Part shown: one piece after another, positions 1 through 64,000 of the stretch
Layout of the letters: each line of letters begins with the position of its first letter
How positions within the stretch are numbered: position 1 is the first letter of the stretch
Assembly (NCBI GenBank): GCA_028278525.1
Contig: JANQEE010000017.1
Coordinates: forward strand, 66,274 to 130,273
Length of the DNA stretch: 64,000 nucleotides
Direction of reading: 5' to 3'
DNA from: Minwuiaceae bacterium
GTDB lineage: Bacteria > Pseudomonadota > Alphaproteobacteria > Minwuiales > Minwuiaceae
The notes under the pieces: model-generated
The model's database searches: none
Seen by the model: only the letters and a program-made list of their open reading frames with translations
Told to the model about the DNA's origin: nothing
Position numbers and translations under genes: made by a program

Positions 1-852
1 GACGCCGTCGTCGGTCAGCAGCGAGCGGCATTTGTCGAAGAAGGCGCGGTAGTTGGGGCGGCCGACATGCTCGAACATGCCGACCGAGACGACGCGGTCG
101 AAGCGGCCGCCGACGTCGCGATAGTCCGTCAGGCCGAAACGCACGCGATCGGCGACACCCGTCTCGGCCGCCCGCGCGTTGGCGACGGCCAATTGCTCCT
201 CGCTCAACGTAATGCCGGTCACGTCGGCGCCGGACACGCTGTTCAAGTAGAGCCCCATACCGCCCCAGCCGCAGCCGATATCCAGCACCTTGTGGTCGGG
301 TTCCAACAGCAGCTTGGCCGCAATATGGGCCTTCTTGTCGTGCTGCGCCGTCTCCAGATCGACCACGCCGTCCCGGAAATACCCGCAGCTATATTGCCGG
401 TCCCGATCGAGAAACAGATCGTACAGGGCATCGGACAGATCGTAATGATGGGCGACATTGGCTTTCGCGCGGCCGATCAGGTTGCGTTCGCGCAGCCAGA
501 CCATCGCCTTGCCGCCGCCCGCGCCGAGCTCGTGCAGGGGATTGTCCGGCTCCCATGCCATATTCAACAGAACCAGATCGACGAAGTCGCGGATATCGTG
601 CTCGCCCTCCACCGTCAGGCGGCCGTCCATGAAGGCCTCGCCCGCTTTCAGACCGGGGTTCGACGCAATCGCCCAGTTCACACCGGCATCGTGCAGGCGA
701 ACGGTCATCTCCGGCCCTGCCTCCCCCTGATAGACATGCGGCCGGCCCTTGTGGTCCACAACAGTCAGCCGCCCCTTGCGGACCAGCTTGCGCAATAGCA
801 AAGACAGCGGAAAAATGGCGTCACCTCTCAAGTGTCGAGCGCGCGCCAACAT
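1..852 (-). CDS. Cyclopropane-fatty-acyl-phospholipid synthase-like SAM-dependent methyltransferase, 3' end truncated at the window edge
   Basis: The minus-strand translation reads MLARARHLRGDAIFPL...VLDIGCGWGGMGLYL, which includes the SAM-binding motif I (VLDIGCGWG). The start ATG is the complement of 850-852. The supplied ORF track shows only the antisense 67..798 + frame. Confidence 0.55.
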   Translation of the reverse strand, partial: MLARARHLRGDAIFPLSLLLRKLVRKGRLTVVDHKGRPHVYQGEAGPEMTVRLHDAGVNWAIASNPGLKAGEAFMDGRLTVEGEHDIRDFVDLVLLNMAWEPDNPLHELGAGGGKAMVWLRERNLIGRAKANVAHHYDLSDALYDLFLDRDRQYSCGYFRDGVVDLETAQHDKKAHIAAKLLLEPDHKVLDIGCGWGGMGLYLNSVSGADVTGITLSEEQLAVANARAAETGVADRVRFGLTDYRDVGGRFDRVVSVGMFEHVGRPNYRAFFDKCRSLLTDDGV

Positions 853-915
853 AGTAAAATCTTCGGCGTGCGCCTATAGGCTGCACGCTATGACGGGGGA
901 TGACCTATCTAGTCT

Positions 916-1887
916 CTAGTCGGCTGGCCCGCGGTCCGGGCCGTCGCGCCGGCCCAGATCGGCGAGCGCCCGGCTGACGAACCGGCCGGCGATCAGTTCT
1001 TGCGGCACGACCGACGGCAGCTGCGGATTGAGCGCGGCGAAGGAAGCGATCTGGCGTTGCCAATGGTCGGGTGTGAGCTCGCCATTGACGGCGAAACCTT
1101 CCGATGCGCATTCCTGTGCCCAGATCGCCTCGATTTCGGCGGCCGGCAGCGTTACCGACACATAGTGCTCAAAGGTTTTGACAAAGGCGCCGAAATCGTC
1201 GCGCAGCCGACGCGACGCGGCGATGATGCCGCGTGCGAGCTTCGACAGGGTTTGCGGATTGGCCTGCTCGAAGGCTTCGGTGGTCGCCAGGACGCCATGC
1301 GGCTGCACCGCCACCAATTGCTTCAGTTCTGCGAAACCCAGAAGCATCTTCAGATCGTTGGCGGAATCTCTTGTTAGCGCCAGCGCTTCCTCGACACGAA
1401 TGAGCGATACATCGACCTCACCCGCCAATAATTGCGCGATACGCTCCGGCGGCGGCCCGGCCACCCGCCAGTCGATCGCCTGCTCGTCGATGCCGAGCGC
1501 GGCCACGATACAACGCGCCATGTGGTGGCTGAGCGCGCCCATGCCGTCCACGGCCCACGACACGCCGCGCAGTTGGTCGACGTGTTCTATATGCGGCTGG
1601 ACGACCAGGTTTTGCGCCAGCGCCCTTGCCATGGACGCAACGATGCGCAGCTTCTCGCCCTCCGCACGCAATTGCAGCACGGGCCCAAGCCCGCCATAGG
1701 CGGCATCGACCTCGCCGGCAAGCACCTTTTTCATGGCCGCAATGCCACCGAGCGCCGGTGTCCATTCGACCGCCAGGCCTTCGTCTTCCCAACAGCCCAA
1801 ATGGGTCGCCGCCGCGCAGGCGAGATCGTCAACGCCGAACGTGGGGCCGGAACCGGCGGCGAGGCGAATGGATTGGGGAAGGCTCAT
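916..1887 (-). CDS. NMT1/THI5-like (SsuA/TauA-type) substrate-binding domain protein
   Basis: The 323-aa ORF resembles periplasmic nitrate/sulfonate/bicarbonate-binding proteins. No obvious signal peptide was seen. Confidence 0.5.
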   Translation of the reverse strand: MSLPQSIRLAAGSGPTFGVDDLACAAATHLGCWEDEGLAVEWTPALGGIAAMKKVLAGEVDAAYGGLGPVLQLRAEGEKLRIVASMARALAQNLVVQPHIEHVDQLRGVSWAVDGMGALSHHMARCIVAALGIDEQAIDWRVAGPPPERIAQLLAGEVDVSLIRVEEALALTRDSANDLKMLLGFAELKQLVAVQPHGVLATTEAFEQANPQTLSKLARGIIAASRRLRDDFGAFVKTFEHYVSVTLPAAEIEAIWAQECASEGFAVNGELTPDHWQRQIASFAALNPQLPSVVPQELIAGRFVSRALADLGRRDGPDRGPAD

Positions 1888-1963
1888 ATCAGATCCAGTC
1901 AGCGTTTACCGGCGCGGGTCCGGTATCGGTTTCGGGGCAGGCGCAGAGCGCACCGGCCGCGTC

Positions 1964-3184
1964 TCATTCGATGCGCGCCGCATCACGCAGCGAAGCGATC
2001 ATCGAGGATCGCAGCACATAGGCATGATGGGCTTCGGGGTCGGAGACGGTCCGGCGCAACTCGTCGTGGAAGGCGCGCCGCTGTTCCGGATCCTTCTCTC
2101 CCATCATGCGCCGGTTGCGGATCGATTGCTGCTGCACGGTGTCCAGGCAGACCTGGCGGCGCTGGCGCTCGTAGACGCCGAGCAGGGCGTCCGCCGGCTC
2201 GCCGGCCCAGATCCGCGCGAGCCTGTCGACCAGATTGACCGCGTCATGAATGCCGCCGTTCAGGCCCATGCCACCGAGCGGGTTGTTGAGATGGGCAGCA
2301 TCGCCGGCAAGGATAGCCCGGCCCGCGACGTAGCGGTCAGCCACGCGCTGCTGCACCCGATAAGCGGTCGCGTGGGCGATTTCATAGACGCCGTCCTGCG
2401 GGCAAAGCGCCTGAATACGCGCGTCCATATTGGCCGGATCGTACATCTCGGCTTCCGGCTGGTCGGGATCGTTGGGCAGCAGCACGCGCCACAATGTCGG
2501 CGTGCGCAGCAGCACGACCCACTCATCCGGATCGGTGATGTAGGCGATATTGGCCAGATCCGATATCGCTTCGTCGAACCGAAACGGCGTCGACATGGAC
2601 AGGAACAGTTCCGGGATCGTGGTGCCCTCAAGCGTCAGACCGAAGGACCTGCGCACGATGCTGCCGGCGCCGTCGGCGCCGACGACATAGCGGCCGCGAA
2701 AGTCTTCCCGCGTGCCGTCGGAACGTTGAATCGTAACCACCGCGCCGTCATCGTCCTGGGCAACCGCCACGGCCTCGGCGTCGAACACCAGATCGATAGC
2801 GTCGTTGTCGGCGGCGCGCCGGCGCAGCGCCTCGGACAGTTTCCACTGCTCGCATTGCAGCCGGTAGGGGTGGCCGGTTTCATCTTTCAACAATCCCAGG
2901 TCGAAAGTCGCGACCTCGCCTTCCTGGCGGTCGCGGAACTGCCAGGTCGGGCAGATAAGACCGCGCTCGATCAATTCGCCGGTCACGCGGATCTCGTCGA
3001 GCATGTCCAGGGTCGGCGGATGAAAGGTGGAGGCGCGCAAATCCTTCGGAATGTCCGGCGACTGTTCAAGCACGGTCGAGGCAATGCCACGCTCTGCAAG
3101 AAACGCGGACAGAACCAGCCCGACCGGGCCGCCGCCGACGATGACCACGCGATCAAAGGCCTTTTCCATTCCGTTCAATTCCAT
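1964..3184 (-). CDS. FAD-dependent aromatic-ring monooxygenase (UbiH/PheA/salicylate hydroxylase family)
   Basis: It carries the VVIVGGGPVGL Rossmann fingerprint, a GADGAGSIVRR (DG) motif, and a GDAAHLNNPLGGMGLN FAD-binding motif. The start was trimmed from the 616-aa ORF to MELNGMEKAF (ATG at 3184 or 3169). Confidence 0.8.
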   Translation of the reverse strand: MELNGMEKAFDRVVIVGGGPVGLVLSAFLAERGIASTVLEQSPDIPKDLRASTFHPPTLDMLDEIRVTGELIERGLICPTWQFRDRQEGEVATFDLGLLKDETGHPYRLQCEQWKLSEALRRRAADNDAIDLVFDAEAVAVAQDDDGAVVTIQRSDGTREDFRGRYVVGADGAGSIVRRSFGLTLEGTTIPELFLSMSTPFRFDEAISDLANIAYITDPDEWVVLLRTPTLWRVLLPNDPDQPEAEMYDPANMDARIQALCPQDGVYEIAHATAYRVQQRVADRYVAGRAILAGDAAHLNNPLGGMGLNGGIHDAVNLVDRLARIWAGEPADALLGVYERQRRQVCLDTVQQQSIRNRRMMGEKDPEQRRAFHDELRRTVSDPEAHHAYVLRSSMIASLRDAARIE

Positions 3185-3227
3185 TCGTACAATTGATATG
3201 CGTTGGTCATGCCGGGCGCTTGCGGCG

Positions 3228-4094
3228 TCAAAGGATCGCCGGTTCGCCGGCGGCCGGCGAGCGTGCCGCCTGCGCCGCTTGTGCCGGCGGCAGCGTCTCA
3301 TCCCAAAGCCGGGCGATGAATCGGGCGCCACTGATCCCGTCGGACTGAGCGGAACAAAGCCAAACGATGCTGCGCCGCATGATCGACGCCGGCAACAGAT
3401 TGCCGTCGGCGCCGGCGCGGCCTTTCCCGCCGGGAATGAAGTCGGTATCGGAGGCACCGCCCGGCAGATAAACATTGAGGTCGATACCGGTACCGGCGAG
3501 GTCCTGCGCCCAGATGCGCGAGGCCGCTTCGAGCGCCGCCTTGCTGGGTCCGTATGGCGAGTAGCCGCGGCGCACCATGGTTTGTGCGCTGGTCGAGATA
3601 TTGACGATCTTGCCATAGCCACGCTCAAGCATGGGCCGGACGGCAGCGCGGGCAGCACAAAACGCCCCATTGACGTTGGTATCGATAATCCGGCGCCAAG
3701 CTTCCGGTTCGGTCTCCCAGAACTTCGTCGGCTCGGTGTTGAAGGTTTCGCTAACGGCGCGCATGCCGAGCCCGGCGTTGTTGACCAGTGCATCGAGTCG
3801 ACCGAACCGCGCAACCGTTTCGGCGACCATGCGGTCGCAAGCGGCGGGATCAGTCACATCGGCCACCATCGCAGCCGCATCGGCACCTTCCTGCAACGCG
3901 GCCCGGACGAGCGTAAGGCTGCGGTCCAGCGCATCACTTTGGCGCGCGCCGGTGACGATGACGCTGGCGCCGGCTTCCACCAGGGCGAGCGCCATTTCGC
4001 GCCCCAGGCCGCGCGAGCCACCGGTGACAATGGCAACGCGGCCAGCCAGTGAAATCGGCTCGCCCGTGGATCGCGACGCGTCGGACCGGCTCAT
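3228..4094 (-). CDS. SDR-family oxidoreductase
   Basis: It has the TGGSRGLG cofactor motif, NNAG, and a YxxxK (YGPSK) catalytic motif. There is a 4-bp overlap with the upstream ALDH stop, suggesting an operon. Confidence 0.85.
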   Translation of the reverse strand: MSRSDASRSTGEPISLAGRVAIVTGGSRGLGREMALALVEAGASVIVTGARQSDALDRSLTLVRAALQEGADAAAMVADVTDPAACDRMVAETVARFGRLDALVNNAGLGMRAVSETFNTEPTKFWETEPEAWRRIIDTNVNGAFCAARAAVRPMLERGYGKIVNISTSAQTMVRRGYSPYGPSKAALEAASRIWAQDLAGTGIDLNVYLPGGASDTDFIPGGKGRAGADGNLLPASIMRRSIVWLCSAQSDGISGARFIARLWDETLPPAQAAQAARSPAAGEPAIL

Positions 4095-5590
4095 CCGTTC
4101 AGACCCATATGCGGAAACTGACGCTTGCCACGCGCGATGATGGTCGCCTTTTCCTCTGTGAACATGGCGCGCGAGCCCTTGGCGCCTTCGCGGCCCAACC
4201 CTGACATCTTATAGCCGCCGAAACCGGTGCGCAGATCGCGAACGATCGGTGTGTTGACCATCACCGTGCCGGTCCGCAACGCCGAAGACACACGAAGACC
4301 GCGTTCCAGCCCCTCGGTCCATACGTAACCGACCAAGCCGAAATCGGAATCATTGGCCTTTGCGATCACCTCGTCTTCCTCATCGAAAATCTGCAGTGTG
4401 GCGAAGGGGCCGAAAATCTCCTCGCGGCAGATAGCCAGGTCGTTGTCCGGCGCCAGCATCGCCGTCGGCTCCGCGAAAAAGCCGCGGTTGCTTGCCTGAT
4501 GCAGCCTGCCGCCAGTCAGCAAGGTGGCGCCCTGCTTCGCGCCGCTTTCGGCGTAGTGCAGCATGCGCTCGCATTGCGCGCCGTTGATCATCGGGCCGAT
4601 TTCGGTTTCTTCGACCAACGGATCCCCAACCGCCATCCGCCCGGTCCGCTGCGCGAAACGCTCGATGAATTGCTCGGCGACGGCGCGCTGCACGAAAATG
4701 CGACTGCCGGCGAGACACATCTGGCCGTTGTTCATGAAGCTGCCCAGCAGCGCGCCGTTCAGCGCGTAGTCGATATCGGCGTCGGCGAAGACGATGCTCG
4801 CCGATTTGCCGCCAAGCTCCATCGCCGGCAGTTTGATACCCTCGGCAAGCGCGGCCAGAATCGCCCGGCCGGTCTCGGTACCGCCGGTAAACGACACCAT
4901 GTCGATCCGGGGATGCGAGACGAGAGCGGCGCCGGTGATGTGGCCCCTGCCGTTGACGAGGTTGAGCACGCCTTCGGGCAGAAGGCCGGAGACCAGCTCG
5001 ACCAGCCGCGCCACTGTAAGCGGCGTCAGTTCCGACGGCTTGACCACACAGGTATTGCCGAAGGCAAGCGCGCCGGCGATTTTCATCGCCGTCAGCCCAA
5101 GCGGCATGTTCCACGGGCCGATGAGGCCGCAAACCCCGATCGGCTCGTGCGTGACCATGGAAAGGATGCCCTGCTCCTGGGTGAAGACGTCGCCGCCCGA
5201 CTGGTTGATGGTTTCGGCAAAGAACCGGAAGTTATAGGCGGCACGGGGCACATGCATACCGCGCGTCTGGCTCAGCGGGATACCGGTATCGACAGATTCC
5301 AGCTCGGCCAGTTCCGCGGCGTTTTCCAGGATGCAATCGTGGATGGCCATCAACGCCGCCTGGCGCTGCGCGGTCGTGGCCGTTCGCCATTGCCCGTTTT
5401 CGAAGGCGTTGCGCGCCACGGAGACCGCACGGTCGACCTCAGCGTCATCCGCTTCATGCAGCACGGCGACAACGGCTTCGTTTGCCGGATCTACGATGTC
5501 GATCGGCTTACCCGCGGCCGCCACGAACCGACCGCCGATATGGCTGGTGACGGTCTTCGGCTCGTCCTGAAGCCGCCGGCGCAATGACAT
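4091..5590 (-). CDS. NAD(P)-dependent aldehyde dehydrogenase
   Basis: It is 499 aa with the ELGGKS catalytic Glu motif and the FMNNGQMCLAGSRIF catalytic Cys motif. Confidence 0.9.
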   Translation of the reverse strand: MSLRRRLQDEPKTVTSHIGGRFVAAAGKPIDIVDPANEAVVAVLHEADDAEVDRAVSVARNAFENGQWRTATTAQRQAALMAIHDCILENAAELAELESVDTGIPLSQTRGMHVPRAAYNFRFFAETINQSGGDVFTQEQGILSMVTHEPIGVCGLIGPWNMPLGLTAMKIAGALAFGNTCVVKPSELTPLTVARLVELVSGLLPEGVLNLVNGRGHITGAALVSHPRIDMVSFTGGTETGRAILAALAEGIKLPAMELGGKSASIVFADADIDYALNGALLGSFMNNGQMCLAGSRIFVQRAVAEQFIERFAQRTGRMAVGDPLVEETEIGPMINGAQCERMLHYAESGAKQGATLLTGGRLHQASNRGFFAEPTAMLAPDNDLAICREEIFGPFATLQIFDEEDEVIAKANDSDFGLVGYVWTEGLERGLRVSSALRTGTVMVNTPIVRDLRTGFGGYKMSGLGREGAKGSRAMFTEEKATIIARGKRQFPHMGLNG

Positions 5591-5662
5591 GGATGAAAGT
5601 CCTCCGCAGATTGTCGGGGTCCCGCCGTTCGGAAAGGGCCCCGTATCCCGTCGGCGATGAAG

Positions 5663-6409
5663 TCAGTATCGCGACAGCAGCGAGCCGAAGCCCTGGATCT
5701 TGTCGTCGATGCCGTTCTGGCGCAGCGCCCACCAGTAGGTTGCCGTATTGATGGCGATCACCGGTTTGTCGAGCCAGAACTCGGCGATGCCGGCGACGCG
5801 CGCCATGGCCAGGTTGGTGCCGACCTGGATGATGGCCTCCACGGAGGGGTCGTTCAGTTCGATAATGGCATCGCGCAGGGTCTGTTCCGATTCATGGGCG
5901 ATGAGCATCGGGCTATTGCATTTGAGCCCCTTGATCGCCGCGACCTCGTACCCGCAATCGGTGAAGAAGCGGTGCACCTGCGCGTCGCCGACCGGCATGT
6001 AAGGCGTAATCACGGCTATTTTCTTGACGTCGCCGAAGGCTTTGAGGGCGGCCTGACAGGCGTCCGAACCCATGGCGACCTTAACGCCGGCGCGCTCCTC
6101 GACCCGTTTTTGCAGTTCGACGGAACCTTCCAAGCCATCCCAAAACGTCTCCGCCGACATGCCCATTACCAGATAATCCGGGCTGCAGGACATCACCGCA
6201 TCAATCGACTGCATCATGGTTTCGCGAATATTGTTCATCAACGCGTTGAAGTCGTCGTCGCTGTGGACGGGATTGTCCGGAATGACAATGCGCGAGAAAT
6301 GATTGGTGACGCCGACAGGCCGCATGGCGTCGAATTCCGGCTGCACCGACGTATTGGTCGAAGGAGCGATCACGCCGAACTTTCTGCGATATCCAAGACT
6401 GTCCACCAT
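5663..6409 (-). CDS. Asp/Glu/hydantoin racemase-family protein (maleate isomerase / arylmalonate decarboxylase-like)
   Basis: The motif GVIAPSTNTSVQPE is typical of this family. The start was trimmed to MVDSLGY (ATG complement at 6407-6409) and the gene is about 249 aa. Confidence 0.75.
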   Translation of the reverse strand: MVDSLGYRRKFGVIAPSTNTSVQPEFDAMRPVGVTNHFSRIVIPDNPVHSDDDFNALMNNIRETMMQSIDAVMSCSPDYLVMGMSAETFWDGLEGSVELQKRVEERAGVKVAMGSDACQAALKAFGDVKKIAVITPYMPVGDAQVHRFFTDCGYEVAAIKGLKCNSPMLIAHESEQTLRDAIIELNDPSVEAIIQVGTNLAMARVAGIAEFWLDKPVIAINTATYWWALRQNGIDDKIQGFGSLLSRY

Positions 6410-6839
6410 GTCGTTTTTCCTCCGGTTTGGTGCCGCGCCAGATCGCCGCGCCGCTGCCTGATTATCCCCGGCGTCGCCACATGGCGCCATGGGCGCCACG
6501 GGCCCCGGCCCATCAGTTTCGGCGCCGGATACCAAAGCGAATGTTTCGCTTGACAGCTTGGGACGATGTTTTCAATCTGTCGGAAAGGTTTGGACAATTC
6601 AAGATTTATTTTCTAATTTGTCCAAATAGAAACAGATTGGCGGCCGGCCGAAAAGATCCGGCCGCGGGATTGGGAGAGCGTCGCAACCGCCTCGCCTAAT
6701 GCGTTGAGGCGAGAGATCATCCGCTGGGGTCAAAGCTCGGCAATCGCCGGTCGGATCGGCAAAGACGGGCCGTCGTTCCTGCGATTTGGCGGAAATGACG
6801 GTGCTCACAAGGGAAAACGAACCAGGGAGAATCTTAGAA

Positions 6840-7787
6840 ATGGTGTACAAATCGCTCTTGGCGGCGGCTTTCATGCTGGTCTCGTCGCAAGCCGCAATGG
6901 CGGAAGTGGTGGCGCTGGGCTCGACGGCGGCCGGCGGCACCAGCCAGATCGGCCGCGCGCTTTCGGCGGCGGTGTCCGAAGCTTCGCCGCTGCAGATGCG
7001 GCCGCAGGAAGTCGCCAATACCGCCGACTACATTCCTCTGGTCAATGCCGGCGAGATCGAGTTTGCCATCGCCAACGTTGTCCAGACGTATTACGCCTAC
7101 ACCGGAACGGGCATGTCGGAAGGCCGGCCCAACGAGAACCTGCGTATGGTAGCGACCTTGATGCCGTTCCGCGCCGGCTTCATCGTTCCCATCGACAGCG
7201 ACGTCAAGTCGATGGCCGATCTGCGCGGCAAACGCGTGCCGTCGTTCTCGAAAGGCGCACTCGGCCAGCATGCTTTCAATGCCGGTCTGGCCAACGGCGG
7301 ACTGACGCCGGACGATGTGAGCAGCGTTCCCGTGCCGAACTTCCCGCGCATGTGGGCGAGTTTCGCCGAAGGCACGACCGATGTCACCGTTGTCGTTGTC
7401 GGCGCGGCCAGGGCGCAGGAACTCCACGCAACCACGGGCGGCATTCGCTACATCGACCTGGAGAATTCGCCCGAAGCGCTTGCACGGATGCAGGAATGGC
7501 TGCCGCAGATGTTTTTGCTGGAAGTAGACGGTTCGGCCAAGGTTGCCGGCATCGAGGAATCGGCACATGTGATGGCGTATTACTACACGCTGTTCGCCTC
7601 CAAGGACACCAGCGACGAACAGGTCTACGAGGTCGTCAAGGCGCTTCATGCTTCCGAGGCCAAACTCCTGGCTTCCGGCCCCTTCTTCGATGGCTTCAAG
7701 GCCGAGAACATGGGCAAGAAGGTGGATATCCCGTATCATCCCGGCGCCATCAAGTTCTACCAAGAACAAGGCATCTGGGACCAATAG
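6840..7787 (+). CDS. TAXI-family TRAP transporter solute-binding protein
   Basis: A signal peptide (MVYKSLLAAAFMLVSSQAAMA) is followed by a TAXI receptor-like sequence. An RBS (gggaga) lies 10 nt upstream of ATG 6840. Confidence 0.8.
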   Translation: MVYKSLLAAAFMLVSSQAAMAEVVALGSTAAGGTSQIGRALSAAVSEASPLQMRPQEVANTADYIPLVNAGEIEFAIANVVQTYYAYTGTGMSEGRPNENLRMVATLMPFRAGFIVPIDSDVKSMADLRGKRVPSFSKGALGQHAFNAGLANGGLTPDDVSSVPVPNFPRMWASFAEGTTDVTVVVVGAARAQELHATTGGIRYIDLENSPEALARMQEWLPQMFLLEVDGSAKVAGIEESAHVMAYYYTLFASKDTSDEQVYEVVKALHASEAKLLASGPFFDGFKAENMGKKVDIPYHPGAIKFYQEQGIWDQ

Positions 7788-7808
7788 GAAGACCGAGAAG
7801 CCGCGCGG

Positions 7809-9719
7809 ATGCGACGCTTCATCCACAATGGCGCGTCCGTCTGCGCGGCGCTCATCCCTGTCCTTGCGCTTTTATGGGCGTCCGGCGCGCCGCTCTTTCT
7901 AGGCATCCTTGTCTGGACGGAGCAACTGCTGATCGCCTCAGCCACGCTCGCAATGGCGCTTTGCTTTCTGATGCGCTCGGCCAAGCGCGACGGGCGACAA
8001 GCCGAAGAGGCGCCGTGGTTTGACCGGGCCGCCGCGGTTTTCGCACTTGGCTACGGGGTCTTCCTGACCCTGCGCTTTCCCTATCTGACCGAGAACCTGT
8101 TTTACGCTCAGCAGGAGGCGCTGATCGTCGCCTCCATCGGCCTTGTACTGCTGCTTGAGACGGTGCGCCGAGCCATCGGCTGGCCGCTGATCCTCATTTT
8201 GGCGGCCATCTGCCTGTATGCCCTGTTTTCCGACCAATTGTCCGGCCCGCTGCAGTCGCGCGCTGTGAAGCCCGAAAGGCTGGTCGTCTTCGCCATCCTG
8301 GACAGCGCTTCGATGGTCGGCGCGGCATTGACCATCGCCGTGGTGGTGGTGGTTCCGTATGTCGTTTTGGCGCGCCTGCTTTTGGCCAGCGGCGGGTCGG
8401 CCGTGTTTTCAGACCTTTCCGTCAGCCTGATCGGCGGCACCCGCGGCGGGGCGGGCAAGATTGCCGTTCTGGGATCGGCTCTTTTCGGTTCGATTTCCGG
8501 CACCGCCGTCTCCAATGTGGCGTCCACGGGCGCGATTACGATCCCGCTGATGACCAAGGCCGGATACCGGCCGAAGACGGCCGCCGCGATCGAGGCTGCA
8601 TCATCCACCGGGGGGCAGCTGGTGCCGCCGATAATGGGCGCCTCGGCATTCCTGATGGCGGAGAACCTGCGCATTCCGTATTCCGAAGTCGTCATAGCCG
8701 CGCTGATCCCGTCGATCCTGTACTATGTGTCGCTGTTGGTATTCGCCGATTTCGAGGCGGCGCGGCGCAACCTCAAGCCGGTCGAAGGCGAGCGTCCTTC
8801 GGTCGCATCGGTGCTGCGGCGCGGCTGGTTCGTCCTGTTGCCTTTCGCCATTCTGATTACCGGCCTGTTCGCCTTCAACCTTCGTCCCGAGACCGCGGCC
8901 TTGGTGGCGTTGGGCGTGCTGTTCGTCATCGCCCTATACAAAACGTATGAAGGGCGCCAGCTTACGGCGCGCGACGTCGTCAAGACATTGGTGGATGCCG
9001 GCCACATCGCCGTCGACATCGTTCTCATCTGCGCCATAGCAAGCATCGTTATCGGCGTGTTCAATCTGTCCGGACTGAGCTTCGGACTCACCTTCTTTCT
9101 GGTTCAGGTCGGACAGGGATCTTTGATCCTGCTGCTCGGATTGACGGCCGTCCTGTGCATCATTTTGGGCATGGGCCTGCCCACGGTCGGCGTGTATCTG
9201 CTGCTTGCCGCCCTCGCCGCCCCGCCGTTGATAGAGCTGGGCATCGAGCCCATGGCGGCGCACCTGTTCGTTCTGTATTTCGGCATGCTGTCGATGATCA
9301 CGCCGCCGGTTGCCATTGCCGCGTTCGTCGCCGCCAACATGGCGCGCGCGCCGGCGATGCTGACAGCCGTCGAAGCGGTGCGGATCGGCTGGACCGCCTT
9401 TCTGGTGCCGATGCTGTTCGTCGCCTCGCCCGCCCTGCTGATGATGGGGTCGGGCTGGCTTGAAAGCGGGTTGGCCCTGGTCACCGCCATCTGCGGGATA
9501 GGCCTTGTAACGGCAGGGGTCGTCGGCTGGTTCCGCGTCATACTGGCGATACCCGCGCGGCTCGCCTGCATCGCCGCCGGCCTGTCGCTGTTCGTACCGC
9601 ATTCCATGGTCGACTTCGGCGTCGTGCTGAATGGCGCGGGGCTTATAGGCGGCGCGCTACTTTGGGTATTCGCGCAGAGACTGGGGAATGGCGCGGAAGC
9701 CGCGCAAGAGCGCGCCTAA
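7809..9719 (+). CDS. TRAP transporter fused permease (TAXI-associated DctQM-like)
   Basis: The 636-aa polytopic membrane protein lies immediately downstream of the TAXI solute-binding protein. Confidence 0.85.
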   Translation: MRRFIHNGASVCAALIPVLALLWASGAPLFLGILVWTEQLLIASATLAMALCFLMRSAKRDGRQAEEAPWFDRAAAVFALGYGVFLTLRFPYLTENLFYAQQEALIVASIGLVLLLETVRRAIGWPLILILAAICLYALFSDQLSGPLQSRAVKPERLVVFAILDSASMVGAALTIAVVVVVPYVVLARLLLASGGSAVFSDLSVSLIGGTRGGAGKIAVLGSALFGSISGTAVSNVASTGAITIPLMTKAGYRPKTAAAIEAASSTGGQLVPPIMGASAFLMAENLRIPYSEVVIAALIPSILYYVSLLVFADFEAARRNLKPVEGERPSVASVLRRGWFVLLPFAILITGLFAFNLRPETAALVALGVLFVIALYKTYEGRQLTARDVVKTLVDAGHIAVDIVLICAIASIVIGVFNLSGLSFGLTFFLVQVGQGSLILLLGLTAVLCIILGMGLPTVGVYLLLAALAAPPLIELGIEPMAAHLFVLYFGMLSMITPPVAIAAFVAANMARAPAMLTAVEAVRIGWTAFLVPMLFVASPALLMMGSGWLESGLALVTAICGIGLVTAGVVGWFRVILAIPARLACIAAGLSLFVPHSMVDFGVVLNGAGLIGGALLWVFAQRLGNGAEAAQERA

Positions 9720-10480
9720 GCGCCCCGGTGGCGCTCGATGCGCATCGTATACGTCAGTTGATCGGCCGGATGCCAGTTGAACGAGGCGATCATGACACCG
9801 CCCGCCGTAACGTAGCGGCGCAGCAATTGCAACGCCCATGAGTCTGCCGGCAAGCCGAGCGTGCGACTGATCTCCGGCGGCATGGCCACGGCGCGGATTT
9901 CCTGGATCACTTCGTCGATCGGCCCATCGGCATGGCGTTCAAGCAGGCTGAAGAACGGCCCGTCGTGGTTCTCCAGTTGGCCGATCACATCGGCGAACCG
10001 CAGCGGAATGAAGCTTTGGATGTGACAAACGGCCCGTCCGCCCGGACGGGTCCAGCGCACGCCGGTCACGCGAAACCACTCTTCGCCCTCACGTCCGCCT
10101 ACCCGCCGGGCCAGTTCTCCGTCGAGCGTTACCCGGGTCGTTTCGTGGAAGACGAACCAGGTCTCCACCGCCACCTGGACCAGTTCGTGCAGCGACTCGA
10201 AGGATTGGACATATTCCGCCTTCGGATCGGTAGCCACGACGCGTGTGCCGAGGCCCTGCTTACGCTTGATATAGCCGCGATCGGTCAGGTGTCGCAGGGC
10301 TTCGCGAACCGTGAACCGGCTGGTCGCGAATTCCGCCGCCAGTTCAATCTCCGTCGGCATCAACGACCCGACCGGGTATTGACCGGCCGTCAACCGTTCT
10401 TCGAGAACGCGCTGGATGCGCTGATAGCGCGGGCCCTTCTCGGCCACCATGTCACCATGATTGGAGGGTGGTGTGGACAT
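9716..10480 (-). CDS. GntR-family transcriptional regulator (HutC/UTRA subfamily)
   Basis: An N-terminal winged HTH (YQRIQRVLEERLTAGQYPVGSLMPTEIELAAEFATSRFTVREALRHL) is followed by an effector-binding domain. The start was trimmed to MSTPPSN. Confidence 0.8.
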   Translation of the reverse strand: MSTPPSNHGDMVAEKGPRYQRIQRVLEERLTAGQYPVGSLMPTEIELAAEFATSRFTVREALRHLTDRGYIKRKQGLGTRVVATDPKAEYVQSFESLHELVQVAVETWFVFHETTRVTLDGELARRVGGREGEEWFRVTGVRWTRPGGRAVCHIQSFIPLRFADVIGQLENHDGPFFSLLERHADGPIDEVIQEIRAVAMPPEISRTLGLPADSWALQLLRRYVTAGGVMIASFNWHPADQLTYTMRIERHRGA

Positions 10481-10668
10481 CGGATGCAATCTCGCTTCGC
10501 TAGATTGTCTATCGCCTGAATTGCGGTGATTTGTCCAATCATTTGTGGAAATGATCGCGTGTTTCAATCGGTTCCTGCCGCTGCGAACCGGCTTCTCGCC
10601 CAATAAACATATGGACAAATCCTCTAGAAAACGCCATAATAATCGGACATTTAGCCAGGAATTCCAGG

Positions 10669-11421
10669 GTGACGCGTTTGTCCGAGCGGCATCATTCGAC
10701 ATATGGATGGCGGGCGAAGATCGGGCTGATCGTCCCGCCGACCAACACGGTCAATGAAAGCGAGTGGCGCCTCGCGGTGCCGGATGGCGTGTCCTTTCAC
10801 ACCCACCGCATGGCGCTGCACAGCGACATTGACAGCGAGACCGGGCGGGCGCGGCTCGACAGCGACCTCGATAGCGCTTTCGCGATGCTGCTGCCGGCCG
10901 GACCGGACGTTATCGCCTATGCCTGCACGGCGGGCTCCATGGTCAAGCCGGCGGAATCCCTGCCCGACGCGCTGTCCGAGCGCCACGGGGTGAAGGCGGT
11001 GACCACATCGGCCGCCATCGTCGCCGCGCTCAGATCGCTCGGCGCCGCCCGCCTGTCGGTCGCCACGCCGTACGGCGACACGCTCAACGCCCATGAGACC
11101 TGTTTTCTGGAAGATCACGGCTTTCGCGTCGAGCGGATCATCGGGCTCGGCATCGGAGAGGGTGGGCCTTCGGAGTTTCCACTGATCGCCCAAACCGGCA
11201 TCGAGCAGGTGCACGCGCATGCCTCAGCGGCATTTGCGCCGGAAAGCGATGCGCTGGTGCTGCTGTGCACCGATTTTCCGACTCAGGCCCTGATCGGCCG
11301 ATTGGAGGCCGAGCTCGGCGTGCCGGTGGTCACCTCCAATCAGGCCACGCTGTGGGCATGCCTCCGGGCCGCCGGCCTTGACGACCGGCCCGCGGCGCTC
11401 GGCCGGCTTGCCAGGCAATGA
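10669..11421 (+). CDS. Asp/Glu/hydantoin racemase-family protein (second copy; maleate isomerase / arylmalonate decarboxylase-like)
   Basis: The motif KIGLIVPPTNTVNESE and a conserved Cys pair identify the family. It has a GTG start. Confidence 0.75.
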   Translation: MTRLSERHHSTYGWRAKIGLIVPPTNTVNESEWRLAVPDGVSFHTHRMALHSDIDSETGRARLDSDLDSAFAMLLPAGPDVIAYACTAGSMVKPAESLPDALSERHGVKAVTTSAAIVAALRSLGAARLSVATPYGDTLNAHETCFLEDHGFRVERIIGLGIGEGGPSEFPLIAQTGIEQVHAHASAAFAPESDALVLLCTDFPTQALIGRLEAELGVPVVTSNQATLWACLRAAGLDDRPAALGRLARQ

Positions 11422-11469
11422 CCAGCAACTTCAAACCACGGCGATGGCCGACAACGAGATAGAGAGAGA

Positions 11470-12330
11470 TTGATGGCTGATTCCGCACTCAAGGCTGCAC
11501 TAGCAGATGGCGATTTCGTTTTGGCGCCCGGCGTCTTCGACCTGATATCGGCCAAGATCGCCGATGGTATGGATTTCAGGGCGCTTTACGTTACGGGGTA
11601 CGGCACCGTCGCGTCCTATCTGGGTCTCCCCGATGCCGGCATCGCCACCTATCGCGACATGCTGGAGCGCATCGAACAGATCATCAAGATGACCCGGCTG
11701 CCGGTCATCGCCGATGCCGATACCGGCTATGGCGGTCTGTTGAACGTACGCCAGACCGTGCTGGGCTACGAGGCGGCGGGCGTCAGTGCGATGCAGATGG
11801 AGGACCAGGAATTCCCGAAACGTTGCGGCCACACACCGGGGCGTCGCGTCATCGCGCTGGAGGACATGGTGCGCAAGATCGAGGTGGCCGTCGACAGCCG
11901 CAAGAGCGATGACTTCCTGATCATCGCGCGCACGGATTCGCGCACCGCGCTCGGCATCGACGAGGCAATCCGCCGCGGCCAGGCATTCCGACGGGCGGGC
12001 GCCGATGTCGTGTTTATCGAAGCGCCGGAATCGGTCGAGGAAATGCGCAAGGTGCGCGAGGAGATCGAAGGGCCGCTCTTCGCCAATATGGTCAACGGCG
12101 GCAGCACGCCTTTATTGTCCGCCGCGCAACTGGCGGAGATGGGCTATCAGATCGCCATTCACCCGGCGCTCGGTTTCCTTGCAGCGGGCGCGGCGCTGGA
12201 AAAGGCCTATGGCGATCTGCTCGCCAACGGCAAGACCAGCGACGATATCGATCTCTACCCCTTCGAGGCGTTCAACAAGCTCGTCGGTTTCGAGGATGTT
12301 TGGGCGTTCGAGAAGAAGTACGCCAGTTGA
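11470..12330 (+). CDS. Isocitrate lyase/PEP mutase-family enzyme (methylisocitrate lyase / carboxyvinyl-carboxyphosphonate phosphorylmutase / oxaloacetate decarboxylase-like)
   Basis: It carries the K(R)CGH signature (EFPKRCGHTPGRRV), has a TIM-barrel layout, and is 286 aa. Confidence 0.85.
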   Translation: MMADSALKAALADGDFVLAPGVFDLISAKIADGMDFRALYVTGYGTVASYLGLPDAGIATYRDMLERIEQIIKMTRLPVIADADTGYGGLLNVRQTVLGYEAAGVSAMQMEDQEFPKRCGHTPGRRVIALEDMVRKIEVAVDSRKSDDFLIIARTDSRTALGIDEAIRRGQAFRRAGADVVFIEAPESVEEMRKVREEIEGPLFANMVNGGSTPLLSAAQLAEMGYQIAIHPALGFLAAGAALEKAYGDLLANGKTSDDIDLYPFEAFNKLVGFEDVWAFEKKYAS

Positions 12331-12353
12331 TCGCGCGTTAGCGGGCGACGGCC

Positions 12354-13037
12354 ATGGCTCAACAAGCGGGAGGAGAGGTCGTGAACGAAAGCGCGCAGGA
12401 AAACTATGCCAACGTCTACGACAACAAAGCGGGCTTCGGCAAAGCGCCAGCCTTGGTGATGGTCGATTTCGCCCATGCCTATTTCGATCCGCAATGCAGC
12501 CTGTATGCCGGCGTCGACGACGCGCTCGCATCCGCGTTACGGGTGCGCGACCATGCGCGCGCCGCCAGCGTGCCGGTGGTGTTGACGCGCGTCATCTATC
12601 AGGAAGGCGGCTTGGACGGCGGCCGCTTCTTCGAGAAGGCGAAGCCGCTCGCCGCGTTCATCGAAGGCCGGCGCACCGCGGAATTCGCGGACGGACTGGT
12701 GCCGCAGGCCGACGAATTGATCGTTACCAAGCAATATCCCAGCGCCTTTTTCGGCACCTCTCTTGCTTCGACCCTGCATGCGCGCGGCATCGACAGCGTC
12801 ATCCTTACCGGGCTGACGACCAGCGGCTGCGTGCGCGCCTCCTGCGTCGACGCCATGTCGCACGGCTTCATTACAAGCGTCGTGGCCGATGCCTGCGGCG
12901 ACCGCCACGCGGGACCGCACGAGGCCAATCTGTTCGACATGAACGCCAAATACGCCGATGTCGTCTCCGAGGCCGAGATCATCGCCTTTCTCGACCGGCT
13001 CGGCGGGCCTCTCGCCGGCGAGGCAAGGGCTTCTTGA
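12354..13037 (+). CDS. Isochorismatase-family cysteine hydrolase (maleamate/N-carbamoylsarcosine amidase-like)
   Basis: The conserved LTGLTTSGCVRAS catalytic-Cys block is present, together with a D...K...C triad layout. Confidence 0.85.
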   Translation: MAQQAGGEVVNESAQENYANVYDNKAGFGKAPALVMVDFAHAYFDPQCSLYAGVDDALASALRVRDHARAASVPVVLTRVIYQEGGLDGGRFFEKAKPLAAFIEGRRTAEFADGLVPQADELIVTKQYPSAFFGTSLASTLHARGIDSVILTGLTTSGCVRASCVDAMSHGFITSVVADACGDRHAGPHEANLFDMNAKYADVVSEAEIIAFLDRLGGPLAGEARAS

Positions 13038-13780
13038 GCGCGGCAAGCAAGCCGCGCCGGATCGCGGTAATCGGCGCGGCCGGCGGCATCGGGCGCGCCG
13101 TGGTGCAATCGCTTGCCGGTGGCGGCCATCGCGTCATCGCGCTCGACCTGCCCGCATCGCTCGAGCGTCATTCCCTCGACGTGCCGACAATCCCCATCGA
13201 CGTGCTGTCGGCGGACGCGGTCGACACGGCGGCGGCCGCGCTTGCCGGCACAGATGAGCCATTGGACGGGCTGGTCAATCTGGCCGGCTATACGCGCGGC
13301 GTCATGCCGCTCGCCGATACCGGGACAGAGGCTTTCGACGATACGGTCGCCGGCAATCTGCGCGGCATGTTTCTGGCGACCAAGGCGCTGCTGCCCTCGA
13401 TGGCGCAGGACGCCTCCATTGTGATGGTCTCTTCCGGCCTGGCGCAATTCATCCGGCCGGGGCACGGCGCCTATGCCGCGTCGAAGGCGGGCGTGATCGC
13501 GCTTGCCAAGACCTTCGCGCTCGAATGCGCGCCGAAAATAAGGGTCAACGCGGTTGCGCCCGGCCCGGTTCAAACCGCATTCCTGACCGGCGGCACAGGG
13601 CGGTCGGACGAGGGCGAGGCAAGCCTGGTAGAGGTCGAGCAGTTTGCCGCCGCCGTGCCGATGGGCCGAATTGCCCAGCCTGAAGACATCGTCGGCCCGA
13701 TCGAATTCCTGCTTGGGCCGCAAAGCGGATTCATGACGGGCCAGGTTTTGTGGGTCAATGGCGGCGCCTACATGCCTTGA
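13034..13780 (+). CDS. SDR-family oxidoreductase
   Basis: It has the VIGAAGGIGRAV motif and a YAASK catalytic motif. A TTG start overlaps the stop of the upstream gene (cTTGA), indicating translational coupling. Confidence 0.75.
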   Translation: MSAASKPRRIAVIGAAGGIGRAVVQSLAGGGHRVIALDLPASLERHSLDVPTIPIDVLSADAVDTAAAALAGTDEPLDGLVNLAGYTRGVMPLADTGTEAFDDTVAGNLRGMFLATKALLPSMAQDASIVMVSSGLAQFIRPGHGAYAASKAGVIALAKTFALECAPKIRVNAVAPGPVQTAFLTGGTGRSDEGEASLVEVEQFAAAVPMGRIAQPEDIVGPIEFLLGPQSGFMTGQVLWVNGGAYMP

Positions 13781-14323
13781 CGGGCTTGTCCGTGCAGCGT
13801 CGCCGATTAGGGTGGCTTGTATGAAGTTTTAGGATTCGTCCGTGCGGGCCGGCGAGAAGGTTTTGCGATAGCCCCAATTGGTGTAAAGCTTCGGGGGCTC
13901 AAGAATCCCCGCTTCAAGAGTGGATTGACCTATCGGGCTATTTCTTTGTGCAAGCGGTCGCTCGATATGCAGCCGATGCCGTCACCAAAGAAACCCTTAG
14001 TCCAACAAATTGTGTAATTGATAGGCAGGCGCGAGCACGGCAAAATCTTGCCAAAATTGGCTGGCATAATGGACCTTCGATTGTTGTTGGGACAAATCCA
14101 GACAGTGACGCTCCGCAAATCGAACCATTGGCATCGAAACCTAGCAATGAAATCGAAAACGCGACCCATGCCATGAGGGACGGAAGCTATGTTCCACGCC
14201 CCCGAGGCGAGGCCGAAAGGAATGCGTATGCAATAGGCGTCTAGCTAGCTTAAGCGGTGCCGCTCGCAGCGAGCCCTGGCGATCGGCATCGAATCGACGC
14301 CGCGAGGGAGCAAGGGAGTACGA

Positions 14324-14533
14324 GTGGACAATTTCAACGACGGCTTGTCACATAAATCCCAGAAGGAACTACAGACCCAATACGGTCCGCTGAAAGGCCA
14401 CGAGTGGCTTGAACTCGACAATTGGGCCTTTCAGGAACTGCCAAAGTCGGCCTACAAGCTGCTTCGGAAGATCTATCGGCATCACAAAGTGCCGATAGCT
14501 AAATGGCTCAAGCAGTCGCCTCGGCGCACCTGA
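14324..14533 (+). CDS. Hypothetical small protein in a low-GC spacer
   Basis: The 69-aa ORF has a protein-like composition and lies in a roughly 900-bp AT-richer stretch. No homology was recognised. Confidence 0.25.
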   Translation: MDNFNDGLSHKSQKELQTQYGPLKGHEWLELDNWAFQELPKSAYKLLRKIYRHHKVPIAKWLKQSPRRT

Positions 14534-14686
14534 TCTTCCATTGCATGGCTAGGTGGCCGCTCGGAGTCCCGCCGCGAGGCCTACACCCGTAGCCCAACGA
14601 CGGCGTTCGCCGCCGATAAGGCAGCCTTTCCGGGCCACTGGCCATTCGGCCGGTCAACGAACGCCGTCTATCGGTTCCATCCGGGA

Positions 14687-15931
14687 CTAGAACCTTGGCA
14701 CATCGAACCGAACCGGCAGTGACAGAATAACGGCGTATTCGGGGCCGTCATCGGTCAAACCGACCACGCCGGCAAGATCGAGCAATACGCCACGGCCAAG
14801 CACCGACGATGCACCGATGGTAAAGGAACCAACAGTCCGATCCGAGCCGTCAACCTTGTCACCGTCGACTTCAGCCTCTTGCGAAAACTGCTGATCAAAG
14901 AAAAACCGCAAGGATGTGGATGGGCTGGCGGCCAGGACGGCACCAAGCGAGAAAGCAAGCTCGTCGCCCGGTTCGATATCGTCCTCTTCGAAGGTACTCT
15001 CGTACAAAAAGCTGGCAACGAATGCGAGAGGATCCTGTCTTTTGACCGCCGTCAACGACCCCCTGATCTCGTTGAAACCCGCGCCGAGCGCAACACCGTC
15101 GTCGAACCTTTCGCCGGTGTCGGAATCCCACGTAATTCTCCCGACAAGATCGGGCCACCACCGGTCTTCACGCAGTAAAGCCTTGGCCAGCCCGATGCGA
15201 AAATCGCCGAACCCCGAGCCGAATCCGCTTTCTTCGTCGCGTGCGCCGAAAACCACGCTTGTTACCGCCGATTGATCGACGAAATTGTACGGCAGGCCGA
15301 CCTCGAACTGGGCGTCCCAAGGCAAGCCGAGACGCAATTCCAGTTCGGCCTCGAATTCATTGCGGCGAACGTTCCGTTCCGCAAGAAACGTCGTAGCGCC
15401 CTCCGTGAAGAAAACCGGCGCATCGTTCTCTCTTCTCGTATAGCTGAAGCTGGGTTCTATTTGCGCTTTTCCGAACGGCAGCAAAAGAGCGCCCTCTTGC
15501 ACGAGCGTACGCTCCAACGCGCGGTCGATCGCGTCCTCGTCAATTTCGAACTCGCCGGGCGCCGGTTGTGGCGCTTGGTCGGTTACGGGCTCCGACGCCG
15601 CGGTCCGATAATTTGGAGATTGGATAATATCGGGGACGGCCGCACGCGAGGCGGGGGCGCCATTGAATGCCGCCGTTGCCAGGTCCGTTGCGTTGGGCGA
15701 GGCGCTTCCAGCCATCGCCCGCTCGAGCTGTTGCACGCGCTGTATGAGGTCCAAGATGACCGCGTCGCGGTCTTCGAGCAGCTCCTGCAGATGTTGGATG
15801 GTCGGCTCTTCGTCGGCTGCGTATGCAGCCGCCGGAACGAATACAGATGCCGACAACGCGCAAAGACAAGCCAGCATCCTGTTTACCGAGTAGACACTCG
15901 TCCGGGTCGGCAGTTTATTCATGTCCCCCAC
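14687..15931 (-). CDS. FapF-like outer-membrane beta-barrel secretion channel (signal peptide, periplasmic coiled coil, Ala/Pro linker, barrel with C-terminal Phe)
   Basis: The N-terminus (MNKLPTRTSVYSVNRMLACLCALSASVFVPAAAYAADE) is a signal peptide, followed by a heptad coiled coil (IQHLQELLEDRDAVILDLIQRVQQLERAMAG), then a low-complexity A/P/S linker. After that come alternating amphipathic beta-strands ending in ...VRFDVPRF. The probable true start is the ATG at 15922. Confidence 0.6.
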   Translation of the reverse strand: MGDMNKLPTRTSVYSVNRMLACLCALSASVFVPAAAYAADEEPTIQHLQELLEDRDAVILDLIQRVQQLERAMAGSASPNATDLATAAFNGAPASRAAVPDIIQSPNYRTAASEPVTDQAPQPAPGEFEIDEDAIDRALERTLVQEGALLLPFGKAQIEPSFSYTRRENDAPVFFTEGATTFLAERNVRRNEFEAELELRLGLPWDAQFEVGLPYNFVDQSAVTSVVFGARDEESGFGSGFGDFRIGLAKALLREDRWWPDLVGRITWDSDTGERFDDGVALGAGFNEIRGSLTAVKRQDPLAFVASFLYESTFEEDDIEPGDELAFSLGAVLAASPSTSLRFFFDQQFSQEAEVDGDKVDGSDRTVGSFTIGASSVLGRGVLLDLAGVVGLTDDGPEYAVILSLPVRFDVPRF

Positions 15932-15961
15932 CCCATCTTTTTCGAAAGGCCATGCCTTGGC

Positions 15962-16645
15962 TCAGCGAAGCATGACGAAGTCCTCGGGTCGGGGGGCGAG
16001 CCTGTTGGGAAGTACGGTACCGTCGCGTCGCGCGACCACGAACCCTACCCTTCCGACCTGCGGATACTTTATCCAGGAACTTTCGAACTTGCCCGCGAGC
16101 ATCGTGCGATTGCCGAACGCCGGGTCGGCCAAGAGGACCCGATTGCCGCGCATCCCCCGGAACACCACGAAATGGTTGTATCCGTCGAAATTGACGGGAA
16201 CCATTATCGGCGCACGCTGCTTCAGGTCGTCCAGAGTCAGGCTCCCGTAACCGATCCCTTCGTAGCCTCGGTCGTCGACATATTTCTTCAAGTCAAGCAG
16301 CGAGAAACCATGACGCAACCGAAGCAGACGGGGATTTGCGATGTATTCCTCGCGACTGATCAGCCCCGAGGCGACCTCTTTCTCGGATACAGGGTCGCCA
16401 TGCTGATAGTTGAGGATGGTAGCGAGAGCGGCCGCTCCGCAGCTTAGATCCCACTTCTGAACGACCACCCGGTCTTGGCGGATTTCGAGAAAGGAACGGA
16501 CGGGCTTCGACCCTTCGGCAAGTGCAGCAAAACACGGCGATATGCCGACCAGAATCGTAGCAATGAAAACACGTAACCGAACGTTGATGCGTCCGGTAGC
16601 TCGCCGGGCGTCGGCCCGGCGGCGGGTCTCATTTTGGCTCGACAT
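15962..16645 (-). CDS. Standalone peptidase C39-like cysteine peptidase (FapD-like), secreted
   Basis: The C39 catalytic block WDLSCGAAALATILNYQHG is present, with a signal peptide-like N-terminus (RVFIATILVGISPCFAALA). The start was trimmed to MSSQNE (ATG complement at 16643-16645). It ends 31 bp upstream of the outer-membrane protein gene. Confidence 0.7.
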   Translation of the reverse strand: MSSQNETRRRADARRATGRINVRLRVFIATILVGISPCFAALAEGSKPVRSFLEIRQDRVVVQKWDLSCGAAALATILNYQHGDPVSEKEVASGLISREEYIANPRLLRLRHGFSLLDLKKYVDDRGYEGIGYGSLTLDDLKQRAPIMVPVNFDGYNHFVVFRGMRGNRVLLADPAFGNRTMLAGKFESSWIKYPQVGRVGFVVARRDGTVLPNRLAPRPEDFVMLR

Positions 16646-16834
16646 GGGCCCATCCCCTGTTAGACCGAATCGAGTACTCCAGGTTGACCTTAGCCCAACA
16701 GCACATCCATTGAACGTAAAATCGACGCTTGGGACAACCGCTACTACGCTGCGCCACAATCGGAAATCGATGCGGCTTCAGCGGTAAACGGACCCGTTGA
16801 AGCCCGATCTGTCGAACTCTTTGCCTCTGTGGAG

Positions 16835-16921
16835 GATGACACAGTCAAACTGCGAATAGCGAGATAACTAATCAACATATCACCCGTTTGGGGGACCTGC
16901 GGACCGTCAGACTGTGTCATT
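16835..16921. promoter_or_regulatory. Inverted repeat (gatgacacagtc ... gactgtgtcat) in the divergent promoter region between the C39 peptidase gene and the LuxR-type regulator
   Basis: The 11/12-nt arms lie at 16835-16846 and 16910-16921 within the 300-bp intergenic region. Confidence 0.4.
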
Positions 16922-16947
16922 CTTGGAATTGGGGGTAGCAAGGTCGA

Positions 16948-17658
16948 ATGACTACCACGATTGCGCTGATCGACGAGAGAACACTCACCCGCCAATGCTT
17001 GGCCCGTTGGCTGGAACGCAGCAGCAAGGATTTCAAGATCATCGCAGTTGGAAGACTGGCCGAGCTTGACCAGCGATATGAGCAAAATGAGGACCCTCAT
17101 CTGGTGCTGCTCAGCGTCGGCCACCTGACGGTGACGGACGATGAGGTGCGATCGTCGCTCAAGCAAGTGACCGACCGATTGCCTGACGTGCCTATTATTG
17201 TCCTTTCCGATTCTGAAGACCCTACCGCAGTAGCAGAAGCGATACGCAACGGCGTCAAAGGCTACATTCCAACAACACTCGATTTATCCGTTGCCCTGGA
17301 AGCGCTGCGGCTGGTCCAGGTGGGCGGCACATATGTACCGGCCAGCACTTTCCTTACGGCGCTGGAAAGTCGGGCGCCGGCTTGTCAGCACCAGGAGCCG
17401 CGGCCTGGCGAGCCGCACTCGCTGAAAGGGTTCACACCACGCGAGTTGCAGGTCCTGGAGCTACTTCGAGAGGGCAAGCCGAACAAGATCATCGCCTACG
17501 ACCTGAACATGCAGGAAAGCACCGTGAAAGTTCACGTTCGACACATCATGAAAAAGCTTAAAGCGAGCAATCGTACCCAGGCGGCGTTTCTGGCGCAGCA
17601 GCTGGTGGAAGCGGAACGAGAATACGGGTTGGTGGAGGAGTCCATTCTTACGCACTGA
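16948..17658 (+). CDS. LuxR/FixJ-family response regulator (receiver-like domain plus LuxR HTH)
   Basis: The C-terminal LTPRELQVLELLREGKPNKIIAYDLNMQESTVKVHVRHIMKKL is an HTH_LuxR domain. The N-terminal region is a receiver-like fold. No cognate kinase is adjacent. Confidence 0.8.
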   Translation: MTTTIALIDERTLTRQCLARWLERSSKDFKIIAVGRLAELDQRYEQNEDPHLVLLSVGHLTVTDDEVRSSLKQVTDRLPDVPIIVLSDSEDPTAVAEAIRNGVKGYIPTTLDLSVALEALRLVQVGGTYVPASTFLTALESRAPACQHQEPRPGEPHSLKGFTPRELQVLELLREGKPNKIIAYDLNMQESTVKVHVRHIMKKLKASNRTQAAFLAQQLVEAEREYGLVEESILTH

Positions 17659-17957
17659 CCCCGCCAGATCTTTTTGACCGGCTGACAAGAGGACGCGTCG
17701 TATCGCCGGAGATACGGCTAGAACGTCGAATTAGGGGCCGCCTGCGGGCATGTCACCGGTGGCCGCTCGATTCTCCTGACTCCGTCATACCGTGCGGTCG
17801 GTTTTGCGTAGAGCATTTACATGCGCAAAGCACAAGCCGGACGCGCGCCAGGCGATTGAGCACAACGGAGATAAAAATGCCAAACCTCTACCATTTGGGT
17901 GAAGCGGGAACCGACCAAAAGCGGTAAGGCTGCTGGTATAGTCAGCGGGAGGTCAAT

Positions 17958-18374
17958 ATGAAGAAGCTACTGCTTTTGTCTGTCGTCCTCGGTCTCTCCA
18001 CGTCAACAGCGTGGTCCCAAGAGATTTCAATCAAACCGTCCGAACCGCTTCGCCTGACCCTCAGTCAGATGGAATCGGTTACGGCCGGAGGCTCGCTCGC
18101 ATTGACACTTATCTCTGCGTTGGCATCCGGAGATTCGACGTTGATCAATGGGGTGGCGAGTAGTTTCGCAACAGACGATGTCGCGAACTCGAGCGGGACG
18201 GTTTTTGTCGGCTCGAGTGTGGAACCGGATTCCGACATCGCGGGCAATCAATCAGCGGGCCAGGCGTCAGCGGACGCGTTTGGCGACAACACACTGACGA
18301 TAACGGACGCCTTTGCCCAAACGACGAGTTTGTCTTCTGCGTTGATGCTGTTGTCGCTGGCCGGCGTGGACTGA
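17958..18374 (+). CDS. Small secreted S/T/A/G-rich protein, member 1 of a three-member paralog family (N-motif EPLRLTLSQMESVTAGG; C-motif ASADAFGDNTLTITDAFAQTTSLSS)
   Basis: It has a Sec signal peptide (MKKLLLLSVVLGLSTSTAWSQE). It shares both terminal motifs with the ORFs at 21822 and 23925. Confidence 0.7.
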   Translation: MKKLLLLSVVLGLSTSTAWSQEISIKPSEPLRLTLSQMESVTAGGSLALTLISALASGDSTLINGVASSFATDDVANSSGTVFVGSSVEPDSDIAGNQSAGQASADAFGDNTLTITDAFAQTTSLSSALMLLSLAGVD

Positions 18375-18413
18375 GACGCGGAACATCACCACGGCGGGAC
18401 GAGGCCCGACAAG

Positions 18414-20699
18414 ATGGACGATCCGCCCGAAACGCCGTCAGCGCATACCAGAGACGCCGAAGGCGCAATGTCCCTGTATCGATCGGGTCGCCTGGCGGAC
18501 GCCGAGCAGGCGTACAGGCATCTACTCGACCAGGACGCGGACAACGCGGACAGTCTGCATATGTTGGGCGTAATAGCCTGGCGGCGCGGAGCGGCAGACG
18601 ACGCGAAGTCGCTGATCGAGCAGGCCTTGCGACAAGAGCCGCAAAATGCGCGCTATTACAATAGCCGCGGCATTGTCCTGGCGAACCAAGGGCAACTGGA
18701 GGATGCCCTAAGCTGCTTCGAACAGGCTATCGGTTTAGATTCCGATCTCGTCGAGGCGCACAACAACTACGGCAACGTTCTCAAGTCGCTCGGGCGACTG
18801 GAAGCGGCTTTGGTTGCCTACGATACAGCGATTGAGTCTCGCCCCGGCTATGCCGAGGCGCATTGCAACCGCGGCGGTGTTCTCGAAGCCCTAAGCCGGC
18901 CCGACGACGCGCTGGCGGCTTACGATGAAGCCGTTCGCATCGATCCCCGTTCCGCGAGCGCGCACAACGGTCGAGGCAACGTTCTGGTTGGTCGGGACAA
19001 TCTGAAAGCTGCCTTGGTTGCCTACGACACAACGATCGAGCTTCGTCCGGAAGGCGCGAAAGCCCACTACAATCGCGGCAATGTCCTGAAAGCACTGGGA
19101 CGCTTCGCCGAGGCATTGACCGCCTACGATCGTTCGCTCCGCATCGATGGCGAATTCATCGATGCACAAAACAACTACGGCACCGTTCTCGAATCTCTGG
19201 ATCGGCCCGACGAGGCGCTGGCCGCCTATGATCGGGCGATCCGCATCGATCCCAATTGCGCCAAGGCGCACAACAATCGAGGCAACATATTGAGGGATCA
19301 AGGACGGCTGAAGGACGCCCTGGCGGCATTCGAAACGTCGATTCAGTTGGATCCGGATTCGGCGATCGCCCACAACAATCTCGGCACCCTGCTGAAGGAC
19401 CAAGGCCGCCTCGACGCCGCCTTGGCCCACTTTGAGAAGGCCATCCGCATCGATCCGAATTCGTCGAAACCGCACAGCAACTATCTGATGTGCCTGACGT
19501 GCGATCCCGAACAGGATGACGACGCACTGTTTCAGGCCCACAAGAGATGGGGTGAACGGCATGGCCGTCCGCACGGCGCCTTCACTTGTTACGAGAATTC
19601 CAGGACCGTGAACAAGACGTTGCGCGTCGGTCTGGTCTCCGAGGAATTTGGGCGGACCCCGACCGGCTGGTTCCTGGAATCCGTCCTCTGCGAATTGAAC
19701 GATAAAACTGTCCAGGCCATTTGCTATTCGGACCGTCTGCTAGAGGACGCTTTGACCGACCGTCTGCGGTCCTGTGCTTTCGCTTGGCATTCGACCAGTA
19801 CGCTGACGGATGCAAAGCTCGCTGAATCAATCCGCGCCGATGGGATCGACATCCTGATCGATCTTTCCGGTCACGCCGGCGGCAATCGCCTGGGCTGTTT
19901 TGCCCTGAAACCCGCGCCTGTCCAGGTAAGCTGGATCGGTTACCATGAGACAACCGGACTTCCTGCCATGGATTACATACTGATGGATCCGGTGGTCGTT
20001 CCGATAGGCGCAGAGCGCTGGTTCACGGAGACGGTGGTTCGGTTGCCGCATAGCCGGTTCTGTTACACGCCGCCGGAATATTCGCCTGTCGTCGTTGACC
20101 CGCCGGCCATCGCCAATGGGCACATGACCTTCGGCAGCTTCAACAATCTGGCGAAAGTCAACCCGGAGGTCATTCGCGTTTGGGCGCGCATCCTGACGGA
20201 GGTTCCCGGTTCCAGGTTAATTCTGAAGTGGACGACACTGGACGATTCGGAAGAATGCAAACGGATGGAGAATGCATTCGCCGACTTTGGGATCGAGTCG
20301 GACAGGATCGACATGCGCGGACGGTCGCGCCACCACAGGCTGTTGGCCGAGTACGGCGACGTCGATATCGCTTTGGATCCGTTTCCCTATTGCGGCGGCC
20401 TGACAAGCTGCGAGGCGTTGTGGATGGGCGTTCCGATCGTCACGCTGCCGCACACGCGACCCGTATCGCGCATGACGACGGCCTTCCTGACAGCCATGCA
20501 GAAAACCGAATGGATCGCCGAAAGTACTGCCGACTACATTCGCATCGCGACCGAGCTCGCGAGCGATTTGGATGGCTTGACCGTCCAAAGGTGCGAACAA
20601 CGCGAGAGCATGAGAGTGTCCCCATTGTGCGACGGAGCGCGAGCGGCGCGCGATCTAGAGGCCGCCTTGCGCCTTATGTGGCGTAGATGGTGCGCGTAA
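18414..20699 (+). CDS. TPR-repeat protein with C-terminal O-GlcNAc transferase-like (GT41/SPINDLY-type) domain
   Basis: About ten 34-aa TPR units (AxxxYxxAIxxxP pattern) are followed by a roughly 350-aa glycosyltransferase 41-like C-terminus. The gene is 761 aa. Confidence 0.8.
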   Translation: MDDPPETPSAHTRDAEGAMSLYRSGRLADAEQAYRHLLDQDADNADSLHMLGVIAWRRGAADDAKSLIEQALRQEPQNARYYNSRGIVLANQGQLEDALSCFEQAIGLDSDLVEAHNNYGNVLKSLGRLEAALVAYDTAIESRPGYAEAHCNRGGVLEALSRPDDALAAYDEAVRIDPRSASAHNGRGNVLVGRDNLKAALVAYDTTIELRPEGAKAHYNRGNVLKALGRFAEALTAYDRSLRIDGEFIDAQNNYGTVLESLDRPDEALAAYDRAIRIDPNCAKAHNNRGNILRDQGRLKDALAAFETSIQLDPDSAIAHNNLGTLLKDQGRLDAALAHFEKAIRIDPNSSKPHSNYLMCLTCDPEQDDDALFQAHKRWGERHGRPHGAFTCYENSRTVNKTLRVGLVSEEFGRTPTGWFLESVLCELNDKTVQAICYSDRLLEDALTDRLRSCAFAWHSTSTLTDAKLAESIRADGIDILIDLSGHAGGNRLGCFALKPAPVQVSWIGYHETTGLPAMDYILMDPVVVPIGAERWFTETVVRLPHSRFCYTPPEYSPVVVDPPAIANGHMTFGSFNNLAKVNPEVIRVWARILTEVPGSRLILKWTTLDDSEECKRMENAFADFGIESDRIDMRGRSRHHRLLAEYGDVDIALDPFPYCGGLTSCEALWMGVPIVTLPHTRPVSRMTTAFLTAMQKTEWIAESTADYIRIATELASDLDGLTVQRCEQRESMRVSPLCDGARAARDLEAALRLMWRRWCA

Positions 20700-20783
20700 T
20701 TGTTTCGCAAAAAGCCACGGCGAAGTCGACGAATCCCGCCGACAAAAGAGAGCACAGCCTGGGCCGGGTTGGCGGACGTTCTC

Positions 20784-21125
20784 TCAGCCCGAACCGACGC
20801 GATTGTCGTCGTGCGCAGGTAGCCAAACGTCCGCCGCAGCTCTGTGTGCCTGCCGAGCCGACTTGGCATAGATCCGAGCCTGAAAGACGTTGTCGATATC
20901 GGCGCCGCCGAAACGGTCGATCAGCTTTTCAATGAACAACGGGAAGGTCGCGTGGAGAACATCCACATCCTGCATATCTTCATGGAGCTGATCCAGTAAC
21001 TCCGCCAGCGCGTTCAGCCGCGACGGCCAGGAGCGATGACGGAGCGGCTCGTAGACGCGTTCGACCAACTCGTCGGCCAAGCGCTCCGGCGTTACGGGCA
21101 ATGGGCTATGGGGTTTCACACGCAT
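20784..21125 (-). CDS. Hypothetical protein
   Basis: The 113-aa ORF has a balanced composition. The opposite-strand ORF is Arg-rich and likely spurious. Confidence 0.3.
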   Translation of the reverse strand: MRVKPHSPLPVTPERLADELVERVYEPLRHRSWPSRLNALAELLDQLHEDMQDVDVLHATFPLFIEKLIDRFGGADIDNVFQARIYAKSARQAHRAAADVWLPAHDDNRVGSG

Positions 21126-21152
21126 TTTGCAGACCTGATTTAAGGCGCACGA

Positions 21153-21449
21153 TCATCGAGACGTCGACGCATGGGCTTTGGCGCGCGCGCTTTGTCGCGA
21201 AACGGAAAGATATACGGACGCCTTGCCGCCGCGTGAACTCGCGGAAGCCCTTGCCGTCGCCCGGCCTTGCATGTCGGTCAATGTTTCAGACAGATAAAGG
21301 TCTCCGCCAATGACTGTTCGTTCGTGGACAATCGGGCGTCGGTCAGGGGCTGACCCCTCATCCGCAAATACCGGTTCCCCACCGGCCGTGGAGACGAAAC
21401 CGACCGCGGCACAAACCATGACGGCAACGCGGACAACCATTGCGCTCAT
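21153..21449 (-). CDS. Hypothetical small secreted protein
   Basis: A signal peptide (MSAMVVRVAVMVCAAVGFVSTAGGEP) is present. It shows weak resemblance to the EP...LTD.Q N-motif of the small-protein family. Confidence 0.3.
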   Translation of the reverse strand: MSAMVVRVAVMVCAAVGFVSTAGGEPVFADEGSAPDRRPIVHERTVIGGDLYLSETLTDMQGRATARASASSRGGKASVYLSVSRQSARAKAHASTSR

Positions 21450-21821
21450 GACCTTCGACGTTGAAATCCACCAATCCGATAACGTCGGCATAACCAACCA
21501 TGGCTGACGTCAAAGGATTAAAGTCTGGCGCCGGAACCTGGCCAAGCTGTCAATAGGTCGTAGCATTGCGGGCATGGGCCATCGTTGCTTCGGAAGACCG
21601 GGCAACGAAGCCCCCTTTTTGACGATTTGGCGTCGCCGTCTACAGCCATGGTTGTAGGCGCGGATCTGACCTCCCCAATTCGTCGCACCGATCACCGCCG
21701 AACGGCGGGCCAACCTTTTGGGTGGTTGTCCGGTGTCTCTACCAACACGCACACTCGATACACTGGCGCTGACGCCTCGCGCGGGCGCCGGTCGACAGAA
21801 CAATCGGAGGAGTGTTCGAAC

Positions 21822-22178
21822 ATGTCGAAGACAATGCTTTCCCTGCTTGCCGGTGTTTCGTTTGTGGCGTTGACGGGCGCCGCCGGCGCGGTGGAGCCGA
21901 TCAAGCTCACCGACAACCAGATGGACAAAGTCACGGCCGCCGGCTTTGTGGACTTCGATACCGACATCGATGTCAACGTCGACATCGACAAGGATGTCGA
22001 TATCAACGTGGATGCCGATGTGGACGCGGATGTCGATGTCGACGGCCATCTCGCCGTGGCAGAGGCCTCGGCCGACGCGTTTGGCAGCTTCGGCACCTTG
22101 TCGATTACCGATGCGTTTGCGCAGACGACGAGCAACTCTTCGGAGTCGTTCTCGTTCGCCTTGGCCGCGACGGACTAA
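21822..22178 (+). CDS. Small secreted acidic-repeat protein, member 2 of the paralog family (DVDIDKDVDINVDADVDADVDVD core)
   Basis: An RBS (ggagg) lies 11 nt upstream of the ATG. It has a Sec signal (MSKTMLSLLAGVSFVALTGAAGA), the N-motif EPIKLTDNQMDKVTAAG, and the C-motif ASADAFGSFGTLSITDAFAQTTSNSS. A terminator follows. Confidence 0.8.
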   Translation: MSKTMLSLLAGVSFVALTGAAGAVEPIKLTDNQMDKVTAAGFVDFDTDIDVNVDIDKDVDINVDADVDADVDVDGHLAVAEASADAFGSFGTLSITDAFAQTTSNSSESFSFALAATD

Positions 22179-22234
22179 GGCATCACCCGGCCTGATACGT
22201 GACCGAGGCCGGAAGTCCCTTAAACAAACTGAGC

Positions 22235-22265
22235 GCCCCGTGTCATCGCACGGGGCCATTTTTCT
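22235..22265 (+). terminator. Rho-independent terminator (gccccgtg-N6-cacggggc followed by a T-run)
   Basis: A GC-rich hairpin followed by TTTTTCT lies 57 nt after the stop of the 21822 gene. It is conserved in the paralog copy. Confidence 0.75.
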
Positions 22266-22347
22266 GCGACTCTTCGCTCGGACCCGTATTGCACGAAATC
22301 GGGCGGCAAGCTCTTCTGTCCTCCCAAACGTACGGGACGACCTCTGC

Positions 22348-23490
22348 CTAGCCGCTTTCCACCTGGCCATCACCGGCGTCGGGCACGCGCGAAGCCAGTG
22401 CACGGCGCCGGGCAGCGTTGGTCTTGTCGAAGAAGAAGCCGAAGATCCCGAAGCGTCTGCCCGATGTCACGGGCAGAGCCTCATGCAGCAGCTCAGCCGA
22501 GAAAACCACGGCGCCGCCGGCATCCGGCTTATAGAGCTGGCGCCCGAACTCCGGGAACCAGAGTTCGCCGCCTTCGTACTCGTGCGTGTTCAGATTAATC
22601 GTAAGCGCGAACTGCCGAAGTTTCGTGGCCGGCGTCGCTGTGGTATCGCGGTGGCGCAGAAACCTTCCTTGGACGGCGGAATCGTAACAACCGACGCGCA
22701 GCAACTGCCAGCTCTGCAGCTCGAAGTGAAACGCCTTCAGCAATTGCGGCGCGATGCGACGATTTATTCTCGCTCGCAGCTCGATGTTCAGGGCGCGGCT
22801 TGTTATGTGGACATCGGCCCGCCGCTTTTGGCCGTAGTCCGCACGGACGGCAGTTCCATGCGTTGTGGAGGTTACCTGATCGACCAACTTGTTGCCGGCT
22901 TGCCAATAGTCCATCAGCTTTCGGCAGAGATCCGGCTCAAGCACGTCATGAACGATCAGGGCCGGCGCCGCGGCCCGCACCTGCTGCGGCGCTGTCCGCT
23001 CAAAGATCCGGGTGCAATCTTCAAGCGCCGCCCCGAACGCGGCCCCCGGCCGGACGGAGACGATGCGCCCATCCGCATCCAGGACCACGACACCCGGACC
23101 GGTCAGGCCGACGGCACGCGCGACCCGCCGGTTTGGGTCGAGGAGCGTCCGCAATCCGATCGGCGATGGCACCGCCGCGGCCGACCCGTTGCGCGCGCGC
23201 ACGACCAGCCATGGATTGGCGCCGACCGCCTCGAAATCCGGCTGACGTTGGGCGAAAAGCCCTGCAACAACGGGATCCGGAGCGGCGTCCGCGATCCAGA
23301 GAACGAACGGCATGCCGATCCAGGATCCGTTCGCAATATGGACCTTGTTGCCTTGCGTGCTCTCGAGTTCGATAGCCTCCAGCGTATCGCCGCATGCAAC
23401 TTTGGCGGGCTTCGAAACCGGACCGATATCAAATCGATCGGCGGCCTTCGCCGGCTGTTTTTGCGTCGACTTATCGTCTGCCAAGGACAT
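22348..23490 (-). CDS. Thioredoxin-like (AhpC/TSA-type) N-domain fused to a 2OG-Fe(II) oxygenase (prolyl/aspartyl hydroxylase-like) C-domain
   Basis: The C-terminal part has HxD...H spacing (FLRHRDTT ... LLHEALPV) and RxS (SGRRFGIFGF) 2OG-binding features. The N-terminal 150 aa is redoxin-like. The gene is 380 aa. Confidence 0.65.
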   Translation of the reverse strand: MSLADDKSTQKQPAKAADRFDIGPVSKPAKVACGDTLEAIELESTQGNKVHIANGSWIGMPFVLWIADAAPDPVVAGLFAQRQPDFEAVGANPWLVVRARNGSAAAVPSPIGLRTLLDPNRRVARAVGLTGPGVVVLDADGRIVSVRPGAAFGAALEDCTRIFERTAPQQVRAAAPALIVHDVLEPDLCRKLMDYWQAGNKLVDQVTSTTHGTAVRADYGQKRRADVHITSRALNIELRARINRRIAPQLLKAFHFELQSWQLLRVGCYDSAVQGRFLRHRDTTATPATKLRQFALTINLNTHEYEGGELWFPEFGRQLYKPDAGGAVVFSAELLHEALPVTSGRRFGIFGFFFDKTNAARRRALASRVPDAGDGQVESG

Positions 23491-23924
23491 CCGGGCCTCG
23501 CGTCTTCTTCGCCTGTGCGATCGCCTCCGGCATCAGACTGCCCGGGGGTTTGTCGCCAAGACATGCGGGGGCACTAACCGTTAGTTTAAGTCCGGCCCCC
23601 CGCCCCCGGCCTACTTGACAATTTGAGGTACGTCTTTCGTTCGGCAGCATGGCCACCGGACGAACCCGACGAGTCACTTTGATATCTTCGTAGGACCGCC
23701 TATTGGCTGCACGCGGCCGAACCGGCGGCAGCAAATTGCGTCTACCACCGTGGCGGTAGACGCGGACCGGAACTCAGCATTTCGTCGCACCGGTCACCGT
23801 CGAACGGCGGGCCAACCTTTTGGGCGGTTGTCCGTCATCTGCACCCACACGCAAACTCAATCCACTGGTGCCGACGCTCGGCGCGGGCGCCGGTTGACAG
23901 ACCCAATTGGAGGAGTGCTCGAAC

Positions 23925-24278
23925 ATGTCGAAGACAATGATTTCCCTGCTGGCCGGCGTGTCGTTTGCCGCATTGACCGGAGCCGCCGGGGCGGCGGAGC
24001 CGGTCAAGCTGACCGACGGCCAGATGGACAGGATCACGGCCGCCGGCGGTGTGACGTTCGATACCGACATCAATGTCATGGTCGACATCGATAAGGACGT
24101 CGATATCGACGTGGACGCCGATGTGAACGCGGATGTCGACATCGAAGGCAATCTTGCGGTGGCCGAAGCCTCGGCCGATGCCTTTGGCAGCGATACCTTG
24201 TCGATTACCGACGCGTTCGCGCAGACGACGAGTTTCTCTTCGGAGTCGTTCTCGTTTGCTCTGGCCGCGACCGATTAA
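23925..24278 (+). CDS. Small secreted acidic-repeat protein, member 3 of the paralog family
   Basis: It is about 85% nucleotide-identical to the 21822 gene, including the RBS, the leader and the terminator. The N-motif is EPVKLTDGQMDRITAAG and the C-motif is ASADAFGSDTLSITDAFAQTTSFSS. Confidence 0.8.
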   Translation: MSKTMISLLAGVSFAALTGAAGAAEPVKLTDGQMDRITAAGGVTFDTDINVMVDIDKDVDIDVDADVNADVDIEGNLAVAEASADAFGSDTLSITDAFAQTTSFSSESFSFALAATD

Positions 24279-24333
24279 CGCATTACCCGGCCTCACACCT
24301 CGTCGAGGCCGGAAGCGCTTCAATTAAACTGAA

Positions 24334-24365
24334 AGCCCCATGTTTGCACATGGGGCTACTTTTTG
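24334..24365 (+). terminator. Rho-independent terminator (agccccatg-N5-catggggct followed by a T-run)
   Basis: This hairpin plus TTTTTG sits after the 23925 gene and is paralogous to the 22235 terminator. Confidence 0.75.
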
Positions 24366-24414
24366 CGCCGGTTCAGAAAAGCACGTAGAACGGGAAGAGA
24401 GTCCTCGATCGGAA

Positions 24415-25716
24415 TTAGCGGCCGACGTCGACCGCGCCGTCGGACGGCAATTTCGTGGGGTAATCTCCGAACACCTTGCCGGCGGGCTCGGCGGGCCGGT
24501 CAGCCAGTGTGGCTTCTCCGTAGGTTCGATAATAGTACGCCACGGTCTCGAGCAGCGTGTCATAGAGCGAAATCCGGGGCGTCCATCCCAATAGTTCCCT
24601 GGCCTTCGCCAGCACCGGCATCCGACGATCACAGTCTTCATAGCCCTCGCCATAGAAGTCCCGCGACGAAACCGACACGATCGGATGGGAGAGGTAGGAC
24701 GGGTCGCCGGTCACTTCGGCATAGACCAGCCGCATCAACTCCGCCAGCTCTGCCATCGTGACCTCATTCTCGCGGTTTCCGATATTGAAGATCTGGTTCG
24801 CCGCCCGATCCGGCTTTTGCAACATCAGCACGACCGCGGCAATGGCGTCGTGGATGGACACGATGGTGCGTCGCGCCGCACCGCCATCGACCAATTGCAG
24901 GGGCGACCGGTCCAACAGGGCTGTCATAAAGCAGGCGAGAACCCGCGGTATGCCCTCGCCGTCCCGGCCGGGAATGAAATCCATCTTCGGCCCAAAGAAG
25001 TTGAGCGGGCGAACGATCGTATATGGCAGGCCGCGTTCCCTGTGGTGCGCATAGATGAAGCGCTCCAACATCTGTTTCGCGCAGGCGTAGCTCCAGCGTT
25101 GGTTCTGGATGGGTCCCATGATCAACGGCGTTGCGGTTTCTTCCAGCTCGAATAGATCCGGATTCGAATAGTCGGGCGCCGGCAGATAGCTCGAAACCGT
25201 GCGCCCGTAGACCTCGCTGGTGGAGAAATGAATCAGCCACGTGCCGTGATGCGAACAGAGCTCGACCAGGCGATAGACGTCCAGGAAATTGGATTTGATC
25301 ACTTCCAGCGGGTTCGTGTTGTACTGCGACGGATTGCAAATGGCAGCCAGGTTGATGACCGCATCCGCCCACCTGACCGCTTCAATTAGTCCCGCGGGAA
25401 TCCGCGTATCGCTGAACGCTTCCCGATGGAACGTGAATTTCGGATTGGCCAGATGCGCGGCGATCTTCTCGTCATGCAGATCCCAGCCTTCGATCCGGAT
25501 CGCCCCTTGATCCAGAAGCCTGTCCAGAAGGTGGCTGCCGATAAAGCCACCGCATCCCAGGACAACCAAGTTCCGGACAGGTGGGAGGGAACGACGACCG
25601 TTGCCGACCCGCAAAGAGTGTTGCTCGACGCCATTTCGGCCATTGGCTGGAGGCCCATCTTGAGCCGACTTCCTTGTTCGTTTCCCGTCGCTTCGAAGCT
25701 CGGACTTGGCAGCCAT
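24415..25716 (-). CDS. NAD-dependent epimerase/dehydratase (UDP-glucuronate decarboxylase / ArnA C-domain-like)
   Basis: It has the LGCGGFIGSHL Rossmann motif and a YACAKQMLER (YxxxK) catalytic motif. The gene is 433 aa. Confidence 0.8.
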   Translation of the reverse strand: MAAKSELRSDGKRTRKSAQDGPPANGRNGVEQHSLRVGNGRRSLPPVRNLVVLGCGGFIGSHLLDRLLDQGAIRIEGWDLHDEKIAAHLANPKFTFHREAFSDTRIPAGLIEAVRWADAVINLAAICNPSQYNTNPLEVIKSNFLDVYRLVELCSHHGTWLIHFSTSEVYGRTVSSYLPAPDYSNPDLFELEETATPLIMGPIQNQRWSYACAKQMLERFIYAHHRERGLPYTIVRPLNFFGPKMDFIPGRDGEGIPRVLACFMTALLDRSPLQLVDGGAARRTIVSIHDAIAAVVLMLQKPDRAANQIFNIGNRENEVTMAELAELMRLVYAEVTGDPSYLSHPIVSVSSRDFYGEGYEDCDRRMPVLAKARELLGWTPRISLYDTLLETVAYYYRTYGEATLADRPAEPAGKVFGDYPTKLPSDGAVDVGR

Positions 25717-26272
25717 GGTCCCACTCCCGTCTTGTTTTCGTTACACACCGCGTCACGCAGGTCATTCGCCGTAACGGCCATCTCCTGCCGCTCACCCTCG
25801 CCTCTGGGTTGCGCATGCGCGCGGCCGGCCACGCGCCTGAACGGCCTCGAACAATTCAAGCCGCATGACAATCGCCCGGCTAGAAGCCAATCCGATGTAG
25901 GCGAGCGCTCGAAAGAGGTAGAGCAGCCCGGGTAAGCACCGGGCCGGACAATGCCGAACCGGCGCGCGTCGGCACGCCGCGCCCGCCGTTGTTCTTCGTT
26001 CGGTCGTTTTGCCGGTAAGAGAACCGAGAACGCCCGCGTGTCGGATGTACGAACGCGGCCCGGCCTCGATCACCGATCAATTTACCTACCTCCAAATCGG
26101 TAGGAAGGAGCAAATTGATGAACGTTTGGACAGCGCTTAATGCCAAAGGCGAATTGTCACCCCGCGAGAACGCAAGCAAAATTCCAAGAAGTCTTTTTGT
26201 CTTGGTGGTTTATGACGTTGCTTGTACGTACGGCATTCGTGCGGCCGAGCGCATATCGGGGAGGGTGGACCT

Positions 26273-27565
26273 ATGTTTATTCGGGGCACGCGAGGCGACG
26301 ACATTCTGATCGGCACGGCTGCGGATGACTTCATCTTGGGTAACGGTGGCAACGACATTATCGATGCCACCCTGGGCGGCAACAACACGATCATTACCCG
26401 CAGCGGCGACGACCAAATTTTGGCTGGATTGGGCAACGACGTCATCAACGACCGTGGCGGCGACAACACCATCATGGATCTCGGCGGCAACAACTTCATA
26501 CGAACCCGCGATGGCGACGATGATATCACCACCGGCGACGGCGATGACGAAATCTATGCGGGCGACGGGACCAACATCATCGACGCCGGCGACGGCAACA
26601 ATACCGTCATCGGCGGCGATGGTTTCGACGATATCAGGGTCGGTTTCGGGAGCGATTTCGTCAAACTTGGAAGTGGCAACGAGCCCATCGACGTAAGCGG
26701 CACCGGCGCGACGGTCGATTTCTCGATTGGCGGCGCCATCTCGATCAACGGCGAGCCGCTGTTCGACTTTAGCGGCATCGGTGCCGATGATCCCAATCAG
26801 CTTATCGATCTGGCCAACTTCGGCCTGGCATCACTTGGTTTTGGCGTCGTGAGCGCGAGTAATCTGAGCATCGACTTCGGCGGGAGCGACACCATCCTCG
26901 GTTCGGGCCGCGACGACGTCATTTTGAACGACTTCTTTTTTCTCGGCGGCTCCGGCCCGGCAGCCAGCGACGACGAGATCCATGCCGGCGAAGGCGAAAA
27001 CATCGTCATCGATGTCGGCGGCAACAACCTGATCACCTCCGGCGAGGGCGACGACATCATTTTTACGTCGCTGGTGGCGGCGGTCGCCGGTGACGACGAA
27101 GTCATCAGCGGCGGCGGTGACGACAACGTTCAGACCGGCGCCGGCAGCGACAATGTCCAGACCGAAGAGGGCAACGACATATTGGTGGGCGGCACGGGTC
27201 CGGACATACTGGCAGGCGGAACAGAGCAAGATCGCATCTTTCCCGGGACAATGAACGCCTTCGATGGGCAGACCGACATCATCGATTACAACTCGCTGGC
27301 CGAAACCACGCCGGACCCAAGTCAGGTCGATCTGGTATTCGGTTTCGAGCCGGGCGCCGGCGGCGACCAGATCGACTTCAGTGATTTAACCGGGCCGGCG
27401 TTCGACATCGGTTCCGACCTCAAATTCCTGGTCGGCAATGTCGGCGTTACGCCGAGCACTTTCGTGCTGCTCGACCCCGATGGCGGCGCCGACGGCTTCG
27501 TCTTCACAGCGGCTTTGGTCGGCACAAATCCGGCGTTGCTCACCCCGGACAATTTTATCGTCTGA
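26273..27565 (+). CDS. RTX-type calcium-binding repeat protein (putative T1SS substrate)
   Basis: It contains many GGxGxDxU nonapeptide repeats (GGNDIIDATLGGNNTIITRSGDDQILAGLGNDVIND...). It lies directly upstream of the T1SS ABC/MFP genes. An RBS (gggagggtgga) precedes ATG 26273. Confidence 0.8.
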   Translation: MFIRGTRGDDILIGTAADDFILGNGGNDIIDATLGGNNTIITRSGDDQILAGLGNDVINDRGGDNTIMDLGGNNFIRTRDGDDDITTGDGDDEIYAGDGTNIIDAGDGNNTVIGGDGFDDIRVGFGSDFVKLGSGNEPIDVSGTGATVDFSIGGAISINGEPLFDFSGIGADDPNQLIDLANFGLASLGFGVVSASNLSIDFGGSDTILGSGRDDVILNDFFFLGGSGPAASDDEIHAGEGENIVIDVGGNNLITSGEGDDIIFTSLVAAVAGDDEVISGGGDDNVQTGAGSDNVQTEEGNDILVGGTGPDILAGGTEQDRIFPGTMNAFDGQTDIIDYNSLAETTPDPSQVDLVFGFEPGAGGDQIDFSDLTGPAFDIGSDLKFLVGNVGVTPSTFVLLDPDGGADGFVFTAALVGTNPALLTPDNFIV

Positions 27566-27673
27566 GGCGCCGACAGAAGCCGGAACACGCAGGTTCCATC
27601 GGCAGTAATGTAGCGGCGAACGCCGGGGCGGCCCACAGATGACGCAACTGCCGGATGGAAACCGTGCCTGAAG

Positions 27674-29416
27674 TTGACGTCAATGATGCTCGATCGAAAC
27701 GAAAACGGTGACCCGGCCGCAACGGCGGTACGAGCATCTCGCGGCGCCTTTGTCGCGGTTGCCCTGTTCAGTCTGTTTCACAATCTGCTGCTGCTGACCG
27801 TCCCCCTCTACATGCTGCAGATCTACGACCGGGTGCTCACGTCCGGCAGTCAGGCAACGTTGGCGATGCTGACCGTCGTCGCGCTTGGCATGTTGTTGGC
27901 GAGCGCCTTGCTCGAGCTCGTGCGTAATCGAATCCTGACACGTCTGGCAATGCGCCTCGACGATCGCCTGAACGCCGACGTGCTCACGGCGACCCATCGA
28001 CTTCGGCTCGACAAAGTTCAGCAAAACGGACAACCGCTGATCCGCGATCTCGAGATCGTGCGCGCCTTTCTTGCGGGCAACGGCCTCATCGCCCTTCTGG
28101 ATATGCCGTGGACGCCCGTGTTCATCGTGGTGATTTTCCTGTTTCACCCCCTTCTCGGGTCGGTCGCGCTCGGCGGCGTCATTCTGTTGTTCGGGCTTGG
28201 CGTTCTGAATGAGCTGGTGACAAGGAAGCCGCTTAGGGAAGCGCTTCGCGAACACGCGACGGGTCAGTCCTTCGCGGAGACGAGCCTGCAGAACGGCGAT
28301 GTCGTCGAAGCCATGGCAATGCTGCCCGGCCTACACCGGCGCTGGCGCGAGCATCATGAGCGGTCCCTTCTTTTGCAGACGAAATTGAGCGATCGCGCGG
28401 GAACGATTGCCGCCTTCGCCAAGTTTGCCCGCCAAGGCTTGCAGATAGCGATGCTTGGGCTTGGCGCCTATCTCGCGCTGCAGCAGGTAATTACGGCGGG
28501 CGTCATGATCGCCGCATCGATCATCCTCGCCCGTGCGTTGGCGCCAGTCGAATTGTCGATCATGGGTTGGCGGGGTTTCGTGCAGGCACGGGAGTCTTTC
28601 GCGCGGCTGCGGCGGGCCGTCACCTCGGCCGGGCCGGACACCGATCCAATGCGCCTTCCAGACCCGACGGGTCGCATCGCTATCGAGAATCTGTTCGCTG
28701 CGCCTCCGGGGGTCGCGAAACCGGTCCTCCGAAATGTCACCTGCGACCTCGAGCCCGGCCAGATACTCGGTGTGATCGGTCCGAGCGCCGCCGGCAAATC
28801 CACATTGGCACGAGTGCTGGTCGGTGTATGGCAGCCGAAGTCTGGCCATGTGCGCCTGGACGGTGCCGATTTCGCGACCTGGGATCGCCGCCAGCTTGGG
28901 CCGTGTATCGGCTATCTGCCTCAGGACGTCGAGCTGTTCGATGGCTCGATCAAAGAAAACATCGCGCGATTTGAGCTGCCGGTCACGGAGCGGGTCGTCG
29001 CCGCGGCACGGCGTGCGGGCGTCCATGACATGATCCTCGGCCTACCCGACGGCTACAATACGAGGATTGGCGATGGCGGAAGCGTGCTCTCAGGCGGACA
29101 GCGACAGCGTATCGCGCTGGCCCGGGCGCTTTACGGCGACCCGGTGCTGATCGTGCTCGACGAACCGAATGCCAGCCTAGACACCGACGGCGACCACTCC
29201 CTTCGAGTTGCACTGGAAACCCTGAAGGCCGAGCAAAAAACGGTTGTGATCATCTCCCATCGTCTCAATGTGCTGGCGGTGGCCGATCAGCTAATGCTGC
29301 TGCGCGACGGCGCGGTGGAACGATCCGGCCCCCGCGCCGAAGTTCTAACGGCCCTGACGCGGGTGGCGGCCAGCCAGTCGGTCAGCACCAGCCGCGACGC
29401 GGCTGTGGCGACATGA
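27674..29416 (+). CDS. Type I secretion system ABC transporter permease/ATPase (PrtD/HasD-type, no N-terminal C39 domain)
   Basis: A 6-TM domain is followed by an ABC ATPase with Walker A (GPSAAGKST), the signature LSGGQRQRIALARAL, and Walker B (IVLDEP). Confidence 0.9.
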   Translation: MTSMMLDRNENGDPAATAVRASRGAFVAVALFSLFHNLLLLTVPLYMLQIYDRVLTSGSQATLAMLTVVALGMLLASALLELVRNRILTRLAMRLDDRLNADVLTATHRLRLDKVQQNGQPLIRDLEIVRAFLAGNGLIALLDMPWTPVFIVVIFLFHPLLGSVALGGVILLFGLGVLNELVTRKPLREALREHATGQSFAETSLQNGDVVEAMAMLPGLHRRWREHHERSLLLQTKLSDRAGTIAAFAKFARQGLQIAMLGLGAYLALQQVITAGVMIAASIILARALAPVELSIMGWRGFVQARESFARLRRAVTSAGPDTDPMRLPDPTGRIAIENLFAAPPGVAKPVLRNVTCDLEPGQILGVIGPSAAGKSTLARVLVGVWQPKSGHVRLDGADFATWDRRQLGPCIGYLPQDVELFDGSIKENIARFELPVTERVVAAARRAGVHDMILGLPDGYNTRIGDGGSVLSGGQRQRIALARALYGDPVLIVLDEPNASLDTDGDHSLRVALETLKAEQKTVVIISHRLNVLAVADQLMLLRDGAVERSGPRAEVLTALTRVAASQSVSTSRDAAVAT

Positions 29417-30765
29417 CGCTCGTCAACGATATTCGATCGATCGTCCCGTCCGCGCGATCGGAGCACACGCGTTTCAAGGCGGTATTGCAGATGCGGCCGG
29501 CGATCCTAAGCGGCCTGTTCGTGTTGCTCATCACGTTCGGCGGGTTTGGGACGTGGGCGGCGCTCATTCCGATCGACGGCGGCGTGATCGCTCCCGGCTT
29601 CGTCACCGTCGCCACCAACCGCAAGGCCGTACAGCACCTGGATGGCGGTATCGTTGCGGCGGTGATCGTCCGGGACGGCGACGAGGTGCGCGCCGGCGAC
29701 ATTCTCGTTCGCCTCGACAACACCCGTGCCCGCGCCTCGGTGGCCATCTTGCAGGACAGATTGCACTCAGCATTGGCTATCAAGGCACGCCTGACCGCGG
29801 AGCAGACGGGGGCCGCCGAAATCCTGTTTCCACAAATCCTCCTTGATCGAGCGTCGGAACAGGACATCGCGGACATTATGAACGGGCAGCAGGTGTTGTT
29901 TCAGGCACGGCGGGACAGCCTGGTCGGCGAGACGACGATACTGAAGCAGCGCGTCGACCAGTTGACCGGAAAAATCGATGCGATCGAAGCGCAGAAGACG
30001 TCGAAGACCCGGCAACGCGCGCTGATCCATGAGGAGCTTGAAGGCCTTCGAGAGCTTTTTAAGAAAGGCTACACCGAGCGCTCTCGGATCCTGGCATTGT
30101 CACGCACGGCCGCGCGGCTGGAAGGCGAATATGGCGAGCATTCCGCCGACATCGTCCGGGTCGAGGAGGCGATCGGCGAAACGCGATTGCAGATGCTGCA
30201 GGCACAGAAGGCATTTCGCGAAGACGTCGTCGCCGAGCTTCGCGACATTCAGATGCAAATTTTCGATCTCGATGAAAGGGTGGGCGCTGCGCGGGACCTG
30301 GAGGACAAACTGGAGTTACGCGCGCCGGTCGCCGGCACCGTCGTCGCTACCGCAGTGCATGGCATCGGCCAGGTGATCAAGCCGGGAGAGACGATCCTCG
30401 AAATTGTACCCGCCGGGGATCCGCTTGTTATCGAAGCCCATGTCCGCCCTGTCGACATCGACAGCGTTTCCGTGGGGCAAGAGGTCACCGTGCGGCTAAC
30501 CGCCTTCAAGCAACGGACGACACCCACCCTGAGCGGCCGTGTCATCTATGTGTCCGCCGACAGCCTCGTCGGTCGGCAATCAGGCCATGCATACTACTTG
30601 GCGCGTATCGAGGTGCCGAAAGACGAGGCCCGACGTCTGGGCAACCGAAACCTGTTGCCCGGCATGCCCGCTGAAACATTGATACGAACGGGAGGCCGAA
30701 CTGCCATGCAGTATCTGCTGCAACCAATCGCCGATGGCATGGCCCGGGCCTGGCGGGAAGAGTAG
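29413..30765 (+). CDS. HlyD-family T1SS periplasmic adaptor (membrane fusion protein)
   Basis: It has a single N-terminal TM segment, long coiled coils, and a C-terminal beta-domain. It overlaps the ABC gene by 4 bp. Confidence 0.9.
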   Translation: MTLVNDIRSIVPSARSEHTRFKAVLQMRPAILSGLFVLLITFGGFGTWAALIPIDGGVIAPGFVTVATNRKAVQHLDGGIVAAVIVRDGDEVRAGDILVRLDNTRARASVAILQDRLHSALAIKARLTAEQTGAAEILFPQILLDRASEQDIADIMNGQQVLFQARRDSLVGETTILKQRVDQLTGKIDAIEAQKTSKTRQRALIHEELEGLRELFKKGYTERSRILALSRTAARLEGEYGEHSADIVRVEEAIGETRLQMLQAQKAFREDVVAELRDIQMQIFDLDERVGAARDLEDKLELRAPVAGTVVATAVHGIGQVIKPGETILEIVPAGDPLVIEAHVRPVDIDSVSVGQEVTVRLTAFKQRTTPTLSGRVIYVSADSLVGRQSGHAYYLARIEVPKDEARRLGNRNLLPGMPAETLIRTGGRTAMQYLLQPIADGMARAWREE

Positions 30766-30776
30766 AGATACGACGG

Positions 30777-32351
30777 CTATATGAATTTCGTCTTCAGATG
30801 ATCGGCCAACCGGATCGATAGGGCGACGATCGTCAGCGTGGGATTGACATAGCCGGACGTCGGAAAGACCGAACTGCCGGCAATGTAGAGATTTTCGACA
30901 CCGTGCACCCGACAGTTCCGGTCGACCACACCTTTCTTTGTATCTGTCGCCATCCTCGTCGTGCCTATGTGGTGGTTGCCGCCTCTGAGATCCGACGGTT
31001 GCCAACTGTCGTCATCGGACAGCAAGAATCTGCCAATTCGCACGCGCCCCACCCCCAGTCGGGCCAGTTCAGAGCCAACCGTCTTTGTCAGTACGGAAAG
31101 CGTTCGTTTGTCCAGTTCCGTCAATCGCCAATTCAGGTCGACCCGAGGCAGGCCCAGCGCGTCGCGCTTTTTCGACAAAACGACCCTGCTGTCGGGGTTT
31201 GGCGCCTGTTCGGACATGCTGAGAAGAAACGCGCGTTCAGGTTGGGGTGAGGAAATCCGCCGCGTCCCGCGGTTGGCGGCGGCGCGCGGCGCGCCTATCG
31301 CCTGGGAGACCCGCCATAGCTGCCGGCCGATTTCGTCATCCGCTTCGCTTTTCTTGCCGCGCGTCGCCGAACCATAGTCGTAATTCACTTTGAAGCCGGC
31401 GTTCAGAACTCGGTTCTCTCTTTGGGTGCTATCGGTTAAGCATATGGCCGGTTCGCACCATTGCGTCGGCGCCGGCTGCCGTGGCTTCTTCCGCCACACG
31501 TTGTAACGCCGATGTAGATTTTTGGCCGCATCCAACATCAGCATTGCGCAGGTGACGTGTGGATGTTCCATAAAGTAACGGCCGACCAAGCCGTCTCGGT
31601 TGCCCAAACCGGCCGGCTCTACTTTGTTGGAATACAATAGGATCCGCGCGTTCTCGATACCACCGCAGGCCAGTACGTAGTGACGCGCCTTTACCGTGCC
31701 AGATCGGCCGGAAAGCGACCTGATTTCAATGCACTCGACGGCTCGGCCCGTCCCATCGGTTCGAATATCGACGACATTGGCATTCAATAATGCCTTGACG
31801 GTTTTCCGTCTCTCAATGGCGGCGCGATAGACGTGGCCGAAGTTCGTCGGGCCAGAAGAATCTCTGCTGAACCGCCAAAAGCGATGGGCGATTTTGTCCC
31901 GCGTAAATGCCAGAGGTTCGATACCCAGTTCCTGCCACGCGCGTTCGTCGAATGCGCCGGAGCCAAGCCGACAAAGCTCGGCCGCCCGGGGATAAAAGGA
32001 TGCCAGATCTTCCTCGGTCAGGGGCCACCCGCTATGCGGGACCCACGGCCGCTCGACCAGATCAATTCGGTTCAGGACGCCGCATCGTCCGCTCCAGTGA
32101 TTTGTCGTGCCGCCGAAGTACCGGAGTCGAGCTGCGTCGAGATCGTAATACGGTCGACCTGTGTTTTCGCCGTTATAGAGTGCCTGTGTGGCATCGTCGA
32201 AGTCGAGCCCTCCACTCTCGACGAGGCATACGCTGACCGCCGCGTTGGCAAACTCATTGGCGATTACTATTCCGGCTGCACCGCCACCGATTATGCACAG
32301 GTCGGCTGTGATCTCGGTGCCGTCGTCAAGCGCCCTAAAATCAAGCAACAT
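30777..32351 (-). CDS. GMC-family FAD-dependent oxidoreductase
   Basis: It has an ADLCIIGGGAAG Rossmann motif and a C-terminal GMC His-containing block (GGNHHIGTTRM). The gene is 524 aa. Confidence 0.85.
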   Translation of the reverse strand: MLLDFRALDDGTEITADLCIIGGGAAGIVIANEFANAAVSVCLVESGGLDFDDATQALYNGENTGRPYYDLDAARLRYFGGTTNHWSGRCGVLNRIDLVERPWVPHSGWPLTEEDLASFYPRAAELCRLGSGAFDERAWQELGIEPLAFTRDKIAHRFWRFSRDSSGPTNFGHVYRAAIERRKTVKALLNANVVDIRTDGTGRAVECIEIRSLSGRSGTVKARHYVLACGGIENARILLYSNKVEPAGLGNRDGLVGRYFMEHPHVTCAMLMLDAAKNLHRRYNVWRKKPRQPAPTQWCEPAICLTDSTQRENRVLNAGFKVNYDYGSATRGKKSEADDEIGRQLWRVSQAIGAPRAAANRGTRRISSPQPERAFLLSMSEQAPNPDSRVVLSKKRDALGLPRVDLNWRLTELDKRTLSVLTKTVGSELARLGVGRVRIGRFLLSDDDSWQPSDLRGGNHHIGTTRMATDTKKGVVDRNCRVHGVENLYIAGSSVFPTSGYVNPTLTIVALSIRLADHLKTKFI

Positions 32352-32781
32352 GTCGGTCGAATACCAGCGTCGCGAGGGCGCACACCAGAACCTCCGACCG
32401 CGCCACGATCCAGCCGTCCAAAACTACGATATCGCCGTTCTGAAAATCGTAGTCCCGCCGCGCCAGGAGCCGAGTGCGTAGATCGCCGGGAAACCTCGTC
32501 CAAGCGGGACCAAACAGGTCGGCGGCGATTTCATGCCACCCGATAGGCTTAGCCGAGTTGTCCAAATACCGGCGGCCAATTGTCGACACGACCCCGGTGT
32601 CGCCGAATATTGCCTGGAGCGCATTTCGCAGACTATTGAAATCGAAGCCGCCGTTGGACACGACGGTTCGGTTTAACGCTATGCCGGGTTCGCCAATGAT
32701 CAGCGACTGAGCGCCGAAAAGAGCAATCAGCACATCCCGCCGGCTTGGCCCGCACGTCCCTCTGTGTGCAACCGCAGACAC
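32341..32781 (-). CDS. Gluconate 2-dehydrogenase subunit 3-family small subunit (Tat signal)
   Basis: It carries the twin-arginine motif SRRDVLIALFGA. The gene overlaps the start of the downstream GMC oxidoreductase by 11 bp, the usual arrangement for this pairing. Confidence 0.6.
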   Translation of the reverse strand: MSAVAHRGTCGPSRRDVLIALFGAQSLIIGEPGIALNRTVVSNGGFDFNSLRNALQAIFGDTGVVSTIGRRYLDNSAKPIGWHEIAADLFGPAWTRFPGDLRTRLLARRDYDFQNGDIVVLDGWIVARSEVLVCALATLVFDRHVA

Positions 32782-32794
32782 CCCGTTTACTCGG

Positions 32795-33526
32795 TCAATC
32801 CGTTCGAACCACGCCGAAAAGGGCGTCGAAGAACCGATACAGTCCGAGTTGCCTGTCCGTATAGGTTTTGGAGAACGTTTGTTTTAGATGACCGCGCGCA
32901 GTATTCGTCGAAATACCTATCGTGGCGGCGATTTGGTCGAGACGATCACCGCGCAGCAACTCCGATGTTATGTGCGCCTGAACCCTTGTCAGTCCGCACA
33001 ATCCGGTCAGATGTTCGGGATTGATCGCCAGGTCACGATTCGGATCAGCAACGAAGACAGCCGCGATCGATATCTGTTCATCCTCGAGTGTGAGGGTTCT
33101 TTCCAAAGGAACGGCCCATGCCAGAAGCGGCCATGCATTGCCGGTGCGTTCCAACGCGACAATCTCGGCGCTGCCGCTGGATCCGTTCTCGTTCTTCGAC
33201 AGGGCGGCGCGAATTTGCTTTCGTAGTTCCCGCGTGTCGCGCGCCGACTCCGCACGGAGGCCGTCGGGCGCCAGTGTGAGACCTTGTTCTTCCGACATCA
33301 ACTGATCGGCGAATTGGTTCGTTATGAAGGGTTTACCCGTGTCGTCGACGATCAGCACGCCAATGAGTATTCGATCCAGAATTTCTCCGAGAAAAAACTC
33401 TCGCTGAGCGGCCGCCCGCAGCAGCCTTTCGATTTTCTTGAAATGCGACGCGACGACGGGATCGAGACTGCAGGTCGACTTGAGCGATTCAAGCTCCCCG
33501 AGTAGTTTTTTCGCGTCGTTGAACAT
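32795..33526 (-). CDS. LuxR-family transcriptional regulator
   Basis: The C-terminal HTH_LuxR is LTRVQAHITSELLRGDRLDQIAATIGISTNTARGHLKQTFSKT. Confidence 0.8.
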   Translation of the reverse strand: MFNDAKKLLGELESLKSTCSLDPVVASHFKKIERLLRAAAQREFFLGEILDRILIGVLIVDDTGKPFITNQFADQLMSEEQGLTLAPDGLRAESARDTRELRKQIRAALSKNENGSSGSAEIVALERTGNAWPLLAWAVPLERTLTLEDEQISIAAVFVADPNRDLAINPEHLTGLCGLTRVQAHITSELLRGDRLDQIAATIGISTNTARGHLKQTFSKTYTDRQLGLYRFFDALFGVVRTD

Positions 33527-33861
33527 GGACTTCCTTGGATACCCAGGGTCAATGCAGGACTCCGATACGATGGCTTGCGGCCTCCACCACGCAACAGAAG
33601 AGACAACTCAGGTATCTTGGAAAACACTAAACTCCGCGGAATGTAGGCGTTAGATAAGCAAGAAATGCTATTAGTAGACCAATTTACTGACGCACATTTG
33701 TATGCAGAATGGTATGCTATTAATTTCTAGCATTTCAAGCGATCAAGTGATGCATCGTCGACCAGAACCGACCAGCGCCTCACCCCGTGACAAACACTCC
33801 AAAGGTTGCTGCAGTACTTGAACAGCGCCCCAGCTTGTCGTTGCCAGGGTCGTTTTATGTA

Positions 33862-34599
33862 TTACGCACTACATCTACGCAACGGCCGGCGAACGATCAA
33901 CGCCAACCCCACAAAGCCGAGGCCTAGCAGAAAAAGCGCAGTGGGTGCGGGAACGGCCTTGGCCATGCCAAGCAGTTGAAGCGCCAAGTCGACGGTTTTC
34001 GTCTCACCAGGGTCGAGAGAGAAGGAATCGAAGCCGGTGAAACCGTCTTCAATTGCGTCGTTGCCCGAGACCCAAGCATCCAAATCGAAGATCGGTTCGT
34101 CATCCACACTGAGCAGAAAGTGTACATCCGCTTTGGCCATCTCGTATTGAGGCGGCGCGTCGATCGACGTCGCCAGAACAACGAACAGATCGACAAGAAA
34201 GTCCAGTTCCAAGGGGTCCGCCGAGACGTTGGACAAATCGAACGACGCCTGCCCGTCGGCCAGAACGCTTGACATGCCGGGCTTATCCGCGGTGCCAAAC
34301 GCCTGGTGCGTCGCGACCAGAAACTGACCTGCAGCATTCGCGTCGACGTCGGAATCCAAGAACGCAATGGCATTGCCGGACGTGGTCGGTGACTGGATAA
34401 GGGAGGTCGTGGGATTACTGACGATCAGCCCATCGTCTTCAGTAAGGACAGCGAAGGCAAAGGCCGCTTCGCCGAAAAAAATAGCGGTCGCTTCCGCGCG
34501 GCTAGCAAATCCAGCTGTCGCAGCGACAATTAGTGTGAAAGCCGCCAAACCTCTTGTTGCCCGGGACGCGGTCACATGCAATGCACGATCGATCTTCAT
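33862..34599 (-). CDS. PEP-CTERM (VPAP variant) sorting-domain secreted protein
   Basis: It has an N-terminal signal peptide. The C-terminus VPAPTALFLLGLGFVGLALIVRRPLRR has the pattern of a PEP-CTERM motif, TM helix and Arg cluster. Confidence 0.65.
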   Translation of the reverse strand: MKIDRALHVTASRATRGLAAFTLIVAATAGFASRAEATAIFFGEAAFAFAVLTEDDGLIVSNPTTSLIQSPTTSGNAIAFLDSDVDANAAGQFLVATHQAFGTADKPGMSSVLADGQASFDLSNVSADPLELDFLVDLFVVLATSIDAPPQYEMAKADVHFLLSVDDEPIFDLDAWVSGNDAIEDGFTGFDSFSLDPGETKTVDLALQLLGMAKAVPAPTALFLLGLGFVGLALIVRRPLRRCSA

Positions 34600-35039
34600 C
34601 GTATCCCTCCCTTGTCGACACGTTCAGTAACGCAACCGGGCCAGCGATCTTATTGATCCTTAGTGGAATAACCCTCCCAAGTGATCTTCAAATGGTAGTC
34701 TAACAGTGTTACGGAGCTGAGACCGACAACCCCCGAACCGTCATTCGCTTCCCAACAACGTCACTTGAACCGCATCACCGATTGAGCTGAGCGCAAGCCG
34801 GTAATGCGCGAACACTCTATCGCTGGCCTTGCGGCAGTTATGAAATCTGCCACCGCGGCGATACTCGCTATTCACGGAACGAAACAGTACTCACGGAACG
34901 AAGAACCGGTGCCTTCTATTTTTCCGTGCTTGCGCGGAATGGGGCACTCGTGATACGAGAAGCAAATTTTATGCCAAGATCGCAGCACCGTGCAACTTCA
35001 ATAGCTTAGTAGTTTAGAGTTTGGTTGCGCTGACGTTAG

Positions 35040-35245
35040 TTGTAAAATTTTTCGACATTTATGCGCGGATTTGGCGAATTGACGAGGCTACAGGACGTAA
35101 TCGCCGCCCGCGAACCTTTCATTCAGAGCCGGCCTGGATCCATGCCTCACGATTTCAACAGGTTAGGCCTGCCAAGGCATCATTTGTTTGGGTCCAGACT
35201 GTAAAATTCTCCGACATTTACGCTCGTATTTGGCGATTGGCGGCC
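35040..35245. repeat. About 45-bp imperfect direct repeats in an AT-rich non-coding stretch
   Basis: ttgtaaaatttttcgacatttatgcgcggatttggcgaattg matches ctgtaaaattctccgacatttacgctcgtatttggcgattg, about 160 bp apart. Confidence 0.6.
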
Positions 35246-35659
35246 TCAGCCGGCATAGAATTTCCTGTCGAAACCTAGGATTTCCGGCGCCTGAAAATCA
35301 CGGACTGCAATTTGTGGATCAATGCTTGTGAATGGCAAACTCGTCGTAATAGAGACGGCTTGACGATTTTCCATTCGGTTTTGGCGCCGGCCGAGCCGCA
35401 TCGGCCGGCGCCAAGAGCGGTAGGCATCGTCGCCGGCTGGGCCCGCGATCCGCCGCGCGGCTGAAACGCCTGCACTAAAATCATCACGTGCTTCTATTCC
35501 GCGTCGACCTTGCCGGCCGCCCTCGAAACGCCATACCCTAAGCACGTCTTGGAACTTTTATGAAAACCGGAGTTCCAATCGTGCGCGGGCTGATCGTCCC
35601 ATCTGCTCGGTACGGCAATCGCGAATGGGGGCGACGGGTAGATCTCCGCCGGGCAGACG

Positions 35660-36394
35660 ATGGCAATGGATGACAAGACTGAACGCCTGACCAGCGACCC
35701 TGTACCGGCACCACAATTAAGCGCCGACGTGGAACGCCTGTTGGCAACGCTTTACGACGGCGGCATCGGCATTGTGCCGCTGGATGTCGCCTATGCCATT
35801 CTGGCCGCGACGCCTGACGGTATTCGCAGCATCTTCGACGCCAAGCAACGCTCCTACGACAAACCGAGCGGCATGTTCGCCAACGTCGAAATGTCGGCGG
35901 CGCTGCATGTCATGGATGTCGACCGGCATGCGATCGTGGCGACCCTGGTCCGCGAGGTCGGACTGCCGTTCTCCGTGGTCGCACCGTTCCGCGAGGATCA
36001 TCCGCTACTCGCCGGCGTCGATCCGTTCGTCCTGCAATCGTCCAGCAAGGCCGGGACACTGGACATGCTGTTGAATGCCGGCCAGTTCCACGACGAGATC
36101 GCCCGTCAGGCGCTGGCCACGGGGCGGCCGGTGTTCGGGTCGTCGGCGAACAGATCGTTGAGCGGCAGCAAGTACCGCCTGGAAGACGTCGAAGCGCCGG
36201 TGCGCGCGGCCGCCGACATCAGTTTCGATTACGGTCGTTCGCGCTATGCTAACGCCGAGGGCCGGTCGAGCACGATCATCGACTTCCGCGATTTCACGGT
36301 GATCCGGGTCGGCGTGTGCTTTGACCGGTTGCGCGCCGCCTTCCTGGAACGCTTCGATATCGCGCTACGAACCGAAGGGGAAACGAGCACATGA
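35660..36394 (+). CDS. YrdC/Sua5 (L-threonylcarbamoyladenylate synthase-like) domain protein, paralog 1
   Basis: It carries the YrdC fingerprint ...GGIGIVPLDVAYAI... and a SGS(A/K) nucleotide loop (GSSANRSLSGSK). Confidence 0.7.
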   Translation: MAMDDKTERLTSDPVPAPQLSADVERLLATLYDGGIGIVPLDVAYAILAATPDGIRSIFDAKQRSYDKPSGMFANVEMSAALHVMDVDRHAIVATLVREVGLPFSVVAPFREDHPLLAGVDPFVLQSSSKAGTLDMLLNAGQFHDEIARQALATGRPVFGSSANRSLSGSKYRLEDVEAPVRAAADISFDYGRSRYANAEGRSSTIIDFRDFTVIRVGVCFDRLRAAFLERFDIALRTEGETST

Positions 36395-37023
36395 CGGACA
36401 TCTACAAGGAGATCGGCTTCGAGGCCCACCGCATCGGGTTCGGCGAACGCCCGGGCATTGCCGTGGTCGACTTCCAACGCGGCTTCACCGATGCCGAGTT
36501 TCCCTTAGGAGGCCGACCGATGGTACAGGACGCCGTGGACAGCACGGCACGACTGCTGGAGGTGGCGCGAGCCAACAACGTTCCGGTCGCCTCATGCTAC
36601 ACCGCCTATACAAGCGGCCGCGACGCGCCCTACTGGAAAATCCCCGCCGTGGTCGAGCAGTTCCATCACGGCCATCCCTGCACCGAACTGGAGCCGAAGA
36701 TCTACGATGCCGAGTACGACGTCGTGATCTGCAAAAGCGCGCCGTCGATCTTCTTCCAGACGGCGATCACGCAGTTCTTCGTCAAAGAGCGGGTCGACAC
36801 CGTTATCGTCGTAGGCTGTAATACCAGTGGATGCATCCGCGCCTCGGTCATCGATGCCTTTTCCAACGGCTTTCGCGTGATCGTGCCCGAGGAATGCGTC
36901 GGCGACGTCGAAGAAGACCCGCACCGAGCCAACCTGACCGACGTGCATCGGCGCTACGCCGACGTGGTCGGACTGGACGAGGTGCTCGACTACCTCGAAG
37001 AAGTGCGCAAACGCAACGCCTAG
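36391..37023 (+). CDS. Isochorismatase-family cysteine hydrolase
   Basis: The catalytic-Cys block VVGCNTSGCIRAS is present. There is a 4-bp overlap with the upstream YrdC-like gene. Confidence 0.85.
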   Translation: MTDIYKEIGFEAHRIGFGERPGIAVVDFQRGFTDAEFPLGGRPMVQDAVDSTARLLEVARANNVPVASCYTAYTSGRDAPYWKIPAVVEQFHHGHPCTELEPKIYDAEYDVVICKSAPSIFFQTAITQFFVKERVDTVIVVGCNTSGCIRASVIDAFSNGFRVIVPEECVGDVEEDPHRANLTDVHRRYADVVGLDEVLDYLEEVRKRNA

Positions 37024-37038
37024 CCACAATGCCAAGGC

Positions 37039-38127
37039 TTGACGAGGTGGTGTTCGAGGGTTCCTGTGGACGATAGATCGGCCATCTTTCTGCAGGTGAT
37101 GATCGCAATCGCGATCGTCGGCATTTTGGCGTTTCTGGTTTCTTTGGCGGTGAGGCGCGTGCGCCGGACGCATGCAGTCGGCGAGGCCGCGGAAGGCCAG
37201 CCGCAATGGCATGAGTTCGTGCTCGGGCTGGTTCTGCTCGCCGTGGTAACCGTCGTCGTGGTTTGGCAGGTCTCTGTTGGCGGCTTGTGGACATGGGGCG
37301 AGGCCGCCATCGACTGGGGTTCCGACCGGCGGGCAGTCGTCTTCATGGTCGTCATGGCGATCGTGGCGGTCCTCGGTCTGCTGGTATTTCTCATCCATTC
37401 GATCGTGCACTCGCCCGCGCGCCGAGCCGCCGCGGCGGCGCCGGATGCCGCTCCGCCCGCGCAGGAAGCAGGCACTGTCAGGACACCGTCCGCCGTTCGC
37501 CTCCTCGGATTGCTGCTGCTGGCGATCGCTTTCCTGTTGCTGAGCGCCGTTTACCTGCCGCGCGACGCGCAGCACCAGTTCATGGTAGCGCTCATCTACC
37601 CGGCCAGCCTGGCAGTCGCCCTGGTGCTGCTGTTCGACAAGGCCAGCCGGGTCTGGAACGCCAAGTCCGGGGCCGAGGTCGTGCGCGAATGGCTGTTCTG
37701 CGATGCCTTGGTATTCCTGCTGTTCCTGGGCTACCTCAATCTGCGGGCGCTGCCGACGCCGGCCGAGTACGCAAACGTCTTCTGGGACGTGCTCGGTCTG
37801 GCGTTATTCTTCGTCGTGTTCTGGCTGCTCGACCGCAAGGTAACCCGCTTTCGTTTCCTGGTCGCCTACGGGTACTTCGTCGCGCTGCCGCTGTTGCTGC
37901 TGATCTGGCGCGCGGTCCAGGGCATCGCCGAGCCGGAGGGGCTGTCGTGGTGGAGCACCATCTGGCCGTTTCTGATCCTGGCGGTCGTGTTCTTCGTACT
38001 GGAGATCGCCGCCCTGCTGGCGGATCGGGGCGCCGGCAAACACGCAATACCGGCGGTGAAGGACGCGGTGTTCCTTGTGCTTTATGGGATCCTCCTGATC
38101 ATTGCTATCCCTGAGGCGGCCGCCTGA
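37039..38127 (+). CDS. Polytopic membrane protein of unknown function
   Basis: It has 8 or more hydrophobic helices. The exact start is uncertain, with several in-frame GTG/ATG candidates. Confidence 0.5.
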   Translation: MTRWCSRVPVDDRSAIFLQVMIAIAIVGILAFLVSLAVRRVRRTHAVGEAAEGQPQWHEFVLGLVLLAVVTVVVVWQVSVGGLWTWGEAAIDWGSDRRAVVFMVVMAIVAVLGLLVFLIHSIVHSPARRAAAAAPDAAPPAQEAGTVRTPSAVRLLGLLLLAIAFLLLSAVYLPRDAQHQFMVALIYPASLAVALVLLFDKASRVWNAKSGAEVVREWLFCDALVFLLFLGYLNLRALPTPAEYANVFWDVLGLALFFVVFWLLDRKVTRFRFLVAYGYFVALPLLLLIWRAVQGIAEPEGLSWWSTIWPFLILAVVFFVLEIAALLADRGAGKHAIPAVKDAVFLVLYGILLIIAIPEAAA

Positions 38128-38242
38128 TGCCACACCGGCGGATATCAACGGCGCCCATGGCGGTTGCCACCGTCTCATGCCTTCGGATAACGTTTTCCTG
38201 TGCCGGGGCTGCCTGGCACCTGCTGCGTTACTTTAAGGTCGC

Positions 38243-38719
38243 GTGAACATGTTGGGTTGGCACTGGTTCTGGACGCTGGTCGGATTTCTGGTCTACATCG
38301 TCGTCCTGATCTTCCTCTACTTCTACCAGCCGTTCGAGGACCTGTTCACCCTCGTGGTCAACGGCCTGAGCTACGACAATGCGATCTTCTGGGCGGTGGT
38401 GACCATCGCAATCATCGGCTTTTGCGGTTACCACTGGCGAGCCTACAGACTCTATATCGTCGAGCAGAGCAGCGTTGAGCGCATGGTCCTGGCCTCGCTG
38501 CGCGGGTCGACCTTCGTCGCCGTTCTGTTGAGCGCGGGGGCAGCCCTGCAGGCGGTGCAGATCCTCTGCGTCTACCTGCTTCGGGACGATTTCGGTCTGG
38601 ACCGTGAATTCGGCCTGCGCTTGGCCGCGGTCCTCGCGCTGGTCATCCTGACCGGCATCTTCTGCATCATTTTCTGGCTGCTGCGAGTCGTTCGTACCGC
38701 GCCGGCCCGTTCAGGCTGA
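38243..38719 (+). CDS. Small 4-TM membrane protein (LFLYFYQPFE family, paralog A)
   Basis: It has four hydrophobic helices. It shares the LFLYFYQPFE, TLQAVQ and LLxxVVRxA blocks with the 52390 ORF. Confidence 0.6.
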   Translation: MNMLGWHWFWTLVGFLVYIVVLIFLYFYQPFEDLFTLVVNGLSYDNAIFWAVVTIAIIGFCGYHWRAYRLYIVEQSSVERMVLASLRGSTFVAVLLSAGAALQAVQILCVYLLRDDFGLDREFGLRLAAVLALVILTGIFCIIFWLLRVVRTAPARSG

Positions 38720-38743
38720 CGCGGCGACGCTCGCTCTCCGCAT

Positions 38744-40213
38744 CTAGCGTACGCCGGGCGTGCCGAGACCGGGCCGCGACGCCAGCGGGTCGCGCTGCAG
38801 CTGCGCGGACGTATTGGCGTACTGGCCGCCGTAAGGGCCGCGCTTGACGAAGCGGCCGTCGCCGGCACGGCCAACATACTGACCCTTGTCGACGATGACC
38901 CGGCCGCGCGACAGCACCGTTTCGGTGACACCCTTCACGGCGAAGCCCTCATAGGCGTTGTAGTCGATGTTCATGTGATGGGTGTGCGGATTGTGCCGGC
39001 TGATGATCTCCTCGCGTTCCGGGTCGAAAATGACGATGTCGGCATCGCTGCCAACGGCAATCGTGCCCTTGCGCGGAAACAGGCCGAAGATCATTGCCGG
39101 CCGTGTCGACGTGATTTCGACGAAACGATTGAGCGTGATCCGGCCCAGGTTGACGCCATAGTGATAGATCAAACTCATGCGGTTCTCGACGCCGGGACCG
39201 CCATTGGGGATCTGGGAGAAGTCGTCGCGGCCCAGTTCCTTCTGCTCGCGCAGGCAGAACGGGCAATGATCGGTCGAGATGACGTCGAGCGAGCTGGTCC
39301 TGAGCCCGTTCCACAACTCGTCCTGGTTCCAGTCCTCGCGCAGCGGCGGCGTTAGAACGTATTTCGCACCGTCGAAACCGGGCTCGTCATACCGGTTGAC
39401 GTCGAGCAGCAGGTATTGCGGGCAGGTTTCGGCATGCGCCATCACGCCGCGCGCCTGTGCCTGACGGAGTTCGTGCAACGCGTCATAGCAGCTTAGGTGG
39501 ACGATATAGACCGGCGCTTGTGCGACCTCCGCGATCGCCAGGGCGCGGTGCGCGCCTTCCGCCTCAAGCCGGGTCGGCCGGGTGCGGGCGTGGTATTTCG
39601 GCGTGGTGTGGCCCTGGGACAGCGCGATCTTCACCAGTTCGTCGATTACGATGCCGTTTTCCGCATGCATGCAGACCAGCGTGCCGTCTTCCCCGGCCTT
39701 GCGCATGGCCCGAAAGATCGTGCCGTCGTCGGAAAGCAGAACCCCCGGGTAGGCCATGAACATCTTGTAGCTGGTCACTCCCTCGTCAGCGAGCTGCCGC
39801 ATCTCCGGTATGCGCTCTTCCGGCATATCGGTGATAATCATGTGAAACGCGTAATCGATCGCAGTCTTGCCCTCCGCCTTTGCATGCCACTGGTCGAGAG
39901 CGGCGATGGTCGACGTACCGCGGCTTTGAATGGCGAAGTCGACGAGGCAGGTGGTACCGCCAAACGCCGCCGCGCGGGTCCCGGTTTCGAATGTATCGGA
40001 CGTGGTGGTGCCGCCGAACGGCATCTCAAGGTGGGTATGCGGGTCGACACCGCCCGGGATAACCAGCCGTCCGCTGGCATCGATCACCGTGTCCGCTTCG
40101 ATCGACAAATCGCGACCGATCAGCGAAACCGTCTGGTCGGCAATGAAGATATCGGCACGGTAGTCATCGGCGGCGGTGACGATGCGGCCGTTCTTGATCA
40201 ATATGCTCACCAT
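38744..40213 (-). CDS. Dihydropyrimidinase / D-hydantoinase (cyclic amidohydrolase)
   Basis: The metal ligands PGGVDPHTHLEMPF are present, along with a carboxylated-Lys region. The gene is 489 aa. Confidence 0.9.
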   Translation of the reverse strand: MVSILIKNGRIVTAADDYRADIFIADQTVSLIGRDLSIEADTVIDASGRLVIPGGVDPHTHLEMPFGGTTTSDTFETGTRAAAFGGTTCLVDFAIQSRGTSTIAALDQWHAKAEGKTAIDYAFHMIITDMPEERIPEMRQLADEGVTSYKMFMAYPGVLLSDDGTIFRAMRKAGEDGTLVCMHAENGIVIDELVKIALSQGHTTPKYHARTRPTRLEAEGAHRALAIAEVAQAPVYIVHLSCYDALHELRQAQARGVMAHAETCPQYLLLDVNRYDEPGFDGAKYVLTPPLREDWNQDELWNGLRTSSLDVISTDHCPFCLREQKELGRDDFSQIPNGGPGVENRMSLIYHYGVNLGRITLNRFVEITSTRPAMIFGLFPRKGTIAVGSDADIVIFDPEREEIISRHNPHTHHMNIDYNAYEGFAVKGVTETVLSRGRVIVDKGQYVGRAGDGRFVKRGPYGGQYANTSAQLQRDPLASRPGLGTPGVR

Positions 40214-40381
40214 TTGCCTCCCAGCACATAGCAGTTGGCAGCTACGACAAGTTATGTATCATTTGAGGCACTGGCTCTCTTGACAAGGTTTTTTGCCGGC
40301 ACGGTCAACAGGGTTCGGTACGTAGCAGTGCGGCGCAACGCGAACGCCGCATAAACAACGTGCAGTAATGGGGAGGCAGTT

Positions 40382-41668
40382 ATGACAACCAAACAAAAAC
40401 GCAAGACAGAGCGCTCGAGTTCACGCGGAGTTTCCCGCCGAACGCTTATGGGTACGGCCGCTGGTGCGGCGGCGGTCGGGGCGATCGGAGGATTTCCGGC
40501 AATCGTGCGTGCTGCGGATCCGATCCGCACCATCGGGCTCGGCGTCAGCATTATCAATGAAATCCAGGGCCAGGCTTCCACGGACCTTGGTTTTCCCGTG
40601 CGCGGTCAAGCGCTCGGCTATGGCGCGATGTTCGGCAAGATGCTGAACCAGAACGACCAATACGAGATTGCCGAGGGCTACTTCAATGACATGGACGTGT
40701 TCATTCCGTCCAAGGTGTGGCAACCGATCGACACCACACGCATCAAGGAATGGGACAAGGTCACCAACCTGTCGAAGACCGGCAAGCTGACGCCGGAATC
40801 GGCTGTCGGTCAGGGCGATGCGCCGTTCCGCCATCTCTGGCTTGACGAGAACGGCGAACGTGTCGACGGACCGTCGCGCTATATCTCTATGGTGCCGGCT
40901 TGGCATAACGCCGATTCCATCGGCTACAACCCGGAGGAAACAGGGCGCAAGATCGAGAGCTGGGCAGAACTGTTACACCCGGATTTCGCCGGTCGAGTGG
41001 CCCTTTTGAACGTCCCGCAGATCGGCGTCATGGATGCCGCAATGGCGGTCGAAGCCATGGGCATAATGACCTTTAAGGACAAGGGTGACATGTCGAAGGC
41101 GGAGATCGACGAGTTGATCAACATCCTGATCGACAAGAAGAGGGCCGACCATTTCCGCGCCTTCTGGGAATCGTTCGGTCAGTCGGTCAACCTGATGGTC
41201 AGCGGCGAAGTCGCAATACAAAGCATGTGGTCGCCGGCGGTGACGGCGATCAAAGCCGAGGGCGTGCCCTGCATCTACGCCTTCCCGAAGGAAGGCATGC
41301 GCGGCTGGCACGGCGGTCTGGCGATTTCCGCCAAGGTCACCGGTAAAGCGCTCGACCAGGCCTACGAATACATCAACTGGTGGCTCGCCGGCTGGCCCGG
41401 CGCCTTCGTCGCCCGGCAAGGCTACTACATGTCGGTGCCGGAAAACGTGAAGAAGCACCTCGAGCCTGAGGAATGGGATTTCTGGTACGAGGGCAAGCCG
41501 GCCGCCAAGGAACTGCCGGATCCGTTCGACACCATCATCGTCGAGAAGGACGAAGTGCGCGATGGCGGCTCCTATTGGGACCGTTTCAAGAATATCGCCG
41601 TGTGGAACTCGTTGATGACGGAGAACGACTACCTGGTCAAACGCTGGACGGAATTCCTGACCGCCTGA
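40382..41668 (+). CDS. ABC transporter periplasmic substrate-binding protein (PotD/PotF polyamine-type family) with Tat/Sec signal
   Basis: The leader SRRTLMGTAAGAAAVGAIGGFPAIVRA is a Tat/Sec signal. The gene is 428 aa and lies upstream of two permease genes. Confidence 0.8.
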   Translation: MTTKQKRKTERSSSRGVSRRTLMGTAAGAAAVGAIGGFPAIVRAADPIRTIGLGVSIINEIQGQASTDLGFPVRGQALGYGAMFGKMLNQNDQYEIAEGYFNDMDVFIPSKVWQPIDTTRIKEWDKVTNLSKTGKLTPESAVGQGDAPFRHLWLDENGERVDGPSRYISMVPAWHNADSIGYNPEETGRKIESWAELLHPDFAGRVALLNVPQIGVMDAAMAVEAMGIMTFKDKGDMSKAEIDELINILIDKKRADHFRAFWESFGQSVNLMVSGEVAIQSMWSPAVTAIKAEGVPCIYAFPKEGMRGWHGGLAISAKVTGKALDQAYEYINWWLAGWPGAFVARQGYYMSVPENVKKHLEPEEWDFWYEGKPAAKELPDPFDTIIVEKDEVRDGGSYWDRFKNIAVWNSLMTENDYLVKRWTEFLTA

Positions 41669-41759
41669 CCAGCCGTGATGTAATAACCGGGACCGGCTGG
41701 CCCAGGCCAGCCGGTCTTGTTTTGTCGGGCCGAACGGTCGGCCTCGGCACCGTCAGAGG

Positions 41760-42812
41760 ATGGCGGTCAGTGTGAGCACAGTCGATTCAACATCGAAACC
41801 GCCGGGTGACGTGGAACTGCCCACTACACCGGACGATGCCGAACGGCGGGTGCCGCCGCCGGCGCTGGTCGGCGGGACGCCGGCGGCACCCGCCGGCTTC
41901 GCCGCGGTCAAGGCCGACAATCGCGAAGGCGGCTTTCCGACATTGTGGCTGATCGCGCCGGCGACGCTGTGGCTGCTGGTCTTCCTTGTGCTGCCGCTGC
42001 TCGGCATCATTGTGTTCAGTTTTTGGGACACCGAAGGCGGCAAGCTGATCGCCGACCCGACGTTGGAACACTATCGCGACTATTTCTACACGGAAGGCTT
42101 CTTCGACTCCGAGTCGCGCAACTTCCTGACCCTCAGCGTATTTATCCGCACCCTCGGCTCGACATTTTACTTCACCGCCCTGGTAATGGTGCTGTGTCTG
42201 ATCGTCGGCTATCCGATCGCGTACTTCCTGGCCATGCAGGTGGGAAGCTTCAAGTGGCAGATGGCACTGTTCCTGCTGTGCATGGTGCCATTCTGGACCA
42301 GCTATCTGATCCGTGCCGTTGCCTGGCTGCCCATGCTGGGCCGGCGCGGGCTGCTTAACGAGCTGTTGTTGCTGACTGGCGTCGTCGACAAGCCGGTCAG
42401 CTTTCTGCTCTATTCCGAGTTCGGCTATGTGATGGCGCTGGTGCAGATCTACGTTGTGCTTGGCGTCGGCCCGATATTCTTCTCGCTTGCAAAAATCGAC
42501 AAGGCGATCATCGAAGCCGCCCGCGACATGGGCGCGACGCCCTTCCAGATCTTCCGTGAGATCATCGGTCCCCTGTCGCTGCCGGGCGTGGCGATCGGAA
42601 TGATCTTCATCTTCGTTATGCTTATGGGTGAGTTCGCGACCGCGGTCGTGGTTTACGGCGGCAAGGCATCGACCACCGGCACCGTGATCCTGAACTACTA
42701 CGCGATTGCCAATTATCCGTTCGCGGCGGTAAACGCCCTTATGCTCATGCTGGCGATGATGATCGGCGTCGTCATCATTCTGCGCGTCGTCGATATCCGG
42801 AAGGAGCTCTGA
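41760..42812 (+). CDS. ABC transporter permease (PotB-like)
   Basis: It has 6 TM segments and an EAA-like loop (AARDMGATPFQIFREI). The true start is probably downstream of the first in-frame codon. Confidence 0.75.
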   Translation: MAVSVSTVDSTSKPPGDVELPTTPDDAERRVPPPALVGGTPAAPAGFAAVKADNREGGFPTLWLIAPATLWLLVFLVLPLLGIIVFSFWDTEGGKLIADPTLEHYRDYFYTEGFFDSESRNFLTLSVFIRTLGSTFYFTALVMVLCLIVGYPIAYFLAMQVGSFKWQMALFLLCMVPFWTSYLIRAVAWLPMLGRRGLLNELLLLTGVVDKPVSFLLYSEFGYVMALVQIYVVLGVGPIFFSLAKIDKAIIEAARDMGATPFQIFREIIGPLSLPGVAIGMIFIFVMLMGEFATAVVVYGGKASTTGTVILNYYAIANYPFAAVNALMLMLAMMIGVVIILRVVDIRKEL

Positions 42813-42814
42813 AC

Positions 42815-43642
42815 ATGGCCAGGTGGACACCGGAACGTCGGCGCCGGACCTGGATCAAGGGTGGCTTCAGCGTCTACTACGTGATCTTTCTGGTGTTCAT
42901 CTACGGGCCGATGTTCGCGATGTTCGTCCTGTCCTTTCAGGGCCGGCGTGGCGGCACCAGCTTTCCCATGCGGGGGGTGAGCCTGCATTGGTGGGAGAAG
43001 CTGATCGAACCGTCGACGGTCGGCGATCTGCAGGGTGCCCTTATGCGTTCGCTGATCCTGGCGCTGATTGTCATGGTCATCACGGCGCTGTTCTCGACCA
43101 TGCTGGCAATGGCTTTCCGCAAGCGCTTCTTCGGCTCCGACGCACTGTTCTTCACCGTTATGGCCGGCCTGATGGTGCCCGGCGTCCTGCTCAGCCTGGG
43201 GCTCGCCACCATGATGAGGCAATTGGGCATTCCGACCAACTGGTGGTCGTCCGGTCTGGGCGTGCACGTGGTCTGGACCCTGCCGTTCGGCTTCCTGGTC
43301 ATGATGGCGGTGTTCAACCGTTTCGATGCGCGCCTGGAAGAAGCCGCCCGCGACATGGGCGCCGACGAATGGACAGTATTCAAGGAGGTCACGCTACCGC
43401 TGATTACGCCGGGCATCGTCGCGGCCGGCCTGTTCGGCTTCACGCTGTCTTACGACGAGTTCGCTCGCACGACGTTGCTGGCCGGCGCCAATAACACCCT
43501 GCCGCTCGACATCAATGCGTCGATGACCCAGCGCATTCGACCGACGCTGTTCGCGCTTGGAACCGCCTCGACCGTCTTTTCGTTGTTTATGATCGGGCTT
43601 TTTCTGGTGATCTACACGGCGCTGACACGCCGGCTGCGCTAG
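42815..43642 (+). CDS. ABC transporter permease (PotC-like)
   Basis: It has 6 TM segments and an EAA loop (EAARDMGADEWTVFKEVTLP). Confidence 0.8.
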   Translation: MARWTPERRRRTWIKGGFSVYYVIFLVFIYGPMFAMFVLSFQGRRGGTSFPMRGVSLHWWEKLIEPSTVGDLQGALMRSLILALIVMVITALFSTMLAMAFRKRFFGSDALFFTVMAGLMVPGVLLSLGLATMMRQLGIPTNWWSSGLGVHVVWTLPFGFLVMMAVFNRFDARLEEAARDMGADEWTVFKEVTLPLITPGIVAAGLFGFTLSYDEFARTTLLAGANNTLPLDINASMTQRIRPTLFALGTASTVFSLFMIGLFLVIYTALTRRLR

Positions 43643-43647
43643 CCTCG

Positions 43648-44772
43648 TTAAGCGGCGGCCGGCCCAAGGATATCTTCGGGGCGGATCGAGTCCCGCAGCA
43701 GCACACCAGCCTCGGCGCTCCAGCATATGAACTCGCGCTCGCCCATCTTGCGGACGCTGTCCGACAGATGCCGGTGCTGCTCGACATGCACGTATTGGCC
43801 GGGCGCCAGCTCAAACACGTCGGTCTCGAGCGTGCCGAGAAACTCCGTCGCGATATAGCTGCCCTCGACCCGGTTCGCCATGTCCGGATGGTCGCCGGTG
43901 TGCATCAGGTCGGCGCGCACCGAGAACCAGACGGTCTTGCCGACAGGCACGTGCTGGATGTGCGACGGCACTTTGACATAGAACAACTCGCCCAGGCTTT
44001 CGACAAACACCATCGTGCCCGAGCGCGATTTCACGATGCCCTGGAACAGGTTGTTGTTACCGATGAACTCGGCGACGAACTTGGTCTCCGGATGCTCGTG
44101 CACCTCGCGGCTGGTGCCGATCTGCTGCACCACCGAATCCGACATTACCACGACCTTGTCGGCCATCGACATGGCTTCCTGCTGCGAGTGGGTAACCATG
44201 ACGAACGTGATGCCGAGTTCGCGCTGGATGCGTTTAAGTTCCACCATCATGGTCTGCCGCAAGTTGAAGTCCAGCGCTCCCAGCGGCTCGTCAAGCAGCA
44301 GCACGGTCGGCCGGCTGATCAGGGCGCGAGCCAGCGCCACGCGCTGTTGCTGACCGCCCGATAACTCGCCCGGCCGACGGCTGGCGAAATCGTGCAGGCC
44401 GACCATCTCCAACATTTCCCAAACCCGGTGCGCCCGCGAATCCGGCTCCATGCCCTTCATTTTCAGGCTGAACTCGACGTTCTGAAACACCGTGCGATGC
44501 GGGAACAGCGCGAACGACTGAAACATCATCGACGTGTCGCGCTGCGAGGGCGGCAGGTCGGTCACGTCTTTGCCGCGGATGAAGATGCGCCCTTCGGTGA
44601 CCTCCTCCAGCCCCGCCATCATGCGCAGTGTGGTGGTTTTGCCGCAGCCCGACGGCCCGAGCATTGAGACGAATTCGCCCCGTTCGATTTCGGCGTTGAA
44701 ATCGATCACCGCCCGCGTGCCGTCCGGATAGGTCTTGTAGGCGTTTTCGAGAACGATATCGAAATCAGTCAT
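43648..44772 (-). CDS. ABC transporter ATP-binding protein (PotA/MalK-type with C-terminal TOBE domain)
   Basis: It has Walker A (GPSGCGKTT), the signature LSGGQQQRVALARAL, and Walker B (LLLDEPL). It is convergent with the permease genes. Confidence 0.85.
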   Translation of the reverse strand: MTDFDIVLENAYKTYPDGTRAVIDFNAEIERGEFVSMLGPSGCGKTTTLRMMAGLEEVTEGRIFIRGKDVTDLPPSQRDTSMMFQSFALFPHRTVFQNVEFSLKMKGMEPDSRAHRVWEMLEMVGLHDFASRRPGELSGGQQQRVALARALISRPTVLLLDEPLGALDFNLRQTMMVELKRIQRELGITFVMVTHSQQEAMSMADKVVVMSDSVVQQIGTSREVHEHPETKFVAEFIGNNNLFQGIVKSRSGTMVFVESLGELFYVKVPSHIQHVPVGKTVWFSVRADLMHTGDHPDMANRVEGSYIATEFLGTLETDVFELAPGQYVHVEQHRHLSDSVRKMGEREFICWSAEAGVLLRDSIRPEDILGPAAA

Positions 44773-44832
44773 CGCGGATCACGACCGGTCCAATCCAATG
44801 CCACCCGACCGTCCGGGCACGAACAGCCGAAT

Positions 44833-47658
44833 TCAATCGGCCGCGCGCGCCGCCGCCTGCACCAGGGTCCAGACGGTATCGAACGAAACCTCATCCAGGA
44901 CGCCATTCTGATTGAAGGCGCGCAGTTGCTGCACGGCATCGCGGATCGCTTCGTTGTCGCCGGCATGGCCTTCCAGCTTGTCCAGCGCTTCCGGCAACGG
45001 AATGTCGCGGGACCGCTTGGTGCTCATATGCTCCTGCACCAGCGCGTTGACGTGATCGTAGAGTTCGCGCATCGAACCGGCGGTGTACGGCCGGCCGATC
45101 AGACCGCGCAGGCCGTTGGCGTTGAAGCGTTGTCGCAGTCCCTCCGGCAACGACTGTGCGAAGCCCTCCAGCACTTCGCCAAGACCGAAGCCTTGCGTGA
45201 AGAGGCCGCGCAGCGTGTCGACGGTGCCGTCCTTGCCGCCACCGCCGCCATACATGCGGATCTGCGCGTTCTGCAGGGCGTTGCCCATGGCTTTGGCCTG
45301 ATCGATATGCACGTCGCGTTCGGCCTCGATGTAGAGCTTGGCCAGTTCGAGGAACGTGGCCGCCTCGTTGTATTTCTTCAATGCACCGGCTTTGGCTTCC
45401 AGCCCCGCCGCTTCGCTTTCGAGCATGCGCTGCGTGTTGGCGACCCGCAGGGTTTCAATCTCCATCTCGGCGCGGCCGACGGCGCCGGCCTCGCGCTCGA
45501 TCCCATCGGCCGCAATCTTCTGCGCTTCGCTGTTCGCCTTGGCGCGGGTCAGCGTCGCGTCGGATTCCAGCTCGGCCGCCTGCTTCCGGGCCTCGGACTG
45601 GACGACCACGTGCATGCGCGAGACCTCGGCCTTGCTCTCCTCGTCGACGCGCCGTGCCTCCGCGATCTTCTCCGCCTCGATCCGCTGCAGATCCTTGGCG
45701 CGTCCGGCATCGGCAACGATACGGACCGACTCGACGGCATGTTCGGCCCGCTCCTTATCGGCTGTCGTCGACAACCGCTCGACCTCGGCCTGCTCCAGTT
45801 CCCGGGTCTTGCCGACCAAGGCGATCTCGCGATTGCGTTCCTCGAGTTCGCGCGCCAGAAAGCGCTCGATATCCGCCTTCTCGCGCTCTTTCTCCTTGCC
45901 GATCAAGGAGATCTCGCGGTTCTTCTCCTCGAGTTCCAGGGCGAGCGAGGTGTCGATCTCGGCCTGACGCAGCTCGCGGTCCTTGCCGATCAACGCGATC
46001 TCGCGATCGCGTTCTTCCTGCTCACGGGCCAGGACTCGGCGGATTTCAGCGCGCTCGAGCTCCTGGGCCTTGGCCACCAGTGCAATCTCGCGGTCGCGCT
46101 CCTCCTGTTCGCGCGCCAATGCGCGCTGGATCTCGGCGGCCTCGCGCGCGCGGGTTTCCTGAAAGATCTCGGCATCTTTCTGAATCTGCTTACGCTCCAG
46201 CGCCAGCGCCTTTTCAATCTCTTCCTGCTCAACCTCCCAGCGCCGGTCCAGGATGTAGCGTTGCTGCTCCGAAAGGATGCGCGCCCGCTCGTTCGAAACG
46301 TCGTGTTCCTGCTGTGCCGCGGCCAGCGTCTCGTCACGGTCGATATCGAGCATCGCAAGCCTGGTCTCGAGTCCGCGCTTGCGCACCGACAGGGCAATCG
46401 CTTCGGAGACCTGGTGCCGCTCGTCGCGCGCCCGTTCTTCGGCCGCGGACACGGCGGTTTGACGGGCGATTTCCTCTTCCTGCCGTTGCCGCTCCTTCTG
46501 AGACAGCTCGATGTCCTTGCCTTTTTCGGCGCTCTCGCGCGCTAGATTTCGGGCGATTTCGGCCAGTTCCGCTTCGCGAGCCTTGTCGGTGAGTTCGATC
46601 TGCCGATCCCGCTCCGCTTTCTCCAAGGCAAGGTTTCGGCCGATGTTCGCCAGCTCTTCTTCCCGATTTTTCGCGATCAGAGCGATCTCGCGGTCCCGCC
46701 GCTCCTGCTCCACAATCAGGTCTTTCTGGATCTCGCGCGCCTCGCGCTTCTCAGCTTCTTCGGTGACGGCGATCTCACGTTCGGTGCGCAGACGCTCCAG
46801 CAGTTTTTCGTTGTCGATTTCCTTCTGCTCGACCGACAGGCGCTGGTCGAGAATATAGATCTGCTTCTCGCCGAGTTGCTTGGCCTGCTCGTTCGATACG
46901 TCCTTGTCCTGGTTCGCGCGGGCGAATGCCTCCTCGCGTTCGATCTGCAAAAGCTCGAGCTGGGTGTCGAGGTCCTTCTGGCGGATCGCCACGGTGGTAC
47001 GCTTTTCCGTGTCGTGCACCTTACGCCGCGCTTCGCTGGTAACCTCGGTGATCACCTTCAAGCCCTCGGCGTCGAAGACGTTGTCGCCCTTGAAATACTC
47101 CTTCGATGTCTGCTCGAGCGCGACGATGGTGACTTCCTCCAGCTCCAGTCCGTTGGCGCGGAAGCTTTCGATCACGTTCTCCTTGATATCCTTGGCAAAG
47201 GCGTCGCGGTTCTTGTGCAATTCCTGAAGCGTTTTGGTCGCCGCGTAACTGCGCAGCGCACTGATCACCTTGGCTTCCAGCAGGGTGCGCACTTTCTCGG
47301 CGTCGAATGTCTTTTCGCCCAAGCTGCGGCTGGCGGTGAGCACGTCGGCATCGTTGTGTCCGACATGGGCGTAAAGCTCTGTGTTGACGTCGATTCGGAT
47401 GTTGTCTGAGGTCAGGATCGCCTGCTCGCGCGACCGACCGACGATCAGCTTCATGGTTTCCAGCGAGACCCAGGTAACCTCGTGAAACACCGGCAGGACG
47501 ATGGCGCCCTTACCCAGGCAAACCTTCGTGCCCATGAAACCGGTGCGGATGAAGCACATGTTCGACGGCGCCCGTTTGTATATCCAGATCGAGATCACAT
47601 AGAGAATGGCGATAACGATGATCGCCGTGATCAGCAGGGTAATTCCGATCTCTAACAT
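44833..47658 (-). CDS. Flotillin/SPFH (band-7) family protein with long internal coiled-coil repeat array
   Basis: An N-terminal TM segment and SPFH domain are followed by about ten 29-aa tandem repeats (REQEERDREIALVAK..ELERAEIRRVLA) and a flotillin-like C-terminus. The gene is 941 aa. Confidence 0.75.
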   Translation of the reverse strand: MLEIGITLLITAIIVIAILYVISIWIYKRAPSNMCFIRTGFMGTKVCLGKGAIVLPVFHEVTWVSLETMKLIVGRSREQAILTSDNIRIDVNTELYAHVGHNDADVLTASRSLGEKTFDAEKVRTLLEAKVISALRSYAATKTLQELHKNRDAFAKDIKENVIESFRANGLELEEVTIVALEQTSKEYFKGDNVFDAEGLKVITEVTSEARRKVHDTEKRTTVAIRQKDLDTQLELLQIEREEAFARANQDKDVSNEQAKQLGEKQIYILDQRLSVEQKEIDNEKLLERLRTEREIAVTEEAEKREAREIQKDLIVEQERRDREIALIAKNREEELANIGRNLALEKAERDRQIELTDKAREAELAEIARNLARESAEKGKDIELSQKERQRQEEEIARQTAVSAAEERARDERHQVSEAIALSVRKRGLETRLAMLDIDRDETLAAAQQEHDVSNERARILSEQQRYILDRRWEVEQEEIEKALALERKQIQKDAEIFQETRAREAAEIQRALAREQEERDREIALVAKAQELERAEIRRVLAREQEERDREIALIGKDRELRQAEIDTSLALELEEKNREISLIGKEKEREKADIERFLARELEERNREIALVGKTRELEQAEVERLSTTADKERAEHAVESVRIVADAGRAKDLQRIEAEKIAEARRVDEESKAEVSRMHVVVQSEARKQAAELESDATLTRAKANSEAQKIAADGIEREAGAVGRAEMEIETLRVANTQRMLESEAAGLEAKAGALKKYNEAATFLELAKLYIEAERDVHIDQAKAMGNALQNAQIRMYGGGGGKDGTVDTLRGLFTQGFGLGEVLEGFAQSLPEGLRQRFNANGLRGLIGRPYTAGSMRELYDHVNALVQEHMSTKRSRDIPLPEALDKLEGHAGDNEAIRDAVQQLRAFNQNGVLDEVSFDTVWTLVQAAARAAD

Positions 47659-47713
47659 CTGCGCTTACCTTGTTCTTTCTGCTTATGTTCTTTTTTTGAC
47701 GGCATTGCGGACA

Positions 47714-50035
47714 TCAGGATCGTCCGCCTCCCAGACCCGTACTCGACTCGACGCCGTTGGCCGGCGCACCGGCGCCGCGGCGTTCACCGTGGTCGAACAA
47801 TTCTAACGGCTTTCTGCTGCGCCGTTGTTTTTCGCGTAACGCCTCGGTGGCGCGCTGGTCTACCTCAAGCCGCGACCCGACCAACATCACACCATAATCG
47901 TCTCTCGCCTTCGCGGGCGAGACAAGACGGCGCGCCACGTCGGCCCGCACGCGCTCCACGTCGCGCTTCAGGGGATCGCCCCAGCCGCCGGCCCCGGCGG
48001 TACGAAAGATCACCCGGTCACCCGCCCCCACCCGGATATTATCGGCCTTGGCGGGCAGCGCTTCGCGCTCGCCGCCCTCGCGTTGCAGCCACTTCTGAGA
48101 GCAGGCGCCGGCCTTTCCGCCAAGAATGCCCCAGGGTGCGCTGGCATGGCGGTCATCGCTAATCGAAATCACGCCGGGTTCAAGCAGCAGATAGATCTTC
48201 TCGAAGGCGTTGCCACCGCGATGGGTGCCGGCACCGCCGGAATCGGCAATGCTTTCACAACTTTCGATGATAATGGGATAACGGCTTTCGAGATGCTCCA
48301 GCGAGGCGCTCGCGTGATGCGGCGACGCGAAATACCCGTCGGGGCCGTCCCCGTCCGGCCGGCCCGGCAGGCCGCCGGCGACGATATCGGTCAAATGAAA
48401 GGCTCGCCCGGACTTCCGGCGGCCGGCATATTGGAATGTCGGGTGGGCCCCATAGCCGGCGGCCGGCGCTTTGTCGGGCGCATGACGCCCAAGCGCACCG
48501 CCTAACACGTCGAACTGACGCGCCCGGGAATGGCTGCCTCCGCCCAATGCCGCCGGAAAATCCGGTTGGAGCAGCGAACCTTTCGGCAGATTGACGTGAA
48601 TGAGGTCGTGGAAGCCGTCGTTGGCCTGGATAGCCGGATCGAAAGCGGCGAACAAGTAAGCGCCGACGGACAACCGGAACAATCCGTCATGCAGATAGAA
48701 ATTTATCGGGCCGGGCGCCTGAGGCGCCGTCCCTGTCCAGTCGAAGTAGGCATTGTCGCCTTCGCGCCAGACCGTGAGCCGCATGCGGAAGGGCCCATTG
48801 CCAAGGCCATCGTCGTCGACCACGTCCTCGAACGTCTGCGGCTCTTCGGGCAGAGTCTGCGCGATCAACCGCCGCATCACATGGTTGGCACGCTCTAGCA
48901 GGCCGTCGCACGCCCCGCGGTAGCCATCGACGCCGAAGCGGGCGCAGAGCTCGACGACGCCCCGGGCGCCCGCCCGGCAGGCAGCGATCAACGCCGCCAG
49001 GTCGTGGTCGTTCATGTCAGCGTTGCGCGAATTGCCCCGCAGGATGTCGAGCGCTGCCTGGTTGGGCTGGCCGCGATCGTGAATCTTCACCGGCGGGATG
49101 CGCATCCCCTCGCCGAACACCGACGTCGCCGCCACCGGCCGGCTGCCGGCAACGGGACCACCGACATCCGCCATGTGGCCGTACATCGACGTGAAACCGA
49201 CGAGCGCGTCATCGAAAAATACCGGAACCAGAACCGTCCAGTCATTGATGTGGCTGACCGCTCCGCCGCAGCCATACGGATCGCTTTGCAGGATAACGTC
49301 GCCCGGATGCAGGTCGAAGTCGTTCGCCTTTAGCATCTCAGCGACATAGGAGCCGAACTGTCCGGCGATCATTCGTCCGCGCGGATCGGTGATGATCGCA
49401 CCGGCGTCACGCTGTCCGCTGATCGACGGCGATGCCGCCGACTGCAACAGAACCGCTTCCATCTCCCGCTGCACGTCGCGCAGCGCGCCTTCGACCACGT
49501 CGAGGGTGATACCGTCGACCGCCACGGGGACGCCCGCCGTCGGCAGGAATGCCCCGCCCTCGCCCGCGGGCGGCGCCTTCTGCCGCTGCCCATCGCCGGC
49601 CGCCGGCGCCGGCTCGATCTGAGCGACCGGCCGCACGTCGTCGCCGAACATCCCGATGCAGCGGCCCAGGGCGTCATCTACCGCCTCGCTCATTGCCTCG
49701 CCCTGGCTGCGGCCGATCCGGGCGCTGCCGAACTGCTCCTTGACGATGCCGTCGACGGTGAGCCGGCACAGCACGGTGACGACGCCGCGCTCCACCTTGT
49801 GTTCGACGATCTGCGACGACCAGCCGCCGCCAAACCGGGCAAGCAGCATATCCGTGGCGCCACCGCGAGCGCGTGTCGGCGTGGAGAGTGTGGTTGCGGA
49901 CGGCTGCTCAGCGGTTTGGGCTGCTGTCGCCGCACCGCCCATCTGTGCCGAAAACACACGCTCGAACTGCTCGCGATTTGCCTTCAGCAAATCGTCAAGC
50001 GAGGTCCGGCTGCTATGTGGTGTCATCTCGGGCAT
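47714..50035 (-). CDS. Hydantoinase B/oxoprolinase (HyuB) family protein with a roughly 150-aa N-terminal extra domain
   Basis: The HyuB core is recognisable (DPYGCGGAVSHINDWTVLVPVFFD...). The N-terminal extension is homologous to the freestanding ORF at 56308-56781. Confidence 0.85.
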   Translation of the reverse strand: MPEMTPHSSRTSLDDLLKANREQFERVFSAQMGGAATAAQTAEQPSATTLSTPTRARGGATDMLLARFGGGWSSQIVEHKVERGVVTVLCRLTVDGIVKEQFGSARIGRSQGEAMSEAVDDALGRCIGMFGDDVRPVAQIEPAPAAGDGQRQKAPPAGEGGAFLPTAGVPVAVDGITLDVVEGALRDVQREMEAVLLQSAASPSISGQRDAGAIITDPRGRMIAGQFGSYVAEMLKANDFDLHPGDVILQSDPYGCGGAVSHINDWTVLVPVFFDDALVGFTSMYGHMADVGGPVAGSRPVAATSVFGEGMRIPPVKIHDRGQPNQAALDILRGNSRNADMNDHDLAALIAACRAGARGVVELCARFGVDGYRGACDGLLERANHVMRRLIAQTLPEEPQTFEDVVDDDGLGNGPFRMRLTVWREGDNAYFDWTGTAPQAPGPINFYLHDGLFRLSVGAYLFAAFDPAIQANDGFHDLIHVNLPKGSLLQPDFPAALGGGSHSRARQFDVLGGALGRHAPDKAPAAGYGAHPTFQYAGRRKSGRAFHLTDIVAGGLPGRPDGDGPDGYFASPHHASASLEHLESRYPIIIESCESIADSGGAGTHRGGNAFEKIYLLLEPGVISISDDRHASAPWGILGGKAGACSQKWLQREGGEREALPAKADNIRVGAGDRVIFRTAGAGGWGDPLKRDVERVRADVARRLVSPAKARDDYGVMLVGSRLEVDQRATEALREKQRRSRKPLELFDHGERRGAGAPANGVESSTGLGGGRS

Positions 50036-50046
50036 GGCTACACAGA

Positions 50047-52092
50047 CTAGGCTAACGCGCCTTCCGGCGAGATCAGGATGTTGAGATGTGGGTCGACGCG
50101 GGCGCTATGGCCCGGGTGTACGACGGTTGTGGTATCCGCCTGTATGACAATGGCCGGGCCGCGCAATACGTGACCGGGCCGCAGCAAAGCGCGGTCGTAG
50201 ACTTTGGTGTTGACCGGCTGACCGTCGAAATGGACATGTCGTTCCTCGATTACCGCCGCCGCCTGGTCTTCAACACCGTCGTCGGGACGGCGCATTACGG
50301 TCGCGCCCGTGGCCGCACTGCCAATAGCACGAAGATTGACAAGCTCAACCGGCTGGTCGGGGCGGAACCCGAACTGGCGCTCGTGCCGAGCGGCGAACCG
50401 TTCGGCCATGTCGCGCACACCGCTTCCACTAAGGGTGTCCAGGCTGAGCGATAACGACAGCTCGCGCTCCTGTCCGAAAAAGCGCAAATCGGCTTCGAAC
50501 GTCAGCCGCTGCCGGTCATTATCTATACCCTCTGCGGCCAGCCCATCGCGGGCATAGCGCCCAAGTTTCGTCAGGATTTCGCCAACCCGCCCGTCGCTCA
50601 GCTCGGCCAGTTCGCGCATCACCGCCTGCACGAACTCGTTGCGCGTATCCGCCTGCATGTAACCCTGGGCCGCTAACACTCCGGCGTTCGGCGGTACGAC
50701 AACCGGGAAGCTGCCGACCAGTGCCGCCAGGGCGTTGGCATGCAGCGGACCGGCGCCACCGAACGCGATCAACGCCGCGTTGTTCGGCGCGATTGCGCCG
50801 CGCGCCGCGATCCGCCGCAACGAGCCGGCAATGCGTTCGTTGGCGACATCGACGATACCCTGTGCCGCGCGATGCGGCTCAACCTCGAGCTCCCGGGCGA
50901 CACGTCCGACCGCTTCTTCGGCGGCGCGGATATCCAGCGTCATGCCGCCGCCAAGCAACGTCGCAGGCAGCCGGCCCAGCAAAAGATTTGCGTCGGTGAC
51001 GGTCGCCCGGTTTCCGCCGCGGCCGTAGCATGCCGGTCCAGGCACGGCGCCGGCGCGCCCAGGGCCGACGCGCAACGCACCGGTCATCGGCACATGGGCA
51101 AGCGAATCGCCGCCGGCGTCGACACTGCGCACATCCATTGCCGCCACACGCAGCGGATAGCCGTCGACCACGGCCTGCCTGCCGATAGGCGCCTCGCCAT
51201 CCCGGATCAGCGACAGAACGGTCGACGTGCCGCCCATGTCGACAGCGAACGTGTCCGACAGGCCGGCCTGGCGGGCGATTTGCGCCGCCGCGGCGACACC
51301 ACCGGCCGACCCTGACGCCATGGCCGTCGTTGCCACTTCCGCGATCTGATCCGCGTTGGTCGCACCGCCATCGGCACGCATGACGCTGATCTGCGCATTG
51401 CCGCCGAGTTCCCCCAGCCGCCGACCGAAGTCGGCCAGATGACGGCCGATGCCCGGACCGACATAGGCGTTCAGCGCGGTCACCAGCGTGCGCTCATACT
51501 CGCCGCACTCGCGGCGGGTTTCCGATGACAAGTATACCGGCATGTCCTCGTCGATCTCGCGTACGATGTCGCGCAGCAGCCGCTCGTGCGCCGCATTGGC
51601 ATAGGCATGCAGCAGCGAGACCGCAATGGCGTCAACGCCGAGCTCGACCAACTCCTGCACCACGCCGCGCGCTGCCGCTTCGTCGAGCGGCGCAACCACC
51701 TCGCCACGCGCGTTCATGCGTTCCGGCACGCCTCTTGTGAACTCGAGATCGACCAGTGGTGTAGGCTTGGCCATGGGCTGCGACGACCGCATCTCGCCTC
51801 GCGCCAGATGCAGCACTTGTTCGAAATTCCTGGTAACCAGCAAACCAACCCTGGCGCCCCTGCGTTCGAGGAGAATATCGGCGGGTGCCGTGGTGCCGTA
51901 GCGCACGCTGGCGATATCGCCGGGCGCGATTCCTGCTTCGGCGATCAGACGCTCGATCCCCATCAGCACTGCCGCTGCCTGGTCATCCGGTGTGGTGGGG
52001 GTCTTGAGCAGCCGGACGGCGCCGTCCTGCTCGTTGAAAAGGAGCAGGTCCGTGAACGTACGTCCGACCTCGATGCCAAGCCGGCAACTCAT
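50047..52092 (-). CDS. Hydantoinase/oxoprolinase A (HyuA) family protein
   Basis: The gene is 681 aa and lies 12 bp upstream of the HyuB gene on the same strand. Confidence 0.85.
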   Translation of the reverse strand: MSCRLGIEVGRTFTDLLLFNEQDGAVRLLKTPTTPDDQAAAVLMGIERLIAEAGIAPGDIASVRYGTTAPADILLERRGARVGLLVTRNFEQVLHLARGEMRSSQPMAKPTPLVDLEFTRGVPERMNARGEVVAPLDEAAARGVVQELVELGVDAIAVSLLHAYANAAHERLLRDIVREIDEDMPVYLSSETRRECGEYERTLVTALNAYVGPGIGRHLADFGRRLGELGGNAQISVMRADGGATNADQIAEVATTAMASGSAGGVAAAAQIARQAGLSDTFAVDMGGTSTVLSLIRDGEAPIGRQAVVDGYPLRVAAMDVRSVDAGGDSLAHVPMTGALRVGPGRAGAVPGPACYGRGGNRATVTDANLLLGRLPATLLGGGMTLDIRAAEEAVGRVARELEVEPHRAAQGIVDVANERIAGSLRRIAARGAIAPNNAALIAFGGAGPLHANALAALVGSFPVVVPPNAGVLAAQGYMQADTRNEFVQAVMRELAELSDGRVGEILTKLGRYARDGLAAEGIDNDRQRLTFEADLRFFGQERELSLSLSLDTLSGSGVRDMAERFAARHERQFGFRPDQPVELVNLRAIGSAATGATVMRRPDDGVEDQAAAVIEERHVHFDGQPVNTKVYDRALLRPGHVLRGPAIVIQADTTTVVHPGHSARVDPHLNILISPEGALA

Positions 52093-52389
52093 CGCGCGTC
52101 CCCCAATTACCGGCTTGTGCCGACGACGCTACGAACTCAGGCCACGCCGCCCCGGAACCTGTCATGAGATGACGTCCGTATCGGCCTGCGCACGCACCCG
52201 TCTTCAGGTGCTCAAACCGTATTTTCTCCTTGCATGATCAACGAGCCTGCGCACGCGGTCAACTAAGCGCTGTCGCCGATGGGCCGAATTTCGGCCAGCC
52301 GGCGCTTGTTATGCATCAACAATTTTGCAGTCACCGCCGATTGGGCTACGATCCGATGCATTCCGAGGCGGGCAGAAACGGCACGTGAG

Positions 52390-52917
52390 ATGGCAGGCGA
52401 CAGTTTGAACGACAGGCGAACCAAGTTCTGGATCGGCGTGATTGCGATCATCATCCTGTTGCTGTTTCTATATTTCTATCAGCCGTTCGAGACCTACCTG
52501 ACGGCGCACATCCCGCACATCCATTTCTCCAATGTGGTGTTCTGGTTCGCATCCCTGGTCGGCGTTGTCGGCTATGTGATTGCCCAATGGCAGTCGTTCA
52601 AGACACAGATCTTCCGTTCCGGCGGCGAACTCCGCGTCGACAACCTGCTGTTCGACACGCTGCAGGCCTCGATCTTGATCGCGGTCATTTTCGCCGCCGG
52701 CGCGACATTGCAGGCCGTCGTGATGCTGGGCGAGCACCTGGTGAACCGCGGACCGATCATCGACCCGTCATTCGGCGGAAAACTGCTGGCGATCGTCCTC
52801 CTACTGATCCTGGCGTTGTTGTTCTGCCTGCTGCATTACGTCGTGCGGGCCTTTCGCGACGGCTGGACCAGTCGTCGCACGCACCCGGCGTCTGCACGTC
52901 CGTCCGGCGCCGACTAG
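52390..52917 (+). CDS. Small 4-TM membrane protein (LFLYFYQPFE family, paralog B)
   Basis: It shares the LFLYFYQPFE, ATLQAVVMLGEHL and HYVVRAFR blocks with the 38243 ORF. The start was trimmed to MAGDSLN. Confidence 0.55.
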   Translation: MAGDSLNDRRTKFWIGVIAIIILLLFLYFYQPFETYLTAHIPHIHFSNVVFWFASLVGVVGYVIAQWQSFKTQIFRSGGELRVDNLLFDTLQASILIAVIFAAGATLQAVVMLGEHLVNRGPIIDPSFGGKLLAIVLLLILALLFCLLHYVVRAFRDGWTSRRTHPASARPSGAD

Positions 52918-53984
52918 CGGTCTCCGACGTCAACCGGTACACGACCCGACAGCCTCGCCTGGACGTCCGGATTGGCGAGGGCGTTGAACACATCGAGCGA
53001 CGCGCGGATCTTCGCTTCGTCGAGCCCACGGACAATGAAAATCAGCCGCGAGCGCCGGTCGTCATCGGGCCATACGTCAAGATGGCTCGGCGGATGCACG
53101 ATGTGCTGCACGCCATTGATGAGCACTGGCGTCGCCACATCGACAACGTTCAGCAGGCCTTTGACCCGCAGGATGTTCTCGCCATGCCTGTTCAGCAGCA
53201 TGGTCAGCCAGATGCCGAACGCGGTCCAGTCAAGCGGCCGGTCGACGCGAACCGTGAAAGAATGGACGTCGCTGCCGTGCTCGTGCCCTAGCGGACCGTC
53301 CGCGTCCGGACCCGAGGCCCGGAGCCAGTTGTCGATTTCACGCGCCTTGCCCTCATGCCGGTAGATGTCGTCGAGCAGCAGCCCATCGTCAGGCGCCGCG
53401 CCCGGCGCCAGTTGCAGGATCGGCGCCGAACCGTTCAGCCGGCGCAGCCGTGCGCAGAGCGACGACACTTCCTGCGCGTCTGCCATATCGACCTTGGTCA
53501 GGATCAATCGGTCGGCTACGGCGATCTGCTTCACCGATTCCGGGTAATTGTCGAGAGTGTGCCCGGCGGATACGGCATCGACGGTGGCGACAATGTTGCC
53601 AAGGCGGAAGTGATGCTGGATTACCGGATCGGCCAGGAGGGTGTAGGCGATCGGCACCGGGTCCGCGAGACCCGAGGTCTCGATGACGACCCGACTGAAA
53701 TAAGGGATCGTGCCGCGGCTGCGCTGCGACAGCAAATCGCGCAGCGCTTCCTGCAGATCGCCGCGCACGGCGCAGCACAGACAGCCGTTATCGAGCAGCA
53801 GGGTGGTTTCGCTGACGTGCTGGAGCAACTGGTGGTCGAGCCCAACCTCGCCGAATTCGTTGATCAGCACCGCCGTATCCCGCAGGCGCGGCGACCGCAG
53901 CAGCCCCTGCAGCAGGGTGGTCTTGCCGCTGCCGAGAAAACCGGTGACGACGTTGAGACCGGTCAGGCTGGCATAGTCCGCCAC
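52914..53984 (-). CDS. CobW/COG0523-family G3E GTPase (metallochaperone-like)
   Basis: It has the P-loop GFLGSGKTTLL and a C-terminal CobW_C domain. Confidence 0.8.
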   Translation of the reverse strand: MADYASLTGLNVVTGFLGSGKTTLLQGLLRSPRLRDTAVLINEFGEVGLDHQLLQHVSETTLLLDNGCLCCAVRGDLQEALRDLLSQRSRGTIPYFSRVVIETSGLADPVPIAYTLLADPVIQHHFRLGNIVATVDAVSAGHTLDNYPESVKQIAVADRLILTKVDMADAQEVSSLCARLRRLNGSAPILQLAPGAAPDDGLLLDDIYRHEGKAREIDNWLRASGPDADGPLGHEHGSDVHSFTVRVDRPLDWTAFGIWLTMLLNRHGENILRVKGLLNVVDVATPVLINGVQHIVHPPSHLDVWPDDDRRSRLIFIVRGLDEAKIRASLDVFNALANPDVQARLSGRVPVDVGDR

Positions 53985-53988
53985 GCGC

Positions 53989-54318
53989 TTAGTTTCCCCG
54001 CTGCGAGAGTGTCGCCAACAGGGCCGGATCGAGCGGGTCGCAGTCGCGCCGGCTCAGCCGCTCAGCCTCGGCCCACAGTTCGCCGAGATTGTTGATGATG
54101 GCTGTCTGCCCGGTCCGGCCGCGCAGGATGTAGGCGTTGCCCGACCAATCCTTCAGCGACAACCCGTAGGGCCGCAGCACGGCGTTGAGTAGGCGCGTGC
54201 GGGTCTGACGCTCGCGATGCCACGTGTGACGCTGCTGCCGGCTACTGAACGCCGCCGGGCTGGCGGCGCTGTCCGTCCAGTGATCGCGCCCGCCAATGAT
54301 GCCGCAAAGGCTGCACAT
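53989..54318 (-). CDS. Hypothetical small protein upstream of the CobW-like gene
   Basis: The 109-aa ORF is on the same strand and lies 5 bp upstream of the GTPase gene. No homology was recognised. Confidence 0.3.
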   Translation of the reverse strand: MCSLCGIIGGRDHWTDSAASPAAFSSRQQRHTWHRERQTRTRLLNAVLRPYGLSLKDWSGNAYILRGRTGQTAIINNLGELWAEAERLSRRDCDPLDPALLATLSQRGN

Positions 54319-54327
54319 ATGCTGGTG

Positions 54328-55404
54328 TCACTCAGCCTGCGCCTCGGCACCGGCCTCAACGCGCGGATAGCGGCGGGCAAAGTCGTCGGCGATGGCGTCG
54401 AATGTCGTGAACGTAACGCCGGCGTGGCTGTCGATGTATTCGAACAGCCGCTCCAGCATAAGCAACACCTGCGGACGGCCCGACACGTCGGGATGGATGG
54501 TCATGGTGAACACCGCGTAGTCGTACTCGCGGTACACCCAATCGAACTGGTCACGCCACAGTTCTTCGATATCGCGCGGATTGACGAAGCCGAAGCTGTT
54601 CGGCGCCGCCTTGATGAACATCATCGGCGGCAGGTCGTCGAGGTACCAACTGCCGGGTATGTCGATCAGGTCGGTTTCCTCGCCGCGCACCAGCGGCACC
54701 ATCCATTCGTCCGGGTGCTTGGAATAGTCGATCGGCGTCCAGCTATCGCCGACCCGGACGTAAAATGGATGAAAGTCGTTGTTCATCAGGCTGTGGTCGT
54801 ACTTGATGCCCTTGGCCAGCAGCAACTCGTTGGTCACCGGGCTGAACTCCCACCAGGGCGCGACGTAACCGGTCGGACGGCGGCCGCTGAGGCGCTCGAT
54901 CAGGTCGATGCACTTGTCCATCACCCGCTCTTCCTGCTCGGGCGTCATGGCGATGGGGTTTTCATGGCTATAGCCGTGCATGCCGATCTCATGGCCGGCA
55001 TCGACGACCATGCGGCACTGCTCGGGAAAGGTCTCGATCGAATGGCCGGGAATGAACCAACTGGTCGGAATTTTCATGCGGTCGAACAGGCGCACCAGTC
55101 GCGGTACGCCGACTTCCCCCGCAAACAGGCCGCGCGAAATATCGCAAGGCGAATCCTCGCCACCGTAGGAGCCGAGCCAGCCTGCCACGGCGTCGACGTC
55201 GACACCGAATGCGCAAAAGATTTCCTTCTTGCCGCCTGCCCTCGAGACATGCCGGCTGCCAATGGCCGAACTGCCTGAGCTACCCGACGGCGTGACCAGT
55301 GAGCGCGGCTGATAGCGCGGGCCGGTCGGTCCGTGTCGGTCCTGTGCGCCATAGCCGGCGCGTCCCGAATATACCGAACCCGGACGTCCGGAGTTCTCGT
55401 TCAT
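54328..55404 (-). CDS. Polysaccharide deacetylase-family protein (PuuE allantoinase-like cyclic-ureide hydrolase)
   Basis: It has NodB-type motifs (FGVDVD..., HGYSHE). The start was trimmed to MNENSGR. The N-terminus is Ser/Gly-rich. Confidence 0.7.
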
Positions 55405-55552
55405 GTCGTCGCTCCAACGCGTGGAAAACCGGTAGACCGGAAGCCTTCCATGTCGGCCGCGCAACGGCAAGAGGAAGATCGCACATTAACGCCAGCCAAA
55501 GGCCGGGCTGGCGCGTTCGTGAATCCTGCTGCATCATCTGCTCTGTTGCAGG

Positions 55553-56296
55553 GTGCGGCCAACATTTGGCAAGGAGGTTGCGATGGCGGAGTGGGAACGC
55601 GAAACGCGCCACGACTACGAGAGCAAGGGTTTCGCCCAGCGCTCCGGTTACGGCGACAAACCGGCATTGTTGGTCGTCGACTTCATCAACGGGTTCACCG
55701 ATCCGACGACACCGTTGGGCGGCGACTTCTCGTCCGAAGTGGCGGTGACCGCCGACCTGCTGCGGGTGTTCCGCGCCGCTGCGCTGCCGGTCGTCTTTAC
55801 CACCGTGGTTTACGAGCGCGACCTGAGCGATGGCGGCGTCTTCATCAAGAAGGTTCCTTCGCTCGCAATCCTGACCCGCGGTTCGCCGATGGTCGATGTC
55901 GACGAGCGCATCCGCCCGCAGCCCGGCGAATATGTGGCGGAAAAAAAGTTCGCCAGTTCTTTCTTCGGCACGGACCTCGACACCTATCTGAAGGCGCGCG
56001 GTGTCGATACGCTGGTCATCACCGGCTGTACGACAAGCGGCTGCGTCCGCGCCTCCGCCGTGGACTCGCTGCAGTACGGATACATCACCCTGGTGGTTCG
56101 CGACGGCGTCGGCGACCGGGCGCAGGGACCGCACGACGCCAACCTGTTCGATATCGATGCCAAATACGGCGACGTCGTGCCGTCGAGCGACGTGCACGCC
56201 TATCTGAAGTCGATCACGTCGGGCGGCGGTTTCGCGGAACGCGCGCAGGCCGAGTTCGGCGCATGGTGGAACGAGAGCCGGCGTTCAGGCGGTTGA
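55553..56296 (+). CDS. Isochorismatase-family cysteine hydrolase (N-carbamoylsarcosine amidase-like)
   Basis: The catalytic-Cys block ITGCTTSGCVRAS is present. It is the third paralog of this family in the window. Confidence 0.85.
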   Translation: MRPTFGKEVAMAEWERETRHDYESKGFAQRSGYGDKPALLVVDFINGFTDPTTPLGGDFSSEVAVTADLLRVFRAAALPVVFTTVVYERDLSDGGVFIKKVPSLAILTRGSPMVDVDERIRPQPGEYVAEKKFASSFFGTDLDTYLKARGVDTLVITGCTTSGCVRASAVDSLQYGYITLVVRDGVGDRAQGPHDANLFDIDAKYGDVVPSSDVHAYLKSITSGGGFAERAQAEFGAWWNESRRSGG

Positions 56297-56307
56297 ACGG
56301 GGGCGGC

Positions 56308-56781
56308 ATGAGCAACGGACGGGAGACAGGGCTGACGTCGGCATTCGACGAACTCCTGGCGCGCAACCGTCAGCAGTTCGACGGCCTGTTCGGCGGCGCC
56401 GGGTCGCAGCCCCGACGAGCAAAAAGCATAACTCGGCCTGCAGCGACCGATCCCACATTCATCGTACTCGATGCCTTGACCTCACCGACGGCGCGCGCCC
56501 TGGACACTCGGTTCGAAGACGGCTGGCACTATGAGATCCTCGAACAGCGGGACGCCGGAGATGAGGTGGTCGTAACATGTCGCCTGGCCGTTCCCGAGCT
56601 CGGGACAACGGTAATCGGACACGGACGGGCCTCGCGCGGTGCAGGTGACCGGGTCGAAGGCCGCCTTGGGGATATCCCGTTTAGTGCCGGCGCGGCGACG
56701 GACAATACCACTCCGCGGTCCGCGTTGCAGGCGGCGGCGGAGATGGCGCTCGCCGACTGCCGCGCGCAGATCGACGCGTGA
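56308..56781 (+). CDS. Small protein of unknown function homologous to the N-terminal extension of the HyuB at 47714-50035
   Basis: FDELLARNRQQFDGLF...VVVTCRLAVPELGTTVIGHGRASRG aligns with LDDLLKANREQFERVF...VVTVLCRLTVDGIVKEQFGSARIGRSQG. The ATG lies 12 nt after the isochorismatase stop. Confidence 0.55.
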   Translation: MSNGRETGLTSAFDELLARNRQQFDGLFGGAGSQPRRAKSITRPAATDPTFIVLDALTSPTARALDTRFEDGWHYEILEQRDAGDEVVVTCRLAVPELGTTVIGHGRASRGAGDRVEGRLGDIPFSAGAATDNTTPRSALQAAAEMALADCRAQIDA

Positions 56782-56791
56782 ATATGACCTC

Positions 56792-57028
56792 CTACGACAC
56801 CGCCTTGTCGCCTTGGCCGAACTGGTAGGACATGTCGTCCTTGTGCACATATTCACCGCACCAGTCGGTCGGCAAGGTGATCGGCCAGGCGCCAATCCCG
56901 TTCTCGCGCCGTTCCGGCGGCATCCGCCGGCAATAACCCAGCGCTTTCGCGTCGTCGCGGCTACTGGCTTCCTCCGTGGTCTGGAAATGCCACCAGCGAC
57001 AGTCGGCGCAGGTCAGTCGTGCGGTCAT
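56792..57028 (-). CDS. Small Cys-containing protein downstream of hyuB (possible zinc-ribbon accessory subunit)
   Basis: MTARLTCADCRWWHF...C...C is about 78 aa. It ends 74 bp downstream of the HyuB gene on the same strand. Confidence 0.35.
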   Translation of the reverse strand: MTARLTCADCRWWHFQTTEEASSRDDAKALGYCRRMPPERRENGIGAWPITLPTDWCGEYVHKDDMSYQFGQGDKAVS

Positions 57029-57101
57029 CCTCTGTATCTCCCGTCCTGGACTGGCCGGCTTATACGACCGATGGCGATTGACAGCCGCAAGCCGGGCCGG
57101 T

Positions 57102-59036
57102 TCAGCCTGTACCAACCCGCCGGCGCGCGTCCTCACCGTTCTGCGCTGAGCTGCCGGTCGACATGCCGCCTGTCATCCATTTCTGGAAAACCGGCGTCTT
57201 TGGCGGCTCGAGATTGGTATCGGCAACACAGCGCGCCTTCAATTCCTCGACCGTACCACCGAAATCGAACAGCCGGACATCGCCGCGATCGCTTTCCATC
57301 TGCCGCCGCAGATCCGTCGTCGCTTTCTGATCCACCCGCCCATCGGCATCGATGACCACGCCATAGCGCCTGGCGCCGTCGCGCGTGACCAGGCCGCGTT
57401 CGACATCGAGAGCGACCTTTGCCGCATCGCGTTTCAGCGGGTCGCCCCAGCCACCGCCACCCCAGGTATTGAAGTAAAGCGTGTCGCCGGCCTCGACCTT
57501 GATGCGGTCGCACTTCGATTCCATCCATTGACTGCTGCCGTCGGCCCGCACCATCAGCTTGGTGCTGCGGCCGCCCGGCAGCCCACCATTGACGCCCCAG
57601 GGATGGGTCAGCCAGCGGTCGTCATGGATCGAGATCTCGCCGGGTTCGAGGAACTGGTAGCCCATCGACAGGCCGTTGCCGCCGCGATGCAGGCCCGGTC
57701 CGCCCGTATCGGCAATGGTCTCGTACTTCACGATACGCAGCGGGAAATAAGCCTCAAGGAACTCGTTCGGCACATTGGTGAAGGCCGGCCATAGCGAATG
57801 TCCGTCAGGACCGTCGCCTGCCGGACGGCCGGGAATGCCGCCGAAACCAATCTGGTAGAGCTGGTACCACTCGCCATGCCGGTCATGGCCCGAATACATG
57901 AAATGCGGGCTGTCCGAGAAACCGGCCGCGGCCAGCGCATCCGGCGAGCCCTGACCCAGCAAACCACTCATGATGTCGAAGATACGGCCCAGCATGTGGG
58001 TGCGGCACGACAGCGCCGCCGGCCGCACCGGCTTGAGGATCGAGCCGCGCGGAATGCGCACCTCCACAAGGTCGTAGAAGCCGTCGTTGAACAGAATCTG
58101 CGGATCGAACAGATTGATGAAGAAGGCGCCGAGGAACATCTTGAACATCTCCTCGTTGAGGAGAAAGTTCACCGAGCTGATCGACTGCGGATCGGTGCCT
58201 TCGAAGTCGAAGATCGCGGTATCGCCCTCGCGCCACAGAGTGCAGGCGATCTTGTACGGGCCCATGCCGACACCGTCGTCGTCGATGTAATCCTCGAAGT
58301 ACTGTTTCGTTTCGGGGATCACCATTTTCAGGATCTCGCCCATGGCCCGCTTGTTGCGATCCAGCATCTCGTCCATGGCGGCGATGAATGTGTCGACGCC
58401 GAAGCGTTCGCAGATCTCGTTGACCCGACGTTCGGCAAGTCGCAGGGCGGCAATGATGGCGTTGAAGTCGGAACGATTCCAATCCGGCAGCCGGCAATTG
58501 CGCAGGATCAGCTCGAGGATTTCCGTGTTGAGCTCGCCGTTTCGATAGATTTTGGTCGGCGGGACTTGGATGCCTTCCTCGAACACCTGCGCGGCGTCGG
58601 TCGGCAGGCTGCCCGGCACCTTGCCGCCGATGTCGGTCATGTGGCCGAACATCGCCGCCCAGGCGACCATGCGGCCGTCGATGTAGATCGGCATCATGGT
58701 CAGCCAGTCGTTCAGATGGCTGATGGCGCCGTTGCAGGAATAGGGGTCGTTCGTCAGGAAGATATCGCCTTCCTCGATTTCGCCGTCGTAGCCCTGCTGA
58801 AAACCGTGGAAGAAAGAGCCGAACTGGCCGACGACCATCTTGCCTTCGTTGTTGGCGATCATCGGGAAGGCGTCGTGTTGCTCGCGGATACCCGGTGACA
58901 TGGCGGTGCGGAACAGCACCGCATCCATTTCGGTACGGGCGTTGCGGAGCGCGTTCTCGACGATATCGAGGGTGATCGGATCGACCTCGACCTTGCGGAA
59001 CGGCGTGGCGTTGCGTTGGATGATCCTGGCTGGCAT
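57102..59036 (-). CDS. Hydantoinase B/oxoprolinase (HyuB) family protein
   Basis: The gene is 644 aa and carries the HyuB block DPYSCNGAISHLNDW. Confidence 0.9.
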   Translation of the reverse strand: MPARIIQRNATPFRKVEVDPITLDIVENALRNARTEMDAVLFRTAMSPGIREQHDAFPMIANNEGKMVVGQFGSFFHGFQQGYDGEIEEGDIFLTNDPYSCNGAISHLNDWLTMMPIYIDGRMVAWAAMFGHMTDIGGKVPGSLPTDAAQVFEEGIQVPPTKIYRNGELNTEILELILRNCRLPDWNRSDFNAIIAALRLAERRVNEICERFGVDTFIAAMDEMLDRNKRAMGEILKMVIPETKQYFEDYIDDDGVGMGPYKIACTLWREGDTAIFDFEGTDPQSISSVNFLLNEEMFKMFLGAFFINLFDPQILFNDGFYDLVEVRIPRGSILKPVRPAALSCRTHMLGRIFDIMSGLLGQGSPDALAAAGFSDSPHFMYSGHDRHGEWYQLYQIGFGGIPGRPAGDGPDGHSLWPAFTNVPNEFLEAYFPLRIVKYETIADTGGPGLHRGGNGLSMGYQFLEPGEISIHDDRWLTHPWGVNGGLPGGRSTKLMVRADGSSQWMESKCDRIKVEAGDTLYFNTWGGGGWGDPLKRDAAKVALDVERGLVTRDGARRYGVVIDADGRVDQKATTDLRRQMESDRGDVRLFDFGGTVEELKARCVADTNLEPPKTPVFQKWMTGGMSTGSSAQNGEDARRRVGTG

Positions 59037-59059
59037 GGCTAAAGTGCGTCCCCCTGATG

Positions 59060-61513
59060 TCAGCTTGACGGACGAATGAGGATGTTGCCGACCCGGTCGA
59101 CCTCGCCCGTGTGGCCGGGCAGGATCAGGGTGGTCGAATCCATTTCCATCACGATTGCCGGTCCGTTGATACGGTCGCCGACGCGCAGACCGGCGCGGTC
59201 ATAGATCTTGGCCGTCTGGTCCCTGTCCTCGACAAAAACCTGCGTTTCCTCAATCTCGGCGCGGGCCGGATTGCCGTCGCCCTGTGGGAGTTCCTCAGCC
59301 TGCGCCGCCGTCTCTTCACCCTGTACAAGCGCCCGCAGATTGTATAGCTCATGCTCCGCATCGAGCTTGAACGTGAAAAGCTGCTCGTGCATCTGGTCGA
59401 ACTGCTGGGAGATGTTGGCGAGGCCGTTGGCGCGGAACTGCTCGGGCGTGGCGTCGACCGTAAGGCGCATGCCCTGCCCGCCATAGCGCAGATCGATCTG
59501 GTAAAGCGTCGACTGCAGCTCGCGCGGCACGCCCTCGGCGTCGAGCGTTGCGGCGGCGCTTTCCGCCAATTCCTCGAGGATCGTCAGAACCTCGCCGTCG
59601 CTGGTCTCGGAAAAGCGGCGCACGAAGGTGCGCGATGCTTCGTCGCGCACCCGCGTCGTCGCGTCGCCGTAGGCGCAAAGCACGCCCGGCCCGGGCGGAA
59701 TGATCACCGGCCAGGAGTTGCTCAGCTTGCCGAGCGCATTGGCGTGCAGTGGACCGGCGCCGCCAAAGGCGACCAGCGCGAAATCGCGCGGGTCGAAGCC
59801 CTGCTCGACCGACACCAGGCGCAAGGCGCCGAACATGTTCTCGTTGACGATATCGATGATGCCGGCCGCCGCCTGCTTCAGCGACAGGCCGATGGCATCC
59901 GCTACCTTCTGCACCGCCTTTTCAGCCCGGGCACGGTCAATCTGCATGTCGCCACCCAGACGCTGGCTTGCCGGCAGGTAACCCAGCACCACATTGGCGT
60001 CGGTCACCGTCGGCTCCTCACCCCCCTTGGCGTAGGCCGCCGGGCCGGGTTCGGCGCCGGCCGACTGCGGGCCGACGCGCAGTGCCTTGGTCAGTTCCGG
60101 CACATAGGCGATCGAGCCGCCGCCGGCGCCGACCGTGCGGACATCGATCGACGAGGCGCGCACGGTCACGTCGCCGACCCGGGTCTCCCGACGGGTTTGA
60201 GCCACGCCGTCCTGGATCAGCGCCACATCGGTCGAAGTACCGCCCATGTCGAAGGTCAGTAGATTGTCGTGGCCCGCCTGGCGGGCGATCCAGATCGCCC
60301 CGGAGACGCCGCCGGCGGGGCCGCTCAACAGCAGGTTCACCGGCGCCGCCTTGGCCGCCTCGGCCGATGCCAGGCCGCCGTCGGAGCGCAGGATGTTGAG
60401 CTGCGCGCCGTTCATGCGGCGGTTCAGTTCGCTTTGCAGGTTCTCGATATACTTCGACACCACCGGACGGATGTAGGAGTTGACCACCGTGGTTTCGGTG
60501 CGCTCGTACTCGTACATCTCCGGGATCACCTCGGATGAGATCGACACCGGAACGCCCGGCATGATCTGCTCGGCGATGCTGCGCACGCGTTGCTCATGCG
60601 TGCCGTTGGTGTAGGCGTTCATCAGCGATACCGTCAGCGCCTCGACATTGCGTTGCTTCAGTCGCTCAAGATCTTGCCGCAGCCGGTCTTCATCCAAGGG
60701 TTCGACGATTTCGCCCTTGGCGCCGATCCGTTCGTGCGCTTCGATCGTCAGTTCCAACGGCGCCAGCGGCTCGCTTTTGTTGAAGATCACCCAGCCGCCG
60801 AGCCCCCCCGGCACGTAGGAGCGGGCGATCTGCAGCACCTGCTTGTAGCCCTCGGTCGCGACCAGACCGACGAGGGCGCCGCTCCCCGTCAGTACGGTGT
60901 TGGTGGCCACCGTTGTGCCATGCATCACCTGGGAAATTTCATGCGGTTCGATGCCGGCCTGCTCGCAGATCCGCTCGATGCCGTTCAACACCCCGATCGA
61001 GGAATCCTGAGGCGTCGACGGCACTTTGGCGGTGTAGGGATGACCGGTGCTCTGATCGATCAGAAGTAGATCGGTGAAGGTGCCGCCGACGTCGACGCCG
61101 AGGCGATAGCCGGTTCCCGCCGTCGTTGCCCGGCGCGGCCGCGGCGATGGCGCCACGCCGGGCCGGGCGCGCACCGCCTTTGGCGCTTCGCGCGTCTCGG
61201 CCGGTTCGCGGGCCCGGGCTTCAGGCGCCGGCGATACGGGTGCCTTACGCTCTGCCGGTGCGACCGGTGGCGCGATCGTCGGAGGAGCGATCCTAGGCGG
61301 TGGCGCGATCGTCGGCGGAGACGCCACCTCGGCTTTCGGCGAGGACGGACGGCGATCCTGATTGTCGCTACGGCCGCGTTGGTTCGGCTCTGTTCCCCCG
61401 GCCCCACTGCGCTGTGGCGTGCCGCGACCGCCGCCAAGCTTGTCCCATTCGTTATTCAAGTCCGACAGATGATCGTCGAACCAGCTTGTCAGGCGATCGT
61501 CTTTCGATGCCAT
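59060..61513 (-). CDS. Hydantoinase/oxoprolinase A (HyuA) family protein with Pro-rich N-terminal extension
   Basis: The HyuA core begins around GYRLGVDVGGTFTD. The N-terminal roughly 150 aa is low-complexity (IAPPPRIAPPTIAPPVAPAERKAPVSPAPE). The likely start is MASKDD (ATG complement at 61511-61513) with an RBS (ggggga). Confidence 0.85.
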   Translation of the reverse strand: MASKDDRLTSWFDDHLSDLNNEWDKLGGGRGTPQRSGAGGTEPNQRGRSDNQDRRPSSPKAEVASPPTIAPPPRIAPPTIAPPVAPAERKAPVSPAPEARAREPAETREAPKAVRARPGVAPSPRPRRATTAGTGYRLGVDVGGTFTDLLLIDQSTGHPYTAKVPSTPQDSSIGVLNGIERICEQAGIEPHEISQVMHGTTVATNTVLTGSGALVGLVATEGYKQVLQIARSYVPGGLGGWVIFNKSEPLAPLELTIEAHERIGAKGEIVEPLDEDRLRQDLERLKQRNVEALTVSLMNAYTNGTHEQRVRSIAEQIMPGVPVSISSEVIPEMYEYERTETTVVNSYIRPVVSKYIENLQSELNRRMNGAQLNILRSDGGLASAEAAKAAPVNLLLSGPAGGVSGAIWIARQAGHDNLLTFDMGGTSTDVALIQDGVAQTRRETRVGDVTVRASSIDVRTVGAGGGSIAYVPELTKALRVGPQSAGAEPGPAAYAKGGEEPTVTDANVVLGYLPASQRLGGDMQIDRARAEKAVQKVADAIGLSLKQAAAGIIDIVNENMFGALRLVSVEQGFDPRDFALVAFGGAGPLHANALGKLSNSWPVIIPPGPGVLCAYGDATTRVRDEASRTFVRRFSETSDGEVLTILEELAESAAATLDAEGVPRELQSTLYQIDLRYGGQGMRLTVDATPEQFRANGLANISQQFDQMHEQLFTFKLDAEHELYNLRALVQGEETAAQAEELPQGDGNPARAEIEETQVFVEDRDQTAKIYDRAGLRVGDRINGPAIVMEMDSTTLILPGHTGEVDRVGNILIRPSS

Positions 61514-61667
61514 CTTTGATCGTTCCCCCGGAGCTTTGTTGGCCGTCCGTGTCTTCAGTTTCCAATGCGACAACCTTATGCTGCCACGATGAGCCACGCA
61601 AAGTCCGGATATGTCGATGGGCCGGCCGACGCATGGTTATGACCCTCATGGGGCCGGTGATGCAGTG

Positions 61668-62354
61668 ATGACGGGACGGTATGACATCGAGCGCGATGCC
61701 GAACGCGCCTTCGCCGTGCTGCGCGATGGCGGCATCGCTATTCTGCCGATGGACGTCGGCTATTCCCTGATTGGCGGTTCGGCCGAAGCGCTCGGCCGGA
61801 TCTTCGCAACCAAGCGCCGCGCCGCCGGCAAGCTGAACGCGATGCTTGGCGACCGTGAGATCCACGAGGCGCTGCACGTGGTCGACGAACGCGCCCGCGA
61901 CATTGTCGCTGCCATTACCATCGATGCCGACCTGCCGCTCGGCATCATCGCGCCGGCACGCATGACGCATCCGTTGCTGGCGGCGATGGACCCGGACACC
62001 CTGAACGCCAGCACCACGGGCGGCACCCTCTGCATGCTCATCAATGCCGGCGCCTTTCACGCAGCGATCTGCCGGCTGAGCCACCAAGCGACGCACCCGC
62101 TGTTCGGCTCCTCCGCCAACCTGTCGCTTAGCGGCACCAAGTTCCGGGTCGAGGATATCGAGCCGGAGATCCGTGCCATCGCCGACATCGTCATCGATCA
62201 CGGCCTGCGCAAGTACCACGCTTACAAAGCCTCCTCGACCCTGCTCGATTTGCGCACTTACACGGTGGTGCGCCACGGCTCCTGTTTCGAGCTGATTGCA
62301 GACATCCTACGACGCCAATTCGCCATCGAGCTGCCACCACCGTCGTCACGGTGA
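61668..62354 (+). CDS. YrdC/Sua5-like domain protein, paralog 2
   Basis: DGGIAILPMDVGYSL and GSSANLSLSGTK are paralogous to the 35660 gene. The start could also be 61611. Confidence 0.7.
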   Translation: MTGRYDIERDAERAFAVLRDGGIAILPMDVGYSLIGGSAEALGRIFATKRRAAGKLNAMLGDREIHEALHVVDERARDIVAAITIDADLPLGIIAPARMTHPLLAAMDPDTLNASTTGGTLCMLINAGAFHAAICRLSHQATHPLFGSSANLSLSGTKFRVEDIEPEIRAIADIVIDHGLRKYHAYKASSTLLDLRTYTVVRHGSCFELIADILRRQFAIELPPPSSR

Positions 62355-62783
62355 GCACTGACCGGACTCCTGTGCTTGCTTCGGCATATGTCGTAACTTC
62401 GGTTAACTCGACCCGGGACAATTGTCCCGACCATCCGGGTCTGATACGGCCCCTAGCCGGAGTGGCCGACGTCGACGTTCCGAACCCTGCTGACCTGATG
62501 GTTGCGGGTGCAGGATTTGTGTTTCGTAGACTCTTTCACGCTGAAAGGCTCATCGCGCAAAGAGTCAGATGAAGAGTGCTTCCCAGATGGTCATGTATTC
62601 AATGGATTGTCGTAGCTTGAGAGTCTCTTCGTTAGCAAATATGAAGAATTCTCCAAAAATTACCGCCTCAACGACACGCCTTACAGTCTCCATATCCGGA
62701 CTATTTGGCCCCCGAGCGATCAGGAGCGGGCCGCAGGACGTGAGAGCATACCTATATCAAACCCGCCTTCGCGGCCCAATCCA

Positions 62784-64000
62784 TCAAGATGGCGTTGTGC
62801 CCTCCCACGCGGCGGTCAGTGCAGGATCCAGGTCTGCGCGGACGTCCGGTGACAAGTCGAGTTGGCCGATTGGCGGCGGGTCGAATGCCGCCATTGCGGA
62901 AACTAACTGATCTACCTTGCTGCGGAGCAACACGGCACCTGCCGACGTCTCAATCTGACCCAGGTCGTTATTCGGATCAAAGAAATCGGAGATTGTCGTC
63001 TGGTCGGTGGTTCCGACGATCGTTGTCAACAGATCATTGCCGGATTGCTGCAGCCAGATCTGGTCAAATGCTACTGTAGCGCCGTACAGAAGACGATCAT
63101 CAGCGCTACCGGTCCCGGCAAACACCGAGTCCTGACCGGCGCCACGTTCTATGACATATGTATCGCTGCCTCCGTTACCGTGGAGTTGATCATTACCGAC
63201 ACCACCATTAAGTGTGTCATTACCGCCGCCGCCATTCAGCGTGTCGTCGCCCCCGCCCCCGCTAAGTGTGTCGCCGCCAAAATCTCCATTGATGGTATCG
63301 CCGGCGGCTGAGCCGATGATCGTGTCGTTCCCATCTAGCCCGCTAATTTGTTCTACATTGAGGATCGTAACGCCACTGAAGTCGAGCGTGTTACTGGCGC
63401 TCGTCCCCCGAACACTATCGAAGCCATCGCCGCCGTCGATTGTTTCGATACTGTCTGTCGGGTCCAGCCCGATCAATCCTATCGTGTCGTCGCCGATACC
63501 GCCAAGAATTCGGTCGAAACCGGCACCGCCGTCAACATGGTCAGAGCCGTTGCTGCCGCCTTCGTAAATGAAGTCGTCGTTGCCGTCGCCGCCGCTCAGC
63601 GTGTCGTTGCCTGAACCACCGTCGATGATGTCGTCACCGGCCGATCCGATGATCGTATCGTTGCCTTCGCGCCCTCTGATCCGTTCAACATTGACAATAG
63701 TAACGCCACTGAAGTCGAGCGTGTTGCTGAGGCTCGTGCCTTGAATCGAGTCGATACCGGCGCCGCCGTCAATCATCTCGATGCCGTCGGTCGGACTGAG
63801 ACCGATCAATCCTATGGTATCATTACCGTCACTGCCAAGAATTCGGTCGAAACCGGCACCGCCGTCGACATGGTCAGAGCCGTTGCTGCCGCCTTCGTAA
63901 ATGAAGTCGTCGTTGCCGTCGCCGCCGCTCAGCGTGTCGTTGCCTGAGCCGCCGTCGATGATGTCGTCACCGGCCGACCCGATGATCGTATCGTTGCCCG
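62784..64000 (-). CDS. RTX-type calcium-binding repeat protein, N-terminus beyond the window end (C-terminal T1SS-signal region inside the window)
   Basis: It contains GGxGxD repeats throughout and near-identical 111-aa/333-bp tandem units. The C-terminal roughly 90 aa is non-repeat and resembles a secretion signal. Confidence 0.8.
   Translation of the reverse strand, partial: GNDTIIGSAGDDIIDGGSGNDTLSGGDGNDDFIYEGGSNGSDHVDGGAGFDRILGSDGNDTIGLIGLSPTDGIEMIDGGAGIDSIQGTSLSNTLDFSGVTIVNVERIRGREGNDTIIGSAGDDIIDGGSGNDTLSGGDGNDDFIYEGGSNGSDHVDGGAGFDRILGGIGDDTIGLIGLDPTDSIETIDGGDGFDSVRGTSASNTLDFSGVTILNVEQISGLDGNDTIIGSAAGDTINGDFGGDTLSGGGGDDTLNGGGGNDTLNGGVGNDQLHGNGGSDTYVIERGAGQDSVFAGTGSADDRLLYGATVAFDQIWLQQSGNDLLTTIVGTTDQTTISDFFDPNNDLGQIETSAGAVLLRSKVDQLVSAMAAFDPPPIGQLDLSPDVRADLDPALTAAWEGTTPS
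63511..64000. repeat. Near-identical 333-bp tandem repeat units inside the RTX gene
   Basis: The unit starting at 63511 recurs at 63844 with only a few substitutions. The array runs off the window. Confidence 0.8.

Follow-up and report, generated by a model that had tools for sequence, protein, structure and literature searches.

A thioredoxin-fold/2-oxoglutarate oxygenase fusion protein encoded between two acidic secreted-protein genes of a Fap-like cluster in Minwuiales

The gene cluster and the place of the oxygenase

The window (the whole 64-kb stretch of DNA that was analysed) carries on its minus strand a gene for a fusion protein of a redoxin-like and an oxygenase domain, which is nested between two plus-strand genes for small, Asp-rich secreted proteins, small1 and small2 (Table 1). 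A preliminary description of this DNA had proposed the open reading frame, which proved to be real, with exact coordinates and an ATG start; its nested place on the opposite strand between the two acidic genes was also borne out, and recurs in a relative with an oxygenase about 75% identical. The gene occupies unique DNA between two repeat copies, which correspond to the direct repeats D2, D5 and D6 (80–85% identity), and forms a separate transcription unit, with a terminator-like hairpin following each of the small genes. Its G+C and GC3 are normal for the region, with no foreign-DNA signature, and a second copy was not found within the 64 kb. An Rfam scan of positions 17000–26500 gave no match, and nothing was found in a promoter scan.

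The small proteins have a Sec-type signal together with a GG-leader-like motif, and their secretion, as originally supposed, agrees both with this signal and with the FapF/FapD-like export genes of the cluster. Asp accounts for 17–19 of the approximately 117 residues of small1 and small2 and is by far the commonest candidate residue for hydroxylation, whereas Pro is absent from the mature proteins, the single Pro being located in the leader. The string DVDIDVDADVNADVD, quoted in the preliminary description, is present in small2. Across the small-protein family (402 clusters) Asp-richness is not conserved, D alternating with N, T or K; a homologue from Geminicoccaceae has an Asn/Lys-rich core, and others have cores of T, N and K. 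The AF2 model of small2 (pLDDT 47), too poor for a fold search, was of low confidence through the acidic core, which is consistent with an accessible, unfolded substrate.

The neighbouring genes encode proteins that resemble parts of the functional amyloid (Fap) system. The FapF-like channel is laid out as a signal peptide, a heptad-like N-terminal stretch (a coiled coil as judged by eye) and a β-barrel, and the C39 peptidase matched the NCBIfam models FilB (5.9e-29) and FapD (4e-25); for both the FapF- and the FapD-like protein the homology is clear, yet the scores are far under the NCBIfam equivalog cut-offs. The ArnA-like SDR has a 68% identical counterpart in another locus with the small-protein system (L006), and the TPR-GT41 glycosyltransferase is a conserved partner of the small proteins, being kept in L006, L099, L100, L013 and L095. 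This SPINDLY-like enzyme is cytoplasmic, so a modification of the small proteins before their export is already implied. The system also includes an RTX-like protein, and the cluster carries a T1SS and a LuxR-type regulator. It appears to be a Fap-related secretion system, so far undescribed, that has glycosylation genes and is present in Alphaproteobacteria and cyanobacteria.

Table 1. Coordinates of the features in and around the oxygenase gene (positions in the window)
Feature	Position	Strand	Evidence or remark
Fusion-protein gene	22348..23490	-	ATG start, 380 aa; ORF list, 277 homologue clusters, family alignment, AF2 model
N-terminal thioredoxin-fold (AhpC/TSA/BCP-like) domain, about residues 35-166	22993..23388	-	without peroxidatic Cys
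C-terminal double-stranded beta-helix oxygenase domain, about residues 175-356	22423..22968	-	
HxD iron-ligand codons H280-R281-D282	22645..22653	-	invariant in 23-sequence alignment; sole HxD of the protein
Distal iron-ligand codon H336	22483..22485	-	invariant in 23-sequence alignment
R346 codon, presumed 2OG C5-carboxylate ligand	22453..22455	-	10 residues past H336, in GRRFG; invariant
small1, 118-aa secreted Asp-rich protein	21822..22178	+	convergent with oxygenase; proposed substrate
small2, 117-aa paralogue of small1, 84% identical	23925..24278	+	divergent from oxygenase
small3, divergent 138-aa paralogue	17958..18374	+	leader motif and C-terminal ASADAFG..TL.ITDAFAQTTS module as in small1/small2
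Repeat copy 1: ~185-nt conserved leader, small1, terminator-like hairpin 22235-22256	21637..22263	+	
Repeat copy 2: leader, small2, hairpin 24334-24357	23739..24363	+	
TPR + GT41 protein glycosyltransferase (SPINDLY/OGT-like)	18414..20699	+	Pfam Glyco_transf_41 1.1e-47; PDB SPINDLY 5.5e-144
FapF-like outer-membrane channel	14687..15931	-	profile vs PDB FapF 5.7e-13; NCBIfam FapF 2.7e-8, under cut-off
FapD/FilB-like C39 cysteine peptidase, N-terminal hydrophobic anchor	15962..16648	-	Pfam Peptidase_C39 7.7e-14
ArnA-C-terminal/UDP-xylose-synthase-like SDR, sugar-nucleotide modification	24415..25716	-	NCBIfam PRK11908 5.7e-75

The two domains of the fusion protein

Pfam gave no match to the fusion protein itself at E<=0.1, and because of this silence the domain calls rest on NCBIfam (8.4e-10, under the cut-off), profile searches, homologues and structure. 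When the family profile was compared with the PDB, positions 9–144 matched peroxiredoxin/ResA (E ~1e-10) and the C-terminal half matched PKHD-type enzymes, PiuC and lysyl hydroxylase. Both PF00578 and PF13640 are annotated on many homologues, the latter as a precomputed match on most of them, including the 75% identical relative (P0002). The AF2 model of the full-length protein reached a pLDDT of 84.8, with the oxygenase domain modelled at high confidence. The thioredoxin fold of the N-domain was found by the profile search and by predicted-structure comparison, and no Cys is conserved across the family at the peroxidatic PxxxTxxC position, where the protein encoded here reads AAPDPVV. As neither the protein nor its family has a peroxidatic or a resolving Cys, the fusion protein is not a peroxidase. 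It has no signal peptide and is thus presumably cytoplasmic.

The ligand residues of the oxygenase domain are accompanied by further blocks (KRRxD, NLN and FPE(F/Y)G) that are invariant across the 23 diverse homologues of the family alignment. Thus the redoxin plus 2OG-oxygenase architecture and the HxD...H motif of the preliminary description stood, and its RxS motif did not, being absent from the whole 380-aa protein, with R346 as the basic ligand instead. The closest matches of the predicted fold are protein prolyl and lysyl hydroxylases and PKHD-type enzymes (PPHD, PiuC, PHDs). PiuC, a PKHD-type enzyme without a known substrate, ranked first, and every characterised protein hydroxylase among the closest matches acts on Pro or Lys, whereas PhyH-type enzymes had lower structural scores and the small-molecule enzymes PolD and SnoK were found further down the list. 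Neither AspH nor FIH was among the top structural matches. By sequence, AspH was not among the best 60 of 132 PDB profile matches (E<=1) and gave no Pfam match (PF05118), and no likeness to JmjC/FIH-type Asn/Asp hydroxylases (JmjC/cupin_8) was seen in sequence or fold. The score against the YbiX/PiuC equivalog (NCBIfam PRK05467) was 38.5 bits, compared with a cut-off of 143, and an additional N-domain of some 170 aa sets the fusion protein apart.

Judged from the model, the C-terminal domain is a P4H/PHD/PKHD-class Fe(II)/2-oxoglutarate hydroxylase with an intact triad. Modelling of this domain against AspH- and PKHD-type hydroxylases had been suggested in advance, and the outcome was a fold of this class, not one of the PhyH/TauD type. 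Of the label "prolyl/aspartyl-hydroxylase-type", the prolyl/lysyl-hydroxylase/PKHD part can therefore be kept and the aspartyl part has to be dropped, there being no AspH or FIH/JmjC likeness.

Distribution of the fusion family and of the small-protein system

The homologue search yielded 277 clusters of the fusion family, and at least 583 matches were confirmed among species-representative genomes, mostly of Alphaproteobacteria. In a comparison of 83 loci encoding family members (L001–L003 and L014–L093), a homologue of the small proteins was found within 8–10 kb in none. A conserved neighbour was likewise not found, no neighbour being common to more than 7 loci; the genuine neighbour clusters around 80 of the loci (7 loci or fewer each) consisted of GSTs, histidine kinases and tandem paralogues. 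The largest neighbour "cluster" (25 loci) was discarded, since it arose artificially from long ORFs that run antisense to the oxygenase gene, which is GC-rich. Beyond the Minwuiales lineage, the nearest relatives with available flanks (L001, L002 and L014; 45–47% identity) lie in unrelated contexts, with a FAD monooxygenase gene, stop and start overlapping, as the neighbour in L001 and an acyl-CoA dehydrogenase gene in L002; a TauD-like gene is found in L077, and GST genes near some other members. The fusion protein is a typical representative of this large uncharacterised family, whose genes usually stand alone in varying contexts.

The small-oxygenase-small arrangement recurs only in a Minwuiales relative (L099, a MAG, and L094) with an oxygenase about 75% identical, where one small gene is convergent with the oxygenase gene, a conserved small-gene leader lies on its other side, and the whole region is syntenic at 71–86% identity. 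In five other lineages (L006–L009, L100/L101, L013, L095 and L096) the small-protein system was found without the oxygenase in the available sequence. Alignment A3, which covers the small proteins broadly, varied too much to seed a locus search; with the narrower A4, which relies on the low-complexity pattern AEASADA[FW], a metagenome-contig search added at least two short loci (L097 and L098). The link between oxygenase and small genes is lineage-specific. Co-location, as expected of a tailoring enzyme, was seen within the Minwuiales lineage and not in independent lineages. Since the position between acidic genes is peculiar to one lineage, an Asp-hydroxylase role is possible but poorly supported.

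The charge of the enzyme was also compared. The pI is 9.3 for the oxygenase of the window and 8.8 for its 75% relative, whereas the median of the family is 6.6 and the nearest relatives have values of 5.1–6.3; over the aligned core the net charge is +4, inside the family range of -11 to +7. A basic oxygenase would suit an acidic substrate, but this is a weak hint, as the aligned core shows far less of the shift.

Possible roles and comparison with known systems

The explanation that is favoured, as slightly more likely than not, is that of a cytoplasmic, probably active hydroxylase with a family-wide job, whose place between fibril-subunit genes in Minwuiales is accidental; what we infer here concerns its catalytic activity, the type of its substrate, the role of the N-domain and the independence from the small proteins. 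H280, D282 and H336 would hold the iron and R346 would bind the C5 carboxylate of 2OG, while the peroxiredoxin-fold N-domain, having lost the catalytic Cys, would most likely act as a docking or substrate-recognition module. By analogy of fold, the enzyme would hydroxylate a Pro or Lys side chain of some protein or peptide of the cell that is widely conserved, and the location between the acidic genes would be an accident of gene order in Minwuiales. As the fusion family is large and its members are mostly stand-alone genes in varying contexts, a job common to the family is the most likely one, although it is the distribution by itself that suggests such a "housekeeping" role. The incidental location is favored by the invariant motifs, the breadth of the family, the absence of small genes from the 83 loci, the occurrence of the system elsewhere without the oxygenase, the opposite strand and the normal G+C; counted against it is the retention of the nested arrangement at 75% identity, though the entire region is syntenic. 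Moreover, the remaining genes of this section of the cluster can all plausibly be seen as acting on the small proteins, so that guilt by association is not negligible.

The idea that the oxygenase was recruited in Minwuiales to tailor the fibril subunits, acting before export and alongside the glycosyltransferase, is a minority view. In its more specific form, which seems unlikely, the enzyme would hydroxylate the subunits, predicted to be disordered (for example the conserved Lys of a D-K-D motif) or another protein of the cluster before Sec export, and might work beside the SPINDLY/OGT-like glycosyltransferase in the way that hydroxylation precedes glycosylation at collagen Hyl or Skp1 Hyp. 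This would explain why the gene is nested between subunit genes and retained there at 75% identity, and would fit a fold class of protein hydroxylases that includes lysyl hydroxylases, a partner glycosyltransferase that is cytoplasmic and conserved, a low-confidence, perhaps unfolded acidic core in small2 and an enzyme at the basic extreme of its family. However, at least five other lineages have the system but no oxygenase in the available sequence, and the D-K-D Lys and the glycosyltransferase are conserved there, so that neither depends on the oxygenase. In addition, the oxygenase is not co-transcribed with the small genes, every family-invariant residue is kept, with no hint of an altered pocket, the shift in charge shrinks once only the conserved core is compared, and the mature small proteins offer no Pro.

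A small-molecule substrate, i.e., a metabolite, a sugar-nucleotide or a siderophore-like compound rather than a protein, is rather improbable. PiuC and Sbal_3634, both PKHD-type proteins without a known substrate, are among the closest matches in sequence and structure, and some family members adjoin metabolic genes (L001, L002, L077 and those near GSTs). A small-molecule substrate is suspected for the iron-regulated PKHD-type PiuC/YbiX proteins, whose genes typically adjoin those of TonB receptors; a literature search on the PiuC hydroxylase and on YbiX/PKHD function found nothing. Against such a substrate stand the lack of a conserved metabolic neighbour, the best structural matches with known substrates, which are protein hydroxylases, and the score far below the YbiX/PiuC cut-off.

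The preliminary description had favored an Asp/Asn β-hydroxylase acting on the DVDIDVD-type cores, with β-hydroxy-Asp/Asn strengthening the binding of Ca or Fe, a model that now appears improbable. It shares the positional evidence with the recruitment of the enzyme as a tailoring factor; Asp is the most abundant candidate residue, the enzyme is basic, and the fold does not fix the type of substrate residue with certainty. AspH, an enzyme of the ER lumen that acts on folded EGF domains, has the chemistry of the superfamily (Fe/2OG-dependent hydroxylation) in common with the oxygenase and targets Ca-binding EGF modules. It has only two protein metal ligands, both His, the carboxylate ligand being missing (PMC4543633), unlike the oxygenase with its full triad including the invariant D282, and neither AspH nor FIH/JmjC resembles the oxygenase in sequence or fold. 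Furthermore, Pro or Lys is the target of all characterised protein hydroxylases that match the structure most closely, the small-protein family does not conserve the Asp positions, and the association is missing in other lineages and in all 83 family loci. The proposed link to the Asp/Asn cores as substrate is poorly supported. As to a stronger Ca ligand, a review notes that Asp β-hydroxylation left Ca binding by EGF modules without substantial change (PMC4543633). As a whole, the earlier interpretation is partly supported. A catalytically dead protein with a structural or regulatory role is hardly credible: the ancestral redox chemistry has clearly gone from the N-domain, but the oxygenase domain, modelled with high confidence, keeps all its iron and 2OG ligands, and these do not vary within the family.

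If the oxygenase does modify the subunits, they would be the first substrate for a fusion family of at least 583 species-level members. Hydroxylation would then join the modifications already known from fibre proteins that bacteria secrete, and the pair of enzymes would parallel, in a bacterium, the way in which collagen, also an extracellular fibre, is hydroxylated and glycosylated; were the target Asp or Asn, no aspartyl hydroxylase with the fold of a prolyl hydroxylase would have been known before. More probably the subunits are not modified by it; the adjacency then reflects a lineage-specific gene order, and the fold favors Pro/Lys- over Asp-type chemistry. The surrounding Fap-related cluster, apart from the oxygenase, is probably the more rewarding target for experiments.

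Among known enzymes, PiuC/YbiX of the PKHD type (COG3128; PDB 9qn0, 3dkq) are single-domain proteins of about 225 aa that, unlike the fusion protein, lack a peroxiredoxin-like domain. Enzymes of the PHD/P4H class (P. putida PPHD 4iw3, PHD2, TaPHD, viral and algal collagen P4H, OGFOD1/Tpa1) are 15–19% identical to the oxygenase and likewise have no N-terminal redoxin domain. The peroxiredoxins BCP, AhpE and ResA have the fold of the N-domain in common with the fusion family, in which, however, the peroxidatic and resolving Cys are missing. The collagen lysyl hydroxylase/glycosyltransferase pairs (LH3, mimivirus L230) and the Skp1 prolyl hydroxylase with its glycosyltransferase pathway may be cited by analogy only; unlike in these systems, the glycosyltransferase of the cluster is a Ser/Thr-acting GT41 (SPINDLY/OGT-like) that is conserved in systems without any hydroxylase.

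The cluster as a whole is best compared with the Fap system of Pseudomonas, to which it is similar in its FapF-like channel, its FapD-like C39 peptidase and its small, Sec-exported repetitive subunits (cf. PMC6173800). It differs in that the subunits, which carry a GG-leader-like motif, gave no Fap-family match and appear unrelated to the FapB/C repeats as far as Pfam and NCBIfam scans go, and in that it adds the TPR-GT41 protein, the SDR, the RTX-like protein and the T1SS. Fap has been reported only in Beta-, Gamma- and Deltaproteobacteria (PMC3792158), whereas the lineages with the present cluster are alphaproteobacterial and cyanobacterial, i.e., outside that range.

Sequence and predicted fold of the fusion protein

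The oxygenase gene is an ATG-initiated open reading frame whose limits had been placed exactly in the preliminary description, as had its position between the two plus-strand genes small1 and small2. The fusion of a redoxin-like N-domain with an oxygenase C-domain was likewise borne out, by the family profile and by PF00578 and PF13640 on homologues. The protein itself gave no Pfam match, and the NCBIfam Fe2+-dependent dioxygenase/PKHD models matched residues 180-363 below threshold (8.4e-10; 38.5 bits against a cut-off of 143). A homology search returned 277 clusters, the majority annotated PF13640 (2OG-FeII_Oxy_3), many also PF00578 (AhpC-TSA), and some labelled "YbiX/peroxiredoxin" by JGI; the fusion family is already in database annotation as an uncharacterised group, of which the window gene is a new member.

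When the family profile was searched, peroxiredoxin/ResA chains were matched over positions 9-144 (about 1e-10), and the C-half matched PKHD-type hydroxylases, PiuC, and viral and human lysyl hydroxylases. Across 23 diverse aligned members, H280, D282, H336 and R346 never vary, and there are further conserved blocks at KRRxD, NLN, FPE(F/Y)G and LLHEAxPV. The protein contains exactly one HxD; the RxS motif also attributed to it occurs nowhere in its sequence, and that detail was therefore wrong. No conserved Cys is present at the peroxiredoxin peroxidatic position in the family alignment or in the window protein, and the N-domain is a redox-dead thioredoxin fold. The hydrophilic N-terminus indicates that the enzyme is presumably cytoplasmic.

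Structural matches to the predicted fold included the Pseudomonas prolyl hydroxylase PPHD (score 18.6), PiuC (17.8), Trichoplax PHD (17.4), vCPH (16.8), OGFOD1 (15.4) and Mimivirus lysyl hydroxylase (15.1), as well as a peroxiredoxin matched by the N-domain (16.6), with neither AspH nor FIH among the best 60. PhyH-type enzymes scored about 13.3. This ranking places the C-domain in the protein prolyl/lysyl-hydroxylase/PKHD class; clustering with PhyH or TauD, the outcome named at the outset as contrary to β-hydroxylation, is not seen, but the earlier designation "aspartyl-hydroxylase type" found no support either. AspH typically lacks the carboxylate iron ligand (PMC4543633), whereas the window oxygenase has it. 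By analogy, the precedent of the fold points to Pro or Lys as the substrate residue.

The small proteins and the anatomy of the locus

Features of the oxygenase locus and the surrounding cluster (window coordinates unless a locus is named)
Feature	Position	Strand	Remarks
FapF-like outer-membrane channel	14687-15931	-	414 aa; signal peptide, N-terminal heptad-like stretch, C-terminal barrel
FapD/FilB-like C39 peptidase	15962-16648	-	FilB 5.9e-29, FapD 4e-25
LuxR-type regulator	16948-17658		
small3	17958-18374		divergent third paralogue of small1/small2
SPINDLY/OGT-like TPR-GT41	18414-20699		closest to SPINDLY (5.5e-144) and OGT
113-aa protein	20784-21125	-	cytoplasmic
Duplicated unit, about 627 bp	21637-22263; 23739-24363		copies 80-85% identical
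Leader, about 185 nt	21640-21821; 23742-23924; L099 1701-1885 (-); L094 20-200 (-)		upstream of Asp-rich small genes
small1	21822-22178	+	118 aa
Oxygenase	22348-23490	-	380 aa
small2	23925-24278	+	117 aa
Post-signal motif	21891-21944; 23994-24047; 18030-18086 (small3)		after Sec-type signal peptide
ArnA-like SDR	24415-25716	-	
RTX-like protein	26222-27565		
PrtD/HlyD-type T1SS	27674-30765		

The small1 and small2 proteins are 84% identical. Both begin with a hydrophobic Sec-type segment, continue into a core rich in Asp (17-19 residues) and carry a conserved module at the C-terminus (ASADAFG..TL.ITDAFAQTTS); small3 shares the leader and the C-module. Together they fall in a separate protein family, for which a profile search retrieved 402 clusters at E<=1e-3, with 134 remaining at E<=1e-10. 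The signal is followed by a double-glycine-leader-like motif, EPxxL(T/S)xxQ(M/L)Dx(V/I)(T/S)A(A/G)G; cyanobacterial homologues (P0126-P0128) carry a plain GG leader (MIISDLNYLE.V...GAGG) without a Sec signal, and other secreted proteins of locus L006 (6902-8906, -) bear the same cassette. In about 40 proteins from the profile search besides P0261 and P0296, all of 300-400 aa, the post-GG core and C-module stand at the very start, and a longer domain with a DVSGST-type motif (vWA-like, by eye) comes after them, which suggests that the module can act at the N-terminus as a tag for secretion or assembly. AF2 did not fold small2 (pLDDT 47), consistent with an unfolded monomer.

Each duplicated unit comprises the conserved leader, a small ORF and a terminator-like hairpin. 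The oxygenase lies in the unique DNA between the units as its own transcription unit, with unremarkable G+C and GC3, and no second copy exists within the 64-kb window. The leader is conserved at roughly 85-90%, including in the lineage of L099 and L094, where protein identity is down to about 75%; it gave no Rfam match, and RNAalifold predicted three or four hairpins with just 3 compensatory pairs. A structured 5' UTR is one possible interpretation, a binding region for a regulator another. The 113-aa protein has no family match and a counterpart 71% identical in the Minwuiales MAG; it does not occur in L006 or L100 and is, like the oxygenase, a lineage-specific insert.

Distribution and possible substrates

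A search of species-representative genomes gave at least 583 confirmed oxygenase-family matches, mostly in Alphaproteobacteria (Rhodospirillales, Thalassospira, Reyranella, Roseomonas, Caulobacter, sphingomonads) with a minority in cyanobacteria, planctomycetes and actinobacteria. By tblastn, no homologue of small1, small2 or small3 was found in 80 of these loci (±10 kb) or three further contigs (±8 kb), and no neighbouring gene was common to more than 7 loci. The closest relatives outside the window lineage among those with flanking sequence (L001, L002, L014; 45-47% identity) adjoin unrelated metabolic genes. In three Caulobacter/Caulobacteraceae loci (L067, L077, L082) a T1SS ABC/MFP pair comes after the fusion gene, with a TauD-like gene in between in L077, and four loci (L045, L055, L073, L092) carry two fusion paralogues in tandem.

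Given enough context, the conserved partners of the small genes are a TPR + GT41 glycosyltransferase, a C39 peptidase, a ~415-aa protein, an ArnA-like SDR and an RTX-like protein. This set is present in L006-L009 (four small genes in tandem) and Geminicoccaceae L100/L101, and the core set recurs in L099; cyanobacterial L013 and L095 share only small genes, TPR-GT41 and RTX-like protein. Within the locus sequence examined, the fusion oxygenase does not occur in L006-L009, L100/L101, L013 or L095. JmjC_2/Cupin_8 proteins form another 2OG-oxygenase class, with Asn/Asp hydroxylases among its members; one of 431 aa is encoded some 6.5 kb away from the small genes in L013 (Leptothoe spongobia; 16939-18234, -) and was not seen in L095. 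Elsewhere the oxygenase and the small-protein system were found together only in the Minwuiales MAG L099 with the short contig L094, a region wholly syntenic with the window, every gene being 71-86% identical (oxygenase, GT41 and FapF-like protein each 75%). Since L094 also has the conserved small-gene leader beyond the oxygenase, the nested layout is common to both; it has been kept within a single lineage and is no independent association.

The chances are about even that the oxygenase performs the general job of its family and that its position between the small genes is incidental. Modification of cluster proteins is a tentative and rather unlikely alternative. In its favour are the setting, a cluster in which the remaining genes plausibly serve the small proteins; the presence in the system of a cytoplasmic modifying enzyme, GT41; and the unusually high pI of the window oxygenase and its 75% relative (9.3 and 8.8; the family median is 6.6, and the nearest relatives have 5.1-6.3). 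However, when only the aligned core is considered this charge shift no longer exceeds the range of the family, all family-invariant residues are kept, the oxygenase and small genes are not co-transcribed, and their association is missing in every other lineage, from both sides of the comparison. Asp/Asn β-hydroxylation, the form of such modification first proposed for the acidic small proteins, is improbable. A Geminicoccaceae homologue (L100 6074-6499) has an Asn/Lys-rich core, NLNKNKNANTNINFNKN, in place of DIDKDVDIDVDADV in the window proteins, and other family members have T/N/K at the core position; the Asp-rich core is not constant in the family and is one variant of a polar/hydrophobic alternating repeat. 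In their mature part the small proteins lack Pro, their one Pro residue lying in the leader, and have one or two conserved Lys (DKD). A small-molecule substrate is given little credence.

The surrounding Fap-like cluster

The lineage-specific occurrence of the oxygenase inside a Fap-like cluster merits follow-up. The more novel object is arguably the secretion and glycosylation system around it. The family profile of the 414-aa protein matched the sequence of the FapF structure (5.7e-13) along almost the entire barrel, the NCBIfam FapF model matched at 2.7e-8, below its cut-off, and a coiled coil was read by eye in its heptad-like stretch. Fap subunits leave the cytoplasm through Sec; FapD is a protease of the C39 type, a class that canonically cuts at GG, and the channel FapF has a coiled coil in the periplasm (PMC6173800). 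Published occurrences of Fap proper were confined to Beta-, Gamma- and Deltaproteobacteria (PMC3792158). The double-glycine-like motif, the plain GG leaders and the L006 cassette suggest that the small proteins are processed by the cluster's own C39 peptidase. From its likeness to these parts, the cluster is most readily interpreted as a fibril secretion system related to Fap, with glycosylation as a cytoplasmic step.

Follow-up and report, generated by a model that had tools for sequence, protein, structure and literature searches.

The window analysed here, a stretch of 64,000 nucleotides from a Minwuiaceae bacterium, encodes two stand-alone YrdC-fold proteins, YrdC1 and YrdC2 (Table 1), which fall into a clade distinct from TsaC/Sua5 and lie in conserved catabolic neighbourhoods together with ring-opening hydrolases and amidases. 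Judged by alignment and a predicted model, the ATP-binding site of this clade is kept and its threonine site is lost, which suggests the same chemistry on a different substrate. We give about even chances to the reading that these YrdC-likes are AMP- and PPi-forming enzymes which take a ring-opened intermediate of cyclic amide or ureide breakdown and activate it at a carbamate or carboxyl group. PF01300 belongs to the small set of truly universal enzyme families and, outside t6A, it is to our knowledge understood only as a domain fused into HypF and into TobZ-type carbamoyltransferases. Here, a cleanly delimited, widespread stand-alone clade with a reproducible genomic context turns a mis-annotation into a testable hypothesis, namely a missing ATP-dependent step in the catabolism of hydantoins, dihydropyrimidines, lactams or imides.

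Table 1. Genes of the window around YrdC1 and YrdC2 and related genes further upstream.
Feature	Position	Strand	Description
PrpB-like lyase	11470-12330	+	PEP-mutase/ICL family; upstream of third isochorismatase
Third isochorismatase	12354-13037	+	Follows PrpB-like lyase
YrdC1	35660-36394	+	Stand-alone YrdC-fold protein, 244 aa, type-1 subfamily; PF01300
Iso1	36391-37023	+	Isochorismatase-family Cys-amidase, 210 aa; catalytic triad D27/K115/C148 intact
Polytopic membrane protein	37263-38127	+	No Pfam match; ORF may begin at 37039
D-hydantoinase/dihydropyrimidinase	38744-40213	-	Metal-dependent; TIGR02033 605.8 bits (cutoff 393)
ABC importer	40382-43642	+	PotD-like binding protein 40382-41668; permeases 41760-42812 and 42815-43642
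ABC transporter ATPase	43648-44772	-	PotA-like
SPFH/Band7-domain protein	44833-47658	-	941 aa; conserved between ATPase and HyuB1
HyuB1	47714-50035	-	ATP-dependent hydantoinase/oxoprolinase family; 170-aa N-terminal extension
HyuA1	50047-52092	-	Hydantoinase/oxoprolinase family; pairs with HyuB1
Polysaccharide-deacetylase-family protein	54328-55470	-	PF01522
Iso2	55553-56296	+	Second isochorismatase-family amidase; best NCBIfam matches weak (BiuH, RutB)
HyuB2	57102-59036	-	Pairs with HyuA2; caprolactamase-like ATP-dependent ring-opening hydrolase
HyuA2	59060-61513	-	N-terminal helix and Pro/Ala/Arg-rich linker
YrdC2	61668-62354	+	Stand-alone YrdC-fold protein, 228 aa, type-2 subfamily; PF01300

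Two divergent PF01300 proteins apart from TsaC

The original prediction, that two divergent YrdC paralogues lacking the Sua5 C-domain are embedded in amidohydrolase clusters, agrees with our analysis in each of these points. Both reading frames are in place and match PF01300 (Sua5_yciO_yrdC) with 34.1 bits for YrdC1 and 47.1 bits for YrdC2, above the gathering score of 25.1; PF01300 is the sole Pfam domain of either protein, so that a SUA5 C-domain is missing from both, and the two are 44% identical across 214 residues (E 1e-61). Its claim of a translational coupling of YrdC1 to the isochorismatase gene fits the ATGA at 36391-36394, in which the YrdC1 stop codon overlaps the Iso1 start, with an AAGGGGA Shine-Dalgarno-like motif upstream of the overlap. 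For YrdC2, the start at 61668 is favoured because homologues are about 227 aa long, and the gene is indeed divergent from hyuAB: hyuA2, whose true start is the ATG at 61513, lies on the opposite strand at a distance of 154 bp. A 122-aa ORF upstream of YrdC2 (61300-61668) was rejected as a probable shadow ORF, since it runs antisense to the N-terminal extension that is conserved in HyuA2.

Each subfamily counts more than 1,100 homologues; out of 1.84 billion, a family profile at E<=1e-3 recovered only 1,570 representatives. The carriers are mainly Alpha- and Gammaproteobacteria with some Betaproteobacteria, of marine and soil origin, and they have two to three YrdC-like copies per genome; cultured ones include Aquibium sp. 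A9E412, Hoeflea sp. CAU 1731, Flavimaribacter sediminis WL0058 and Variovorax paradoxus VAI-C. In a fusion scan of eight long representatives, four revealed PF01300 alone, one a TENA/PQQC-like fusion, and three looked like gene-call run-ons (PrpD, HCS, DnaJ); no isochorismatase or Kae1-like fusion was seen among the eight.

The only NCBIfam model matched by YrdC1 and YrdC2 is TIGR00057, at 34.2 and 43.4 bits against an equivalog cutoff of 123.2, and identity of the YrdC-likes to E. coli TsaC amounts to 17-19%. Queries with E. coli TsaC and YciO (phmmer, tblastn) left the YrdC-likes undetected, a sign of their divergence, and the same searches revealed no canonical TsaC in the window or the compared loci. 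A neighbour-joining tree with these two E. coli proteins as outgroups placed both subfamilies in one clade, apart from TsaC and YciO on a long branch. The AF2 model of YrdC1 (pLDDT 94.7) matched Sua5, TsaC2, HypF and TsaC in Foldseek with TM 0.54-0.72 and 12-20% identity. Its top match and nearest solved structure is smu.1377c of Streptococcus mutans (PDB 3l7v, from structural genomics; E 5e-12, TM 0.72), and the sequence profile likewise reached E 4e-13 with 3l7v versus 3e-3 with TsaC2/Sua5, so that this protein is closer than TsaC, Sua5 or YciO by both measures. It is also stand-alone and has KxR and SSAN motifs, but differs by an identity of only about 18-25%, a length of 295 aa and another C-terminus; being uncharacterised, it gives no functional information on the YrdC-likes.

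Active-site residues and known relatives

In an alignment of the YrdC-likes to Pa-Sua5 at 17-20% identity, combined with the predicted model and with no ligand complex superposed, the ATP/PPi tetrad K56xR58/S143xN145 of that enzyme (PMC6004061) corresponds to K62-Q-R64/S162-A-N164 of YrdC1 and to the same invariant residues in YrdC2. 24/24 family members keep this KxR/SxN tetrad, which serves as a filter for TsaC/Sua5 (PMC10321239), unchanged, as does most of the extended clade; a few distant members (P0310, P0311) are without it. The two residues contacting the bicarbonate/carbamoyl group, R195 and S181 in Pa-Sua5 (PMC6004061), are kept as R216 and S204 in YrdC1 and are invariant in the family. 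The threonine-binding residues T35, H67 and R121 (PMC6004061) are replaced: T35 by L/M/N41 (L41 in YrdC1), H67 by F/L/I/V73 (F73 in YrdC1) and R121 by an invariant L137, Arg being found at that position in no clade member. New invariant residues, namely K68, H114, N139, H144 and K171, and a conserved C-terminal helix complete the picture.

These features bear on the JGI names, according to which the YrdC-likes would be ordinary or back-up TsaC proteins standing in catabolic islands by chance. The PF01300 match and the kept tetrad are in keeping with such a view, yet it has hardly any likelihood left given the low TIGR00057 scores, the low identity to E. coli TsaC, the replacement of the T35, H67 and R121 equivalents across the whole clade, and the two to three copies per genome that, at the loci compared, always lie in catabolic operons and never beside tsaB/D/E-type genes. 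Because TIGR00057 stays far below its cutoff, the threonine-binding residues are lost and the clade is separate, YrdC1 and YrdC2 are, as far as their sequences tell, almost certainly not TsaC, and the JGI naming is an annotation error. In comparison, TsaC/Sua5 (TsaC2; EC 2.7.7.87; 1hru, 3aje, 6f87, 9d3h) have the YrdC fold, KxR/SxN and the Arg/Ser pair in common with the YrdC-likes, and TsaC is single-domain as well; at 17-20% identity, the YrdC-likes differ by their hydrophobic residues in place of the threonine-binding ones, their extra invariant residues and C-terminal helix, a catabolic instead of a translation-related context, and several paralogues per genome.

YciO (E. coli b1267; PDB 1k7j) resembles the YrdC-likes as a stand-alone PF01300 paralogue of TsaC of uncharacterised function, and makes no t6A in vivo. 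The E. coli protein has R-x-L and S-x-M at the tetrad positions, however, whereas the YrdC-likes keep KxR/SxN. A basic, RNA-binding patch is present on YciO, whose gene clusters with rnm (RNase AM) (PMC12506659); the YrdC-likes cluster with amidohydrolases instead, and rnm was not found in their neighbourhoods.

The YrdC-like domains of HypF and TobZ/NodU adenylate carbamate derived from carbamoyl phosphate, not N-carboxy-threonine, and thus provide a precedent for carbamoyl-AMP chemistry outside tRNA. They are fused to a Kae1/TsaD-like transferase, however, whereas YrdC1 and YrdC2 are stand-alone and no Kae1/TsaD-like gene occurs in the neighbourhoods listed; the HypF domain is also a weaker Foldseek match (TM about 0.56, 12-15% identity). 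Of the repurposed carbamoyl-adenylate or carbamoyl-transfer function originally predicted, adenylation fits the kept ATP tetrad and Arg, while a HypF-like transfer is weakened by the lack of a transferase partner, fused or nearby.

Conserved gene neighbourhoods

The position of the YrdC-likes beside hydantoinases and a carbamoyl-amidase-like isochorismatase, from which the original prediction had started, turned out to be a conserved one, shared by hundreds of genomes. The arrangement was met again in dozens of genomes and metagenome contigs that are independent of one another and is therefore not due to chance. In 48/79 loci, YrdC1 is followed directly, at a spacing of 3-72 bp, by an Iso1 orthologue; where Iso1 is missing, an AtzE-like amidase stands in its place. 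Full-length type-1 loci contain a ring opener (HyuAB or D-hydantoinase) in 49/56 cases, an amidase in 48/56 and both in 42/56, as well as PrpD in 21/56 and PEP-mutase in 17/56, and a D-hydantoinase orthologue (~80% identity) lies near YrdC1 in 25-27 of 56-57 such loci. HyuAB was found in 17 of 35 type-2 loci, and the divergent hyuA arrangement of the window recurs in 6. In the full-text literature, we found no paper dealing with an association of YrdC-likes with hydantoinase, isochorismatase or PrpD genes.

Other genes of the window take part in this synteny. The ABC importer is syntenic with D-hydantoinase and YrdC1 in many loci, a PotA-like ATPase gene lies directly upstream of YrdC1 in three (L001, L002, L009), and the HyuB1/HyuA1 island has the same gene order in L001. 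Iso2 orthologues are located directly upstream of YrdC1 in L003-5, L090 and L038, and the polysaccharide-deacetylase-family gene is syntenic in L006, L007 and L100; the PF01522 family to which it belongs includes the allantoinase PuuE. The gene of the polytopic membrane protein recurs downstream of YrdC1, with or without Iso1, at other loci. Scans for sigma-70 promoters and terminators around YrdC1 gave hits at or below shuffle expectation, Rfam yielded no credible match in the whole window at gathering thresholds or in 34500-35800 at E<=1, and a plasmid megablast with 35000-41000 returned no match. One deeper member of the clade (P0312) occupies an isolated position in a 10.8-Mb genome, where its neighbourhood is uninformative.

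HyuA2/HyuB2 orthologues (70-88% identity) adjoin YrdC1 or YrdC2 in many loci, and a compact four-gene operon, hyuA-hyuB-yrdC1-iso1, recurs. Such an operon would also be expected if the YrdC-likes were non-catalytic or regulatory accessory subunits docking on a HyuAB-type enzyme and gating its ATPase, and the N-terminal helix and flexible linker that are conserved in HyuA2 orthologues beside YrdC-like genes could serve for docking. Enzymes of the HyuAB family can require extra subunits, as in the case of acetophenone carboxylase, whose Apc-epsilon is essential and loosely bound (PMC5214803). Apc-epsilon was itself considered as a YrdC-like homologue and dropped, as the paper names no family for it and TIGR00057 is the one NCBIfam model that the YrdC-likes match, so that it serves as a precedent for accessory subunits. 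We nevertheless judge this role improbable: in about 25 loci, YrdC1-Iso1 go with a metal-dependent D-hydantoinase while a close orthologue of HyuA2B2 is missing, L037 and L049 are among those without any HyuAB within 10 kb, TIGR00057 is the only NCBIfam model matched, and the invariant, full ATP tetrad together with the carbamoyl-site Arg argues for catalysis.

Possible role in the breakdown of cyclic amides and ureides

The two subfamilies are sister groups of a stand-alone clade that has probably left tRNA t6A synthesis and may now be firmly established in gene modules for the breakdown of cyclic amides, ureides or imides. In such a module, an imported heterocycle would be hydrolysed by an ATP-dependent HyuAB or a metal-dependent D-hydantoinase, its amide or ureido nitrogen would then be removed by an isochorismatase-family (N-carbamoylsarcosine-amidase-like) Cys-amidase or an AtzE-like Ser-amidase, and the carbon skeleton would be handed to PrpD-like, PEP-mutase/ICL-like and CoA-dependent enzymes. 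For its part, the YrdC-like protein retains, by alignment, the TsaC machinery for converting ATP to AMP and PPi and the Arg/Ser site for the bicarbonate/carbamoyl carbon, with hydrophobic residues and new invariant His and Asn in place of the threonine pocket, as would suit TsaC-type chemistry on a new substrate. Most likely, it would form an adenylate on the ring-opened intermediate, at an N-carboxy (carbamate) or a carboxyl group, perhaps once CO2 has been added to an amine or ureido nitrogen of that intermediate, with the translationally coupled amidase either supplying the adenylated or N-carboxy species or using it up. From the kept ATP site and the linkage to ring openers and amidases, we infer a hitherto unrecognised ATP-dependent step in cyclic amide and ureide breakdown, with an adenylate product and the amidase as a partner. 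If activation of a carbamate or ureido group proves true, ureides would be seen to give up their nitrogen by a new route, and an ancient tRNA-modification enzyme to have been recruited into catabolism.

N-carbamoylsarcosine amidohydrolases (CSHases) release an N-carboxy amine, which is the type of substrate that TsaC adenylates, and Iso1 matches solved members (26st at 1.1e-39, 1nba at 7.8e-28). The maleamate amidases, which are likewise among its closest solved structures, score almost as well (4l07 at 6.9e-33; 3uao was also matched), so that Iso1 may have either specificity. Moreover, the carbamoylases and CSHases known to us work without ATP, and carbamates lose their CO2 spontaneously; it is difficult to see why a catabolic pathway should spend ATP once the amidase has acted. 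The Gammaproteobacterial HyuAB-PrpD-YrdC1 loci contain no amidase, and a Variovorax cluster with tandem YrdC-likes, PEP-mutase/ICL, LeuCD-like dehydratase, CoA ligase and tricarboxylate-type binding proteins has no ring opener, hydantoinase or amidase, so that the organic-acid branch may be the conserved partner in place of a ureido intermediate.

It is thus conceivable, though in our view unlikely, that in a cyclic-imide or lactam pathway the YrdC-likes serve the organic-acid branch, where a di- or tricarboxylate would be adenylated or otherwise handled in place of a carbamoyl or carbamate species, for example on a route from a substituted maleimide via maleamate, maleate and malate to lyase products. 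Besides the maleamate amidase matches of Iso1 and the Variovorax cluster, this would explain the PrpD-like genes directly upstream of YrdC1 in 19/80 loci, the PEP-mutase/ICL or PrpD-ACAD-CoA-transferase genes that directly follow YrdC2, and the gene adjoining hyuB in L008, which belongs to the Asp/Glu-racemase family, the family of maleate isomerase; D-hydantoinases, for their part, are known imidases. On the other hand, ring openers and amidases are commoner at type-1 loci than PrpD and PEP-mutase, the relatives of the amidases are of the ureide type (CSHase, BiuH, RutB, AtzE), the kept Arg and Ser are those with which Sua5 holds bicarbonate or the carbamoyl group, and we know of no YrdC-fold enzyme that adenylates a plain carboxylate. 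The N-carbamoyl metabolites originally proposed as substrates are one option only: the PrpD-like, PEP-mutase/ICL-like, CoA-transferase and acyl-CoA dehydrogenase genes present in many loci, and the Variovorax context, agree just as well with a cyclic-imide/dicarboxylate route.

TsaC chemistry is biosynthetic and the D-hydantoinase reaction reversible, and the Cys of HypE takes a carbamoyl group from the carbamoyl-AMP of HypF. A YrdC-like could accordingly form a biosynthetic module with a reverse-running Cys-amidase whose nucleophile takes carbamoyl from carbamoyl-AMP, as an ATP-dependent ureido/hydantoin synthetase turning amine, CO2, NH3 and ATP into an N-carbamoyl compound that is then cyclised. 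The context is catabolic throughout, though, with binding-protein-dependent importers, TonB receptor/MFS, GntR regulators, a chemoreceptor and CoA-transferase/ACAD near the YrdC-likes and no exporter or tailoring genes, and we consider such a synthetase very unlikely.

Returning to the activation of a ring-opened intermediate, a more specific and speculative version, to which we attach a low probability, is that the clade represents an 'N-carboxylating adenylyltransferase' which derives from TsaC, works without biotin and feeds the coupled Cys- or Ser-amidase. ATP and CO2/bicarbonate would turn a poorly reactive amide or ureido nitrogen into an allophanate-like carbamoyl-adenylate, which relatives of CSHase, BiuH, RutB or AtzE would then cleave, and the type-1 and type-2 paralogues may form a heteromer. 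Urea amidolyase and guanidine carboxylase follow the same logic of activation by carboxylation, which would here have been reinvented on the fold of a t6A enzyme.

The pairing of a HyuAB ring opener with an isochorismatase-family carbamoyl-amidase is shared with the creatinine/N-methylhydantoin and Hyu pathways, but the YrdC-like loci display no creatinine deaminase or sarcosine oxidase, and in the literature searched no YrdC-like component was found in described hydantoin-utilisation pathways. PrpD-like, PEP-mutase/ICL, DUF3891 and CoA-transferase proteins are partners of the YrdC-likes outside those pathways, and the loci thereby flag a candidate pathway of HyuAB/D-hydantoinase, two isochorismatases, two YrdC-likes, DUF3891, PrpD-like, PEP-mutase/ICL-like and CoA-transferase/ACAD proteins. 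Further upstream in the window, the PrpB-like lyase and the third isochorismatase represent families that also occur as partners beside YrdC-likes in other genomes.

The two YrdC-like genes and their distance from TsaC

YrdC1 and YrdC2, the two YrdC/TsaC-like proteins of the window, are 44% identical to each other and stand at either end of a single catabolic island (35.6-62.4 kb). As the original prediction had claimed, both lack the Sua5 C-terminal domain, Pfam finding PF01300 in each and the SUA5 domain in neither. The start proposed for YrdC2, ATG 61668, agrees with the homologue length of about 227 aa, from which we also derived it. Translational coupling of yrdC1 to iso1, encoding an isochorismatase-family amidase, was likewise borne out by an ATGA overlap of stop and start and an upstream AAGGGGA motif. 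The ~1 kb 5' of yrdC1 contains no convincing ORF, Rfam match or sigma-70-like promoter, and Rfam gave no match across the whole window. yrdC2 is divergent from hyuA2, which begins at ATG 61513 (minus-strand reading), with an intergenic region of 154 bp. A 122-aa ORF in this area is probably no gene, being antisense to the conserved N-terminal extension of HyuA2.

Each paralogue has more than 1,100 homologues (60-96% identity, about 225-260 aa), mostly from alpha- and gammaproteobacterial MAGs with a few isolates, and named in databases only as 'Sua5/YciO/YrdC/YwlC family' or, by JGI, as TsaC. The subfamilies of YrdC1 (type 1) and YrdC2 (type 2) carry the motifs KPSGMF and KLNAML, respectively. 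A profile of both types matched only 1,570 of 1.84 billion cluster representatives at E<=1e-3, and 114 at <=1e-30, which marks out a small clade, clearly set apart. Against TIGR00057, the TsaC equivalog, YrdC1 and YrdC2 score 34 and 43 bits, the cutoff being 123; E. coli TsaC and YciO, to which they are 17-19% identical, detected neither when used as queries. The divergence from TsaC was also seen in a neighbour-joining tree with these two proteins as its only outgroups, where a long branch leads to a single clade holding both types along with about 30 deeper representatives. The AF2 model (pLDDT 94.7) has the YrdC fold; among solved structures it is closest to the uncharacterised smu.1377c (3l7v), with which the YrdC-like proteins group, followed by Sua5/TsaC2 (TM 0.63-0.72) and then by YciO, HypF YrdC domains and E. 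coli TsaC.

Active site and comparison with characterised relatives

Residue roles were taken from P. abyssi Sua5 (PMC6004061) and transferred by alignment. The ATP/PPi tetrad, K56-x-R58 and S143-x-N145 of that enzyme, is invariant as K62-x-R64 and S162-x-N164, and so are R216 (R195, bicarbonate/carbamoyl binding) and S204 (S181, threonine/carbamoyl contact). All three threonine-binding residues are replaced, T35 by L41 (M or N in type 2), H67 by F73 (L, I or V in type 2) and R121 by an invariant leucine, L137; an arginine at the R121 position is absent throughout the extended clade. K68, H114, N139, H144 and K171 are newly invariant in the family, and a C-terminal helix is conserved. The simplest reading of alignment and predicted model is that nucleotide and carbamoyl chemistry would be kept and the amine substrate would have changed. 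Many members bear the JGI/IMG label 'tRNA A37 threonylcarbamoyladenosine synthetase subunit TsaC/SUA5/YrdC'. With the threonine-binding residues lost and TIGR00057 scores under the cutoff, they have probably been over-annotated systematically.

In comparison with TsaC, YrdC1 and YrdC2 thus lack both the threonine-binding residues and the equivalog score; they differ from YciO in their intact tetrad and in having no rnm gene nearby, and from HypF and TobZ in having no fused or nearby Kae1-like partner. The repurposed carbamoyl-adenylate role suggested originally is in line with the tetrad, the retained R216 and the loss of the threonine residues, but its HypF-like side is not matched by a partner. 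The fold is known and the chemistry probably so; the stand-alone catabolic role and the substrate pocket would be new, and we found no paper in which a member of the YrdC family is tied to gene clusters for hydantoinase, oxoprolinase or isochorismatase.

Gene neighbourhoods and partner enzymes

Window proteins were mapped by tblastn onto 80 type-1 loci of species-representative genomes, the maps covering only genes with a query in the window-protein set. In 48 of 79 loci the gene immediately 3' of yrdC1 encodes an Iso1 orthologue (55-82% identity), the gap between the alignments being 3-72 bp. Full 10-kb flanks were available for 56 loci. A ring opener (HyuA and HyuB, or a D-hydantoinase of ~80% identity) occurs in 49 of them, an amidase in 48 and the two together in 42; we estimate, rather than compute, a chance adjacency within 10 kb of a few percent, if a genome of 4-6 Mb is assumed to carry a few copies of hyuAB. 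Several architectures recur. One is hyuA-hyuB-yrdC1-iso1. In another, hyuA-hyuB-iso2-yrdC1-iso1, stops and starts overlap; a DUF3891 gene of divergent orientation comes next, and beyond it yrdC2, accompanied by PEP-mutase/ICL, PrpD-like, ACAD and CoA-transferase genes. A third combines an ABC importer, D-hydantoinase, PEP-mutase and DUF3891 with yrdC1-iso1 and a PrpD-like gene. A further arrangement, in loci without Iso1, is yrdC1, the membrane protein and, as substitute, an AtzE-like amidase-signature amidase, and in Gammaproteobacteria hyuA-hyuB-PrpD-like-yrdC1-TonB receptor-MFS occurs without an amidase.

For type 2, six contexts were looked up individually, along with 35 metagenome loci no shorter than 10 kb. 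Of these 35, 17 contain HyuAB and six show the exact divergent hyuA/yrdC2 arrangement of the window; 12 have a type-1-like paralogue within 1.6 kb and 15 organic-acid or CoA genes. On a chromid of Variovorax paradoxus VAI-C, two tandem type-2-like genes (54% mutual identity) belong to one operon that also encodes an esterase, two TTT binding proteins, ICL/PEP-mutase, CoA ligase, LeuCD-like dehydratase subunits and CapA, with no hydantoinase or amidase at the cluster. This strain is cultured, making the function testable there.

In 16 of 80 loci, yrdC1 has as its divergent neighbour the gene for the DUF3891 protein (~280 aa, weak N-terminal HTH match), which may regulate the pathway; this gene is absent from the window.

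Features of the island in gene order, with its surroundings and examples from homologous loci (L numbers) of other genomes
Feature	Position	Strand	Remark
PrpB-like PEP-mutase/ICL-family lyase, then third isochorismatase	11470-13037	+	23 kb upstream
RTX calcium-binding repeat proteins, type I secretion ABC/HlyD pair	26222-30765, 62784-63809
Two small PEP-CTERM-like proteins	32795-34599
Region 5' of yrdC1	34600-35660
YrdC1	35660-36394	+	244 aa; PF01300, 34.1 bits
Iso1	36391-37023		210 aa
Polytopic membrane protein	37039/37263-38127	+	no Pfam/NCBIfam match
D-hydantoinase/dihydropyrimidinase		-	TIGR02033, 606 bits
PotD-like ABC importer
SPFH/Band7 protein	44833-47658	-	941 aa
HyuB1/HyuA1
HyuB1 N-terminal extension	49520-50035	-	Hydantoinase_B domain from residue 174 of 773
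CobW GTPase
Polysaccharide-deacetylase-family protein
Iso2			second isochorismatase
HyuB2/HyuA2			caprolactamase-like, under curated cutoff
HyuA2 N-terminal extension	61100-61513	-	~135 aa
122-aa ORF	61300-61668		probably no gene
YrdC2 (ORF)	61611-62354	+	PF01300, 47.1 bits
DUF3891, L049	9031-9882	-
DUF3891, L051	9071-9928	-
DUF3891, L090	11387-12223	-
V. paradoxus VAI-C locus, L099	CP063167.1, 866926-891579

Iso1 has an intact Asp27-Lys115-Cys148 triad, and its closest solved relatives are N-carbamoylsarcosine amidohydrolases (CSHases; 1.1e-39, also 1nba), with maleamate amidases almost as close; Iso2 and the third isochorismatase match only weakly, to BiuH and RutB. The amidase relatives, CSHase, BiuH, RutB and AtzE, all have ureido or N-carboxy compounds as substrates. 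What CSHase-type enzymes release is an N-carboxy amine, the class of molecule adenylated by TsaC. N-carboxy-L-threonine is the TsaC intermediate (PMC6004061). A different direction is suggested by the PrpD-like, PEP-mutase/ICL, LeuCD-like, Asp/Glu-racemase, CoA-transferase and ACAD partners, which recall the way nicotinate and cyclic imides are broken down through dimethylmaleate hydratase/dimethylmalate lyase and maleamate amidase/maleate isomerase. Either a ureide or an imide/lactam could thus be the imported heterocycle, the data favouring neither.

Proposed role and further features of the island

Every functional statement made here is inferred from sequence, predicted structure and gene context. 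YrdC1 and YrdC2 are very probably non-TsaC components of catabolic modules. As catalytic, AMP/PPi-forming enzymes, they would work jointly with the coupled amidase and activate a ring-opened intermediate at a carbamate or carboxyl group; the chances that an adenylate is formed are about even, and an N-carboxy or ureido substrate is a doubtful, tentative choice. At its boldest, this would be a TsaC-derived, biotin-independent step of 'activation by N-carboxylation', analogous in logic to urea amidolyase. The main weakness of the proposed mechanism is energetic: to our knowledge, known carbamoylases have no ATP requirement, so an ATP-dependent step is hard to account for.

The RTX, type I secretion and PEP-CTERM-like genes flanking the island appear unrelated to the YrdC finding. 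Both families of the upstream lyase-isochorismatase pair also flank YrdC-like genes in other genomes. The polytopic membrane protein 3' of YrdC1(-Iso1) recurs in about 18 of 56 loci (30-49% identity), often with an AtzE-like amidase 3' of it. The unusually long SPFH/Band7 protein, between the ABC ATPase and HyuB1, has a counterpart of 75% identity and conserved position in the homologous locus L001, where the HyuB1 orthologue is called at 744 aa. A conserved amphipathic helix, MASKDDRLTSWFDDHLSDLNNEWDKLG, opens the HyuA2 extension; a low-complexity linker rich in Pro, Ala and Arg separates it from the Hydant_A_N domain (GYRLGVDVGG). Among the orthologues compared (loci L003, L008, L009, L024, L026, L038-L059, L080 and L090), nearly all HyuA proteins adjoining YrdC-like genes have an equivalent helix, e.g., MSNSDDSVRKYEQRIAELEARLRRME, which may serve in docking or oligomerisation.

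Follow-up and report, generated by a model that had tools for sequence, protein, structure and literature searches.

To our knowledge, all described members of the Rad52/SSAP superfamily act on nucleic acids, nearly all of them by annealing single-stranded DNA. In human RAD52 the residues of the ssDNA groove are R55, Y65, K152, R153, and R156, and the hairpin and the C-terminal helices contribute to the ring contacts. Among ATP-dependent enzymes of the HyuA/HyuB type, acetophenone carboxylase combines paralogous HyuA/HyuB-like subunits, in agreement with the names of the NCBIfam models, and the gamma subunits are small subunits of acetone and acetophenone carboxylases, which belong to the same enzyme superfamily. 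N-carbamoylsarcosine amidase is a member of the isochorismatase family. This amidase acts after N-methylhydantoinase (PMC4417704). A search of the literature returned no paper on a hydantoinase with SPFH or on a hydantoinase with Rad52.

The DNA analyzed here, a 64,000-nucleotide stretch from a Minwuiaceae bacterium (the window), carries two copies of a module in which an amphipathic N-terminal helix is joined by a disordered linker to a truncated core of the Rad52/Rad22 family. One is a free-standing 157-aa protein, smallX, read from an open reading frame at positions 56308 to 56781 of the plus strand; with translation from another ATG, at 56263, the protein would have 172 aa, matching the public-database form P0001. 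The other forms the N terminus of X::HyuB1, a 773-aa protein encoded on the minus strand at 47714 to 50035, in which roughly 170 extra residues precede the Hydantoinase_B catalytic domain (PF02538, aa 174 to 688, 441.7 bits, model positions 1 to 519 of 519). The initial annotation had proposed that the small ORF aligns with the HyuB N terminus, and this stands: BLASTP of smallX against the first 175 aa of HyuB1 gave 32% identity over 111 columns, covering HyuB1 residues 11 to 113, with an E value of 7e-9 that becomes much lower at the profile level, and the motifs then quoted, ELL..NR.QF and VVTCRL, are found in the smallX/HyuB1 pair. Within the window, tblastn finds just this pair (E values of 7e-9 and 2e-6), and an HMM of the family (the X family) likewise finds only two copies. 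The N-terminal ~130 residues of HyuB1 and smallX are paralogues, two copies of a single module.

The structure predictions (AF2) of the two forms show a Rad52-like core in each. In smallX, the conserved amphipathic N-terminal helix (aa 8 to 28, TSAFDELLARNRQQFDGLF; 56329 to 56391, plus strand), predicted at low pLDDT, is followed by the disordered linker and by the core (aa 60 to 156; 56485 to 56775, plus strand), which consists of a helix, three strands, a hairpin insert, and a C-terminal helix and has pLDDT values of >90. The insert, at aa 116 to 127 between strand 3 and the last helix, is predicted with low confidence; it is a conserved feature of the free form, and of the two predictions only that of smallX has it. 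In HyuB1 the helix (aa 13 to 35, SLDDLLKANREQFERVF...; 49931 to 49999, minus strand) is predicted at a pLDDT of about 65. The HyuB1 core (aa 60 to 129; 49649 to 49858, minus strand), placed by AF2 and by alignment to bona fide bacterial Rad52 proteins, comprises H60-68, E72-82, E85-94, E97-106, and H111-129 at pLDDT values of 75 to 87. A Pro/Ala-rich disordered linker (aa 134 to 172; 49520 to 49636, minus strand; pLDDT about 26) leads from this core to the catalytic domain and varies in sequence and length among orthologues. Overall, linkers have pLDDT values of <40, compared to 75 to 93 for the cores. The AF2 model of full-length HyuB1 is poor (pLDDT 61) and speaks neither for nor against the module docking onto the catalytic domain.

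The family comprises 556 cluster representatives, and its joint alignments (A1 and A2) have invariant L16, L17, F24, W73, V89, C91, L93, R107, G113, and C151. Four close homologues of smallX were found, and many more by exhaustive profile search. The carriers are soil and marine Alphaproteobacteria, many of them uncultured; on PLSDB plasmids, tblastn did not detect the domain. An HMM built from 147 family N-terminal helices marks exactly two sites per locus, the N termini of both paralogues, and scores the HyuB1 helix at 31.6 bits (E value of 5e-8); residues D14, D15, L16, L17, N20, Q23, F24, D25, and F28 of that helix are invariant or nearly so among 51 orthologues. Related genomes have a further copy at the C terminus of a second, distant HyuB paralogue (nine loci, Illumina assemblies included), and this copy, which is without the N-terminal helix, matches Rad52 with an hhalign probability of 97.7% and the X family with 98.1%. 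Two HyuB proteins, P0181 and P0185, retain only the N-terminal helix and a DL.SASL motif, the core being absent. The module is thus found in three architectures: N-terminal on the first HyuB, C-terminal on the second HyuB of related genomes, and free behind an isochorismatase-family hydrolase. Flexible Pro/Ala-rich linkers of 40 to 70 residues join the core to the HyuB subunits.

The domain had not been recognized from the sequence at first, and an HMM search had been suggested; profile searches place it in the Rad52/Rad22 family. The core is a divergent, truncated fold of this family with the order α-β-β-β-α, and it has the three-stranded β-sheet crossed by an α-helix that characterizes the Rad52/SSAP superfamily. 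Alignment of the family to a set of Rad52 proteins by hhalign gave a probability of 98.8% (E value of 8e-17). RAD52 ranked at the top in Foldseek. When the family profile was run against 1.84 billion proteins, it matched P0169, P0187, and P0188 at E values of 3e-13 to 7e-12, and these three proteins score 31 to 45 bits on Pfam Rad52_Rad22 (PF04098), above the gathering score of 20.3. On HyuB1 itself the same Pfam model scores 18.8 bits at aa 68 to 132, just below that threshold; smallX has no Rad52_Rad22 match, and sub-threshold or threshold matches were obtained for 9 of 42 and 8 of 51 family members (best E value, 1e-5). Across smallX and the 42 members, Pfam returned only Rad52. Against the single human RAD52 sequence the hhalign probability was 0.2%, and a small Rad52 alignment was required for the match. 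In a profile search of PDB sequences the sole match was AcrIF5, short and weak (E value of 0.0065), and we regard it as uninformative.

Comparison with the Rad52 N-terminal domain (PF04098, represented by human RAD52, yeast Rad52, Mgm101, and bacterial and phage Rad52-like annealing proteins) shows both what is shared and what has been lost. The core fold is common to both, as are the motifs LN..FG..WS.E..EH, V.V...L, FG.A, and A...AL.RC...(F/L)G, and the module is ~30 to 38% identical to bona fide bacterial Rad52 members in the hhalign alignments. The Rad52 β-hairpin motif has, with the sheet, been linked to DNA binding (PMC11783212). The module, however, is without this N-terminal β-hairpin and without the C-terminal GxGLELW/helical segment: in alignment A3 neither the hairpin nor GxGLELW has a counterpart, and a disordered linker precedes the first core helix. 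Its N terminus bears instead a helix of another kind, amphipathic and conserved, on that linker. Conservation does not extend to the basic residues of the groove: human R55 and Y65 have no counterpart in the family, the positions equivalent to K152/R153 vary (R, A, T, G, K, S, N, D), and at the site of R156 acidic residues predominate. In charge the core is neutral to acidic, with median pI values of 5.4 to 6.5 compared to 8.6 for the human core, and the smallX core has a net charge of -7 and a pI of 4.6; bona fide bacterial Rad52-like proteins are likewise slightly acidic across the same stretch, and charge is therefore a weak argument against nucleic-acid binding. Finally, the module is fused to or adjoins a metabolic enzyme, whereas Rad52 proteins of this kind lie within recombination or phage modules.

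The N-terminal region of HyuB1 could have been an annotation artefact with the true start downstream. It is genuine, because its GC3 is of the coding type (0.83, compared to 0.76 in the catalytic part) and the fused frame, of 745 to 800 aa, runs uninterrupted in about 44 of 50 related loci, while at least 120 full-length homologues (747 to 784 aa, 55 to 87% identity, 97 to 99% coverage) also have it unbroken. The free gene is kept in ~40 related loci, on the same strand as an isochorismatase gene and immediately 3' of it, so both forms of the suspected Rosetta-stone pair are real. Several of the "free-standing" homologues that databases list for the HyuB1 N terminus are frameshift artefacts of long-read assemblies; their tails enter the HyuB motif, and we rejected a free form of this N terminus as a common arrangement. 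P0141, a candidate isochorismatase::smallX fusion, was rejected as a frameshifted read-through.

HyuB1 is encoded in a minus-strand string of genes. Immediately upstream lies the gene for its partner subunit, HyuA1 (50047 to 52092; Pfam Hydant_A_N, Hydantoinase_A, and Hydant_A_C), and directly after it that for a 941-aa flotillin-like SPFH protein (44833 to 47658; Pfam Band_7, weak NCBIfam FloT match) with an N-terminal transmembrane helix, an SPFH domain, and a very long Glu/Arg-rich repeat region resembling coiled coil. An ABC-transporter ATPase (43648 to 44772; Pfam ABC_tran and TOBE_2) is the last gene of the string. The closest NCBIfam models are caprolactamase alpha for HyuA1, which falls far under its cutoff, and caprolactamase beta for HyuB (243 bits, against an equivalog cutoff of 1000). 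By tblastn, the HyuB1 catalytic domain shares ~61% identity with the fused HyuB proteins at other loci. In every related locus with room for it, a flotillin gene follows the fused hyuB, and the ABC ATPase gene comes next wherever the fetched sequence extends that far; a transcription factor gene is not evident inside the conserved cluster. Caprolactamase, N-methylhydantoinase, and acetophenone carboxylase are relatives of this HyuA/HyuB clade.

The isochorismatase-family hydrolase gene upstream of smallX (55553 to 56296, plus strand; Pfam Isochorismatase, 122 bits) ends 11 nt ahead of the smallX start codon, and smallX is probably translationally coupled to it. The same gene lies immediately upstream in every locus that has smallX, including those of the distant members P0087 and P0184, and hyuA, hyuB, and an isochorismatase gene recur as a triad where the domain is absent, too. 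A second pair of subunits is encoded on the minus strand beyond smallX, in an operon running from 61513 to 56792 that comprises HyuA2 (59060 to 61513), HyuB2 (57102 to 59036), and, as the last gene after hyuB2 in the window, cys79 (56792 to 57031), whose 79-aa product has invariant cysteines C7, C10, C33, and C57 in an alignment of 39 orthologues. HyuB2 was correctly described as a paralogue without the Rad52-like domain, its Hydantoinase_B domain (496.2 bits) starting at residue 19. The small ORF does not lie upstream of this operon as had been supposed; it sits past the 3' end, convergent with cys79. A co-occurrence check also spoke against the free form acting for the extension-less HyuB2: in four loci (L005, L016, L028, and L049) the free gene is present with no second HyuA/B pair in the 2.6 to 8 kb fetched beyond. 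The free copy is not simply complementing HyuB2, because a fused form accompanies it in every case and the isochorismatase gene is always found directly 5' of it.

HyuA2 has an N-terminal extension of ~135 aa, in which a putative short helix was noted by eye ahead of a Pro/Ala-rich linker; Hydant_A_N begins at residue 165 of the GTG-initiated ORF, and an orthologue of 824 aa is found in L064. A regular expression drawn from three sequences, the HyuA2 N terminus and the two module helices, finds those three sites only in the window. The 147-helix HMM did not detect the HyuA2 N terminus (FDDHLSDLNNEWDKL) at E values up to 10, and the extension is absent from the second HyuA of related loci, the HyuA2 orthologue, so a targeting helix shared with HyuA2 is no more than a side note here. 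A metagenome scan with this N terminus gave matches dominated by the DVGGTFTD core pattern.

The N-terminal fusion, the C-terminal fusion on a second HyuB, and the free form in the same conserved cluster bear out the early suggestion of an accessory module. Within Alphaproteobacteria, one clade of ATP-dependent ring-opening enzymes of the HyuA/HyuB type has the module as a conserved accessory part, and we regard this accessory status and the Rad52-type identity of the domain, taken jointly, as close to secure. What the module does is a more tentative matter. Our preferred explanation as a whole, to which we give a probability of roughly 0.45, is that an exapted, truncated Rad52 module tethered to HyuB serves in protein assembly. 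The core would have lost single-strand annealing, as the missing β-hairpin and basic groove residues and the neutral-to-acidic charge suggest, and would probably have been exapted for protein-protein assembly or docking, as a module that associates with itself. Tethered and free copies may then keep the HyuAB complexes assembled and possibly associated with the hydrolase that takes the HyuAB product, and the assembly would probably be located at a flotillin platform beside an importer. Gene order is the basis of this probable flotillin link: the fused hyuB is always followed by the giant flotillin gene and then, where the sequence reaches, by the ABC ATPase. The structure predictions are of monomers, and self-association is not guaranteed, since the core is without the RAD52 hairpin and C-terminal helices. 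For the assembly mechanism itself we would place the odds somewhat on the unfavorable side. In a more elaborate form, which seems unlikely, the Rad52 fold would have been domesticated as the ring- or oligomer-forming scaffold of a multi-enzyme, flotillin-anchored catabolic metabolon beside the ABC importer, with copies tethered to two HyuBs and one copy free.

Other explanations have to be weighed against this one. The module might be a small subunit, regulatory or catalytic, that is integral to the enzyme and sits, free or tethered, at a defined site on HyuB or HyuA/HyuB and gates ATP hydrolysis or substrate access. Small extra subunits occur in this enzyme family, NCBIfam models of acetophenone carboxylase subunits match HyuA and HyuB, fusion at either HyuB end is what a Rosetta-stone partner would be expected to show, and the very strong conservation of the N-terminal helix is as for a defined binding interface. 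Yet flexible linkers of this length, and the attachment of the module at opposite termini, are easier to reconcile with loose tethering than with a fixed subunit, acetone carboxylase gamma proved unrelated by sequence (Pfam, smallX and 42 family members, E values up to 1), close hyuAB-isochorismatase operons work without the module, as does HyuB2 in the window, and the free copy is tied to the isochorismatase gene rather than to any HyuB gene; we consider an integral subunit improbable. A flotillin-targeting device, in which the helix and/or the core binds the 941-aa flotillin and so brings the enzyme to membrane microdomains with no self-association, appears a poorer prospect. The C-terminal copy on the second HyuB is without the helix and gene adjacency is the sole evidence, although that adjacency extends to four loci (L015, L025, L032, and L039) with fused HyuB and flotillin and neither the free gene nor the isochorismatase gene, and the helix-only HyuBs P0181 and P0185 suggest that the peptide may be an independent targeting signal.

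We give still less credence to a core that continues to bind single-stranded nucleic acid, in which case the enzyme would double as a regulator, in the manner of PutA with its DNA-binding domain, or have its activity or localization controlled by RNA or DNA. Binding and annealing of ssDNA is the sole known activity of the homologous family (PMC11783212), the cluster has no evident transcription factor gene of its own, and a basic residue is often retained at the human K152/R153 positions (ALRRC and ALAKC motifs). Against this, the β-hairpin tied to DNA binding is absent (PMC11783212), the basic positions are not conserved family-wide, the smallX core of the window is acidic (net charge of -7, pI of 4.6), and three enzyme-tethered copies per cluster would be an unusual design for a regulator. 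Almost no weight attaches to chance similarity, an ORF-calling artefact, or a functionless remnant of a decaying prophage recombinase: frameshifted long-read assemblies do account for several "free-standing" database homologues, but the alignment statistics, the coding-type GC3, and frames, synteny, and invariant residues conserved in >50 species and at least 120 homologues already refute this reading.

A truncated Rad52 member as a conserved part of a metabolic enzyme is an unexpected context for the fold. Public annotation mostly calls the domain "hypothetical" or hides it inside "N-methylhydantoinase B," and a family of this size, unannotated until now, merits a database entry; the trap set by long-read frameshifts among "free-standing" homologues has been corrected here. 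Should it serve in assembly, the module would add a new case of fold exaptation and would offer a handle on how HyuAB-type enzymes are organized with the following amidase, the giant flotillin, and the transporter. Were the metabolon scaffold true, it would represent an undescribed way for bacteria to organize a pathway and, for the Rad52 superfamily, the first role away from nucleic acids; if nucleic acid is still bound, the protein would be a new enzyme-regulator fusion.

Several known systems resemble the module in part. Like the small subunits of HyuA/HyuB enzymes (acetone carboxylase gamma, acetophenone carboxylase), it is a small extra polypeptide of an ATP-dependent enzyme, but it has no sequence or fold relation to them, is flexibly tethered, and is present in up to three copies. 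Dockerin/cohesin pairs, PKS docking domains, and the encapsulation peptides of microcompartments share with it a terminal helix or small domain on a flexible linker at either end of an enzyme; there is no homology, a shell or cohesin-type partner has not been identified, and the likeness is one of architecture alone. A flotillin-associated rhodopsin cluster is known in Pelagibacterales (PMC10308929). There, as here, a flotillin gene stands in a same-strand string with metabolic or transport genes, suggesting recruitment of clients to membrane microdomains, although the client is rhodopsin in that cluster and HyuAB in ours, and a Rad52-like module is undescribed for the former. RDM1 (RAD52 motif-containing protein 1) joins the motif to an RRM and is still nucleic-acid related, whereas here the partner is a catalytic subunit of the hydantoinase/oxoprolinase family.

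The 157-aa small ORF (smallX, 56308-56781, + strand) starts 11 nt past the stop codon of an isochorismatase-family gene (55553-56296, +). Compared by BLASTP with the N-terminal 175 residues of the 773-aa hydantoinase B subunit HyuB1 (47714-50035, -), it aligns over 111 columns at 32% identity (E=7e-9), bearing out the relationship proposed in the initial annotation, and with either sequence as the tblastn query the two retrieve each other alone within the window. They are paralogues, and both the HyuB1 extension and the small ORF score as coding by codon-position GC content. The extension is real and specific to HyuB1, since the Pfam Hydantoinase_B domain occupies residues 174-688 there and begins at residue 19 of HyuB2 (57102-59036, -), which lacks the domain, as had been claimed. 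The small ORF is not upstream of hyuA2-hyuB2, as first described; the minus strand carries that operon and a 79-aa gene between 61513 and 56792, and the small ORF faces their 3' end in convergent orientation.

When the HyuB1 N-terminus was the query of a word-indexed search, most of the 43 proteins retrieved were short, which first suggested that the free form is the rule; this idea was rejected, as the tails of these proteins read on into LDTVSLDLIENALRNA, the motif at the HyuB N-terminus. On three contigs from long-read metagenomes, nothing but a frame change within the GC-rich linker separates hyuB from the small gene, and split hyuA and flotillin genes occur on the same contigs. Frequent frameshifts in long-read metagenome bins (L002-L004, L022, L046, and L055) split hyuA, hyuB, flotillin, and cobW and generate spurious “free-standing” domain proteins in the databases; an isochorismatase::smallX fusion (P0141) is likewise a product of such frameshifts. 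A scan taking one genome per species yielded 52 related loci, from uncultured Alphaproteobacteria (Xanthobacteraceae, Rhodospirillaceae, and Hyphomicrobiales) except for a single SAR324 bin and two bins whose names go no further than the proteobacterial level. Domain and HyuB form a single ORF of 745 to 800 aa in about 44 of 50 loci, and the full-length fused protein has at least 120 homologues (747 to 784 aa, 55 to 87% identity, 97 to 99% coverage), named “N-methylhydantoinase B” or “hydantoinase B/oxoprolinase family protein” at source. Judged from these sequences the N-terminal fusion is native, which disposes of the concern that the extension is an artefact with the true HyuB1 start downstream.

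The small ORF has no Pfam or NCBIfam match, and HyuB1 residues 68-132 match Pfam Rad52_Rad22 at 18.8 bits, slightly below the gathering score of 20.3. An exhaustive search of 1.84 billion representatives with a profile of the X family (smallX and the HyuB1 N-terminal module) brought up 556 proteins at E≤1e-3, 165 of them at E≤1e-10; these include three bona fide Rad52_Rad22 proteins (P0169, P0187, and P0188; 31 to 45 bits in Pfam) at E 3e-13 to 7e-12. In a profile-profile comparison, the X family matched the set of these three plus human RAD52 (PDB 1kn0, identical at all 211 residues) with 98.8% probability (E 8e-17, 76 columns), and the alignment shares the motifs LN..FG..WS.E..EH, V.V...L, FG.A, and A...AL.RC..(F/L)G. 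The domain, which the first reading had not recognized, is therefore a divergent Rad52-family core of Rad52 ancestry. P0169 (L058/L059 8001-8585), which among bona fide bacterial Rad52_Rad22 proteins is nearest to the X family, adjoins genes for DUF6744, a MoxR-type AAA ATPase, and a VWA protein in an island unrelated to HyuAB, with transposase genes nearby. The phage family phrog_37405, of unknown function, is weakly matched in PHROGs by 10 of 16 members of the joint X-family alignment (best E 2.4e-5).

The AlphaFold2 model of smallX has a low-confidence helix (8-28), a disordered stretch (29-59), and a confident core (pLDDT >90) of helix 60-69, strands 74-83, 86-95, and 100-109, and helix 135-156, with a low-confidence hairpin at 116-127. 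The full-length HyuB1 model is poor overall (pLDDT 61), yet it has a beads-on-a-string layout of helix 13-35, a low-confidence stretch, core 60-129 (pLDDT 75 to 87), linker 134-172 (pLDDT ~26), and catalytic domain, a prediction in which the core is flexibly tethered to HyuB. Each locus has exactly two hits of the N-terminal helix HMM, one at the N-terminus of each paralogue, and across 51 HyuB1 orthologues the helix residues vary little or not at all. Some HyuB proteins from the representative search (P0181 and P0185) have this helix and the DL.SASL motif on a linker without the Rad52-like core, which suggests that the N-terminal peptide is a separable module. The ~135-aa N-terminal extension of HyuA2 (61106-61513, -; 824-aa HyuA2 in a 70% identical relative, L064) opens with a stretch that by eye is a putative short helix (LTSWFDDHLSDLNNEWDKL), after which comes a long Pro/Ala-rich linker; the likeness of this stretch to the X-family helix was noted by eye, and the HMM did not support it.

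When all related loci were searched with the family HMM, a third copy came to light: a second, distant HyuB paralogue (723- to 777-aa ORF) ends in a Rad52-like core, joined on through some tens of residues of Pro/Ala-rich linker (L006 14914-15216, L011 14940-15245, L033 14973-15281; also L007, L009, L012, L013, L014, and L021). This copy is seen in every locus with enough sequence, Illumina assemblies included, and hhalign matches it to the Rad52 set at 97.7% and to the X family at 98.1%. By sequence, then, the core has three architectures, fused to either terminus of HyuB and free, so that the Rosetta-stone signal noted initially is borne out and is much stronger than first seen. The window holds two copies only; its HyuB2, without a Rad52-like domain or C-terminal tail, is a different paralogue (53% identity to the fused type, ~30% to the C-terminally fused type).

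The cluster is strongly syntenic among related loci. One strand carries hyuA, X::hyuB, an 850- to 941-aa flotillin, and an ABC ATPase, and then follow a small membrane protein, a polysaccharide-deacetylase-family gene, a 109-aa gene, and cobW; the remainder comprises the isochorismatase-family gene with smallX, a four-cysteine 79-aa gene, and a second hyuA/hyuB pair. The window flotillin-like protein (941 aa, 44833-47658, -) has a TM helix, an SPFH domain, and very long Glu/Arg-rich repeats (EERDREIALI-type) in an apparent coiled coil; its gene follows the fused hyuB wherever room allows, always between it and the ABC ATPase gene. Across 39 orthologues the 79-aa protein (56792-57031, -), for which no family match was found, keeps four invariant cysteines (C7, C10, C33, and C57) and the conserved motifs CRWW, GYCRRFPP, and DWCGEY; it is possibly a small metal-binding protein. 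The deacetylase, 109-aa, and CobW-type GTPase genes (52914-55470, -) are a module of their own, recurring at ~76% nucleotide identity on Rhizobium plasmids (L113, Rhizobium johnstonii pRL12, 11244-13503) beside amidase and cyclase genes and without HyuAB. The window also holds two more isochorismatase paralogues (40% and 37% identity), an orf212 small-membrane-protein paralogue, and a second ABC ATPase (together at 12342-13031, 36403-37005, 38267-38695, and 28676-29344), and a 341-aa ORF (62784-63809, -) full of GGxGxD-type glycine/aspartate repeats, RTX calcium-binding-like by eye.

Wherever smallX occurs among the related loci, it directly follows the isochorismatase gene, as it also does in the distant members P0087 and P0184, and among the related loci it is never seen without the fused HyuB. 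In four loci with smallX, the 2.6 to 8 kb fetched beyond it contain no second HyuA/B pair; four others have fused HyuB and flotillin and lack both smallX and the isochorismatase gene. The X module is thus tightly linked to HyuB, the isochorismatase gene, and flotillin; because of these patterns, the suggestion that the free copy serves the extension-less HyuB2 is unsupported. N-Carbamoylsarcosine amidase is an isochorismatase-family member. An Acidiphilium plasmid has a hyuA-hyuB-isochorismatase triad without the X domain, and the triad fits the pathway order of N-methylhydantoinase followed by N-carbamoylsarcosine amidase (PMC4417704).

We infer that the core was exapted as a putative protein-protein module. 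Since Rad52-family cores generally self-associate, core-core association is the most economical reading: tethered and free cores would bind one another and would cluster HyuAB complexes with the enzyme that acts next, the probable site being a flotillin platform adjacent to the importer, a mechanism to which we give a probability of about 0.4. A fixed regulatory subunit of HyuB seems an unlikely role for the module. A flotillin-targeting device we consider rather improbable. The remaining alternative, that the module retains nucleic-acid binding in a regulatory role, draws on its Rad52 ancestry and is doubtful, a little more so than targeting. Chance similarity or artefact is excluded.

The Rad52 superfamily is defined by a sheet-plus-helix together with a hairpin, both tied to DNA binding (PMC11783212). 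In the alignment, the Rad52 β-hairpin has no counterpart in the X core, nor does the GxGLELW segment found after the core of bacterial Rad52 members, and at the positions that match K152, R153, and R156 of the human RAD52 groove the residues vary or are acidic. X cores are neutral to acidic (pI 4.6 for the window smallX core, versus 8.6 for the human core). By sequence, the X core is truncated and has lost the conserved DNA-binding features. Database names are “hypothetical protein” or conceal the domain within “N-methylhydantoinase B”, with a precomputed Rad52 match on one homologue only, and our literature search found no paper linking a hydantoinase with Rad52 or with SPFH proteins. The Rad52 fold and the hydantoinase enzyme are both already known; the novelty lies in their combination, in the three architectures it takes, and in the apparent loss of the apparatus for DNA binding.
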